Assembly: GCA_036172245.1 (NCBI GenBank)
Contig: JAYWIR010000056.1
Span: 186,001 to 250,000 of the forward strand
DNA from: Raillietiella orientalis
Lineage: Eukaryota
Direction: 5' to 3'
Length of the DNA: 64,000 bases
Made by a program: the position numbers and the translations under genes. This document shows positions 1 to 64,000 of this stretch, one piece after another (positions within the stretch are counted from its first letter, which is position 1; every line of letters begins with the position of its first letter). The notes beneath the pieces are model-generated. The model saw nothing but the letters and a program-made list of their open reading frames with translations, was not told the DNA's origin and searched no databases.

Positions 1-354
1 CAAAGTATGCGTTGAACGTTGCCCAGGACTATGCTGCTCCAGAGAAAGGTCTGCTTCCTGCTGATTCCAAGTTTATTGCAAGAGCGATGAGCAGCTCGAT
101 GCAAGGATTTCCAACATCCAAACTCCGGTTCGTTTGTCTCTTCCTGGACGGACCATCGGGTCCTTCCTGGGATCGCAGCGGCCAGGCGAGGGAAGGAAGC
201 ATTCACCCTCTTTCCCCTTTCGCTTCCGAGCTCTTCCAAATTTTGAGTGAAGGGATTCCCGTTACTCCGGGTAGCATTCCTTGCGAGCGGAGCATCGGAC
301 GATGCGGGCAAAGGCGCTCTCCCGGCACTGGTCTGGGTCTTTGTGCGCGGTGAC

Positions 355-535
355 GAGGTCCTCTGGAGCGGATTCGAAGGGAGCATGCGGAGACCCACGC
401 ATCACGGTCTGCGTATCTTTGTCCTTGGAACGGATGTCGCTTTCACGGATTTTAAAAGTTATGAGGGCTGGCGCTAAGCCACCCTTTACAAGGAGGCCAG
501 GATTTGAAGGGAATCAAAGCACCCGGACGTATTCG
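355..535 (+). pseudogene. Possible protein kinase N-lobe remnant
   Basis: One frame reads EVLWSGFEGS...GTDVAFT...LYKEARI*RESKHPDV: a degenerate Gly-rich loop, VAxK site, alphaC Glu, and His at Glu+9. Two in-frame stops. Confidence 0.35.
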
Positions 536-3500
536 GGACGTCGGCTGACACTTCAAAGTGTGATCTGCAAGCTTCTTTCTGTGTTGCACCCATTGTTCCT
601 CCAGAGATCACAGAGGATCGGGCGAAACTCTGGCACTCAAGGACGCGCTTCCGTCGGACCTCTTTCTTAATCTTTTGCCTTTTTTCCCCTCCCGACACAC
701 AGATGCGCATGCAATCCACCGTGCAATGTGTGACGATCTTTCGCTGACTTCAAGGATCCTGGAGGTTGAGGCGTCTTCCTTGCTTCCGCATCGGCGATGA
801 TCTCCCGAAGCAGTTTTCCTCCTCTTCCCTACTCTTCCTTGTTCCCTTCAAGAGGTTCGTGAGCACCCCGAGAACGCTCAGATTCCCAGCAGCGAAAGCG
901 CACTCCGTTTATAAGGGTAGGCTCCTTGGAAACCGTCCAAAGAAGGAGGAGGAATCTTCGAGGAGCCATCCAGCCCTCGAGGGATGGAATTCACCAGCCG
1001 ACTGGAACTTCTACCCTGCTGGAAGGAAGGACGGAAGGGAACAGACACGAAGTCTGTTCCCTGAAGAACCGTGGGAGGAGTGGAAGCAGCGGATTGTCGG
1101 AGACGGGACTAGGATTTCTGCCATCATCATCATCATCCCGACTTGAGCTTTCGTGGGTCCTTCCCGCTCTGCCTGCTATCACAAGATGACCACGTCACTC
1201 TTCATCTGCATCAGCGCTTGTTTCTCGGCGTGCAGATGCTTCGCGCCGACCACCAGTGTTGCTTCCGGATGCTTCCAGGACGGGACTCCGGAGCAGAGGG
1301 ACAGGGAGAAAGTGTCCTTCGCCGTCCCGCGGCACCTGGAGGAAGCGCGACTCGTCGAGGAATTTCCAAGGAGGGGGGGGGGGGGGAAAGGCGGAAGAGA
1401 CGCCCGTCGTATCTCCCGCCCGCCCCTGGTGCTTGCTCGCCACTTCAGGGGCTCCTGGAGCGGAGTGAGGAGGAGGAGCAGGGACACCTTCGAGTGGATA
1501 CAAGGGACCCTCGAGCCGGCGGTGTTCGGGATGATGCGGACTTTCACAGGCGATCATCCCGTGACGGGGCGTGAGGATGGATTCGCTCCGCTGCCCGCTT
1601 CGGGGGAGCCCCGCCCTGGCGCCTCGGAAAACGCCGAGTCTCTGCGAAGGCGCCTGGCGGAGTCAGCGGGAAACGGGAAAGGATCCAGCTTCTACATGCT
1701 TCGGCAGCTCGTGCCGGAGCGCGTCAGACTCCTGGAATCACTTCTTGTGGGGAGGAGGAGAGGAAGTTCAGAGGGCGACCGCAGCGAGGTTCGCGGTGTG
1801 CTTCCGGGAGGAAGGGGGGGTGAGTGTGCCAGGACGTGCAATAAAAGGAAAAAAAAAAGCACGTGTGTGTGAGAGAGAGGGAGGGAGAGCAGGAGGGGAG
1901 GTCGGGTAGAGAAGACCTCACGCGAAACCCTGCTCCCTAGCAATCCCTGATTTTCCTGTATCCCGTCTTGGCACTTTTTATTTTTGCTCCATCTTTCAGC
2001 TTTTTATGGCCGCCTGTTTTTCTTTTCCTCACATGTGCGCGAGGTCTCTTCGCTGCGGAGCCCTCAGAAAAGGAGCCGCTGCCCTCATCGGCATCCCCTC
2101 TCTTCCTGGTGTCGGATGATGTTTTTTTTTTTTTTTTTTTTTTTCCTCCTCCTCTCCGCCTGCCTCGCGTGGAGCGCGATGAGTGCCACGGGGGCGGCGG
2201 CGCTGGCTGTCTCTTCGCCGCGCGAGCCCGCCTGACTCTCTTCCTCCCCATGCCCGGGTTCTTCGCGCGCGGTGGGCGCTCAAGGGACCGACCCCGTGGG
2301 GCCGGGGGCGGAGGAACTGCCGGAAGAGACGCGCGCGTCCCTCTCGGTAGGAAGGTTCGGATTGTGGGGGAAGAGGCTTCGCGGATCTCCCAGGAGGGCG
2401 TGGATCTCGGCTCATCCACGGCCGAAGCGGCGTCAGGGACCAAGAGCCCTCCTTCCTCCCTCCCTTCTTTCCTTCTCCTCCTGCCCGCTCCCTGCAACCG
2501 GAGCCTCCTGCAAGCGGTCCTCGAAGGAGGGCGCTCGAGGGTCGCTCCCTGCACAGCGGTCGGTGGCACGGCCGAGGGAACTTTCGCGCGTCTGGTTGCG
2601 CGCGCGCGCGCGCGCAGAGCCCCGGCAGGGAGATCCGGGGCTGGTGCCGGGAGTTCGTCTTCTTCCCGCTCTCTCGGGGTTCCCCCCGGCGGCGACAGCG
2701 CGGGCCGGCGTCCGGGAGACTGCCCTCCTCCTCCCGGCAGGCCTTCCCCGCGTGCGTGCATATCCGGCGACGGCCATCCCGTTGCTCCTGGCGTCTGCGA
2801 AACGGCTCATCTTCCGGAGAGAGGTGGACCTGCCTAACGACCACCTCGTCACCAGATGGCATCCGCGCAGACTCGCTCCCTTCCGTTTCAATTAACCTGC
2901 GTTACACGCCTTACCTGCTATTGTTACAAGATTTCGGCAAGTAGGCAGAGCCGGGCTTTTGTGACCGGGCAGGCCCATTATGCCTCCATTACGAAATGAC
3001 ACGGACGCGTCTCTCCAACAATGCCGGAGTGCCCATTCTCACCTGATTAACCCTGAATGGGACCTGTTCCGCGGCTCCAGTCGATTTCATAGCCAGAGGT
3101 TCATCCAGCTGAAAGAGATCCGAGAGCTGCGGATCAAAAGGAGCTTGAGGCACGGTTCCTTTCCTTCTCCGCGCCGAAATATCTTTATCCCTGGTTGCGC
3201 GTATCCATGGCAAGACACAAAAAGAGCGTTTCCGCTTCACGCCCTGTCATTCGAACAATGCGCTGGGAATTCCTCTTCGCCTTTGTGATGGGCGTCTTCC
3301 TCGCCAGTAAAACAGCAATAAATTCGGATCAAATGCTCCTGCTGCAGCTGAAACGAATGAGCATCCGCGATTCTCAACTCGCGCGCGCGTGCGCGCGCGC
3401 TCTGACGTCGTGCCTGTCGGAAGAGGGCGGTCGTACCTCCCGAGGCGAAGGAGGTGCACCTGCCCGGTCGCCAGACGGGAGGCCGCGTCTTGCTCGGAGG

Positions 3501-5694
3501 AGAACAGGGAGCTCCTTCGAATCCGACCGCCCCTGCAGGGAAGAGGAGGAGGAGCAACGCATGCCAGGGACCAGCACGCGAGGCCGACTCCGGACCGCGC
3601 GAATTTCGAAGCGTCCGTGAGGCATCAGCGCGAAGCGAGACAAGGAAGGGCAGCAGAGACGCTGGGCGACCTGCCATCGAGCAAGGGGAAAGGCGGGCGC
3701 ACGGGTCCCTTGGACCTCTTCCATGCCCCTCTCTGCTTCGAGCGCTTCGGATGACACCGCCCCAAAGCGCCCCGCAGGATCTCCACTTCCTCCCCTTCTC
3801 CTGGATGTTTCCTCCCTCCTCTCCGAGCGCAGCGCGGTCCGGATCGCCGTCCTCTTCGCCAGCCCCCCTGGCGCCGAGAGCCGCTTTCCCTTCAAACGGG
3901 AAGCTCCGGCGAGACGCGGCCGTGTGTTTACAGGAGCCAAGGGTTCTTTCGCGAAAGGAAGCGTTCCCGTAGCCAAGTACTCGGCTCCCGTGTTTTCGTT
4001 TGGGCGAGGCGTATGAATCTTCTTAATGGCCTCTCCCCGACGCTCCTTTAATGGTCTTTAATTGCCGTTCGAGGAGAGAAACATTCGGAGAGCACGCGCA
4101 TGCTGGATGACAACAAACTCGGGGATGCTTGCTTGCAACAGTCGAGGACTGTTGTTGTCGCTGAGTGCCAGGGCTGAGGGAGCTTCCAAGGACCGGGGAG
4201 GGACCCCGGAGTGAAAGGAGGAAAAGAAAAAGGGGGGGGGGGGAAAGAAAAACGCTTTCTGTGCGCTTCCGTCGCGGGGGAGTCCCTCTGTAGGTGTTGC
4301 TCAACACGTCGAGGGAGCTCGGGGAATTTCTGCTTTGCCTCTCCCGCTCGGAGAGCGACCGGTGCAGCGGGGCGCACTTGCCGCTGGCGAGGATGCTGAC
4401 ACGTCTGAAAGCAAAACCGAAAGACTTTGCCCGTGGCTGCGACCTCAACAGTGCTGACGGGGGATCCAATGGGACGTGGAGAAGGGCACCGCTGCAGCGC
4501 TCCTCGCTTCCCGTTTCTTCCTCGCCAACGGAGCCAGACTGCTTGCCGCCCCTCTCTTGCCCGTGCCGCGGACCGGAAGCGAGAGACTCGTGAGTCCCGC
4601 CGGGATTGCGGACCTGGCAGCGGCGCCCGCGTTGCCGAGATGCTGCCTGCCCGCCCCTCCTCCGTTGCTTTGAGAGTTCCCCGCTTGCCCTCGGCGTCGG
4701 GGAGGACCTGCGCGCGCACGGCGATGGCTGAGTTCCAGAAAGGCCGACACAGCCGCTCGGAATGGTCGCCAGGGACCGCCATAAATGCCCTCCTTGTTGA
4801 CACCGCTGTAAATTATGCAACCCTGCAATGGACAGCGCCGTGGTGGCTTCGCAATAAAGCTGGCATCTCCTGGAGACGACTCGCGGTGGATCAGCCCGAT
4901 TGAGCGCGCCTCGCTTTCGGTTGGGATTCGAACGAGCCGGGAGTAGGTCGGGGTGGGGTCAGCCCAAGAGCCCTCCCTCCCCCCCGTGCTGGTGCGCGAG
5001 AGGCAAGGCGACTCAGAGGGAGCCTCTGGGTCCTGGCAGGTGTTGCAACCATCGCATGAAGGGGTGCCCCGCGGCGGCTGGGATCCCGCCCTCTTCACAG
5101 TCCAGGGGAGTGACCTGCTCGGCGCTGTACGCGGGCTTCCCCGGCCCGCGAAGTCTCAGGTGTGTCTCCACACCGCCCGCTGACGATCCCGGAGGACGTG
5201 CCTGCCTGCTCCGTACGAGGGTCCGTCCTCCCGACCGCGCGGGATCTTTTCCAGGAAGAGGGTTTCTTGCTGCGAGTAGGCGGCAGCCTCCGGAGAAGAG
5301 CGGGCTGGAGAGGGGAGGCGGCAATCGGAGACTGGAGCGATCTGATTTATCGATCCATTCCTTCCTAGCGGAAGGCGGGAGCGCGCGGCGCGAGGGTCGG
5401 CCGCACGCGACCACGGTCGTCGAGGAGAGCGGGCGCGCGCGCAGGGGCGGCTGCGATGGAGGTGGCGAGGGTCTCCAGGAAGGGGAGAGAGGGGTGAGGA
5501 GGGTGACCAGGGGCGGAGGCGGGCTCCGCCCTGCTCCTCCCATCGCGCGCGTGCGGTGGAGGGCCCGCCCGGCACCTCTGCATTCGTCAGGGGACCCGCA
5601 GGGAGAGCGCGCTCGGCTGGCTTGCGCGCATCGCGTTCTCGCGGTCGCGAGGTCAGGGGCGAGGAAGGAGGGAGGGAAAGGGGAGGGAGGGGAA

Positions 5695-5727
5695 GGAGGA
5701 GGAGGAGGAGGAGGAGCAGCAGCAGCA
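5695..5727 (+). repeat. (GGA)7(GCA)4 compound trinucleotide repeat
   Basis: Read directly from the sequence. Confidence 0.9.
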
Positions 5728-5995
5728 GCCTCGGAGAACTTTCGACCCCCTCCTCCTCCCCCGCGCACGCCCCGCATCCCGCAGTCGCCGCCACCACGCC
5801 GCCGTTGCCATGCAATAAAAGCGATCCCCTGACGACGGCGATGCTGCCGCAAAGGACTCCTTGGATGCCGCCCGCCGCGGGCCCGCGACCCCTTGTTCCC
5901 TGGACTCGCGGGCCTCTCCGCTTTATGGCGTGCAATCTTCGAGACTTGTGGAGGGCGGCGCGCGCTCTCATCGCCGTTGCCTGGAGATCGCGGGA

Positions 5996-6026
5996 TGTGT
6001 GTGTGTGTGTGTGTATGTGTGTGTGT
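5996..6026 (+). repeat. (TG)n microsatellite with one interruption
   Basis: Read directly; lies upstream of CBF-beta. Confidence 0.9.
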
Positions 6027-6589
6027 TTTCATTTTTTTTTTCCCTCCTTTCCCTCCCCCCTCCTTTTATTGCCGTCTGGTCGAACGCGGCAGGAAAGCCC
6101 ACGGTGCTCTTGGGCGGGAGGCAGGAGAACTTCCTGTAGGTCTGCTCAGAGTCCGCGCGAGGGAAGGGTCGCCCGGTAAACAGGATGCCATCGGTTCCCG
6201 TTGCTCCCGGACGAGGTTCCCCGGTCCCCTGCCACCCCTACTCAGGAGCAGGGGGACCCCTCTGCTCCAAGCGCGTTGCTCCGAGCGCTGTCCGGTTGCG
6301 GCGGCGTGGGGAGAGATCGATGCGAGGGAGAGCCGGGAAGCGCGCCGACGGGGAAGGAGGGCGGGGACGCCGGATGGCTTCCGGGAGGCTCGGATTGGCG
6401 GGAGCGAATCCCGGCGGGCGGGACGAGCGCGGCCGCCTCCTCCCCGCCACGAGGCGCGCGCGCGCCTCGCGCCGGCGCGCGCGCGCGCGAGGCGGTCCTC
6501 GCAGGAAAGCAGAGGAGTCGCGCGAGCGACGGCATCCGCGCGCGGAACGCGAGCTCCTTGCGCGCCCTCCCAGAGGAAGTTCGGCGACG

Positions 6590-6754
6590 ATGAGCCAGCA
6601 GCCGCCTTTGGCCGCCATGCTGTCCTTCGAGCCTGCAGGGCTCTTTGAGCAGCCCAAGACCCGGTTCGTCTTCAAGGTGCCCCGGGTCGTGCCGGACCAG
6701 AGGGCAAAGTTCGACTCGGACGAGCTCTTCAAGAAGCTGAGCAGGGAGAGCGAG
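6590..6754 (+). CDS. CBFB: CBF-beta coding exon 1
   Basis: ATG at 6590; 55 codons MSQQ...KLSRESE; donor GAG|GTAAGC at 6755. Confidence 0.93.
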
Positions 6755-9489
6755 GTAAGCAGGGAAATGACGGGCATTGTCGCCCTGAGGGGGGAGGGGA
6801 GAGGAGGGGAGCTCCCTCCAGACCCTCTGCTGACCGCCCCCTGTGTCTCCCTGCCCACCCCAGGTCCGCTACACGGGATACCGGGATAGGCCGCTCGGGG
6901 AGAGGCAGATCAAGTTCCAGAACGGATGCCGGGAAGGACACACGGAGATCGTGAGTGACCCCTGGGAGACGCGCGTGCGCGGAGAGTCCCCTCCCGGAGG
7001 AACGGGGGGTGCCGGTTTCCGGGCCCGCGCCCCTTCCGAGGGAGGGGTCAGCGGGGTCTCCCGAGAGCGTCCGCCCGCTGCCGGAGTTGCGCGGCGGCTT
7101 GCGCGGAACACGGCGCAGGGTCTCGAGGAGGGGATGGTTGGGGAGAGGTCGAACCCCCGAACGGGGGTGGGCACCCCTCATCCTTGGTCTCTCGCCAGCA
7201 GGCCTTCGTTTCCAACGGCACCAACTTGCAGCTCTACTTCGCCGCCTGCGGCAACGGGTACACCGGCGGCGCGGACCGCAAGGAGTGCGACTTCGAGAAG
7301 GAGCCCGGAAAGGTGAGCGGGGAAGGAGGGACCCCCTGACTCGCGCTGAACCTCCAGAAAGGGAGGCATCCTCGGCCCGCTTCCCTCATCGTTTCCTCCC
7401 CCGTGCGCGCGCCGCAGGCCGAGTGACGGCGATGCATCACGCCCGGCGCGTTCTCCCGACGGGCGAAAAGGGCAGGGGCGCGACCAGCCACCCTTCTCGC
7501 CCGTCACGGAGGAGGCCCCACGGGACGACCTCCTCCGCGGACGCTTCCCGGCAACGCGCTCCCTTGGGCGAGAGACACGGAGGGACGCTGCCCCGCGGTT
7601 GCGCCCCGAGGCGGAGCGCCGGGGAAAGGATCAAGGCGGAAGCTTCCGTCCTGCTAGTCCAAACTTTCGCGTGATCCCTGAGAAATCGGCCTTTCCCGCT
7701 GGATTTTCGGCTGCCAAGGATGCCGAGGGGGTGTGCCCCCATCCTCCTGCTCCTGCCTTCCAGGGTCGTCCCCTTCCCCAAGTGATTGCCACGAGACTCC
7801 CATGGACCTGGGAGAGTTTCGAGGGTTCCCTTTTCGCTGATGGGGGCCCGACGCCCGGGAAGTTGCTCTAGAGGAAAGCTCTTGGATGCGGCTGCCCGCG
7901 ATGGGCGGTGACTCGCCTTCCCGGGATCCCGAGGATGAGCCTCGGAGGTCCTCTCGGAGGGACGAAGGAAACGTCTCGGGAGAGAGGGTGGGCGCCCTTT
8001 GCTCTGGATTCTGTCGCCCATACTGCCGCCGCGCGCGCGGGCGTGAGCGCCGGCAGCGGCAACGGACGCGGTTCGGGCGGCGACCTGCTGACTCCCTGCC
8101 TTGCCCTCCTCTTTTCTCCGCTCTCTCCTGGAGAGCGACGGAGGCGCTTTGGGGTCGTCCCCGCCCTGGGATGGGCGCACCTCTATCCCGAGCAGTCCGC
8201 TCCCGGAGTTGCCCCCCCGTCAACTTTCTTTCCCTGTTCCAGGTCCACTTCCAGTCCAGCTTCATCATGAACGGGGTTTGCGTCAGATGGAAGGGGTGGA
8301 TCGACCTGGAACGCCTGGATGGAGTGGGAGGACTCGAATTCGACGAGGAGAGGGCGGAGGTAGGCGGGAGATTTCCGGGCGACTCTGGCCGAGGAAGGAT
8401 TAAGTCCGAGAGACCACGGGATGGCCCCTTGCGCGAGGTGCTCCCTTCTCTCCCTCCCTCCTCCTTCCCCGGCTCCCGCCCGAAGGACCGAGACCTGAAG
8501 AGGGTAGCTGCCTTTCGCGACAGGGGGTGAAGAGAGAGGGACGCGGGTCGCAAGGAGGCAGAGGGCCTCGGGCAACGCCATCGCCGCTGGGAGCCAAGTC
8601 CATGAGGAGGTGGGGAGGGACCCGTGCCGCAGCACGCAGGGTGAAAATAGGGAGAAGGGGAGTATCTCCCTTTTACTCTCCCTCCGCCAGCATGATCACA
8701 CAGCCTTCCTGCTTCAGGATCGCGTTCCGGGGTCTGGAAAATGGGCGTGAGCGACCTTTTGGGGATTCCCTTCTTCCCTCTTCTCCACGCTCTTCTCCCG
8801 AAGGAACGTCGAGGTGGGACCTCTTTCTTGGTTGATCTCGGGATCGACCACTGGCGTTTTCTTGTCGCCCCGTACGCTTTTCCACTTCCTCCCGAGGGTG
8901 GCTAAGGGAAGAGGAAAAGCGTCTCGGAGGAACGTGGGAGGCTCCGCTCCTCCGGTGTAAGCATCTTCGCCCCCTCAGTCCTGCTCCCTGGAGCCACACA
9001 CAGTGAGTTCTGATCCCTCTCTCCTTGGAGTGGGACGGACCCCGCCGGTCACGACCCCGGTGACCCCTACGGAGACCTCACAAGCGGCCGCTGACTCTGA
9101 CCCCTGTCGGGAGAAAAAGCCGAGGTGTTGAACCTTATCAAAGGGGATCGCGCAGGCTTCCGCGCTCCTCTCCTCCCTCCTCTTCTCCGGACCTCGGCTA
9201 CCCCTGAGCAGGGACTGAGATTCTCTTCCTCCTCTCCCTGAGACGAGACGCGACGGAAGTGCGCTGCCTCGATGCCTTGCAGACACCGGGTTGCGAGGAG
9301 GAAGGAGGACGGCTCACGCCTCTTTCCCCAGCTTCCCTGATCTTCCTGCTCTCCATCTCGCTCCTCTCCCGCCAGATCGAGAACAGCATCCTCAAAGAGC
9401 AGCTGGAAAGCTACCATCAGAGACTGCGGGATTTCGAGGAGAGGCAGAAGGCGTACCGCCCTTCCAACGGGATCCACCAGACATGGTGA
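6590..9489 (+). CDS. CBFB: Core-binding factor subunit beta (Runx partner; Brother/Big brother-like), about 196-197 aa, 5 coding exons
   Basis: Exons 6590-6754, 6864-6950, 7202-7312, 8243-8359 and 9376-9489 are joined by phase-0 GT-AG introns of 109, 251, 930 and 1016 nt. The spliced protein has the CBF-beta hallmarks PRVVPDQRAKFDSDELFKKLSRESEVRYTGYRDRP, AFVSNGTNLQL and FIMNGVCVRWKGWIDLERLDGVGGLEFDEERA. The extension EQPKTRFVFK resembles arthropod Bro/Bgb. Confidence 0.97.
6864..6950 (+). CDS. CBFB: CBF-beta coding exon 2
   Basis: Acceptor CCCCAG|; encodes VRYTGYRDRPLGERQIKFQNGCREGHTEI; donor GTGAGT at 6951. Confidence 0.96.
7202..7312 (+). CDS. CBFB: CBF-beta coding exon 3
   Basis: Tandem acceptor CAGCAG|; encodes AFVSNGTNLQLYFAACGNGYTGGADRKECDFEKEPGK; donor AAG|GTGAGC. 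Confidence 0.95.
8243..8359 (+). CDS. CBFB: CBF-beta coding exon 4
   Basis: Acceptor TTCCAG|; encodes VHFQSSFIMNGVCVRWKGWIDLERLDGVGGLEFDEERAE; donor GAG|GTAGGC. Confidence 0.96.
9376..9489 (+). CDS. CBFB: CBF-beta coding exon 5 (C-terminal helix)
   Basis: Acceptor CCGCCAG|; encodes IENSILKEQLESYHQRLRDFEERQKAYRPSNGIHQT(W)*, matching the EQ..SY..R.R.FE pattern. A possible further intron lies at 9486-9580. Confidence 0.9.
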   Translation: MENSILKEQLESYHQRLRDFEERQKAYRPSNGIHQTW

Positions 9490-9767
9490 GTGGCTGGCTC
9501 CCGCCGCCCTCCACTGGCGCCCGCCCGCATCCCCGTTCTCCTCCCCGCCACCCTGACGGACAGACCTCTCTGCATTGCAGAAGAGTGGCTCCGGAGCCGC
9601 TGGACAGGCGTCCCCCACCTTATCCGCGCGCGCGCCCCATGTGCGCTGGAGTTCCCACCTCAGCAGACTCCTCTCTGCTTCCCTCCCAATCTCTCTCTCC
9701 GGATGTGATTAGCTCTTTAGCCAAAGACATGCGTAGTTACGTGATGAAGATGATTTATAAGATGAGA

Positions 9768-9773
9768 AATAAA
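9768..9773 (+). terminator. Candidate polyadenylation signal of CBF-beta
   Basis: AATAAA about 280 nt after the stop, in a locally AT-rich patch followed by GT-rich bases. Confidence 0.6.
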
Positions 9774-11956
9774 GGTCTATGTTTTGCATAGCAGCAGCAG
9801 CAGCAGCTCTGGGTCGACTCCGCCGGCCTGCGCCGGAGGTCGCCTGAGACGAATCCCCTTTTTCAGCAGAGGATTCCCTTCTTCCCTCTTCCTCACAGTC
9901 TTCTTCCAGGAGAAGATCGGAAGCTTCCGACGACGAGCTTCCTTCCTCAGCAGCCCTCTCGGGGACAGCATGTTCGACCTGGCTGCCTGCTTCCTTTTCC
10001 TTCTCCCTCCCCCCACCGAAAGGGTCTGAGGGCTCTCCCTCAACCTTCGCGCCCCCTTACGGCCCCATACTTGTCCCTTGCACCGCACAGAGGTGCGAAT
10101 GGGAGAAGAAGAGTCAGCTTTCAGGATCCCTTGACCGAGAGACAGTTCTTGAGTGCTGCTTAGCGGACGTCCTGACCTCGGTGACGGAGGCAGTTGCAGC
10201 GGAATCCCGGCAGCTGCGCCTCCCTCCCTCCCGTGCATCCCCTTCCCTCCTTGCTACTCTTCTCTGATTTCTTGGTTTCAGACCGAGGATGTCGCCTCGC
10301 ACAGAGTATATCCTTCGTTGGAGAGCACAGGAGAGGGAGAGGGAGAAGGAGAGGAGGTGGTTTCGGGGATCAGATGACCCCGACTGACGGCTCCGCTCTC
10401 CACTGAGGAGAGAGAGAGAGGTTCCTCTTCCTCTTCTCTACGACCCGCGGGAAGGTGGCGATCGTGAAAGACGCCGTCCCCTCTGCTCGAGGAGACTCTC
10501 GTCGCGCCGCTTCCACGCGGGTGCGCTTCCCTCCCTCGTCCTCTACTGACCACCAGCACCATCACACCCTCAGCCTGTAGCTCGGGCCACAGGCGTTCGC
10601 ACTCTAGGAAAATGGCGCCGCCTTCGAGGAGGGAGGGGGCAAGATCGGCCCTTCCACCTCTATGGAAGGATCTCCTTCCCCTGCTCCCTGAATCGCCTCT
10701 TTCCAAGGATCGGTCCGGATGCAGCTTCCCCCGTTCTGGACCAGGATCCGGTGCCTCTTCTCGGACAGTTTCTGGAGCTCACGGGAATCGCCAGGGCGCT
10801 CAGCGCTGCCTCTTGGCACTCGAGCAGGAGGGCTGTCTTTTTTTAGAACAGGACCAACGGGTCCACTTCACGGATCCAGGAGCCCTTGGTGACCCTGTAT
10901 CACTTTGGGGCGATCGCAATGGTCTCGTACCGGTAACTTATCTTTCAAGTGTCTGCCTTATCGGCTGCCGGCTGCAGGGGAGTTCTCTCTACGGCCATGA
11001 CAACCTGATGGCGAGTCGTTCCTCCGAGCCGGTTGGCAGGGACCAGAAAGTACCAGAAGGCACATGCCTTCCTTCCCACCCTCCTCCCTGAATTGGGGTT
11101 TTTCACTGCCGTTGAAGGGTGGGGTGAGTTGGGGTATCATGATATCATCCTTTCATTCGCGGATTCCGCCTTGCTGGACATCCCGGCACGGTCTTCCTCC
11201 AGTAGAGGGACTCTCTCCTCGGGTCTTTGTCCCCCTCCAGTTTGGCAATGCGGGTCCTTCCGGACAGCTTCCTACTGGGATGAGACCGCCTCCTACTCCT
11301 TCCGCTCAGAAGAAGTCTGGACTGTCGAGACGCGTTCAAAGATCTGCCGCAGCGTTTCCCACCCACCTTCCCTTTTCAGGGGAAAACCCGGGCGGCCTCG
11401 ATGGAGATCGGAGGATCCAGCAAAGCCATCTGCCCATCCCTCCAGGGCGTCCTCCTCCTCCTCTACGGGAGAGCGCCGCTTCCGTTCCAGATCGCGCCTG
11501 CTTCCTTCCGCAACACTGCTTCCCCAGTTACGGGCGCGAGCAAAGCATCCGGGAGCCAATGGCGAGCGTCCTGCGGCGGGATATCGACTAACCCTTCCAT
11601 CCCCTCCGCGCTCCTGAGTGGACGTGCATCTAGGGATCGATGGCTGCGCTGAAAACGAGTCTGCAGAGTTCGAGTCTCCGCGTGATGAAGACGGGGGAGA
11701 AAGCACGTTGATCCCGGGAAGCAGGGAAGGCGGGAGGCTGGGGGACGCTCTCTCTCAAACGTTTCCGGACGAGAGCGGTTGGCTTGGAGACGGGGACCGC
11801 CGCTTCCGAGGGACGACTTCTTTCGGCTCAGGCAGGGCCCTGGTGGGTTTTCTGAGAGAGCAGTCTGAGCACGCTCTAGGGAGGGCTCAGAACGCAGTCA
11901 CGCTCGAACCCGAACGGAGCTCTGGAGGGAGGGCCAATAGGATCCACCACTCTACA

Positions 11957-11971
11957 GTAGCCATGGGCAAC
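11957..11971. promoter_or_regulatory. RFX X-box consensus match next to a CCAAT box
   Basis: GTAGCC-ATG-GGCAAC fits GTNRCC-N(0-3)-RGYAAC; CCAAT lies about 20 nt upstream. No linked gene identified. Confidence 0.3.
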
Positions 11972-14900
11972 GCCACCGTTCGTTTGGTCTCGCCGCTGCC
12001 GGCTGCCGTGGCTCCTGATTGTCGTATTGAGCGCTACTGCTGCCGCTGCTACTGCTGCAGCCAGTCTGGAGAGCATCTGGTGGAGCCTTCGGCTCTCCCC
12101 ATGAGTTGCACTGACAAGATGCACTGACAAAGGCCGCCTCGGAGTCATCCGGGCGAAAAATAAAATAAAATAAATCGATCTTAGACTTCGAGCGTAGAGG
12201 AAGGAGGGAAAAGGGGAAGCGGAACCGGGAAACGAGGATTCTCGCGCGTCTGCAGAGGTCTCGGTGATGGGACGCCTTGACGGCACCTCTCTTCCTGGGT
12301 GGCTTCGACCCTACTAGCCACCTTTCTTCCGGCGCGCAGATCTGCGAGAGGAGGAGCATTCAACAGGGAAACGCGAGACGAACGGCTGGAATGAGGAATG
12401 ATTCGAAGGAAACCGTGCCCTCGTTCCTTCTCCTATCCAGGGAGGCTCGGACCCACCCCTTCCCGAATATCCCTGGGGCTCCTTGGAGGGCCATAAGGAA
12501 CCTCAGGATGGGATGTAGGTGAGGCCGGCCCCACGCTCCTTTGAGGGTCAACTGAGCGCGTTGCTCGGGAACACCCCGCCAGCCCCGTGAGAACCTCCTA
12601 GACGGTACCGGTGTTTCCACATACCGCGTGGTTCCAGGATATCAACGCTTCCGAGCAGACCTCGGCGCTTGGCTGAGCGGCATCTGGCGTCCCCGTCTTC
12701 GGCGCGTGCACTCACGCCGCCCCTCCGTCCTGGAAAGCTCCGTGCCATAAACCTGGGGCCAAGAGGGAGAGAAGGGCAAGAAGGAGCTCGTTCCGGCAGT
12801 GACCCTCTCTGCCAGGGCGTTGCGACTAAAAGGAAGGAGCCCCCTCCCCCGCATTCCTTTCGCACCTCGGATTGCAGGAGGGTCGGGTCGGCCGAAGCAA
12901 CCAGCTGCTGGCGGTGGGGTGGAAAAGAGGGTGCACGAGGCGGCTTTCGTTCCGCGCATGGCCTGGTTACCGGGCAACGATTTTCTCACCTCGCAGTCAC
13001 CTCGGGTCCCTGAGTGGAGGAGTTGTCACTAGCAAGGTTTAGGCTGCGCAGTGCGTGCACGCAACAAAAAGCTTACAGGTCGAGGTCGTCTTCCGAGGGA
13101 GATGATTCGGGAGGAGGAGGAAGCAGAGAAGCGTTGGCACTTGCGACCATCGAGCGGGTTGCGCAGAGGCCCCTTGTGACAGGGATGGGGACGGGAGCGG
13201 GGAGACGACGAAAGAGAAGAAGAGGAGGGAAGAAGGCGGAACTTACGTTCGATCTTTATCAGTGGAACAGCGTGTGCAAGATTCTCGGTTGACAAGCAAA
13301 AGGAGCAGAATTCTCCCCCTCCTTCCCTGCCTTCCCCGTAACCACAGAGGCGCTGCAGCAGCAGAGCCCCGGCTCCAGGCCCGACGCTTCCCTCCGAGGG
13401 AAAGCGCACGCGCACGCTCCGGCCGGCCTTCCTGGGAATGAAACGTCGTTGACTTCCTCCTCGTTCCGAGAAAACGCCTGGAAGATGGTCCTCATGGTGA
13501 GGGGCCCAAGCTCCGTCTCTCTCTGGAGGAAGGGGAGGGGTCAGTCCCCTTTTCCTTCGCAAGTTACTCTCCACCGAAGGACGGGTTCTCCAGTCGAGGT
13601 CCGAAGGAGTGCGGGAGGAGCGAAGGTCGGGAGAGACGCTTCCCGCTTTCCCGACCCTTTTTCTGCCTCCGGACAGGATACTGCCATGAGGCATCCGTCC
13701 CTCGGAGGGAAAGGCTAGTATGCGCCTTTCCTTCCGAGAATAGGAGAGAGCTAGGCGCCTCGTTCTGCCTCGGCGCCTCGTCTTCGGCGTCGGCGTGAGC
13801 TGTTGCTGCTTTGCGATCGGCTTCGGGCGTGCGCACGGCTCGGTGTCGGGGGAGACGCCAGAAACGCCGCTCCCGTCGGTGCTCCGCGCCGCGAGGAAGG
13901 AGGAAAGCAAGGAGAAAGAAGGGGAGAGGAGGGCACTTCTCCTTCCTCCTGCCCTCCCCTCCTCCACCTAACCCGAAGGACACTCGGAGGATTCACCCTC
14001 CTCCCCTCCCTATCTAATGGAAGCTGGGGTCTCGCCGCCGCCAGTCGCTTCCCGTCCCGTGACACCAGCAGAGCCGGGCTCGAGATTTATGGCGCCTGCT
14101 CCTGCAGCAGCGATTCGAAAGCGATTAGCCGGGGGGAGCCGCCGCGTTCCAGAAGTCACCGCCTTCCGCCGCCCGGAGCGACAAACGACGGGTCCCGCGC
14201 ACGGAGCGCAGAGGCCCCCAGCCGCTGGCTGCCGCCGCTCGATCGCCAGCGCGAACGGACACGCGATCCTCCCGCAATTAAGGTCTGATTGCCCCATCCC
14301 GCGAGCTCGCATCTCCCCGCGCGCCGAGCGCGTATCCGGTCTTCCTCCCCCCGCGCGACGGCGGCGGCCGGATACTCGGCGCGCGCGCAGAGCGGTCGGA
14401 GGCCCGAGGGAGAGCGATGACTGACAGCAGGACTTCATCCTCTTCCTCTTCTGCTGCTCCTCTACCGTCCCTCTTTCCTTTCCTCCTCCTCTTCCTCCTC
14501 GAGGAAGCGAGGGAGACGAGGAAGACGGCTCGACGTATGCGCAGTTTCGCTGCCGGTTTCCCTCCCGCCCCCGCAGCAGAGCGCGGGCGCCACCCGTGGG
14601 AAAGAGGTCCAGAATAGAGACGCTTCTTCTGGATCTTCCTGTGGACAACGGAGTCTGTCCTACCCTTCTCGGGGGTGGTCATCGTCCGCATCGCGCGGCG
14701 TGTCCTCGAGAGGTCTCTCTCCTGTTCGCAGCTTTTTCGGAATCTTGGACAGCAGACCGGAGAGACAGAGCATGAAAAGAGAAGGAAGAGGGGAGCAATC
14801 AAGGCGATTCCCGGCAGATCCCGGGATGTATCAGACGGGAGCCTCTGGTTGGTTTCAAGCGAGGCGACGGTTCCCGTCCGCGACCTCTACCATGGAGGTG

Positions 14901-17900
14901 GCGTTTCTGGGGAGAGGAGGAACAACCCTTTCCTCCGCATGCGGGTCACGTGTGCGGCACGAATCTTCGAACAAGCCGACCCCGGAGGGAGCAGGCGCTC
15001 TGACATTTGGGAACGTGGAAGCGGGACGTTCCGCACGTCGCGCGGTTTAGGGACTCCTTTGTGGCCGAACAGAGACGTCACCTTTCTTGCCGGGTCAGCT
15101 GCGTCTCTCTCTCTCTCTCGCTCTAATGGACCCGTCATCTCCTTCCGCCAGCCGTCCGAGCTCGAATCCGGCGCTCAAAAGCAAAAGACGCACTGGCGCG
15201 CTTCCTCTGGTGGTGATGCAACAAAGGAGGGGGGGGGAAGAGATACGTTGAAGATCCCAGGGAACAACGCGAGTACAGCGCGAGGTTGAATTTTCGCTCG
15301 TCACGCTCGCTCTGCGACGTGAGCGGCAATTTTCTTTCGCGTAGCTGCGCTCGCGCTAGGCATTCCAGGTGAAGCCCACGGACCGTGGATCAACTCGTGG
15401 GCTTGCGGGCGCAGGTCGGGCCCGAGTCTTTCCTCCAGGCGGTTCCCCTGGAAACGACACCTCCGCCAGAACGAGATTCAGCGTTCTCCGAAACAGCCCA
15501 AGCTGATTCCAGGGACAACGGCGATAGGCGAACATCTTTTCCGAGAACGGCTCCTACCTTCTGCCGCACGCAAAGAGAGTTCCCACGTTCCGAATCTTGG
15601 TTTTTTTTTTTTAAAAAAAACGAAGATTTTTTTTTTTGAAAAAAAAAAAGAAAGAAAGAAAAGAAGAAAAACAAAGTTAAACCAAGATCGAGATCCTGCT
15701 CTGCACCTTCCCCTGCTAGAGAGTCAGATCTTCGCCTTTGTCTGGATGAGTCTCCGACAAAGCCTTGCGACCAAGGCTTGGAGTCATCACCTCACAGAGA
15801 CCTTCCACAGTGGACGTAGGGGTTCCACACTGTACTCACTATTGCCTTCTGGCGTTTCCGGGAAAAGAGAAAGAGGAGGAGGAAGGTGGCGCTTATTTTT
15901 TTACATTTTTGCTATTACTCTCGAATTCTCTTCCCGAAAACTGCGGACTAGATTTCTTGCAGATTCCTTCTTCTGTTCGTACCGGATACTCTCAGCACCG
16001 AGAACCGATCCCCATCGTCAGATCACCGTGGCAATGGGTAACGACGGAGCAGCTTACGGCCGCGTTCGCAATAGTGCCTCGAAGCTGCAGCTGTGTACGC
16101 CCGTATCCATCTACGTGCGAGAAAACCTGGAAATACAGGGGGCACATGCGCACACGTAAGCAAATGTGCTGTATCCTCCCCTCCCCTAATTCCTGAACTC
16201 TCACTGTCCACGCTAGCGAGAAGCCGGGCCACAAAACGTGCGTGCAGGAGAGGAGCCCTGTGGAAAAACCGCAGTGACCGCTAGTGGACCGCTGAAGCTG
16301 CAGAGCGATGCTCTTCGATGGGAGCACGGAGCGAGAGAGGGCCGTTTCCTCCACCTTGCGAGAGAAGCCAGGAAGGATCGAAAAGAATCCAGGAATCACG
16401 AATGGCGATTTCCTCGAGATAAGCGGAGAGCCGTGACCCCAACCGCCGACAAACAAAGTCTCCGCGAGCTCCGGGTTGGATGGGAGGAGTTACAATGCTG
16501 TTTTTGTACACAGCGGCGCAGTCTGCTCCTATTTGCAAACACGGGGGATACACGAGCATCTGATAAGGCGATAAAGGGGGCCGAAGAATGCCCGATGCCG
16601 AACGCCGTTGATCCCGTTCTGAGCAGGTCCATTATGAGGTGGGTTGGAATAGGACCTATTTAGAATCGAGAACTCTGCCAAAGAGATTTCGACCGTGATA
16701 AGAAAGTAATCGAAAGAAATAGGCATAATGGACCTGCAAGGCCCGCGCGGGAACTGGGTCCCGAAGAACTGGGCCCGGAAGCCGCGTGATTTTCTGCGGG
16801 AATTTTTTTTTTTCTCCCCTCGTGGGTTTTCGGAGGAGTCCGCCTCATGGGAAGGATTTTGAAAGATTCACAAGACTTGGAGCTCATCAGAGTGGCCATC
16901 TCCTCCCGCGCCTCCGGAAATCGTCGCCGTCCCTATGGGGGACCGCGTGTCAGCAAACAACTCGTACCAAAAGGAAAAGTTCGAGGCCTGCAAATCCGTG
17001 GTTCCAACTGAGGTTTTTCGGTTCGGCCGGCTCCATTCCAGTACATCACTTTGGGAGCACAGTGCCATTGCTCCTGGAGAGTTATCTCTGCCAGAAAAAA
17101 AAGAAAAAAGAGAGAAAGAAAAGCAAGAAAGAAAGAAATGCTTTCTTCGAACTCTGAGCCGAGCCGGCGAAGTTCTGAGATCTTCGTTTCTTTTTTTTTT
17201 TGCATCTGGGCCTGGCGTGGGTACACCTCATGTTATCTGCGTGCTCATCTCCGGCGGATTTTCCTCGCTCATCCTTGCTCCAATAAAAAGCACGGCCGAA
17301 AGGAAATCGCGAGGCGCAGTAGGCAGAGGGGCACCGCGGAAGAAATTTTCGGGAAGGTTTCCGGAATGCAGGATGGAAAAGCCGTGCCTGAACACTCCTT
17401 TCCCTTGCTTCTCGTAGGAACGCTTCGGAGGGGAGAGGAAGCTTTAGGTCTGAGCTCGATGAGGCCCTCTTAGTAGGCAGGATGGCTTGGGGAGCGTCAC
17501 TCTTTATTTCGCGCGAGTTAGCACACAAGGTTGTCGTGAGGGTTTCCAAGGGATTAAGGGTGTGCGAGGAAGACACAACTAATAATGCTTCGTGTTTGCG
17601 GACGCTCCTCTGGACGCTACGGCGTCCTCGCTGGGAGCCGTCCTCAAGCACTTCTGGACATTCATTACGGAATCAATTCCCAACTTCTAGTCCGTCAAGA
17701 TTGGAAGGTTGGTTCATTCAGCCCCATTGCACGGGGGCTAAGAGGAAAATCCCCACGAATGGAATGGTGACCTTACGATGAGCTGCTGTGAGGCTCCCAT
17801 CGGTCGAGGGCGAGGAAATCGCCATCCATGCTGTCCACCCCGAACGCATCAGCGCGCGCCCTAGCCACCACCGGCACCACCGCTTGAGCTAGACACCAGA

Positions 17901-20900
17901 TTCGAGACCGTCGCTGAGTCACACGAGACGAATGCGTGCCGTTAACCCGAGGTGAAGATAGATAAACACATTGGGTGTGCCCCTACATGTTTCAGAAGTT
18001 GGAAAAAAAAAGAGAAGAAGAACAGGAAAAGTGCCTGAATGCCCCTTCGTTTGCAGAGTGTGCAACTTCTCCCTAACTGCACGGGTGGGCAGTCTTTTCG
18101 ATTCGTTTCCTCGTAGCCCCCATCCCGGGCAGCCGCTATTCATCAGGAAGCTCCCTCCGAAGAGCGCGCACAAAGTGACCGTGAAGGAAAATGGCTGTAC
18201 CGTAAGAAAAAGCAGCCGGAGCGCCATCGCTGCAAGCAGACACGTGGGGCTCGCAGCTAGGAAGAAAAGGGCAAAATAAGGATGAAACCAAGGCAAAGGG
18301 AGTGAGGAGAACAGCAAGCAGAGGCTGCCGGAAAAACCTCATGCGACCAAGCGTCCTGCTGAGCGAGCTTTCCCAGGACTCCCGTCCTAGGAAGTTCTCG
18401 ACAGAGTCCGGTTGAAACAGAAAGCACTCTTGATCTGTTTCCTTGGTCCTCAGTGTCGATCTCGCCCTTCCTTCCGCTCCCTTACAGGTCCTCTCGGAAG
18501 TCCTCTCATGGGCAATCTTCTACTACGAATCGGCTGGGACGGAGGGAAAGGGATAGGCAGGGTGAGGAGGTTACTCGGAGTCACCGAGGGAGTAGGCAGT
18601 TCGGCAAGTGAATATCATGTGTCTTCTCAGCATGCAACAAGGGGTCATCCGTGGTCGGAACACGTGAAGCGTGTGACGTCTTGAAGCTTTCTCGCGTCAT
18701 ATGCAAGGGAGGTAAAAAAAAAAAAAAAAAAAAAAAAAACAGGGAAAAAAAAAAGAAAGCACTTTTTTGCTGGGTCACGGCGCTAGCGGAAGTCCTCTTT
18801 CATCTAGCTGCTCCGTTTTGTTTTGCTTTTCCATCCCCGTAGCGACCAGCTTCCTCAGCGGCATTGCGACAGGGGTTGGCATCCTCCCCTCCCACCCGTT
18901 CCGAGAGGACGAGGTCAAAAAAGGAAAAATCCTCCGCTCTTGCCGGAGCGTATGGCGCTCAGATGGATGCTCGGCTCCTCTCTGCGGCGGCGGGAGACGA
19001 AGGGCCCCTTGCGGCAGTACCAGACTCGCGGGCGCTCTCAACTACCTGACGGTAAATCTCCAAAACTAACATGTGTTGTCGCTCGCGGAGTGTGCAAAAG
19101 GGGGAGAGGATGATCCCATCAATCTGCGAGGCGAGGGTGGAGTAAACAGCTAATTGTCTACAGCTTCGACCGCCCATGTAATTATTCTTTTTCTGGAACG
19201 GAAAGCCTTCCTTCGGATTTTTCCTCGTCTCTGCCGTCGCTCGGAACGGTCAGCTTCCGTTAAAAGTCGTCACTGTCGGAGTCAGCGACGGCGGCGGATC
19301 GTTTCTCTTCGCAAAGTGGTCGCAGATGGGGGGGGGGGGGGGAAACAAAAGTCGAAAAGAAACTTTCCGTTACTCCGTGGTGATCAAAGGCACGTGCTGG
19401 CGCTTGGATGAAGAAGGATGGCGGGCCATCTCCCGAGCAAGACGCCGTTTTTTTTCTTTTGGCGAAGAGGCTGAGGCTACGGGAGGCGACGGCGCGCTTT
19501 GCGCCGGCAGCGCGGGGCGAGCCCGGGTCCACTCGCGTGATGGAGTGGCCGCATCCGAGGCTGAGAGACTTGGAGGAGTCTCCTCTCCTTTTCCATCCTT
19601 CGTTTCCGCGTCTAATTGTCTTCCTCCTCTCTCTTTTTTGCTTCCATTCCTCGCGAGACCGTGTTCCAGGTTATAATTAGGAGACTCCTTTCGGTTATTT
19701 TTCCTTCCTTTCCCGAATTTCACTTCCGCTCCGAAAATTAATCACTTCGCCCAAAGCCGCATCCAGAGCGCAGCCTGGTCGTTCCTGCGATCTCCGTCCC
19801 AAGTCGTGTACCAGCTCGGACGTGTGAGTTTCCAAACCGACTCTTCGCCACAGAAGCCAATCCCCCCCTTTCTTACCTTTTTTTTTTCCTCCTTCCCCTC
19901 CCCTCCTTTCTGGTGCCTTCTTCGCTGGTTCTGCAGTGCATATTTCTTGTGACCGGAAAGAAGAAAGTGTGGACTGGAAGATTTGACAAATTATATATCC
20001 ACTGATAAAATCTTCAAGATCGATGGCGGAAAATGGAGGAACCTTTCTCACTCTCTCTCTGCGAAGCGATTGTTTTACGCGCGCCGCTGCAAAAAAAACG
20101 GCATCTGCAGCATCCGCAGAGCGCTTTCCATTCAGTGAGTTCCTCAGAGTTAAACATGTTAATTAGCCCAACAGACGATCATAACTCGTCTCGCACTCGG
20201 AGAGAGTAATAAATATAAATATATATATATATATACACACACACACACGAAAAAAAAAAAAATCTCCACTCTCCCAGAAACGGTTCGCTTTTGTGCCGAT
20301 GTAAAAAAAAAACTTTCGGGTCTTTTTTTTTCCCATTTTCCTCTTTTTTTTTTTTTTTTCTTTTCCCCCTCCCCTTCTTCCACTGTCTTCCAGGTCCCTC
20401 CTCCCGTCGCTTTTCCGTGTTTCTTTTAACATTTTCATACCGTAAATAATTTTCCGAAAATTGTTTGCCTGTTACAAATGAGCAGCAGTTAGCGGAGAGC
20501 TGCGCATCGGTTTGGGGTCCTTTGCTGGCTGCTGGCAAATTGAAAAAATTGAGGTCGAGGAAAGCCTTCACCTGTTGGCGCAGCAGCAGAGGACGCAGGG
20601 CAGCAGCAGCAGCAGCAGCTCGCTGTTTACATAAGCCGAGTCACGGCGTGCATCCGCCGCGGTGGTGGCGGTGGGTTCTTCCGATTTGGAGGTGGCAAGG
20701 GAATGGGGGATCCAAAAGGCGGGAAAACGGAGTGCGCGCATGCGCGCGCTCGGGGATGAAGGCGAGAAGAGAGTGAGAGGCAGGGAAGGGAAGATCCGAA
20801 GGAAAAATCAGGTGACTTGTGCAGTCCAGGCGCAATCCCTCGGGGTCAAACGCTGCGATCACTCGGGTCCACGGTTTTCGAGAATACGATAGAGCCGCAG

Positions 20901-23900
20901 GTCTGCAGCTGAGAAGGATCTCGCAATCCCCCAGCTGGTCTACGCTCCCGGTGACTGCGATGAATTCCACCGCCGTAGGCCGCATTTGTGAAGAGTGCAG
21001 TCAACGCGGTCGTCGTAGGCTGAGGTTACGACGGATGCTGGTGGTCAGCGGGTGGAAAGCTGGCAGCTGCAATCGCAACGAGTCTGCGGATCTGCCTGCC
21101 TCTTCCTTTTTGCATTTCTTTTAGTTCTTCGGTCCAGTTACTAGCAGTTAACGTGTCCGATGATTAATCTCTCTCGAGCTGAATCCTCAAGCCAAATCAC
21201 TTTCTTTGCGCGCTCGTCACAGAGCTTGTTGCGATCGGCCGAGGCTCGGGAATCACAGTTCCTCCGGGCACCATCGGGAACTGTGGAAACGAGCTGGAAG
21301 GTCCTTTGCGACCGCTCCTTACGTGTCCCCCTTCTCCTCCCCTTCGTGCGCTCGTCTTGAAGTCCGGCTCCACGAGCAGGGAACCTGCGCCGCTTTCAGG
21401 ATAGGACGTTCGCAAGAACCGAGCATGCGCAACGCGCCATTCGATGCTTCGCTTTTGATTTGCCGCCGCGCTTCGGCTGCCGCGGGTTTGCGTCCCCATT
21501 TCCTTCTTCCCGGGCACGATCCGCTGAGCGCCGCCGCTGCTGGTGCCGGAGTCGAATTCCCCGAGCGGGTGCTTCGTTTCTGCCGGAGGGCAGGACGGCT
21601 GCCGGGCAGCACGCGCCACCAGGCACCCTGAAGGAAATCCCCCATCCCTGCCATCCTGACGGCGCGGAGGGAGCCGCATTTGGCGAGTGCTAATGGTCCC
21701 GGCAGAGACGACGATTCGAAGATGAAAGCGTTTGGATTATCTTTGATTAATTTCTTCCTTTCAGATGATCCCGGCAGCGTCCGGACCGAGTGGATGATGA
21801 ACCCGCAAATAAAGACGTCACCGCTTGCTTGTTTGCTCTCTTCCTGGTCCCACTTAATGAAACGTTCCCTTTTTCCAGATGCACAAAGCGGCCTTCCCGG
21901 GCTGACGCTCGGATGCAGATTAAAATCCGAGCAGCAGATCCGGACCGTGCCGCATCACCTCTTCGTGCAGCTTCCGTGCCGCCTGAATCACTGATAGGGC
22001 TGAAAGGATTACCCGCCCATTGTTTTAAGCGCGAGGCATCTGCGCATCTCCCGCAGCCTCCGGAAGCCGTCGATAAGTTGCCGACTCTTTCGCAGCCCAT
22101 TTGCATGGGTGGGGAACAGGTGTCCCTGCCCCGCTGCCGGGATGCCCATTCCCGACTTTCATCTTGGATTACTTCGGCCGCGTTCAAAGGATGCTCTCCT
22201 TTCCCCGGAGGGGAAGGGCATGGGGAGAACCCCACGCAGGGGATCGTCTTCCTGGGAGTCGTTGCGGTCTTCCCAGGGGAAAGTGGACCCCAGAACCGCA
22301 ACGGCGAAAAGGGAAGAGGAGTCGCTCCTGAGAAGAGGCGCTTCCCGGTTCCCGGAGGCCGAAAGACCCGGTAAGTAGCAGAGCGCAGGGGGCCCTGAGA
22401 CCCTCCTCTGCTCCCCCAGGGGCGGATTCGCTCCCGCAGGCACGGCAACTGCGTACGCTGCTGACTCGCAGCGTCCTCGCGCCGCGGAGTGGTGTGAGGG
22501 CTGATCCGTCCGGAAAAGCCCCCACACGGCCCTTCTCCCGGCTTCGGGAGGGAGGGTCCCGCGGGAGTCGGTCTGCCTCTTTTGGGGAGGATGGGGAAGC
22601 GCATCATCCGAGCGGTCCTCCCTCGTCCCTTAGCGACGCTCACCGGCGTGGAGGCAGAGCGGGCACGGATGACGCGGCTCCCTCGTTTCCCTTTCCGGGG
22701 AGGAGAAGGAGAGGGAGCAAAGGTGGAGGGGGATCGTCTCTCGCTCCTCCCCTCTCTGGAAGCATTGCCATCACTGGAAACTCCGCTTCCTGCTCTGCGG
22801 GTGTCCGGGTCGTCCCCCAGTGGCGCTCGCGCCGAATCCGCTCCCTGGAGCCCCGATTGGACCTCGACGGCGTGGGGCTACTTCTCTCTCCCCTCCTGGA
22901 GGCGTCCAGGAGGCTCCTCACTGGGAGGAAGGGGAGGGGGAGGTCCTGCGCCTCTGTTGCAGACCGAGGGGGACCTCCCGGCGCTCTCGTTCGAGACGCG
23001 CCCCCACAGGGCGACGGAAAGCGAAAGGGAGAGCGCGAGGTTTTCACTCCCCTCCTCCTTCCCCGAGCTCCCTCGCCACTGCCGGCACTCACCTGGTACG
23101 GGGGGAATTCCCGGAAATCCCGGGACTCTCCCCTCTCTCCCCCCGCCGCCGGCGATGTGACCGTTGCCAACCGCATCATGTTCACCCCAAGGAAGCTCTA
23201 AGGGCCTCTCCCGACGGCGGCGGCTGCGACCTTCCCAACCCTTTTTGCCTTTTCGGGGCCTCCCTCTTTTTTTTCCTTTTTTTCCTCCTCCCCTCCTCTT
23301 CCTTTCCCATCATCCTTTTCCTCCGGGTGCGTCTCCCAGAGGAAGCATCTGCGAGGGCATTATTTACGCCGGGCTGAACCGGGACGGGGAGGAGGGGAAC
23401 GGGGCCGATCCTTCCCCGGGCATAGCGCTCTTCCTCCCGACCGAAGCAACAATGCGCTCCGAAACGGGAACGGCGGCCGGGACTCTCCGAGCGTTTCAAT
23501 CCCTTTTTTACTTCCATTTAGACTCTCCCTCGCCTGTTAAATTGGGTCTTTCCTCCCGGAAAAGGTGGGCATCCCCCATTGTAGCCCGCTCGGTCACGCC
23601 CGCGCTTAATGGCGCTGAACGAATCGCCGATACCGGGGATCGACAATGGACAAACCCTTTCGGTCCCACTCGAGGAGCGCTGGCATCCCTGCGTGGCCTC
23701 TCCCGCCTCCCCGAGAACGCTTCTCCCTCCGCCAGCGGCGAGGCAGGAGGCGGTTCGACCCTAGTCGGCCCAAAGCACCACCCACCCTAGGCGCGCTCGC
23801 TCGCACGAATCTCGAACTTCCTCTACCGTCGGCGCTGCTGACTGCGCCCTCCGCTGCACCGGGAGACAGGGGGTGCTGATCCTGCTCGAAAAGCTGTACC

Positions 23901-26900
23901 GACAGGGTTCTCCTGCTGCTGATCCTCGGTTCAGGAGATGGACCGACCTTTTTGCTCCAGGTTGGCTGTGGCAACCCTGACTACGCCTGCGCTTGAGGCA
24001 TGCTCGGTAGCGCCCGCTTCCAGGGTCACCTGCGCGCCTGCGCGCTCATACCTTCCTCGTCATCCGCCTCGTTCGTCGCCCCTCCTGCCTTCCTGGAACA
24101 GCGGGGAAAGAAGGGGAGTGGAAGAGGGCGCGCCGCCATTGTCTCCGTCCCTGTTCCTGCGAGGGAGGAGGGAAGAGGTGGCGCGCCCTCCGGCGACTCT
24201 TGCGCCCCACCCAGCAAGACCCCTGCCGAGCACCTCCACGCAAGGAGGGGACACCAAAGGAGGAGGAGTCGGCCTCTCCCTCTTCCGTTCCTCCATACGA
24301 GGCAGTGCGGAACCCTTGGTAAGAGGGAAAAGGAAAGGAGAGATGATGAACGCTCGGGACTGCTCCAGGAAGGCGCATTCTCTTCGCTCCTCCTCTGTCT
24401 TTCGCATCTGCCGCCGGCCACCGGAGTTCCTATCCCGCCTTCCTTCCAAGGAAGACCCCGGGATGGGGGTGGCACGCGTCCTGGATCCGTTCGCCGCCTT
24501 CGGCATCCTCCAGCGCCGGCCCGTGACGGAGACGAGGTTGCCAGGGGCAACGCACTCTCGTCTTTCCCTGTTCCCGCTCCGGGAGGTGGAAGATCCCCAG
24601 CCCGGCTAGCCTGCGACCCTTTTTCTTTGAGTGTGAAGCAAGGAGCAAGGAGAGGAGAGGAAAGAGGGGGAAGATGAAAGGACGAAAGGCAGAAATTCCT
24701 TCCCTGGTGACTCCGGGTCGCTTCCACCGTCGGGTCGCCCCTGGAGTTCCCTTCTTCCTCCGCTGCTGCCCGCAGCCGTCCGATTGCCGTTCCTCCGCGG
24801 CACGACGACAACAGCGGCTGCTCCAGCGACAGCTTCCTTTTATGAGCCACTCCTTCGTCAAGGCGCGCGTCAAGGAGCTGCGGATCTCCCTCTGGAGGTC
24901 GTAAATCTCCGCCTCTAGGCATTCCTTTCCTCTGCATTCCCCCCCCCCCCCATCCCCCGCAAGAAGAGACGGCAGCAGCAGCGGCAATTAATCCAAGCCT
25001 CTCTCGAGGCTCATTAAAGCTGGTGAGATCACATACGGCTGCTCCTCCTCTTCTTCCCCCTCCGGAGGCGCGTCCCGCCTCTGCACCGCCACGGCAACAG
25101 ACGGACATGCTCGCTGGAGACAGCGGACGCGCGCGCATCCATCTTTCACCCCTTTCTAATTTCGGAGGAAACTGCACCTTGGGAAGGACGCGCTCTGAGA
25201 CTAAGCGAAAGGAAGGGCTGAGGGGAGAAAAAGAACGATCTTTCCGTCCTGCTGGGAGAGCGCGGCGGGGAAAGAGGAAAGGAGCGAGCGGGAGAGTCCT
25301 GAGGAGGGGGAAACGGGAAGTCGGGTTGGTACAGAAGAGGTCGGATGTTCCGCCTCCTGTGGCGAGTGGAATGGCGGTGGCATCCGCCTCGATCAGTGAA
25401 GGATGGCGCGAGAGGATGCCCGCCGGCCGAAGCGTTGAGGAGCACCGAGGCGGATTTCCTCCTCCTCCTACTCACCACGACCACCATCATCAGCTCCATC
25501 ACGTACATCAGCAGCACAGTTCCCCTTCTCTCGTTCTCATGCTTACTCTCCTCGCTTCCAGATCGCATTCCATCTCACCACCTCTGTCTCCTGGGATACG
25601 GCCGCCTTCGTTCTCTTCACAGTCCGAGAAGGCAGACCGAGTCATTTCCCTGACCCGACACTCCCACCTCATCCTGAAACACATGGACAAAGAGTCGCCC
25701 TCCGATCAGATGAGGCATGCCAGAATTGGAGCACCTCCTCTCTTTGAGCTATGAGACCGATCCTTTCCTCCCTCCCTGCAGAGAAACCGCGCCCAAAGAG
25801 GGACGTAGAGCTCAGCCCTCTCGGTCTCTCCTGCTTCTGCCGCCTTTTTTCGCAACTACTGCGCGCGCACTTCCACCATCCTCCCCTTTTCGTTTCAGAC
25901 GACAGCATGATCGGCGTCCTCGTCCGTCCGTCCGACAACGAGAGAAATCTCGATCGAATTTTTCTCCAAGTTTCCTCCCAATCCAGTCGCATCCCCATCC
26001 TTGCGCCGTCTTGCTGGAGCAAGCCCTCATCACCGCCTTCTCCCCGAGAGGAAATCCTTTGTTGGTCTTATCCTCACTTCTACCTCTCACTTCGGGAGCC
26101 ACGGCTTTCTTTTGGAGTTCACCCTCTGTAGGATGGATCGCAGACTCGCTGCGCTGCTCCTTCATCGTCCTCCCATTCTTCCTGCTCCTGTGGGCGAGAA
26201 AGCGGAGGGTCCACCTGTCGCTATCTTCTTCTTCTCCTCCTCCTCCTTCTGCTGCTGTTGCTGCAGTCGCGGGACAGGATCGCCAACAGACGGGATCGGA
26301 GACCACTCTCAGCTTCCGGGAGAGGATCAGTGCATAAGAGCATCGCTTCCAGTCTCAACGTCATGTTCTATGGAGAGGGTCAAAGACTTCCGGGCTTCCT
26401 CTTCCAGTGCGAGATGAACGCTTGCGGGCATTGAGGATATTCAGCGTGGAACGCCTGTTGACCACCTGGTGAAAGCAGCCTCCTGCTGCAGGCCGCGGGG
26501 ATGAGGAGACATCCAGGAATAATTCCTGCAGTAGGAATACCGGTGGACGGTGGATGTCCACTGCTGAGACTGCAGGAGTGCCGTGGTGGCTCGAAGATCA
26601 GAGCTCCCTCTTCTTCCTCACATGCCCCCCCCTTAGTGAACCCCCATCCCGGCTCCACGAGGCTGGCTTAGCACAGAAAGCCCGAGGCCCCAAGCGGAGA
26701 GATCCCAGGAAGCGCTCTTACGTGTCATTGCCAAGTGTGTGCGTGGGTTCGCCCCATTCAGGACGGCCTTCCTGGAACACCTCGTTTTTCAAAATGGCGA
26801 GCGGGTTCGGAGCTTCCTTCTTACCTCTCCCTATTCGCCTCTGACCCCCTCCTCCAGCTGGATCCTCTCTCCGCTTCGGCCAACTCTCCCGATGAGAACA

Positions 26901-28884
26901 ACGCCGGCGGGCAGCCTGGTATCCTTCCTGGAACATGAAGAGTATCCTCCAGCAGTGGCGACGCGAGACGCAACTGACCACGATTGCCCCAATCCGAGTG
27001 AGCCAACAGGTGTTCGTCTCCAGGTGAGCCCCCGGTCACGTCACCGGCAGCGACGGGAGTGGAGAGAGAGTCCCGGGACTTTCGGGAATCCCCCCCACAC
27101 CAGGTGAGTGCCGGACGTGGCGAGGGACTTCCAGTGCCTCGGAACCTTTTTTTGCCTCTGTAGCCGAATGTCCTTTTACGATAGGATCTACCTGGAGTAC
27201 CCTCGGAACACTTCCGACTTCCGGGTGCGCATCTCCCGGGCGGCTGCGGGGACGTGGTGATCCTCCGTCTGCGGATGCAGTTGACCACCAGCGGGCTCCT
27301 CGTGTGTCACCTACGGAGGCATCCCGCGGCTAGAGAGCGGCTCCGGGAGGTGTCTCGTGCTGCTCCCGTTATCTCGCCGTCATAGCGGAAGTGGACGCTG
27401 ATCACATGCGGGCAGTATCGTTGCGTCACCAGCTAGGAGGTTTCCCTGACTTCTTCCAGGGAAAAGACCGGCGGGCCGTAGGGGAGGCGCACTTTAGCAT
27501 TCTCGTCTACTTCTCCGGCCCCTTTGCCGCCTCCTCTGCACATCCCCGATGAATAATTTGTATCATCCACGAAGCATTAAACGCGGACACGCTCACGAGC
27601 AGGCCATTCATCTTCGGCTGGCCTCGCACACGCATCCGTGAGATGCCCTGGATGTGCCCCGGGCACCGCGGTGTCCTCCTCCTCTCCCCTGCTCGAGTTG
27701 CTCCACCGGAAAAAAAAAAAAAAAAAAACGGATGTGGCCGCGCGCTCACCGTTGGCGGAGCTCTCGCCTGGGAACCCTTTCCTGGGATCATCGGTGCCTT
27801 CGAGCCGGATTCTCCGAGAGCGGCGCGCGGTTGGAGGTGAAAGAAGAGAGGACCAGTCGCCCGCGCCGCAACGCCTTCCGGCTCCCGGAGCGGACGGCGG
27901 GGCAGTCTTCGGCGGGGAAACTCTCGCGGACGGAGGCGTTTTCGGACCCTCGGTCGGCTCTTCGCCGCTCAGCCCCGTCGCGAGCCGAGGGACTCCTTCC
28001 CGAAACCGCAAACCTTTGGAACCGCTTCCTTTTCCTTTGCTATGGACACTTTGGGCCATTTCAGAGTTTTCTATTGGGGACGACGTCCATCCCCTACTTT
28101 CTTTTCAGTTGCAAGCCCTCCCAGCAGCCTGCAGCCAGCTGTCACCGCGTCCTCCGCACAAAAGCGAAGAGAAGAAAGGGGGTTCTCCTAGCATTTCCGT
28201 GTCTGCGTCGACTCGGCGTGGTGTTTTGGTTGTTCCTCCATTGCTTTTTCTCCACCCCAAGAATTTCCTTTCGCCTTCCATCACTCAGGGTGATTCCACA
28301 TTGATGGTACATGGAGATGAGACGCTGTTCTAAGTACGGCGTCAGCCGCTTCTCCCAAGTCACCAAGCAACAGTCCCCCATTACGGTTTAATGAGAAATG
28401 GGCTTTAGGTGAGTGTTCCATCTCTTGTTTCAGGGTCTCAGGGTTGAACGAGTTCCAGGGTTTCCAGGTTGAACTGAGAAATCCGTGCGAAAAGTACTCT
28501 CGTCATTCACTGTTTCTCCTCCTTATTCCTGTTTATTTTTGTGAATTACGCCTGCTCAAGATTGTCTACCATTATTTGGATCTTTCATTCGGTTCCTGTT
28601 TGGGGATCCTAGCAACATTTGTTCCTGTGTTGGTTGTGTTTTGATAGTGAGAACACGTCAGGAAAACGTTTCCCATTCCGGAACGTTCATCACCGATGCT
28701 TTGTCGCTACGTTCCTTTCGGTGAATTCCAGGCAGAAGTAGCCCGTGGTGTTTCGAAAGCCCCCATCATCTTTAAAGGATGATTTCACTGCGTCTTTCAC
28801 TTTTTGCCTGATCCTTTGGGGTGTGATGTGATGTCAGTGATGCTTTTGAGGCAGCTGCAGGCAAGAGAAGGAAGCAATCGAGAG

Positions 28885-29095
28885 GCGTTGGCGGCCGAGT
28901 GACTACGGTCTCCGAACGTCGCGGGTTCGAATCCCCACGCGGAGGATCGGCGCCGAGAAAGGGGGGGCTGCGTCGCGGGTTTCGATTTCGATTTCCACCC
29001 GCAGGATGGCGCTGATTGTCGGCCTCGGTTGGCTTCGGGTGTGGCACTGCTTGACACCCGGTCACGCCGGGACATTTATTTATAACAAATAAACA
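28885..29095 (+). mobile_element. tRNA-derived SINE
   Basis: A-box-like CGGCCGAGTGA at 28892-28902, canonical B box GGTTCGAATCC at 28924-28934, GC-rich body, AT-rich tail ATTTATTTATAACAAATAAAC. There is no complete cloverleaf. Confidence 0.72.
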
Positions 29096-30006
29096 GAGAC
29101 ACGTCTGTGGCAGGACGCTTGATCCTGCCACTTCACTTATAACTACGAGAAGGAACCTGCCGGGAGCTGGCACGCAGGCCAGCGGGGTTCGTTTCGGCAG
29201 CAGAGGGGAAGGGGAGACAAAGGAAAAACAGAAAACGAAAAATTCAGTCAAAGAATGAAGGCTTCGGCAAGGATCACTGTGTGCTCGAGGGTGTCCTCTG
29301 CATCCTTGTAAGGATGCCGGCAAGTTCCTGTTTCAAGACTCCCAGATGGGACCATCTTGACGCTGTCCACATGAAGAGGACAGCAGAATGGATGCCGTCC
29401 CTGGACTGCTCTGGCGTTGCTCCACGCAGCCAACGGTCCCGCCGCGTGGGCAGCAAAGTGATGCTGAGCATACGACCAACGTGATGGCGTCGCGCACGAA
29501 GAGGCGTTTTACAACGCCTTTGGCGTAGCGGCCGGAGGTTCCAAGGGCCGTGACCAGGCGTCCCCAAAGGGGCCCGAGGGAAACACGGTCCACTAGGAGA
29601 TGTGGGAGGGATTCCCGCTCTCCGCACCTTGCACAGTTTGGGTCCACGCACACCCCGTGTCTAATGATGCCGGCGGGCGTTGCACGGGAGACTCCGATGC
29701 GACAGCATCAATGCCTACAATAAAGGTGGGACAGCGGTGGAAGCCGGAAACCGGATGCTCCCGTTGACTGGTCGGGATTGGAAGTTGACCCTCCGGAGCT
29801 GTTCCGGGAATCAAGGAGCCCTTCGGGGTTCCCAGACCGGTTGTGTGTCCCTCTCCCCCTCCCCCCGTTAGGGTGGGGTGGAACTCTACAACGCCTGACA
29901 TAGAGGTGGAGTGTTACATCAGCGCGCTGCTCCCTTCGAGGATCGCCCTTCAGAGAAATTCGGAAGCGTCCTTCCGGGATCCTCTTCAGAGGAGGAGAGA
30001 ACAAGG
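28886..30006 (+). repeat. Left arm of a 1121-bp inverted repeat
   Basis: Reverse complement of 33707-34827. ORF-track peptides are identical in several frames and mirrored coordinates always sum to 63713, so there are no indels. Spot checks were identical. Confidence 0.97.
29075..29880 (-). mobile_element. Duplicated 3' end of the decayed L1/Tx1-like element
   Basis: Mirror copy carrying the CARCGERESLPH motif (ORF 29333-29653) and the 3' UTR. Confidence 0.6.
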
Positions 30007-30172
30007 AGGTTCCTTTGCGGGTTCCCTCCAGAGAAGAAATTCCAGGAGCGGATCCTTTTCCGGGTTCCCCTCAGAGAAGAAATGAGCAGCCCTCACAAAC
30101 CGGGGATTTCTCCAGAGAGCATAAGGAAGAGGTTCCTTTTGGAGACAAGTAGAGCGAGGGTTTCCTTCAGAA
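29925..30172 (+). repeat. Degenerate ~40-bp minisatellite
   Basis: About six diverged units with a core like CCTT..CGGGWTCC..TCAGAGAA, for example ccttccgggatcctcttcagagga, cctttgcgggttccctccagagaa, ccttttccgggttcccctcagagaa. Confidence 0.6.
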
Positions 30173-30836
30173 CTCTATTCCAGGAGCAAGAGAGGAACGG
30201 ATTGCTTCCCCCGGAGCCTTCCTGGATTCATAGGGTGGTTCCTCCGGAATTAGTCCCTATAACCTGAAGAGTTGCATGAACCTTCGGGAGGCGGGGTCAG
30301 TGTTAAAGAGCTTCGTGAGTCTCCAGCGGATGCGAACAGTTCTTTGAGTACTCAGAGGACCAACAAAAAAAAAAGGAATCCAAAAGGATTCTCACCATTC
30401 AAATACAACCCTTTGAGGAGCGACTGGTGGTATGGAGAATGAGGTTTGGTGCGCACTGAAAAGACAATCACCTACCATCACCTGACAGTTGATTTTTCCA
30501 TATGGGATGAGGTTTTCCTCTTCCCCAAGTTCCCGCTCGACTGCTCGCTGTCTCGATCTTCATTGGCCACCAAACCGGCGTCCGGTACCGGAGAGAAACC
30601 TCGAAACTTAAAAAGTAACAGCAGCAGAGTTTTGAAGTCTTGAAGACAAAGTCACCAGGGTCCTCTGCTGCATAGAAAAATAGAATCTAAATTTATCTTC
30701 GATGCCTTCATCTTTTTCTTCCAACTTTTTCTTCCTCTTCCTCTTCATCTATGATGCTGGCTTCGATTAGCCAAATTAGGGAAACCCTTTGATAGTATGC
30801 ACTTCTTGGAATGTTCAGAAGTCTCCACAGTCTAGA

Positions 30837-30987
30837 GCCACGTGGACAATGTACCACTTGTTTATTTACTTCTAATGGATTTGTTTACGCACTCACAGAT
30901 GCTCTCGGACCTTCACAAAATCTTTATAGACTTAATCTTTATCTCTTCATATAACCTTTGCAGATCAAAACAGACGTTGCAATTCAT
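30837..30987 (-). pseudogene. RING-HC (TRIM-like) zinc finger remnant
   Basis: MNCNVCFDLQRLYEEIKIKSIKIL*RSESICEC, then VNKQVVHCPRG in a shifted frame. This follows the CxxC..Y..L.C.H.C..C..CP layout with a stop and a frameshift. Confidence 0.4.
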
Positions 30988-32269
30988 TTAAATGTACATT
31001 TAAAATACATTTAAATAATACTCTTGCAATAGGAAGTAATAAAGAACTGAAACAGGACTACCCTTCTTGATACGAGCGAGCTTTTTGCGGTCGGATGGAT
31101 GGGCGGGCGACGCGATGCTGTATCTGCCTGGGAACCACTTACCCGTCCAGGATCCGCGATCAACGCTGCTCGTCAAGGATGGCGACGTAGCACCTTTGTT
31201 TCTTGTTCTGCGGGACCTTCCAGCAGCGACCGAGAAGTTTTGAATCACCCTGCCTCGGGTTTCATTCGGGAGGAGCGGGAGCTCCCTCCAGATGGCCCGG
31301 CAGCTCTCGAGGGGGAAGGTGCTCCCCACCATCAGTAGTGTGACCATGTCGGGTCCTCCAAGAGAAGAACGCAGAATCTTCTTCTTCGGCGGGTCTTCGA
31401 GTTTGCAGCGAGCCGTGCTGCTACCAGATGCATCCAGTTGGCAGTGCCCTCCTTACCTCCTTAGACATACCTCCAATGGAAATCAAAGAGGAAACCAACG
31501 AAGAACTGGCTGGGGAGATTGCATGTTCTGCACCGAGCACCCCTGCCGAAGGCTTCGGCACCCCGACCCACAAGGAAGAGCTCTCAGGGAGAATCATTTG
31601 CGACTCTGCGGTACTATGCTTCTTCCGTGTCCCTCCAGCAGCAGCAGCAGCGCGGATACAACCTCCGGCGACTCCTCGCTGAGACGGCGTCAGCTGTTGC
31701 CTCATCCTCAAGAACAGAATCCCCAACAGCCTCTCCACTATCCTGTCGCCCATAGACGTAGCTGCTGGGTCCCAGTTTCCTAACCTAGCCTAACCTAGGA
31801 ACAGGGACCAGCGTTTTCACGGAAGACCTGTCTTCTCGTTTCTCGTCCCGGAGTTGGATCTGCATCTCGGATCTCTCCCTGGGTGCTCTGCGCGCAGAGG
31901 TTGATTGCGAAAAGGATCCAATCAATAGCTTCCGACTCCGGGTCCGCGATGCCCCGCGCCATACCCTCACAGAAGAGCAGGGATAACCCAGTGAGCAAGT
32001 CGCTGAGCACCTGGTCGAATCGAAGTTCTGCAGATCTCTGAGGAGGGCGAGCGGGAAGCAACGATTGGGCGGCTCTCGCTGGAGCAGCACGTAGGCTCAC
32101 GCGTTTCCCTGCTCGGCCACGAGGCGTGTCCTGTCGAAGAGGCTACCAAGTTGGACTGCGGCGTGCATCCCGAGGATCACGTGTGGTCCTCTGACAAGCC
32201 GTTTCGCAAGAGGCGCTGGTTGGTGCACACCTGCTGGCGAGGTGTAGAACCCAGCACACGCGCGATGGC

Positions 32270-34638
32270 ACGTGGGGGAGGCCATCTTCTCGGATTCTGA
32301 ATCGCCATGTATGGGACTCTATCTTTGCCGCAGCAATGGCACCTGGTCAGACAAGTACCAGAAGAAACGGTGCGAGAAGAAGGTGCTCCTGGAGCCGAGA
32401 AACCAATACGGAGGGGAGGAGGGAAAGGTGACTCGACCCCACTATCTGGTTGGTGTTCCATGGCAACAGGGAACCATCGCACTCGATTCTGTCTTCTGCC
32501 CCTGAGAGCACTCGGTGGAGCTCAGCAAAAGGAGAGCGAGTCCCGGGGCTGCTCCTCCCCTTCCGCCTCGGCTGGGCACCTGTGAGCGCGCAGGTGCTCG
32601 CGGAAGGGGGGGTCCCGGGCGCCTAGAGGTAAAACGGAAGCGCCTGTGTACAGATGGGGGAATGCAAGTCGTCTGTATCGCCGGCCAGATGACCACGAAC
32701 GCACCGGGCATTCCTCGGATCGTACGACCGCACGATGGAGAAAGTCGAGAGTCCTGCCGCCCACATCGATGCTGCGAGCCTCTCTTCTCGCAGAATCCTT
32801 TGGCGCGTCTCCGAGGAGACGGAAGAGAAGCGGAACTGTCCTAGGAGGTTCGTGAGCGTGTCACCTGAAGCGAAAAAGGAGTCTCTACGTTGAACCTGGA
32901 TGAGCGGCTCCGCGGACGGATTCCTCCTGTGGTTCGTAGGTTTTCCAGGAGGATGCTGGGGGAGCGAGGGAAGGGACCCGAAAGCCAAAGCTGAGCCGCT
33001 CTGGATCCACTCCATTCGCCTTTCTCCTGCTCACACTTCTCGGGTTTCTCTCTTTTCCGACTCGCATAAACAGCGCTCGGATTTTCTGCTTCGACTGCGC
33101 CGTCGTGTGGAGTCCGCTGAAAAGGGTGGGTCAAGGGTTCCGTCTTCGTCCGGGAGGGAGTTCCCGGAGCCTTCTGCGCCTCCGAGCGGCCCTCCTTCTT
33201 CATGTACTCTCGCGCTCGCTTGCGAGATCTAGCGGTCCTCTTCGTGGTCGAGCGCGGCTGGGCATCCCCTGGCGTTCTGAACGAGAGGAATCGCCCACGC
33301 GCGTGATGCAAGGATGCTGAAGGAAGGCGCTCTGCTCCGCTTCCATTTCCCAGCTGAGGCGGGCTCCCGTCCCCATCTTTCTCTGCTCATTTCTGACCGC
33401 CTCTTCGACCTCAGCCCACATCGCAACTGAGAATGATGGAAATCTTTTGAGGTTCTGCTGCTTTCGCTGTTTTGCTTCCAGTTTTTCTTTTTTTTTGGTT
33501 CTCAAGGAGCGCTGAAGAAAGCCGTTCGTCTCCCTAGGAAGGGCTCAGTAAACTCATTAACACTGTCCACGCCACCCCAGGGTTCGTGTCCACTCTTCAA
33601 GTTAGGGGGTAACCCCGGAGGCACCAGCCTGCGAATCTGTTCATTCCTTTGTTCTTCTTACTCTCATCCCGGTTGTCTCTGAAGGGGAGCCTGCAAGAGA
33701 ACGGCACCTTGTTCTCTCCTCCTCTGAAGAGGATCCCGGAAGGACGCTTCCGAATTTCTCTGAAGGGCGATCCTCGAAGGGAGCAGCGCGCTGATGTAAC
33801 ACTCCACCTCTATGTCAGGCGTTGTAGAGTTCCACCCCACCCTAACGGGGGGAGGGGGAGAGGGACACACAACCGGTCTGGGAACCCCGAAGGGCTCCTT
33901 GATTCCCGGAACAGCTCCGGAGGGTCAACTTCCAATCCCGACCAGTCAACGGGAGCATCCGGTTTCCGGCTTCCACCGCTGTCCCACCTTTATTGTAGGC
34001 ATTGATGCTGTCGCATCGGAGTCTCCCGTGCAACGCCCGCCGGCATCATTAGACACGGGGTGTGCGTGGACCCAAACTGTGCAAGGTGCGGAGAGCGGGA
34101 ATCCCTCCCACATCTCCTAGTGGACCGTGTTTCCCTCGGGCCCCTTTGGGGACGCCTGGTCACGGCCCTTGGAACCTCCGGCCGCTACGCCAAAGGCGTT
34201 GTAAAACGCCTCTTCGTGCGCGACGCCATCACGTTGGTCGTATGCTCAGCATCACTTTGCTGCCCACGCGGCGGGACCGTTGGCTGCGTGGAGCAACGCC
34301 AGAGCAGTCCAGGGACGGCATCCATTCTGCTGTCCTCTTCATGTGGACAGCGTCAAGATGGTCCCATCTGGGAGTCTTGAAACAGGAACTTGCCGGCATC
34401 CTTACAAGGATGCAGAGGACACCCTCGAGCACACAGTGATCCTTGCCGAAGCCTTCATTCTTTGACTGAATTTTTCGTTTTCTGTTTTTCCTTTGTCTCC
34501 CCTTCCCCTCTGCTGCCGAAACGAACCCCGCTGGCCTGCGTGCCAGCTCCCGGCAGGTTCCTTCTCGTAGTTATAAGTGAAGTGGCAGGATCAAGCGTCC
34601 TGCCACAGACGTGTCTCTGTTTATTTGTTATAAATAAA
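32270..34638 (+). mobile_element. Decayed, internally deleted L1/Tx1-clade non-LTR retrotransposon
   Basis: ORF1-like VTRPHYLVGVPW...LDSVFCP (32272-32505) with possible degenerate zinc-knuckle residues at ~32645-32780. A possible endonuclease start FVSTLQVRG lies at ~33583-33610. The ORF2 C-terminal zinc motif SHRSLPCNARRHH / CARCGERESLPHLLVD is at ~34010-34125, with AATAAA at 34633. Many stops and frameshifts; no RT core seen. Confidence 0.55.
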
Positions 34639-34827
34639 TGTCCCGGCGTGACCGGGTGTCAAGCAGTGCCACACCCGAAGCCAACCGAGGCCGACAATCA
34701 GCGCCATCCTGCGGGTGGAAATCGAAATCGAAACCCGCGACGCAGCCCCCCCTTTCTCGGCGCCGATCCTCCGCGTGGGGATTCGAACCCGCGACGTTCG
34801 GAGACCGTAGTCACTCGGCCGCCAACG
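33707..34827 (-). repeat. Right arm of the 1121-bp inverted repeat
   Basis: Reverse complement of 28886-30006. Confidence 0.97.
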
Positions 34828-34828
34828 G
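34618..34828 (-). mobile_element. tRNA-derived SINE (mirror copy)
   Basis: Same sequence as 28886-29095; B box at 34779-34789 on the minus strand. Confidence 0.72.
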
Positions 34829-37051
34829 CGACGGAAAAGTCGTCCGAGAGAAGTGGCATTTTCTTTCATCCGCGTCACAAAAAAGCCACTTCCTTGCAAC
34901 TCAAATGAGAAGCTGGCTCTGGAGAGCTAAAAGAGTTCTCTAAGTTTCCATGGACCGTTAGGGAATGCAGGGTTCGGTCAGCTGGTTCCGCGCGCCCCTA
35001 CGGAACAAAGAGGCTCGAATGGACCGTCAAAGCGCGCCAGCTTCCCGCAGAACATGCCTCTTGCCCAATGATTTCCATGATCCAGGAATACGTGGACCAT
35101 GGAAGGCATTGGTTCTTTTCCTCCTTCTTTGATACAGACTGCGTTCAACCTCTGGCTGTCGAGACTTCTTGGGGTGCACATGAGGATCGCCTCATGCCCC
35201 GAGCCTGGGTCTCGGCATGCAGACTGCGAATGCAGTTCTCGGACATAGGAATCGATGCGGTGGGGCTTGTGGGTGGAAGCGAAGACGGGGGAGGGGGGAC
35301 CAACTAGCTTTAGGCGGAGGTTACTTCAGTCTCTTCTACCTGAGCGGGGTCGTCTCCCGTGTCTCCTGCTCGATTGCAGCTCCTGAGATGACAAAAACGC
35401 GTTTCCTCACGTCTGGATGCGCTGCAGATACTCATCGCTTTGCGTGCTCCCCCAGGGTTTGCTGAAGAAGATGGGAAGATATCTCTGAGGATGCGGACAC
35501 GCACCGTTCTGCTTCCCGGAAGCACCTGCAGCGATTTTCCAGAGATGTTTCTGATTTGCTTGGAGGTCCATCTTTTTTGTTCCCTGGTCCACCTCACTGG
35601 TTTCTGGTCTTCGCTCCCTTTCCGCAGCTTCGAGTTTATTCTCTTCAAAACTTCGCCGCTTTTTGCAGACATGGGGAAAAAAGCATCCATTAGTTGCAGT
35701 CTTTTTCTGGGTTCGAAGCAGAGCTCGTCACACCAGCAGCTTTCGCATTTTTTTTTCTTTTCTTTTTTCTAAAAAATGAAAAAAAAAAAAAAAAAAAAAG
35801 ATGTCGACTTTTTCTCAGGCACGATGGACGCAGCTTCATCGCTCGCCTATCGCGACTGACATCCGAACTTTCCAGTTTTCTTTGGGTAACAGCGTTTTAG
35901 GAATCATCCCGGAGTGAAAACTGTTGAAAGGATTCATGGATTTTTTTTTCTTAAAAAAAAAACCGTTCGAAGAGATACTGTGGATCATTTCCAACACTTT
36001 CATTTGCTTTTGTTCCGGAGCGTTCGCTTCTTCCCTATGCTGACGCGTGGGGAGAATTCACGTTCCAGGTTGCTTCCAAAGAACCCCAGTGAGCGCATCA
36101 ACGCCGTCGCAGAATTTCCTTCAGCACGTGGTCCCTGAATTCAAGTGTGCGAAACAGACGCAAGTGGCATCCGAACCCATCTTCGATCTTCCTTTCCTTT
36201 CCTTTCCTTCCTCTGACTGAGACTGATTAAGAGCTAATAACGAATGGCCGCGAAGATGGACTTTGATAAGCGTGTGCCTCCTCCTACGTAAAAACACACA
36301 CACAAAAAAAATCTTCCTGCAGAGCCCTGGTTGATATGGGCGGCAGCCTTCCTTCACCTGCTTCCTATTGAGCAATGGTCAGCGGTTTTGCAAGAGGTGC
36401 ATTCTGGAGTCAAAGATCACTTCCCCAGCATGGCAAACCCATTGCTTCCAGTGATGGCTTTTCACTGCAGCAGTGCCTACCACGAAGAACGATTACCTGA
36501 ACACATAACTCTTTCAACGATCACCCTCCATTCAAATTTGCTCCCACTTGGCTTCCTCTCGAACGTTTCACCTTACTGTAAGCAAACCTCGCTGTGCTGC
36601 CCTAAGGAGAAGTTTGCTCTTTTCACTCGCGACCTGTCAACTTCTCCCAAGCGTAAGCGTCCGTACGCGCGCGCGCCTCCATCCTGCAGGCTTGGCAGAC
36701 GTCGGAAAAACGCTGTCGAAAGTTGGACTCAGCTGCAAGGCGAATTCACATCGCACGCAGGGAGAAGAGTCGTTTGCGAATATCTTCTCTCCCCGTGCAC
36801 CCCCTCGCTGCTGCTGCTGCTGCTGCTGCTGTGGAAACCACTGCCATCTTGCGACGAGCGTTCAAACCTTCGCTTTCCAAACGAACGAGGAAGGAAGGAA
36901 AGGAAAACAGAGAAGTCCGAAGTGGTAAACTTCGGGCCGAGCCTTCCAGCGAACGACCCTCGGTGACATCAGCGAAACTGCGATTGAATTTTCCGAGCAC
37001 GATGTTTCCCGCTTTGGGAGCAGAGAACGAGCAATAAATGGTGAGCAATTA

Positions 37052-37290
37052 CGTTTGGTCCGGTAATGAAACGGCCCCACTTGAGCTCTACGTCCGTACT
37101 CTACTGCAAGTCACGACAAGGGGGAGTAGAGTGCCCATACACGCTCTGATAAGGCGGTCCTAGCAGCCAGTCTATGGGAGGTGTGTCCACACTCACAAAA
37201 CGCGGCAGCCCAAACCCACAGGACGACTATGAGCATAAGGGAGCTGCCCACGATCCAGCATCACGACGGCCAAGCAGCTTGACAGATCGC
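37052..37290 (+). mobile_element. Short L1-like ORF2 post-RT fragment
   Basis: Frameshifted pieces VWSGNE / LYCKSRQGGVECP / KAVLAASLW resemble the F.W.G...L.....GGL..P...A.L...W motif. Confidence 0.35.
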
Positions 37291-40200
37291 CAGGGTTTTT
37301 GCAGATTCTTCCTTACCGCTTGTTAAGACTTCTAAGGCTGTTCATTCACCGACCAGACCAAAGAAAGGGAGCGAAAATAGTTCGCGCTCGTGCTTTTCTC
37401 ACCCTGTCGTGGAAAACTTCTCTAAGAATGCACTTTTTTTCTAAATTCCCTTCGGGAGGACAGCGATTTTTTCCGCTTGTGGGCTATCTGACCAAAAACA
37501 CACCCCATCTTGTTCTCCAGACTCCCTTTGTTTCCAAAAGCAAACAAGCAGGAATGGATGCACGGATGCTGTGTGGAGGCACAAAGGAAAGGCCAAAGTC
37601 TGTGAATGGAATAGAAGAAACGCGCAGTGCTTTGCATATCCGGCAAATTTTTCAGCATCAGTAGTGCGAGGTCAGAACGCGGCCCCTCTATTCCAGTTGG
37701 CTCTACAAAAGAACTACTAATAACAGCAGAGCTGTATTCCACTCTAGGATATTAATCTTTATTTTTGGCTGGCGCATGTGCTCCAGTAGTGGGGAGGTTT
37801 TAATTATTCCCTTTTCTCTCCGCGGCTGACATTTTGTTTACAGATTTATAATCGATAGCCCGAGCTTTCTGGATGATTTAGAGATTAGATTTAGAGGTCA
37901 TACAATCAGCGTCCTTCCGACCTGGAGATTTATTTTTCCTGGGGTGCCCACTGTAACGCGATGGATAAAAAAGCGCTCGAGGCGCTCTCGGTACGCGAAG
38001 AGCAGGAGCGCGTCCACGGAGACCCAGGAAGTAAGAATCTCTTCACGGACGTTACCTGTGACTGAGTTCAATCCCACCTTTTATCACGGAGTGACTCAAC
38101 CAGTGATCCCTCTGGGATGCTTGCAAATAATTATGTAAATATTTATTCTTTTTCGAATCTATGGAATGTTCCTCTTCTTAAAGATGAGTATCCCTCCCCA
38201 TTTGCATGCTTGAGATGCATCTCACAATTCATTCCTGCGTCATCCCCAATTCTGTCAGCCCATTTCAAATCAGTCCCCCGAATACACAACCGGTGTATAA
38301 CCGAAAGTGATAATATGAACCATGGAGGTGAATAGATTGACCCTTTCTAAAGTACGGAGAATCGCCAAGTGGTTAGTGCAGCTACTACACATTTTGATGA
38401 CCGATTTTTCCAATGGGAGGGGGAATAGAAAGGGGTGGTGTGAAGGTAAATTTTTGCATCTTAATGACATCAACGGAAGGTGAAGTTCCGAACCAGCAGT
38501 GGCATCATTCTTATTCCTGTTATGTCGGAAGTGACACGAGGGTGTGCACGATCTCATACGGAAAAGGTGAATACCATAGCACATTTTCACACTGTCATCA
38601 ATATGTGTAGGAGGGGAGGGCAGGGGGCGGAGATAATATGTGTGCGAAGAACAAGTATAAGATGATAGGGCTGGATTCTGAGAAAGCAGAGGCACGCTCC
38701 TATGATCTACGTGCTGATGACTGTTTTATTCCAGAAATGGGGTGCTGCTTCGCAAATGGTATCGCCAAGGAAGAAGAAAAATAAAGGCATCATTGATTCG
38801 TTTTGGAGGAAACGACTCCCAAGCACTCGTTGTTCCAGGATCATTGCAAATCCCTCTCAAGTTCTCATTGCGTTGGTTCAGACCTGACTCCCGTCGAGCG
38901 GAGTTGTCACAGACTTCAGATTGAGGGTTCACATCTTCGGAGCCATTCCTCGAAACTCCGGCGGAAAAAAAAAATTATGGACTGGATTGATTCGCTGATA
39001 GAAAAAGAAAAGGAAAAAAAAAGAAAACGAATATCATCGCTTTCCAAAACGCGGAGACGAATAAAGTCTGCTGCTACTCGTCTTTTCCACTTGGGTTTGA
39101 TTCCACTCCAGACGCCGATTGTGATCGTGACACTCACCTGGTGACGGGTTCCTGTTTTCCGAAGGCTGGAACTCTTGATCCTCATTCTTCCCTCCCGGAA
39201 TGCAGTGAAGGAAGGTTCGAGAACGCTCGTGTTGAGCTAAATCACGGAAAAATGTTGGTAAAATATTCCGAGCCAGCATTTTTCTCAGGAGTGCACTACA
39301 AATGCCCGTAAATGTATAGTAGTAATAAATTTTCTAGGCTAATTTAGAACAACTCTTTAGGTGTATCGAGGCACGAGTGCAACTTGGGGCAGAAGGGCAG
39401 AGGACCTCTGCTATTTCGCATCTCTACTTACTTTACCATCTGTTTTGCTCTTTGTCGTTTAGCACCTTTCATTCCCTTTTCCTCTAAATACGAAAGCTCA
39501 CTTGAAGAGCATTCATGGTGGCGCCATTCGATGGAAAGTGGACGTTGCCAAGGCAACAGGAGAACGAAGCATGCAACACACCTAATCAGCATCCATTTGG
39601 GTCTCTCCCCACCCAGCTTTTAGGAGGTTCAGGAGGCAGCGAAAAGAATACATATTGAATTTTCAAAGCATTTTGTTACTCAGTTCCATTGTGAGAAAAT
39701 GCTTCGTTTCGTTTTGCTTGCTTTTTTCCAGGTGTTTAATACTTGCCGATTCTCAGGTGCCTGGAGCTAAGATGACCGGGTAACTTGCGTGGCATCTAAG
39801 CCACCTTGGTCCCCGACTTGGATAACTCACCTTGCTTCGTGAGGCTCAGATGTCTCATCCGACGAGTACACCACGTACACGATCGAGAACGAGTGTTTCT
39901 CTCGCCTCGCGAACGGGGATGGTTCCATTTACTGGCACAGGGAAAAACTTGAGCTATCCAAGCAGTGGCAAACGGGCATTCTTCGGATTGCGTTCCCTCA
40001 GAAGTAGGACGGTGAAATCCACAAGGATGATTTGTCAAGCAGCGCTGTTTCGTGATCCGCCTTTCCAACTTTTTCGTAATTCGTTTTTTTTTTTTTTTTT
40101 TTTTTTTTTTACGATTCTTGTGTCAGAAAGCTGCGAATTCCTCAGCATACATTCCATGTAAAAATACCGTCGTAGAGAATCTGTAGCAACGCAGCCAAGA

Positions 40201-42137
40201 AGCTCTGTGCGTGAAGGCTAGCTGATGAACGGGATCCATCCCTTCCCAGTCTTCCTTGCTCTTTCGAGCCTCGGAAGCAGATTTTTGCTTGGAATTCTGC
40301 TCTTTCCTCTCGTGTCATGCAAGCTTCAGGCCGTGCTTAACATAGTGTAACCCTTTTCAAAAATATGGAAGCGTAAATTCCATAAAGTTCTTCAGTCTTT
40401 TGTCCTTATAGGAGATCTCGCTCTCTGTGCTCCCTGAAGGGATAAGCGACATGAAATGTAATATGTAAATAGCCGCATCGGAAAGCAGCCGCTCAGAAAG
40501 ATGAAGATTTTCAGCATGTCCTGTTCTAGACAGTATCTGAGATACTTTCATGGTCCATACACAACAGCTTTCGGGAGCTCATAAGAGCAGTGAATACTAC
40601 TCCCGTGAAGACCTACTTACGAGAGCAGTTTCTACATCCTTGAGCTTTGCCTAGGGATAACCCCAATGAAACGTCTAAAAAGAGGCTCTAAAAACAGCCT
40701 TAAAAAGCACCTAAGCAGCCAAAAAAGATTTTATCTGTTACTGCAGGCGGATGAGGATGCGAGTAAGAGACCGTCCATTGCATCAATTGTAGCAGTAATA
40801 TGGTCAAGGAGTTGTTTTTTAAATCTTTTGCCTGCTGAGCTGTTACAGAACGGAATGCTTCAATAGGAGCACGAAAGTGTTGTAACGTACCAGGACTCTT
40901 TTCGAGAAAACACTCGAATCTGTAATTCTTTCCGAGATTCTCCCTCCAGCTGAGATAAAGCTCCAGATACCGACTCTTCTTTGTGGGAGGACCATCAAAG
41001 AAACGGTGAACCAGTGTGGTATGGCTCTGTTCGAAAACGCTCATTTTGAAGTACAATGTTGGGACTAACGTAACAAAAAGTTTCCCGGGGTTTAGAAAAT
41101 GACACCTTCCCCTTCTTGAAATTTAGTCCAAAGTAGTCTCCAAAGATGCTGAAGACTTCGAAATACTGAAAGAATTAAAAAAAAAAAAAAAAAAACCCTC
41201 TAAAAAGAGGCCATCATGTAAAAAAAGAAAAAAAGGCTTTTGCCTACAGAAATGTAAAAATATGCATCGATTCACGATCATTGAGTGCATTCAGCTGCGC
41301 TCCGATTGCTTTTCTGATCACTTTCAGCTTCACCATCACCTCTTTGCTCTGCACAAATTGCTTGAGGGACTTATTTATGTCGAGAGACCTTCAGAAACAT
41401 TACGTGGTTCTCAGCACATTACATCCTTTTGAGTTTTTCGGGGAGGGGAGGTCAGGGAATGGATCACTGTTCTCCTGGATTGGTCCTCTGCATCCTCTTC
41501 AGGATGCTCACAAGTGCTGCTCTGGTATTATTCCGGTGGAGCCACCATGTCGCGGTCTCCAAAAAGATCGTCGTCCAGTGGATGGCGTCTCCGCTCCGTC
41601 TTTTTTGGCCTCTTCTTTCATATAAAACATATTCCTCCCTCTTTTAATTCTTTTTGTTTATTTTGGTTTGGCTTTTCCCTTCCCCTTCGCCGCTGGGGAG
41701 AACCTCACCGGTCGTAGAACCGGTTTATGGTTATTTTGTCACTCCCCAGCGTGGTAGGACCAAGTGTTCTACCACGAAAAACATAATTTTGACTTCATTG
41801 TAAAATTTGAGTAAAAAATTTTTATAATAAATGCCATGGAGTATCCGGGTGATAAACATCCTTTTGAGTCATCTGCTTATCTTGTTATCATGAAGAAAGC
41901 TTAGTAAAGATTACTTTGGAAAAAGCATTTCCGTTCAAAAAGCGTTTCTTCTTTCATGAATTGTTTTTCGAAAGAATGAAAGGAAAAAAAAAAAAAGTGG
42001 AGGACGAATATGAACCAATGCTCGAAGTGTTTTCGAAAAATCAATGCAAGCATTAATGCTCAATACCAAATCAATAAAATAATTCAAACGCTTCACGCAT
42101 TCACTTCAGTGAGACGAAAAGACACTCTTTCCATCAG

Positions 42138-45100
42138 ATTGATTTCTCTTTGAATTACTATACACATCTTGGAAGCCATTTTTGTCACTCCGTTGGCACT
42201 ACATTCATCAGGGAATTGGTAAGCGTTATCCGACGTATCCAAAAATGGAACTGCTTTACATTAAGCTGACGTAAAAATCACCAACTTTGAAAAACTGTGG
42301 TCTATATATTCATTTTCTTCTGTGATGTCATAAGCATTCATCTTATGAAAACGGTTTCCCAGGATGTAAAACTAGCTGTACGCAAAATACAATTTACTTG
42401 AGATTATAGGATTGGTACTATATGTTCGTGAGACAAAAAACAGAGAAAACAAACCGATCCTAAAACCAACACGCATGTATTTTAAAGTCAAAGTTGATTA
42501 TTTCATACTTCAGCTAATTACAACATATTTATCGTTGTGGATTTCGAAATGCTTATTACAACCAAACTTTGTATATGTTCCCTTTGTAGTATAGTCCAAT
42601 ACAGGAAATCATGGAGAACAGGGAAAAAAATATTTGTTGCCAAATGCTTTTGCACGTTTTCAGATTGATGCACTCTTATGGAATCCTCTTAATCATTTCA
42701 TCTACCTACCTCACCAAACTAGTGGTAGAAGACGATGTGTTTTGCTGCTTAGTGTTTAAAAACACTCGCAGTCTTTGTACAGAATTGAGGGGTGTTTATT
42801 TAGCTTCAACGTTTTATGAGTGTTAATGAATGCTTTGAGGAATATAAAGCCGAAAGAATTTTCGAATTTTATATGGACTCATGAGCGTTGTATTAAATCT
42901 ACAAAAATTGTCGAAAGCTTCACGTGATTGTGAGAAAAAATCCCATTTCTTAATTTACCAATATGGAATACACTGGGTTTGGGACTTCTACAGCATTACT
43001 TGTACGTTGTATTTGGTTTGTATTTGCACGTTTCTCTGAAACAGATGAGGCAGAAGGCATCCCTAATTTATAGTCAGCTCCTGTAAGTATTAGCAGGTTT
43101 GAAAAGTCCTTTCCCCCATGAGTTACTGCTGTGACAGCTCGTCCTACCCGGACAATATGACTTTTACGTACGAAATAGAAGGCACATTCTATAACCCGAT
43201 GTCAATTTTCCACAACTCAATCCTGTTTGTGCAGTTCCACCTAACTGCTACAGAAGAGTGAAAGCAAACCCATACAGGTGGCATCATCCCCCAGCTGTGT
43301 TTCTGTGAAAGCGGGATAATTTACAATAAAAAAAAAAAAAAAAGTCTAAAAACACTTCCCATCTGAGTTTGTACTTGGCAATGTTAATATCAGTGTGGTG
43401 GGCCATAAACGCAACAAAGGATACAAAGTAAATGGTTAATCGATTGACTGGTGGTATATCAGTGGAGCAATGTAATTCTCGTTTTGAGTTCCATGGACTA
43501 CATGCTTGTTAAGTAGGCAGTTTGTTTGTCTTTTTTTTAACCAATTTGAAATGAAAAGAAAATACTTAACTTTCAGAAATATGTTATATAACAAAGCAAC
43601 TTACAATTTCTCAATGAAAGTTACAACATTAATTGCATTGGTATCATAGTAACTGTAATGACAAAATTCTGAAAACTTTAGAGAGTAATGTAAGTTTAAA
43701 CAACACTTGCCCTAATCAAATGAATACCTTACTTATAACGACCGATAATGATTCATTGCAATGTACTTAAGTATATTTAAGAGATCGATATTAGTTGTAA
43801 CAGAAAAGACTCCTACGATATGCAATCGTGGGGGTATTTTCTGCAGTTTTGCAAGCAAAACATAAAGCGTTCGTTTGTAAAAAAAGAAAAAAAAAAAAAA
43901 TTGCATCCTTAGATCATGTTTGAAACCCACTTAAAACTGACAAGCTAATTCTGAGAAATCCTGGTACTTTGCAATTTGCTGTATGTTTCGAAGGCAGTTT
44001 TTTTCCGGATCTTGCTTAGCAGTATGATTCCACATAGAAGCAATGTAACTATAGTGATCATACAAAGTATGGTTTCTGTGTTATATTGTAACATCGGTTG
44101 TGACCAAGAATAACTAAAAAAAAAAAAAATGAAAAAAAACAAAAATATTAAGTGATGTAAACCACCTGCATGAGTCTTTTGCTGTACAACTTCCAGCAGA
44201 ACTATTGCATCTATCTGAAATTTCCAGCAACTGATCACAATATATTCCTGTATAAGGCAAATCACACATGCAAGTAGAGTTTGCATTACAACTACCATGC
44301 ACACATAGCATGGAGCAGTCTCTCAAGATGTGTGTATCAGTATTTATACTGATCTGGGGAGTATGGTTTGGTTCATGTGATTCTGCTGTTGGGACATCAC
44401 AAGATAGAGAGGGAACAGCTAATCCATTTGAACTCCACTTCTTAAGATTGAATATTTGTCGCAGCTTCCATCTTCCTGCTATCACCACAGCTAGCCATAC
44501 TTCTGCATGATCCACGTCAATCCAGAACAAACTTTGCCTGCCTGCATCTAGATTGGCTACAAACTGTTTTTCAGCTTCTATCAGAAGATGCACTTCATTG
44601 TTGCTGTATGTTTTGATTCTGCAAGAGCCTGTAGATTCTTTAAGCAAGCAACTCATTTACCTAAACTGGGTTCTAAATGGATGCTCAGCCCAAAACATCC
44701 CCAAAGGATTGATAGCTAGGGCAGTGATCAGATACTGATTTGTGTACATAGTAATTTGCTTTTGTTCATCATTGAGAGTAATGCAGACAATATTTACGGA
44801 ACTCTCTATCCAACATAACTTTCTATACAAAAATTCCAATCAAATTCTTGTTTATTCAAAATTCAACTTTATGAAATTAAGTTATTAAAGTTACCTGCTG
44901 CAAGAATCCAGGGACAAGGAATGAATTGATTGCTGATGCCTTTTCAGTAGATGGGTAATGCACATGGATGGGAATTTTTTTGACTGTTTACTTGAACACT
45001 GGCAATAAAACATGTTTGTTCCATTGATATCAATCCAGTATATTGTATTTGTAAAATAGTCAAGTTTCATCTCTTTGATTGAAGGAGTTTTTTCTGCAAA

Positions 45101-45878
45101 CATTATTTATGGCAAATGATCACAAATGCCAACTGCCCTGTTATTTTGTACTGCATACCTGCAAGCAATTCTGGCGTGATGATTGTGTAGTTAATTATCT
45201 TCGCACCATAGATAGAAGAATCATTTACATTCTGCTTCCCCCAAACTAGGAAATTTTCTGTAGCATCAAGACTAGAGATATCATTTTCCATTTCCAATAT
45301 TAACCTGGTGTTTACAGAGTTATTTGCATAAATGGCTAAAAAAATCTTTGGTCCATCACTGAAGAATACTAAGAGATGATTTAATAATGGCAATACAATT
45401 GATAGTACTCCTGCCTGCATGTTTTTGCTTAGAATCTTTTGTTGCACATAAGCAGCTACAGCAACAAGCCATAAATGTGAAAAATACTTTCCACGTGAAG
45501 TATATTTTACACTGGTTCATATTATTTTTCAGGTTCAGCGTTCCAAGATTCTACATGATGCATTTGATCAAGGCCAGTTTGAAAGCCTTAGAGAAGAGAA
45601 ACATGATAATTCAGACATGCAATGACACTGAAAATTTTCAATCTCAATCGAAATTTCAAGTTATGACAGAATATGTGGCTTTGCAGTGGCTGTTTTCACA
45701 ATTCTTTAAATTGATGCAAACGTTAATAAAGAGAATTAACTACCTGATTATATATTCATGTATCACACATAATCTTAGTTACATGTGCATCAATCTAGTT
45801 GAAGTTAACAAGTCAAGTGGAAACAAAGCACAAGTGTCGTTTTTTTTTTTTTTAAACCTTAATTGGCTCGTTGGTTGA
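42138..45878 (+). CDS. Putative multi-exon host gene of unknown product (weak resemblance to the AKAP14/AKAP28 domain)
   Basis: Exon candidates with AG/GT ends: 42138-42218 (GTAAGC), 42664-42724, 43045-43082 (GTAAGT), 43138-43200, 43804-43833 and 45533 onward (inside the 163-aa ORF 45387-45878). From 42664 the phases chain without stops: LMHSYGILLIISSTYLTKLV-MRQKASLIYSQLL-SSYPDNMTFTYEIEGTFYNPI-KDSYDMQSWG-FSVPRFYMMHLIK. Some donors are weak and the 5' part is unresolved. Confidence 0.35.
43945..45420 (-). CDS. Type I membrane protein: YWTD/LDLR class B-like beta-propeller + EGF domain + TM + short tail (cueball/LRP-related architecture)
   Basis: Phase-consistent exons 45420-45159, 45093-44895, 44822-44661, 44618-44166 and 44113-43945, with GT-AG introns of 65, 72, 42 and 52 nt. 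Blade motifs LDATENFLVW, LDYFTNTIYWID, LDSCSRKLCWIE, LAINPLGMFWAE, LDAGRQSLFWID. EGF CSMLCVHGSCNANSTCMCDLPYTGIYC. TM ILCMITIVTLLLCGIILL followed by SKIRKK; tail contains YSKL. The start is uncertain because acceptors at 45414/45410 allow an upstream exon. Confidence 0.8.
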
Positions 45879-48800
45879 CAGCCTTTTTAACACCAAATGC
45901 AACACAACAGCTATCTATCTAAAGTAGTGATAAGTACTCAGTACTGAAAGCCAAACTTGCATGATCTGAAGAGCACTATTACCCCTCTCGGTAGCTATGA
46001 ATTCTATGCAAAACTTGACGCTATTTCTGAAACTTTCCATGCACAAACAACGAAAAGTCGCTTTACTGGATATGATATAAATGTAAGGCTTACTACATGA
46101 AAGACGGCAGCTTCATGAGGACTGTCAAATTTGGTTCGGGTACGTAAACCAATGCTTGAATTATAAGGGCTTGCAGTGCAAGGTGCAGAACCACAGTTTT
46201 ATATTCGGAGAATATAAGTGTACATACATGCGATTCTGAAACCAGGAATGGCTAAAATTGTTGAACACGTTTGAAATTTTTGCATACATGCATACCGTTT
46301 CGAAAACACACCGATCAATGGCTTCCTAATGCTTTTGCAGCAGCTGGAAAGAGAGAGAGAGAAAAAAAAATCCATTGCACATATCGCTTCCAGCAATAAC
46401 TGCAACTGCATGGATGGAACACAACGAAGTGTCAGTTGGTACGTGCAAGGAGCGCAGGCATGGTACGCAAAGGGTGCAGTGGTACGTTTTTCGCAAACCG
46501 GATGCGACTCGACCAAGTCCAAACGAAATAGGAAGGGTGAAAAGAAACAAATATTACCAATTTTTACCGTTTGTGGAACGAAAACAATACGTGAAAAATC
46601 GAAACGAGACAGCAGCAAGGTCAAAGACGGTCAAAGGGAACGACAACTTTTAACCGAAGGCAATCATTAAAAAAAAAAGGAAACGCTCGCAGATGAATGG
46701 AAGATGAAAAGATGAGCAATTGTAAGAGAACGAAGTTTATTTTTTTAAGATGGAATTACGACCCTGGATGCCTTCGTAGAAGGTCTCTTTCTGTAAAGTC
46801 GTGGAAAGTGGAAAAGAGGACGACGGGAAAAACCTGAGAAGCAGTTGTGAAAGAAGTATGGATCCAAAAATTGAATCGCCCAACCAAAAGCAGAATTCAA
46901 CAAGAGCAGAACGCAATCATTGGAATCGTAATTTTTATTTTCGTATGCAAACCTTGCATGAATGGGAATTCCCCAGAAATTTTCACCCTCCAGAGAATCG
47001 AGGTGGGAATCCTTCGTGCAGCGCGCGGGTTCACAGAGGGACAAGAACGCATCTGACCCGAGGACTCGAACGAGTAGGCCTACTCTTTTTTCGTGTGTGT
47101 TTTACTATAAATGCTTCTTATCAGATTGGTTCGTTCGTCCGAGAAGCAATTCCCATCCCAGCTCAAAACCGTGCTCACACGACCCGCATGTTCAGCTTAC
47201 TGCACACTTAAAGCAGATGCAGGGACGTATCCTCTGGAGTTGTGTGATGATCATGTGTGATACCTTTTCATGCATTCAGATTAGAAAAAAAAAAAAAAAA
47301 AATGTAGCTGCAGGTGGCGGTCCATTGCTGTCTGCTCCTCCTATCTCAATACATGCTCGGGCCGGTACTTTCGTCGGTCTCTGAAAGCAGAATGCCTCCA
47401 TTCTTTCTCACAACGTTCAGTGACTCTGCCATCCTGACTGGAGGTCGCTTGGTCGTTCACTTGGTTGGGCAGTGGTTCTCCGTTTCTGTTATTTTGATGC
47501 GACGGATACCTTCCGAGTTGAATGCTCGAAAATGGTTCTGAAAGACTGTGGAGCAGCAGAACTACGATCACATTCGTAGTAAGCAAACACACTCCAACAG
47601 TTGAGTGTCCCAACGCGCTTCGAGTGACCAACTACCACCGTTCGCCTGTCCTTGCGACGTAATGTCTTACAACATGTGGTGTTTCAAAAAAGGAGGAACT
47701 TAAAATGGGAATGGGCAAAAAGTTAAGCATCGCTGCCATAACAGAAAAAGTGACAGAACGCAATTCACCCGAAGTGCTTACTGGTGACCTATTTAAAAAG
47801 CCCCAAGAATTCCATACATTGTGTGTGTGTGTTTTGGCCAAAAAGTGATAATTACACGTTCTTGTTAACCTGAGGATCGGAGCAATCAAAGCTCTTCTAT
47901 CGTTTGACACACTTCCGCTTATCGGTGCCATGAGTGAGGGAGTAGAAAGTCCTTATCATCGTGGAACTTCAATATGTAAAGAAGCGTAAGGAATTCTCTA
48001 TCAGGACGAATTTAAAAATCCAAAAGGAGAATGTGGTAATTTTCTAAATGCATACTTAGCTGTTGCCTTTGCGTGAAAAACAGAAGGCATAATAATTCCG
48101 AATGGAACAGTTTCGTAAGAAACGTAAACCCAAAGATTGTAAGTATGCAAAAAGGACACAAAAAGCTAAAAAAAAAACAAAAGCAGTTGGCTTTGTGGCG
48201 TTCCAATCCATATTCCAAGGAAACGCATTCCAAAAAACTGCTAAAGTCCACAAAATTTGAAATGAGAAGTATAGTATTCTGCAGTGACAAATCTGTGATA
48301 ACCATGGAAGCAATGAAACTGCTTCTTCAGTGGGTTCCTCAAAAATGATTATTACAGAATTATTATCATTATACTACCGGCATCCGTGTGAAATGAATTA
48401 CAACGAATCTCTCAGAAATCGAAAAGCATCATTTCACCCGAGATGACTCAAGAACCTGAAGGTCAACTGATGGTCGCGTTTTTGTCGACTTCAGGTCACG
48501 TGTGATTCAGATGTGCTGGTCATGCAGTTCCTCACGAGCATATTCTTTCGTATCCTTGTAAATTCTGCAGGTAGTGGATGTGCTTTCCACATAGTGAACT
48601 ATCCTTTATGCAAGAAGAGCGTCCTCCTTTCAACACAGCAGACGTCGGCATAAACGGTGCACAGAATCCCTATGGCGACGACTCCAGCCATGGAATCCGA
48701 TCTTCTAAATAGATGTGGCGGTTTCACCCGTCAGGAGATGCTTATGTGTTTTCTGGACGGTGGCTGACGAATTTCATTCTGCACGGACGCTGCACTTTTT

Positions 48801-51800
48801 CGATGCACATTTGTTGATTTGCCTCTCAAGAACACCTTAAATTTGCATTGCAACGCCAATTGATTTAAATTCCATTTCGGGACTTTATTCGTTTTCCTTT
48901 GAGGATGATGAAGGAAATGGGTTCATTCACTTGGTAGAAGGACATCGGTTTGCGGTGCTCTTACTTTTAGAGGTTTCGTGGCGTTAGATTCGCCATTTGA
49001 AATTGTAATTCCATCAAAATGCCAATTCTCCATAAAAAAAAAAAAAAAAAAACTGCAAGCACAGTTCACTTAATATTTGACTGCGAAACGAATGCAATAT
49101 AATAATGCAATAGGAAATTCTTACTATTTACAACTATCATTTAAGCCTGAAGTGCAGACAGTAATGACGATGAAATGAAAAATTACAGTATCAGAACCGC
49201 GATTCGTATTGAGATCTTACACATGCAAGTAATACATTCATTTAGGTGTGACCATGAGGCATTTTATCACATGAGCGTCACTCTTTGATTCATTTGTTTC
49301 GTTCCAATGTGTGACCACAGGCTGAGGACGTTGGGGACATTTGGCTCCTTTTCCAATTGCATTTCTTCACATCAGTGAGTCACAATCGGTTGTGTACCCA
49401 TCTTGATGAAGACAACACAAATAGAGACCGCAGGGAGACATGAGATTCTAAGGAAGGGTATCTTGAAATCAGTTCAACCCCTAACGAGCGCGTTATGGAC
49501 AGTTTTTATCAAAGAACGAAAACGAAATGTTTGGGGGACTGCGAATGAGTTAATGCGTCTGTCTGAGCAGTCATCTTTGGAAACACAAAGAATGGCTCGA
49601 ATAGCTCTCTTAGATGCACAGTTTCAAATAGGACAAAAGAAACAGTTTTGTCCACAAAAGCTTACGTTTGTTCGCATTTACGATAAAGTTTCTTGGAGTG
49701 AATTCGAGAAAACCCCACTCATTCAACCCACTTGAAACCACCTGTTGGCCAACCAACGGAAATGAAGGAGGACGCGAGTAGAGTTTTTCCCTCGTCATAG
49801 ACGTGCACCAGATAAAAAAAAAAAAAAAGAAAAGTGTTATAGATACCTCCCGATGACACTTACGGTCACTGTTTATCATTTTACCAATTACTTCTTGATT
49901 TGCTTACTTTTAGCCCCAAGCAGAAATCGCATCTCATCTGTTTTTGAAGAGTGGTCATTCCCCCATTGTAATCTGAAAGTGTTGTTCTATTACTTCAGAG
50001 ACAGTTCAGCAAAAAGGAAGCAAGAAATCACATCCCTCGGCCCATCGGGAACAAATCCAGCTTTACAGCAAACACCCTCCAGTCATCAAACCGTTTTTTT
50101 TTTCCAGAACTTCGAGCGTAACTTCCTAAAGGCCTTCCTATGACCTCATAGGATTCTATTCCAGACGCTGCACGAGAACTAATGAGTCGCAACTTGATGG
50201 AGAGGACTCGGAAATGGTCATTCTTCCGTTTCACTTTATGGCGACAGGAATCCGCCCATTTGGTGCAACTGCAATCCATGTTTTCGTTTCCATGTTGCAA
50301 GATCGCAAGGTCGTTCTCGTTTCTCTTACTTTACACGAAATCAGACTTGTCTGCGGATGATGAAGATTAATGTTCTCCTCGCCCCAGAGAAAATCTTGTT
50401 TTTCATATTTAATTTGACAACAGGCCCAAATCGTTCTCTTTCTCTCTTCTCTCGGAACCTTGCTCTTCTTGCGCTGGAAGCTTCACGTCCCACCCTCAGG
50501 TAATCTCCAGGTTCCAGGCCGGTTTTGCTTGCAGCATTCCTGCAGGGTTCGCAGACCGATTCGTGGTAGAGTTCTCCGAGCTGACCTCATGCATTGCTGT
50601 TACTTTCGCCGCCGTCCTCTTCTCTTTCCACCAGGGGCATCTCTTGCGGACATGATGAGAGCCTATGAGTTTGTGGATGAAGGAGTACCGCGTGGGTCGG
50701 AACGAGGCGCTGCGGGCGCCAGACGCGGAAATCCTGTAACGTGGCGCCTTGTCTCCCCATCCTTTCCGGCTTGGCTCATTTTCTGTTTGGTTCCCATTCA
50801 CAGGATTCTGCGAGCTCATTACGATTCCAGAAGCACGCATCGCCACAGCAGTAATATAATCAGATTTCCAATCTGTCAAATTTGGCATTCCGTCCTCCGA
50901 CCATTTAGACAATGGACATGGCTTCTCTTCTAATAATTCGATGCTAGTTGCCAAATATTCTTATTCAATGCATTCAAGAGGTGTGGGTGGATCTTCGGGG
51001 GATTCGGAAAACGTAGAGAGGCCTTGGAGGTTTTAGAGGAGACAGGGACCGGGGTCAGATCATTCTTCTTTCAAGCAGCAGAAATTTGAGTTGCGCTCAG
51101 CGACAGCGACCGCAGGACATACTTCCGCCCTGCATTCCTCCGAGTCGGTGAGTGGGTGACAAAGCAAACATGTGACTTCCTTGCACAAATGCCCTATAAT
51201 TTCCTTCAGCATGCCTGGTAGGGAACGCTGGTTGTTATAACCTGAATTTGTGTATTGCGAAGTGAGCGGCAAAATTCGAACGCTCCTTGGCGTTTTCAGT
51301 TGGACCATTTTTTTTTATTTTTATCTTTTCCTCTTAATCTTCATTCCTTTTTCGCAGTTGACGACGCCCCATCCTATCTCCGCTCTTATTTCACTCACTT
51401 TCAACTTCCACGGTTCCCCTCACGTTGCAAGTGGACTTCGAAGCGCCGGCTGCTCGAGTCTCTACCGAGTTTCCTGAATGTATGAAAATTCCAGTCTCTG
51501 AATTTAAATTGAATTGCGAGTGACTCGTGATTTTTTCCCGTACGTGATGTGTAATGTGCGCGCGTGTCCGCTGACCCTCTGCTCTTTTCCTGCACGCTTG
51601 GGTTTATAATCGAAGTAGAACTGTTTCCTTTGATCGAGCGATATGAGACGAGACGGGAGCACAGGAAAAGAAACGAAGATCCCAGACCGAATGGATCATC
51701 ACGATCTCGCTCCAGAGGCTTCCAGATAAATGCTTCCGAGATCATTCCGTCGTTGGCTTCTCCATTTTGACGCGCGCGGATGCGTTGTACTTTGCAAGAA

Positions 51801-54800
51801 CAGTAAGCACCTCCACATGGCAGCGCGTGTTTCCAGAACCAGTTTCCCACTGCTTCCTGTTGACATTTCCCGTGGTGATGACCCGGAAGGTTCGATTGCC
51901 CATTGATCCACTGACGTAGTCGTTCCTGCGCATGATTTCAATCCGTTGCCGGCCCAATTAAGCAAAGTGCATTTTCCTATCGCTGCCTAACCAGATCACA
52001 AGGTATATTCTCTAGCAGTCCTGGGATTAGATAAAGACTTCCAGAAATAGCAGGTACATTCGCTCCAAAGGTTCAAGGGGGAAGCTGCTTCCGCTGCTAG
52101 AAGATCGTAGTGGTTTTGCTTCCGTTTCGGTGCAACACCTTCCTTCCGGCATGATATCAGAAAGGATCCTTCCGGTTTCGATGGCTGCCACTTTCGAAGG
52201 CTCTCTTCGCTCTGAGACTTTTTCTGCACGCGAATATCGTTTTACTCCTCAAAGGGAAAAGGGAGAGGAAAGAATTTCCGTCGCCGCGTCTCACAGATTC
52301 ATATCTTGCTATGCCTCAGAGAGGAGAGATTTCAGCCATCACCCTCGAATGAGCCTTTGCATTTCAAAGGGCGCTTTTTATTTTCGAGATCCATACTTGC
52401 GATGTACCGGAGATTTCTCTGTTTTATTTAGGCACACAAACAATCACGAATCAAGTTCACAAAATTACATATGTCCCCGATGAATTGTGCCTCGATCTCC
52501 TGTGAGCATCAGCCATCACAGATCCGCAGCTACCCGTCTTTCTCGGGACAGTTATCTTTCCAGGAACACCTGTCTGTAAAACACCGCAGTGTGCACGCTT
52601 ATTCCCTCAACAGATTCGAGCTTCATTTGCAAAACACCCACTCTCGTCTCGAAAGAAGGATAACCGTTCCCAAGGTCGGTCATCCCACAATCAGGGACAA
52701 GGTGGCTCAGGAGTCCTTTCTGGTGCACACCACGAGAAATCCTTGGCGATTCCTACTCCGCCATTATTCCTCCGTTCGACCTTTTCGTTGACCGCGTTGC
52801 AGAGGTATGTGTTGTGTATGTACATCGGAAGCGCCACATCTTTAGACAGGAATCGAAATAACATATGCAATGTTAGAATTTCAATCGACCGGAGTTGTGC
52901 AGGTAAACGGATTCAACTTCACGAGTAGGCGTTTCGGGTCGGACGAAAAAACAAAAAAAAAAACGCCCCAAAGCAACTGAGACGTGACCTAAAAGTCTCG
53001 CATCAGGTTGAAATCGGTTCTCATGTGTGTGCGTATAAAATTGAGAGATGACTTTGAATGCATCAAGCCCGAATGCGAAAAGAACACCCTAACATTCTTC
53101 ATACCCAATTTGTTGGTTGCTTTGGTGTTTCTTTTCGTCGACGGGGGCTGTATTGGCGCGCATGCTCTTCAGAATATTTGACACGTGAAAGGGAAAAGGA
53201 AAAAAAAAAAAAAATCCTTTTCTGTACTCATCCTCTGTACGCTTGCTTGTCTTTCCGGCTTTTCGATTTTCCATCCGTGAACTGGTTTCGGAATTCTCAC
53301 GGGTGTAATGGGAAGTCGTGAGTAACGATGAAATAAGAGGAAGTCACCGACACTACGAAATGACCTCATATTCTGTTTTGCAGGGAGAATCTTCTTGGCA
53401 CGTGCTTGAAAGAACATGCGGAGAACGAGTTCCGGCCTTCGCATCTTGAATTTTTTCACCCTTTCGCTCCGTCGGTCCGCGAGCAACTTCGTTTCTTGCA
53501 CGCGCGCTTTCCAGCAGCGAGCTCGGCATCAATCCGACGGAGCACTGTACACTCCGTTGGTGTTCACACGACGACACGAAAGACAGGCGCGGGTTGAGAA
53601 AGGATTTATTCTCACCTGGAGATCGAGAGGCGCTCGGAGGGTCCGTCCCACGCTCGACGTCCTCTTCGGCCCCACGGGCATCGCGCACGGGAAACACCCG
53701 GAAGAACACCCGGAAGCGCGGTTCCGAATCCCACGGGCAGCTTCTACGACTTGCAGGCGTTCCTCGCACGTGGTTCCTCATCCGATGGATCCAAAAATAC
53801 GATGTAGTGCACTGAGGTTTCCAAGGTCGCGGTGTCACCTTTTCCGTTCGACGTACGCCAGTGGTAGAGTGGGTCCTTCGGGACGCGCGGAAGGCTCCGC
53901 TTTTCCTTCGCTTCGGAGCTCATGTGCTCTGAATGATCCGTCTGAGTTGTGCTTCCTTGCGGCATGTGCCCTCATTCAAAGGCTCCGTTTTCTGGGAGAG
54001 GGGGGAAGAAAAAAAAAAAAAAAATGGAAATGTTTGCACTCTGCTGAACGCCGAAGGAGGGAGTGAGCGAGACGAAATGTCGATGACGGAGGACGCGCGA
54101 AATCCTGTGATTGCCTTCCACATCCGTGCATCAAGACGCATCTCAGTGAAACCGATCTTAATGAAACCTTAATGCATCCAAGGTGAAAATCATCAATCAA
54201 TTACGGTAAGCACCTTGATGCGGGGAAGGGGGGGGGGGGGGGAGGAAGAAATAAAGGCTTTCGAAGAACAAAATCCATCCACTTTGAAAGCACGCGGAAT
54301 CTATTTTTAACCCATCGACAAAATAAACAAAGTGTTCTTTGCTTCATTTTGATCTGACACACAAGGTCAGCTCTACTCGTTTTCGCATTGTGTCGGTTCT
54401 TGCAAATGCTAGGAATTCAAAAGGCCATCCTCTGGAGGTAGAAACTCTTCCATAGGTCCAATGTTCCGCCATTTTAGGCATGCGTGAGCAACTCACTTGT
54501 TGGCTCTTCATATACAAAACAACAAGAAAGGCTACACATGCGCGAGATTCCATGCACTCTTTCAGAAAACGGATCAAGCATCAACGAGCAGAAACATCCT
54601 TCATTCTCATCTTTTATTGTTATTATTATTTTTCCCTACCCAATTCAAGCTTTTCGAGGTTGCTCCTAATCTGGCGCAGTCTGCTCAAGGATCGAGAGCA
54701 ACTCACGAGTTATCCCGAACACTTGTGTACTCTGGACCACAAGTCTTGCTCGGATGGCCAATACGATACAGAGATCCTCCGAGTTTTCCTCTTCTGACTT

Positions 54801-57800
54801 CTGTTGGCGTGGCATTGTGGTTATCGTTTTGCCGTTGATGCCACGAGAGCCTATTTGTTCAGTCCCCCCCCCCCCCTGGTTGCCAATTTTTGTAGGTGTC
54901 TGCAAAGCATTCGAGCTGCGTTCGCCAAAAACCTTTCCCATTCTAGCAGCAGCTTCATTCTGTTGGTACTTTCACAGCGCAGCATCTTGAGGTCACCGGC
55001 TTACGAGTTGGTCAATTTTCGAAAATGCATTGCTACATTGCATGCAGGTGCTCTGCTCTTACACAGACACTTTGGTATCTCCCAGAGAATACTCATCCAA
55101 ACACTCAAAATGAGATTAAAGCCAAATCTCGAAATTATTAAATGCCATTCGATGTTATCGATATCTGTGTTTTTTTTTTTTTGCCGCTATTCTATGTTCA
55201 GTAAGAAAGAACTATGCTGCTGGCTGGGAATTCCTGTAAAGGATTAAGGTATTTATGGCCCAAAATGGGTCTTCTTCCAAATCGAACACCCCAATGTACC
55301 GGGAGTGCTTAGGCGAAAACGCAGACAGATTCAAATTTAGGAACTGTATGCCTGTTTTAAGACATTGCAGCTCCATGAAGAGCGAAATCCCTGAAGTTGA
55401 AAAACCGGTTTTTTCTTCTTCTTTTATCGTAGAAGAGTGAGAAAACCATCTACGCATTCGAGGCATTTAAGCCAACCAGCTGTATCTTTATGAGTTGTCA
55501 GATGAAACAGCCGCGTTCCGGTGACAGCGAAGGTAATCAATCTTTAGGAGAGCTAAGCATTTTTACTGCTAAAGAGTTCGATACAGAAGAAACGAAGCAT
55601 TTTCCATGTATACTATGGGACGAGACACCATGTTGATTCCGGTGTCAGCGGCCTCGCTTGTGCTTTTCGTTCGTCCTCACGTCCACAGGGGAGCATTCTG
55701 GGCGTGACTGCTGGACCACTTTTGGCAGAAATGCTGTTGCGGATGTTCTGTTCCGCTCGTCTACGATTTCCACCGAGCAGGGCATCTCTCCCATGGTCCA
55801 AAAACCAGCACGTGCTTTGTGTCTCGAGCTGTGAAGGCAAAGTCTCAGCGGACCACAGAATAATCAGACAAGGCAGGATTAGTCCAGTCAGGCTGCATTA
55901 AACAGAATAAATCAATTCCCATGTTTTTTTTTCTTTCGGATTTTACCCGAAAACTCCTCATGAGCTTTGAGTCGCTCTTCGGAGACATAGCAGAAACGAA
56001 ATGTTGATCCTATATGACCATGTCATGACCATGCCCCATAACTCATGCAGCCTGAGCATGAGAAGCCTGCAGTGTGTCCAGAATCTGCTACGGGATTCCG
56101 AATTCAGAGACAGGGAAGACATTCACTTTAGAACGCCAAGAACTCTTATGGGCAGGTCAAGTTCTTGCTTTGGGGCGGAGACACTCAAATTGATGAGTTT
56201 GTTGTTTGAGCACGCTACATTTGCTGAAGACAGGAACCGAGCAGACGAAGCGACCCAAAGATCGCGTGTCTGAAAGAGATGAAAAACGATGAACGGCAGA
56301 ATGAGATGTTTGGTGGCTGCTTTCTTGGTCCTTGGACGGGTCAGAAATACTGACTGAACTCTTCCATAAAAATAGTTAGTTATAGGACGTCGTGCTTCCC
56401 AGAAATTCGTGGTTCGTAATCCCTGAGATTGTGAAGGAACACTTTCAAATCCCATCACGCAAAAAACTTAGAATAAGATTCTTCAGCGATGGTGTTTTTT
56501 TCCTGTTAGGAGCTCTGCAAAGAAGAATCGTAAGGAATAGGGACTGGGCAGTATCCCTCAGATGGATGATGAAAGGTAGTCCTTAAGGAGAAGCATGAAG
56601 TGATGCTGCTGACTGAGCTCACAGCAAACTTGAGAGTATCACAAAATCTGCAGCAGTTCCCACAAACTTTCTGGGTCATCATTCATCTTTTTTTGTTTCT
56701 GTTTCTCAGAAACATTCTGAGTCGGCTTGGTTTAGTTTTCGTTTCAAAATCGGGTTGATTTCTCAGGACCATCCTGGAGTCAAGATTTCCCGGGAAAGGC
56801 GCTTGATTTGAATGCTGTCCGTAGCTGCCGATGGCCTTGGGCATGGTTACCATTTTCCTAAGGATTTTTTTGTGTATGCTGTTAATCTTACTCCGTGAAA
56901 GCACATCTCTTTCCCAGTCTCCCTCTTCGGCACCGCTAGCGGTCATGATTGACGTCGCACCCTTTTTTGTGGTGGTTCTCTATGAGTGTGTCTTCCACCT
57001 GCCAGGGAAAGTCAATTCGCCTCGCTTGAAATTCTCCCGCCACGCCGTTTGGGACTTCTCTCCCCGCAAGGAACCAACAACACATTCAACTCACGATCCC
57101 TTTGAGGAAAGGAAAAAGAAAACAAGGATTCAGGATTTTTTCCAGAGGATCATCCGGCGCTTTGTCGTGTCTCCGATCCTCAAAGCCTGCGATCGCAACC
57201 CAATCCTTCTCTGGTCGCAACAAGTCCCGTTCATCCCATGATCCCTGACGCGAGAGAGTCCGCAGCTCTTTTCCGGATTGCAGGGATAGGGTTGCCACTT
57301 CAGTTTCACGGATGCAGATGTCAGATTCGGATGTTGAGTCAGCATGCATCGTCAGTGCGTGAACTGCAAAGTGGAGACAGAATGGACGCCGCAAAGTTCC
57401 AATGCCTTGCTACAGCACTGGGGCTTTCGAGCATGCTCATCGGTTGCGATCGCCACCTCTCGCAGCTCCTTGGTAACAAGAAGAACCTTGGCAATATTAC
57501 AGCAAGAAAGATAAACGGGCAAAGCCCACTACCAAATCTCCGCATCCTCAGATTTCTCTGAAAGAGGTCATCAGAACTGACGGGACGTTTTCTGGGAGAA
57601 TCAGTTGCATTTTCCCTTACCCATCCTCGTTCAGAGGAAAGGATGCGTTCGCGAAACGATCCCGGAGGAAGTCCAGCTTCCCTCTGCTGTTCCCGAAACG
57701 GATCCCCGTTTGCCCCTCTTCCTCACCGCACGCTTTTGCCACTGAAGGCTTTCATCAAGTCGGGAACCGCCGCAAAGTGTGATCTACGTCTTGTGCTTGA

Positions 57801-59714
57801 AAAGGAAATCAAGATTTCAAGGAGGCTTCCTCCTCTCACAGTCACGGCCACGAAGTCCTGAGGCCAGTTCCTCTCCGTCCGTTTCGGAGGCTGGTTCGAA
57901 GTGGACTGCACCGAGATCGGTGCCACTGGATGCATGCGCTATCGGGGGTGCGTACCGACAAGCACAAGAGCTGTTCCCGCCCAAAGGGACGGAAGGGCAG
58001 CCGGTTCTTTTCTCCTGTAAAGTCAGTCCAGTTTGCCATGCGCGCTTTTCGGTGGCCCCGAGCTCCTGAAACCATGTCCAGGGATCTGAGGGTTTCAGTC
58101 GGATGACCAGAAGAGGAGGAGCCCACGCACCCATTCCTCCTCAAAGCGAAGACTTTATGCCAGCCGATGGAGCTGTGCCAAACCAGCTAACAGGTTCACC
58201 GTTCATCGATGAGGCAGAGAATGGGCGGAATAGCAGGAGCAGGCTGCTCGGTCCTTTTGTGCGAGCACAGGACGTGACCCCTCAAGGCAAACAGAACACC
58301 CGTCGCTCGAACCTGCGTCTGCTCTGTTGCGCCGATGAGGGCGAAGGGAACACCCTTGGGAAATTTCGTCCTCGCCAACAAGCAACAGGGGAAAAGTGGT
58401 CAAGATCTTCCTGGAGCGTCCGTCGCAGAGTTGACGGAATTTCCAAGACACAGTCTTCCTGGACTTTCGCGGCCTGGCAGTTGGCCGTAAGTCGGAAGCG
58501 CTCCTCCGTTTGTAGCTCAAAAGAAAGGATTCGAAAGACCCAAAGAAATTCCGAGGCTGGGACTGGACGTGCTTCGCGTAGATCAGAGTTCTTTCCAGAC
58601 ATGCGAGTGACAATCACCCCGAGCCGTAAAAACGCCTAATAGGTGTTTGTAAAGGGCTTGCCATAAAAGTGTCCACATGGTGCCACAGGGATTGGCAAAT
58701 ATTGGGGAAGAGACCATAGCAAACATTTCAAAAAGATCCATGGGACAAAACAGTCCCAGGATCATTATTGTCCCTAATGAAGTGTACATGTTCATGACTG
58801 CTGCAAAGCGTTTTTCTGTCAAAGAAATGCCAAAATGGAGGCTGTCCTAGGGAATGGTAAACGTCACTCTCGTTCATCTAAAGGGATCGAAAAGTGACGG
58901 TCACGAAGCCACGATAACGAGCAGCAGCATGGCAAATACAAGAACAATAAAAAAAAAGAGCTTAAATCCCGTCTCCGTTGGTGCCTGTGTAAGTGCAGAA
59001 TAATGGGAAGCAGCAGGAATTTACAAACGCAGGATGGTGGGGAGATGGACCATAAAAGTGAGGCCACCAACCCATCTGGGATTTTGGAGGAATAGCAACG
59101 TGCAAACGAGTAGATGTGATAAATAAACTGTGGTTCCACGTCGGACACTGCTCACAACGCAGTGCCCAGTAGTTGCAAGTTGGCAAGTTATGGAAACCGA
59201 GGTCTACTTTTGAAATCCTCTCACCAGGGAGAAACTGAGGGTTTCGTTTCACGATCGGGAGTGGCCCAACGGGGCAACCTCAAACATCTCCGAGTAACAC
59301 GTGCCCTCGTAAAAGCGTTTGGATGAGCCAAAACTTCCGTGCTGTGGGAAACCAAAGGGCAGTTCTCTTTTGAGCGACCGTCCTCGGATGAAGAGAAAAG
59401 GAGAAACTTCTCAATGACCGTAATCAACCACGGCGATTTGCAGAAGGACCTGGGACAGTTACAAAGAGTTTACGAGTGACAGAACCCCATTACAGAGAGA
59501 GAAAAGAAAAAAAAAGAAAAAAAAAGGATTCTTCTTCATGATTACAGAGAGAAATGTTTAAATTATGCTTTGACGAGGATACTGAACTTTTAGCACATCC
59601 GATGGAATTCCCAGGAGAAGAATCCTTGACTGCTATTCAATGGATTTTCCTGAATATAGTTGTGGGATGAATTTACTGAACTGCATCAAAATATAGCCTA
59701 TGTCACAAGGAGAA

Positions 59715-59717
<3 letters not shown>

Positions 59718-59790
<73 letters not shown>
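59718..59790 (+). repeat. (CT)15(CA)21 compound microsatellite
   Basis: Read directly from the sequence. Confidence 0.95.
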
Positions 59791-59793
<3 letters not shown>

Positions 59794-61189
59794 CTTGTGA
59801 GTTTACAGAAAACACTGAAGCCCTTCTTCCTTTAAAATAGAAAATCTTGAAATAGAGAAAGCAACCCAGCTGAAGTTTTCGAGTAAGACTTACTTCGGAT
59901 CTTGTGCGGAGAGTAGGAGGGAGATGAATTTTCTGCATAATAGGCAAAAAAACGCATGGCGCCGTGAGGGGTGCACGAGAGACGTGCAGTCTGTGCCGAA
60001 CGGAAAACACTTCGTGCTGAGTGAACTTCCCACACGTCCTTTCGGCGTCCCCATTGCTGTTTTTCCGTGTTTGCTAGCGGCGATTCATTCTTCGGGGAAA
60101 CGGACCATCCGCAGATTTTAATTCGTCTTTTTTGATTCCATCGATCATTTTTTCAGCTTTTCTTCTTCACCGTTTTTCCTGTCCCAAATCCTCATCTAAC
60201 GATCATTTCCGGTTGGTCTTTGTTTTCTGGGAAGAAGTGAGAAAAAATGCGATTCAGCAGGGAGGATCTGGAAAATGTTCCTTCGCCAGTGTTTCACAAG
60301 TTTCCTTTCTTACAGAAATGGACCGATTTTCTTTCCATTCTTTCATCACAATGAATTTTGTGTTATCTCGATGAGATAAAGCGATAGTGAGGCAGTGATC
60401 GGATGAGACGCCTGCCGATGGAAAGCGAGGGTGCGTCCCGGTTCAAGTGACCCGACAGGAGTCAGGCATGACTTCAAACTTTGCGTCTTTCCGTTTTCAT
60501 GAGTTCTGCGATCAGCATCTCTCATCTCTACTTCCGGAGCAGCCTCACACCTCTGCAATCGAGGCTGCCTTCCTATTGGTTTTCAGAAGACTAGAGTCTC
60601 CTCCGAATCTTTGGAGCTCTTCACGAGCTCCTCTCCAGCTCTCGAGCTCTCTATGTTGAAGTCACTGGAGCAATCAACAAGCATCGTCACTTTTTGGCAC
60701 GGTGATTGCATGGTCAATTTTCTGCCCATGTCCCAGGGTAAGAGCTTCTTTCCTTCCATCATCCTGAATGCCCCATTGTGATAGTCAAAGGAAACCGGGA
60801 GGAATGAAACAGATACAGAGCTTGCAGGGTGGCCGTGAACCTTTTTACTTGATGCTGTGGAAGTGTTTTTTTTCCAGTCTCTGTTTCTGAACTGGTAGGA
60901 GAAGATTTCATTTCTGCTTCGTTTCTCTATCATCTCCACTCCCGAGATCTCAGTAGCTTTCGCGGTTTTTCTGCAAGAGTAACTAAGTGATCTTCACACA
61001 GTGTCCAAGGATTTGGGGCACAGGGGAAAATGATTCCTCTCTGAACTCCGCTTTATCTTCCACCTGGCTTTGTTCTTCCCACTTTCGATCTCCGGAACGA
61101 GAGAGACTCATTACGAGAAGATCTCGTCCCGTAGGAAGTCTTGCGAACGGAGCTGCCGATGAGTTCCTTCCGAAGCACAAGAACAAAAA

Positions 61190-62509
61190 GGCAGAGTGTG
61201 GTTTCGCAGGTCGAGGCTTGCAGACTCTTTGGAGAGCTGCGGAGGGAGGATAGTTTGGCTCAATAGGAAGATTTCGAGACTTGATGTCGAGCGACGCTCT
61301 CTGTCACCATTTTTTCAAGAACACAGAAATAGGCAAGTGACGGATGCATGGAACGCGGGGAGGCTTCAGCAATCAAGCCTTCACCTGCCCGGAAGAACGC
61401 AAGGCCGACTTCTGGTAAGGCGTGTTCGAAACGATGGTCAGGCAGGCTGCTAGGCCGAGCAGGGTAATGGATCACCATCGACCCCAGCTGAAGAAGAAAA
61501 CAACGACTGGTGCAAAAGCACAAACTCAAGATCGTACCAAGAAGCAGGGAACTCTGGCAGGAGGAGTCCATTCTGGTGATCCCTTGGATGCTTCCGGTCC
61601 CCCGGACACAAGAAGCCGGATCTACCAGAGGACCAGAGTTACCCTGCAACGCATCCAGGAATGGAGAAGAGGAGGGTACCTACGCCATTCTCGTATACTA
61701 CGGTATATCGAGATGGTGTTAGGACGATAGACCCACAGGACGCGCGAAGTGTGGATAAACCACTTGACTTTGCGTGGTCCAGGGTGAACAAACAGAACCT
61801 CCGCAGCTTAATAAAAGAAGACCAAGACATCAGTGCCCTCCAGGAAACCGCCGATCGCTACGGGAGTGACAAGATCAACCCGTTAGCAATTGGCACAACC
61901 CTCTGGAGGAGTGACCTACCGCCGGACACCCAGGATAATCTACTGATGTTTTATCATGGAGGAATCCTGAGCGGGTCCAGACTGAAGTATTTCACGAGAA
62001 AACGGGACTACGAAGACTGCATGGCATGTGGAGACACAGATACAGGACTACACATCTTGACGTGTTCCACATTGCTCCGAGACTAGCTAATCCTGAAAAG
62101 GATTATAGGAATGACCACCAGTTCCGTAATGGAAATACTTACCGAGATGTTTCAGGGAACTGGAAATGTTCCCTCCTACAATCCCATGGTGAGAACGACC
62201 ATCGCTCTCTTCATCACCGCCATACTTGTGTGGTGGTGGAAGATGAGGAAAGCCATGAGAGTCGTATCCCCGATGGAGATTCTGCAAGGACTCATCTAGA
62301 AGGAGATCGGCATCAGGAATTGTGGACGAGAGCCGGCCTGGACATACCGATACATCCTGAAGGGGATTGAGGACGACGCCCGGGAAACAAAAACGAGGGC
62401 GCCACCCTGAGTGCAGCACTTGTGATACCCCGAAAGGACTTCAAAGTGGTAATACAGTGATAAAATAGTGTGAATGAAAATTGTAATGCGAATGTTTAAA
62501 AAAAAAAAA
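61190..62509 (+). mobile_element. 5'-truncated, decayed L1/Tx1-clade LINE (ORF2 C-terminus, 3' UTR, poly(A))
   Basis: Zinc motif FYHGGIL...CMACGDTDTGLHILTC at 62018-62065. The same frame continues through TAG stops (61661-62086, then 62111-62299 with WWWKMRK). A12 tail at 62498-62509. The 5' boundary is approximate. Confidence 0.7.
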
Positions 62510-64000
62510 TAATTCACCCCACCCCTTGCGGGAAAATCGAAACGATGGTCAGAACGAGAGGGAGAGCTCCTTTTCACATCCTGGTGGTAGAATAAGCTAC
62601 TGACGTTTGTTAATGGTACTCTGAAAGCGTTGTTGTCATTCTCTTTTCGTTGCCCCTGGAAGATTCACAGCTGAGACAGAGTTGTTGCCGATGAGAGAAC
62701 AGGCATTTCTTGCAAACACGTCCTCGCCATAGAGTACGCAACTCTTCCTGTTTCTATCCAGCAGCCGAGAGCGAAAGAAGAGATAAAGTTTACTCAGAAC
62801 TGAGATCAGGGAAAATTTCTGGCACACTTTCGACCGAAAGTGCTTGAGTGAGGTCTTTTCGGGGACGGATTCCAGCCGGGAAATTCCAGTCATAGAAAAA
62901 AGATAAGGAAACCGGGTTCCCAAGGAACAGTGCGAGGGAAGAGATCTTTTCGAACGGAAGGAAGGACTTCCATGTCGGTGAAGAAGCACTTTGGAGCATT
63001 TGCTAATTCTCCGAGATGTGGTTCGAGATGCAGTGGCTCACACCACGTCAGACCTTGCTTGCCTTCCTCTACTTCCCACCCGTCAGGAGCTGGAAAGGAA
63101 AACAAATTGAAAAACAAACAAAGCAGAGAGATGCCGTTCACAGCAGGGACACCACGAAGAACGAATCAAACCCCAGCATAGTATGGCGAAACATCCGTAG
63201 ACCACGTTTCCGGATCGGATATCGCCTGCATTCTAGGAAGATGGAGGATCATATAAAATGCCGTTTCCATCCAGCACTCTTGCTGCTACTGGCAAGGGAT
63301 TTATGCAGCCTGCATCTGGACCATTCCATCTCTCTAATAATTCCATCAGCCGAAAGTAGTTTACGGTCTACTGGTCCAATGGAAGTCCAAAGATAGCAAC
63401 AGACTCCACAGAATCTGCCGGACGTCTTTCAATCTGCTCGATTGGTAGAGCTACGGCGATAGAACCTTAGAAGACTGAGCAGATTTTGAGCTGCAAAAGA
63501 ACGAATCGTCGAGAGGCAGCCTGCAGGGCGCAGCAAAGGGTGATCATGGATGTGATGCCAACGAATTTTCTCTTGGAAAGATTTTACATCATCTCTCTTC
63601 AGAGACTCCAAATACTTCCGAAGCACCTTAGAGTGAAAATTTCGCTTCTCACCAGCTGATGGATGGGGTGAGGCCACTGCTCATGGTTTCGCCAGTATCT
63701 CGAAGGTGACCTCAGTGCTAGGAGCACGGGAAGGAGTACAGGAGACTTTTTTCCAGCTCCGCGACATCCATTCTTGCTGCTTTCCCTTCATCATTGAAGG
63801 ATGGAAATAAATGGATACCGTTCTTTCAGACGCGGATCTGATCATCCCCCTCGGTTCGGATTTCACGGACTTTGCTGGCAACGAAAGATCAAGGAGATCA
63901 CGCTTCTGTAACTTCTAGGCGCAATCGAAATCTCTATGTTATGAGTTCTCATTTGTATCTGCTTACTTTTCGGATTTCAATAAGCACCGCCTACCCTCAC

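What the first reader, a model, noticed from the sequence alone, without database searches (positions are those of the whole stretch)
28886..34827. Apparently perfect 1121-bp inverted repeat with inward-facing SINE heads around a 3.7-kb spacer
Seen: the two arms show no indels, their outer ends coincide with the 5' ends of tRNA-derived SINEs, and both carry the same stops and frameshifts in the decayed LINE piece. I see no target-site duplication (flanks ...GAGAGG / GCGACG...). Inference: copying happened after the LINE decayed. Options are a recent inverted duplication, gene conversion between arms, a composite SINE-LINE unit, or an assembly artefact. If real, it could invert the spacer, fold into a ~1.1-kb dsRNA stem, and give convergent Pol III transcripts antisense to the LINE, a possible small-RNA source.
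Basis: partly seen in the sequence, partly recalled or inferred. Interest (0 to 1): 0.7.

Follow-up and report, generated by a model that had tools for sequence, protein, structure and literature searches.

The report
Perfect inverted repeat from old repeat pair
Two facing copies of an old non-coding repeat have had most of their length made letter-identical, probably by one copy being used to repair the other, which is a known and fairly ordinary process.

Summary
The 1121-bp inverted repeat (28886-30006 / 33707-34827, 3700-bp spacer) is exactly as described: 100% complementary, no N in the window.

New here: the homology does not stop at the inner arm ends. It runs on into the spacer at about 72% identity with indels (30225-30374 vs 33637-33484, E 5e-13). 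The outer flanks share nothing. So this is an old inverted pair of about 1.4-1.5 kb units whose outer 1121 bp were homogenised recently, a two-age pattern. The inner edge lies inside a degenerate ~40-nt tandem motif, about 28 nt before a large indel, so it is not an element end.

Best reading (about 0.5): arm-to-arm gene conversion between two old convergent repeat copies. Rivals are one-step homology-primed copying, over-polishing in assembly, or a long-TIR element.

The SINE head is supported only by motifs (exact box B, box-A-like). ARAGORN and Rfam found no tRNA. The LINE piece was not confirmed.

No reads, genome or RNA data could be reached.

The scan has noted similar near-perfect inverted repeats elsewhere in this genome, none checked with reads.

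The parts
28886..30006 (+). Left arm of the perfect inverted repeat (1121 nt); head-proximal part of the left old repeat unit
   Evidence: 100% reverse-complementary to 33707-34827
33707..34827 (-). Right arm of the perfect inverted repeat (1121 nt); head-proximal part of the right old repeat unit
30007..30405 (+). Left diverged continuation of the homology (old part). It holds about 150 nt of extra degenerate tandem motif, a core at 30225-30374 that is about 72% identical to the right copy, and an A10 run at 30365.
   Evidence: 71.8% over 156 columns, E 4.8e-13; nhmmer E 3e-14; alignment; score 66 vs shuffles 12.4+-1.6, 0 of 200; A run. The end near 30405 is read by eye.
33430..33706 (-). Right diverged continuation of the homology (old part); core 33484-33637; A9 run at 33496 on the minus strand
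   Evidence: The end near 33430 is read by eye.
30406..33429 (.). Unique core of the spacer, with no internal inverted homology and no Pfam domain
   Evidence: spacer halves 30382-31881 vs 31973-33472 score at chance, 28 of 100 shuffles as good; 0 Pfam matches for the spacer ORFs of at least 90 aa
28886..28954 (+). tRNA-like head of the left unit: box-A-like GGCCGAGTG at 28893 and exact box B GGTTCGAATCC at 28924. Its mirror is 34759-34827 on the minus strand.
   Evidence: motif scan; box B is unique in the window; sequence. Negative: (no tRNA by ARAGORN or Rfam).
28970..29012 (+). Partial second copy of the T-arm-like segment of the head, with a TTTCGA x2.7 microrepeat
   Evidence: read directly; TRF 28980-28995
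29930..30110 (+). Degenerate ~40-nt tandem motif (TCAGAGAA-type cores at 29950, 29986, 30027, 30071) that straddles the inner arm edge at 30006/30007
   Evidence: last 82 nt of the arm vs next 234 nt score 34 vs shuffles 14.8+-2.2 (0 of 300); vs the right inner flank 25 (1 of 300). TRF did not call it at score >=30.
29507..29510 (+). TTTT run 621 nt from the head (mirror at 34203-34206 on the minus strand); a likely stop for any Pol III transcript from the head
   Evidence: the Pol III termination rule is recalled knowledge
34006..34380 (+). 124-aa open frame in the arm (mirror 29333-29707 on the minus strand) holding the C-x2-C-x7-H spacing that the LINE reading rests on
   Evidence: translation. 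No homologue found.
41456..41589 (+). The only other relative of the arm in the window, an old fragment 65% identical to arm positions 381-514 (29266-29399)
   Evidence: blastn E 1e-7; nhmmer E 3.2e-7; similar peptide ending at an aligned stop on the opposite strand

Best explanation
Two old copies of one non-coding repeat, about 1.4-1.5 kb each, lie tail to tail with their tRNA-like heads outward. The left copy runs from 28886 to about 30405 on the plus strand. The right copy runs from 34827 to about 33430 on the minus strand. They had diverged to about 72% identity.

Homology-guided repair between the two copies (arm-to-arm gene conversion, in one or repeated rounds) then overwrote one copy with the other. 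The overwritten tract covers the whole stretch bounded by strong heterology. On the outside that is the end of the homology at the head's 5' end. On the inside it is a large indel in a degenerate tandem motif. This left 1121 bp identical.

Shown: the perfect arms, the diverged continuation, the lack of outer homology, and the edge lying inside a tandem motif. Inferred: the mechanism, its direction and its timing.

No function is shown. As a by-product the locus can invert its spacer by recombination between the arms. If one transcript crosses both arms, it can form a 1.1-kb RNA stem.
For: (1) The arms are 100% identical over 1121 nt.

(2) Homology continues inward in the same order and orientation. 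30225-30374 matches 33637-33484 at 71.8% over 156 columns (E 4.8e-13; nhmmer E 3e-14). Local alignment of the 450-nt inner flanks scores 66 against 12.4+-1.6 for shuffles, with 0 of 200 as good. BLAST also extends the arm alignment 28-31 nt past the perfect part, to 30034/33676, at about 70% identity.

(3) The step in age is large. The Jukes-Cantor distance of the old part is 0.354, against a 95% upper bound of 0.0027 for the arms, a ratio of about 130.

(4) The outer flanks share nothing, so the perfect tract runs to the end of the homology.

(5) The inner edge is not an element end. A degenerate ~40-nt motif runs across it in both copies, and the first large indel, about 150 nt extra on the left, starts about 28 nt further in.

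(6) The arms are richer in G+C (0.591) than the old inner parts (0.50, 0.51), the flanks (0.51) and the spacer core (0.55). This points in the direction expected from GC-biased conversion, as reported for primate palindromes (PMC3723533, PMC8981503; search listing and abstract starts only).

(7) The arm is not a young high-copy element in what could be seen. The window holds no other copy above 65% identity. No look-alike stood in the scan's index of this genome.

(8) There is precedent. kb-scale, 100%-identical inverted repeats kept by conversion are described in Caenorhabditis (PMC1803023; passages read).
Against: - Recombination between sequences only about 72% alike is normally suppressed (recalled knowledge). 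The converted part must therefore have been more alike than the surviving old part, or conversion must have begun early and been repeated.
- A single conversion tract is not expected to reach the last base of the homology. That the identity ends exactly at the head's 5' end fits repeated events or a heteroduplex blocked only by non-homology, and neither is shown.
- The G+C difference may simply reflect different sequence content.
- No reads, population data or orthologous locus could be examined, so perfect identity in the living genome is unverified.
- Earlier notes of the scan report many other near-identical inverted duplications in this assembly, none confirmed with reads. This could reflect biology or a property of the assembly.
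Confidence: 0.5

Rival explanations
1. One-step, homology-primed copying. Only a short old inverted repeat, the present inner 280-400 nt, existed; one copy may have been a 5'-truncated repeat copy. A break beside one copy was repaired by invading the other copy and synthesising outward for 1121 nt, and the end was then joined without homology. This is the break-driven inverted-repeat expansion or template-switch type of event.
For: The two-age pattern has the young part outside the old part. The outer edge is sharp, with no microhomology and no flank similarity. Replication-based template switching that creates or perfects inverted repeats is documented, though for short events (PMC5453318; abstract read).
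Against: Synthesis would have had to stop at the very first base of the tRNA-like head by chance. That is roughly 10 positions in 1121, or about 1%, if the head's 5' end is placed correctly from motifs. Template-switch events in the paper read are tens of bases long, not 1.1 kb (abstract).
Confidence: 0.17
2. Assembly or polishing effect. Both arms exist and are similar, but the consensus was homogenised by reads mapped to the wrong arm, so '100%' overstates the real identity. The edges would then fall where the two copies stop being alignable.
For: The perfect tract ends exactly where alignability ends on both sides, which is also what mis-mapping would give. No read data could be obtained and no genome is held. 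Other agents' notes list many near-perfect inverted repeats in this assembly, none read-checked.
Against: Mis-mapping needs arms that are already very similar. A young or homogenised pair beside about 72% old homology would still need the same biological explanation. A fold-back chimera is excluded because the right flank is unrelated to the reverse complement of the left flank. There are no gaps (N) in the window.
Confidence: 0.15
3. The whole 5942-bp unit is, or was, one mobile DNA element with long terminal inverted repeats of the foldback type, whose arms homogenise within the element.
For: It has long inverted termini with a degenerate tandem motif towards their inner ends, recalling Drosophila foldback elements (recalled). 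The outer ends are sharp.
Against: There is no target-site duplication. None of the spacer ORFs of at least 90 aa had a transposase or any other Pfam domain. No second copy stands in the window or in the scan's index. The termini carry a Pol III-type box B, which is typical of retroposons rather than DNA transposons.
Confidence: 0.08
4. Two very recent independent insertions of one discrete 1121-bp composite retroelement (SINE head plus antisense LINE 3' piece) landed at the same site of two old repeat copies. This would follow the site-specific LINE-in-SINE pattern that other agents noted in this genome.
For: The outer arm ends coincide with the start of the tRNA-like head. Earlier notes e1-7513218, e1-7511859, e1-7511300 and e1-7513543 describe LINEs sitting antisense in tRNA-headed repeats of this genome (unchecked leads).
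Against: The inner arm edge lies inside a tandem motif that continues beyond it in both copies. No old target sequence is found outside the outer ends. No LINE homology could be shown. A TTTT run 621 nt from the head would stop a Pol III transcript of the unit. No other young copy was seen.
Confidence: 0.05

Closest known systems
Long, nearly perfect inverted repeats of Caenorhabditis (hsp-16 locus, F44E5.4/F44E5.5), kept alike by conversion (Zhao et al. 2007, PMC1803023; passages read)
   Same: They are invertebrate, autosomal, kb-scale arms with short unique spacers. Arm identity reaches 100% although the structure is old, and arm-to-arm gene conversion is proposed.
   Different: Those arms carry genes and their age is shown by orthologous loci in three species. 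Here the arms are non-coding repeat DNA, and the age is inferred only from the diverged continuation of the same homology.
Conversion-maintained palindromes of primate Y and X chromosomes (PMC3723533, PMC8981503, PMC8600007; search listing and abstract starts only)
   Same: They have inverted arms around a unique spacer, arm identity above 99.9% through arm-to-arm conversion, GC-biased conversion and rare spacer inversion.
   Different: Their arms are tens of kb to Mb long (recalled), gene-bearing and on sex chromosomes, with conversion shown by population and cross-species data. Here the arms are 1.1 kb and no such data exist.
Break-driven expansion of an inverted repeat into neighbouring single-copy DNA
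   Same: A young perfect part is added next to an older shared part, and the new outer edge is sharp.
   Different: That model comes from plastid genomes. Here the young part lies outside the old part and ends at the start of a tRNA-like head, which that model leaves to chance.
Drosophila hairpin-RNA (hpRNA) loci that give endo-siRNAs (PMC10317233, PMC10292708; search listing and abstract starts only)
   Same: A long inverted repeat could fold into a long RNA hairpin if transcribed as one RNA.
   Different: hpRNA arms derive from identifiable target genes, and the loci are defined by transcription and 21-nt small RNAs. Here no target gene, transcript or small RNA is known.
Inverted pairs of SINEs (e.g. 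inverted Alu pairs) as sources of intramolecular dsRNA and circular RNA (recalled; also the comparison used in earlier notes e1-7592608 and e1-7590123)
   Same: Two retroposon-like repeats in opposite orientation lie a few kb apart.
   Different: Inverted Alu pairs are independent insertions that differ by several to many per cent (recalled). Here 1121 nt are identical and no surrounding gene or exon was found.

Membership tests
Conversion-homogenised inverted repeat (palindrome with spacer) | Two arms in inverted orientation separated by a unique spacer | tested here: met
   the spacer core has no internal inverted homology
Conversion-homogenised inverted repeat (palindrome with spacer) | Arm-to-arm identity far above that expected from the age of the structure | tested here: met
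   Identity is 100% over 1121 nt, against about 72% in the directly adjoining, collinear homology. Age is judged from that internal comparison, not from orthologues.
Conversion-homogenised inverted repeat (palindrome with spacer) | Direct evidence of conversion (orthologous loci, polymorphism, paralogous variants) | not testable with these tools
   No genome is held and no sequencing run was listed
Conversion-homogenised inverted repeat (palindrome with spacer) | GC enrichment of the arms through biased conversion | tested here: inconclusive
   G+C is 0.591 in the arms against 0.50-0.55 in neighbouring segments. This is a single locus and composition could differ for other reasons.
tRNA-derived SINE | Internal Pol III promoter: box A and box B at tRNA-like spacing | tested here: met
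   Box B is exact and unique in the window, and a box-A-like motif lies 31 nt upstream. The consensus motifs are recalled, and box A matches only the loose pattern.
tRNA-derived SINE | Recognisable similarity of the head to a tRNA (cloverleaf or covariance model) | tested here: not met
   ARAGORN found 0 genes. Rfam gave no tRNA match at gathering score or at E<=10. The MFE fold is no better than shuffles (z 0.61).
tRNA-derived SINE | Many dispersed copies with target-site duplications and an A-rich or LINE-like tail | tested here: inconclusive
   The window holds no further copy of the head and there is no TSD. A-runs lie near the inner ends, but homology seems to run on past them. Genome-wide copy number could not be tested.
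LINE (non-LTR retrotransposon) fragment | Detectable homology to ORF2 (endonuclease, reverse transcriptase or C-terminal zinc knuckle) | tested here: not met
   Pfam matched 0 of 5 arm ORFs at E<=1 and none of the arm ORFs at E<=0.01. Exhaustive HMMER gave 1 spurious hit. Word-indexed searches gave none. Only a C-x2-C-x7-H spacing seen by eye remains.
DNA transposon with long terminal inverted repeats / foldback element | Target-site duplication flanking the termini | tested here: not met
DNA transposon with long terminal inverted repeats / foldback element | Transposase gene inside, or multiple copies with the same termini | tested here: not met
   No Pfam domain was found in the spacer ORFs of at least 90 aa and there is no second copy in the window. 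Genome-wide copies could not be tested.
Fold-back inverted duplication or chimeric-read artefact | Sequence beyond the second arm is the reverse complement of the sequence before the first arm | tested here: not met
   Outer flanks of 100-1000 nt align at chance level
hpRNA / endo-siRNA locus | One transcript across both arms and 21-nt small RNAs from the stem | not testable with these tools
   No RNA holder was listed

The most novel reading that the evidence does not exclude
This arthropod-like genome may have an unusually active process that perfects nearby inverted repeats. One candidate is correction of heteroduplex formed when the two arms pair within one strand, spreading until blocked by non-homology. 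This locus would be a clean small example, with identity filling exactly the interval between two heterology barriers. The resulting perfect stems could then serve as hairpin-RNA sources of small RNAs against the repeat family they derive from.
Probability: 0.1. Interest if true: 0.6.

Novelty: new member of a known kind. Interest (0 to 1): 0.3.

Why it matters
By itself it matters little, because conversion-homogenised inverted repeats are well known.

The locus is useful as a compact, well-bounded case. A perfect tract meets its own diverged continuation, so the limits of homogenisation can be read to the base: the end of homology on one side, an indel in a tandem motif on the other.

Together with the many other near-identical inverted duplications that the scan noted in this genome, it raises a question worth one read-level check. 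Either this species makes or maintains local inverted repeats unusually often, or the assembly does.

If the repeat is real, it is a likely site of spacer inversion polymorphism. If it is transcribed as one RNA, it is a candidate long-dsRNA source.

Tried and rejected
- Whole genome: none is held for this window, so no genome-wide copy count was possible.
- Sequencing runs: none was listed for 28386-35327, and no RNA holder was listed. Read laying was therefore never used.
- Metagenome scan for the head pattern: 0 matches.
- The scan's own index by sequence: no look-alike for the arm, the head or the 124-aa ORF. Nothing was noted near this place.
- Rfam at E<=10 over 28700-30500 gave only two chance-level matches, SNORA42 (E 1.1) and ceN115 (E 1.8).
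- Pfam on 12 long ORFs of the window: none.
- Pfam on 134 ORFs of at least 90 aa from 29.7 to 63.4 kb: none above the curated cut-offs. Three ORFs had sub-threshold matches to four families: ORF28, LNT_N, and JAG1-like_EGF2 with EGF_DL_JAG.
- Protein atlas: four requests did not complete because the machine was busy.
- Third homologous-protein search, structure prediction and complex prediction: not used, since no credible protein was at stake.
- A polyA-tail reading of the A-runs at 30365 and 33496 was considered. It is left open because weak similarity seems to run on about 30-40 nt past them (by eye).
- A 9-bp or other TSD was looked for by eye and by alignment and not found.
- The staggered-break inversion model (inverted duplications at inversion breakpoints; recalled, cf. 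PMC7584159, listing only) was considered. It does not explain why the novel junction would be in register with old homology.

Full report
**Observation**

Arms 28886-30006 and 33707-34827 are 1121 nt long, 100% reverse-complementary and ungapped, with 3700 nt between them. The window holds no N. Apart from a weak 95-nt, 83% inverted pair at 23069-23163 / 27033-27127, this is the only repeat of at least 60 nt in the 64-kb window. An exact 1121-nt match cannot be chance.

**Edges**

Outside the arms there is no similarity.
- The first 10/20/30 nt beyond the outer edges share 3/4/6 ungapped matches.
- Local alignments of 100, 400 and 1000 nt of outer flank score at the level of shuffles: 133, 95 and 82 of 200 shuffles do as well.

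So there is no target-site duplication. The right flank is also not the reverse complement of the left flank, which rules out a simple fold-back duplication or a fold-back chimeric read as the source.

The homology does not end at the inner edges.
- A sensitive self-comparison of 26-38 kb finds a second, collinear inverted match: 30225-30374 against 33637-33484, 71.8% identical over 156 columns (E 4.8e-13; E 1.9e-18 with other scoring and nhmmer E 3e-14).
- BLAST also carries the arm alignment 28-31 nt past the perfect part, to 30034/33676, at about 70% identity.
- The 450-nt inner flanks align with score 66 against 12.4+-1.6 for shuffles, with 0 of 200 as good. Deeper parts of the spacer do not align, with 28 of 100 shuffles as good.
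- In the global alignment the left copy carries about 150 nt more than the right between the perfect part and the 72% block. By eye, weak similarity runs on to about 30405 and 33430, past A-runs at 30365 and 33496.

The ancestral homology is therefore about 1.5 kb on the left and about 1.4 kb on the right, and only its outer 1121 nt are identical.

**Two ages**

The old block has a Jukes-Cantor distance of 0.354. Zero differences in 1121 nt put a 95% upper bound of 0.0027 on the divergence of the arms. The ratio is about 130. Whatever made the arms identical happened long after the two copies came to lie here.

**The inner edge is not an element end**

Cores of the TCAGAGAA type recur at 29950, 29986, 30027 and 30071, spaced 36-44 nt apart. 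They run across the edge at 30006/30007.
- The last 82 nt of the arm resemble the next 234 nt on the left: score 34 against 14.8+-2.2, with 0 of 300 shuffles as good.
- They resemble the right inner flank less strongly: score 25, with 1 of 300 as good.
- Tandem Repeats Finder did not call this array at score >=30, so it is degenerate.

The perfect tract thus stops inside a continuous, homologous, copy-number-variable motif, about 28 nt before the first large indel.

**What the arms are made of**

The outer ends carry a Pol III-type head.
- The box B consensus GGTTCGAANCC (recalled) occurs once per strand in the whole window, at 28924(+) and 34789(-).
- A box-A-like GGCCGAGTG lies 31 nt upstream, and the arm begins 7 nt before it.
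- A partial second copy of the T-arm-like segment lies at 28970-29012.

Nothing beyond motifs supports a tRNA origin. ARAGORN finds no tRNA in the window. Rfam finds none at gathering score and none at E<=10 in 28700-30500. The head folds no better than shuffles (z 0.61).

The 'decayed LINE piece' could not be confirmed.
- 0 of 5 arm ORFs match Pfam at E<=1, and the arm ORFs again give nothing.
- An exhaustive HMMER search with the 124-aa ORF that holds the C-x2-C-x7-H spacing returned one protein. That protein is an 839-aa internally repeated sequence matched in 13 stretches at about 30% identity, with inflated Pfam scores. I take it as spurious.
- Word-indexed searches with a second arm ORF and with its one relative found nothing at E<=0.01.

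The only relative of the arm in the window is 41456-41589, 65% identical to arm positions 381-514. Read on the opposite strand, both end in a similar peptide followed by an aligned stop. This is a faint hint of a shared ORF end and no more.

Earlier notes of the scan describe LINEs lodged antisense in tRNA-headed repeats of about 0.8 kb elsewhere in this genome. The index held no look-alike of this arm, head or ORF.

**Surroundings**

No protein domain was found in the spacer or within 9 kb on either side.
- One search scanned 134 ORFs of at least 90 aa from 29.7 to 63.4 kb. None exceeded a curated cut-off. Three ORFs gave sub-threshold matches to four families, one of them a Jagged/Delta-type EGF match at 44117-44656(-).
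- One search scanned the first 150 of 173 ORFs of at least 100 aa that start before 29.7 kb. Four of the 150 match CBF-beta, marking a gene on the plus strand at about 6.7-8.4 kb.
- The remaining 23 ORFs, between about 25.6 and 29.7 kb, were not scanned in that call. Those inside the left arm have the same sequence as the right-arm ORFs scanned.

The locus looks intergenic or deep intronic in an animal genome. Other agents call the genome arthropod, which I did not check.

**Mechanism**

My best reading has a confidence of about 0.5. Two old copies of one repeat lay tail to tail. Homology-guided repair between them, that is gene conversion in one or more rounds, overwrote one with the other.

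The two edges are where strand exchange must stop. One is the end of homology at the head. The other is a large indel in the tandem motif. Once most of the tract was identical, later events could spread freely up to these barriers. That would explain why identity reaches the very first base of the head.

The arms' higher G+C (0.591 against 0.50-0.55 around them) points the way GC-biased conversion would, but a single locus proves nothing.

Precedents:
- kb-scale inverted repeats of Caenorhabditis with up to 100% arm identity and proven old age (PMC1803023; passages read).
- The primate sex-chromosome palindromes (PMC3723533, PMC8981503, PMC8600007; listing and abstract starts only).

Points against this reading:
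- Recombination between 72%-identical DNA is normally suppressed (recalled). The converted part must therefore have been more alike than the surviving part, or conversion must have started early.
- A single tract ending on the last base of homology would be a coincidence.

**Rivals**

- One-step homology-primed copying outward from a short old inverted repeat, by break-induced or template-switch synthesis (0.17). It fits the two ages and the blunt outer junction, but leaves the stop at the head's first base to chance, about 1%. The template-switch events in the paper I read are short (PMC5453318; abstract).
- Over-polishing in the assembly (0.15). The edges coincide with the limits of alignability, no reads could be obtained, and other near-perfect inverted duplications are noted in this assembly without read support. 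It still needs very similar arms beside 72% homology, so the biology would be the same with a lower identity.
- A long-TIR or foldback-type DNA element (0.08). There is no TSD, no transposase and no second copy seen.
- Two fresh insertions of a discrete 1121-nt composite retroelement (0.05). This is contradicted by the inner edge lying inside a continuous motif, by the lack of old target sequence outside the heads, and by a TTTT run 621 nt from the head.

**Function**

None is shown.
- Recombination between 1.1-kb identical inverted arms can invert the 3.7-kb spacer. This is established behaviour of such repeats (recalled).
Transcripts started at the two heads have the same sequence, because the arms are mirror copies read from opposite strands, so they cannot pair with each other. 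Pol III would probably stop at the TTTT 621 nt in (termination rule recalled). A 1.1-kb stem needs one Pol II-type transcript that crosses both arms.
- Drosophila hpRNA loci are the model for that (PMC10317233, PMC10292708; listing only). Here no transcript, small RNA or target gene is known, and no RNA run was listed.

**Verdict**

The structure is best seen as a new, small, non-coding example of a known kind: a conversion-homogenised inverted repeat built on an old inverted pair of repeat copies. Its merit is the clean two-age boundary. Its weakness is that reality at 100% identity and any function remain untested.

The scan has recorded similar near-perfect inverted repeats on other pieces of this genome, but not this locus.

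Noticed in passing
window 6680-8362 (+): Four ORF pieces match successive parts of the Pfam CBF_beta profile (positions 2-27, 26-55, 55-94, 89-133), so a core-binding-factor beta gene with short introns lies here in 62-68% G+C DNA.
   Followed up: partly
window 44117-44656 (-): There is a sub-threshold match to Jagged/Delta-type EGF domains (E 2.6e-4, below the curated cut-off) in the AT-rich part of the window. It may be an exon of a Notch-ligand-like gene.
   Followed up: no
window 23069-23163 and 27033-27127: A second inverted pair, 95 nt and 83% complementary, has a spacer of 3869 nt, close in size to the 3700-nt spacer of the main repeat. No link between the two was found.
   Followed up: no
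window 1-64000: There is a strong compositional shift: 54-68% G+C from 1 to about 36 kb, falling to 35% at 42-46 kb, then 40-49%. CpG observed/expected is near 0.9 around the repeat, which suggests little CpG depletion.
   Followed up: no
window 41423-41614 (+): This is an old fragment related to the middle of the arm (65% identity). On the opposite strand both end in a similar peptide with an aligned stop codon, a possible remnant of the 3' end of a mobile-element ORF that could not be identified.
   Followed up: partly
window 34580-34604 (+), mirror in the left arm at 29109-29133: A perfect 9-bp stem with a 7-nt loop (GTGGCAGGA...TCCTGCCAC) is followed by an AATAAA-containing A/T-rich stretch. 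It lies about 200 nt inside the head and looks like the 3' end of a retroelement transcript on that strand. This was read by eye only.
   Followed up: no
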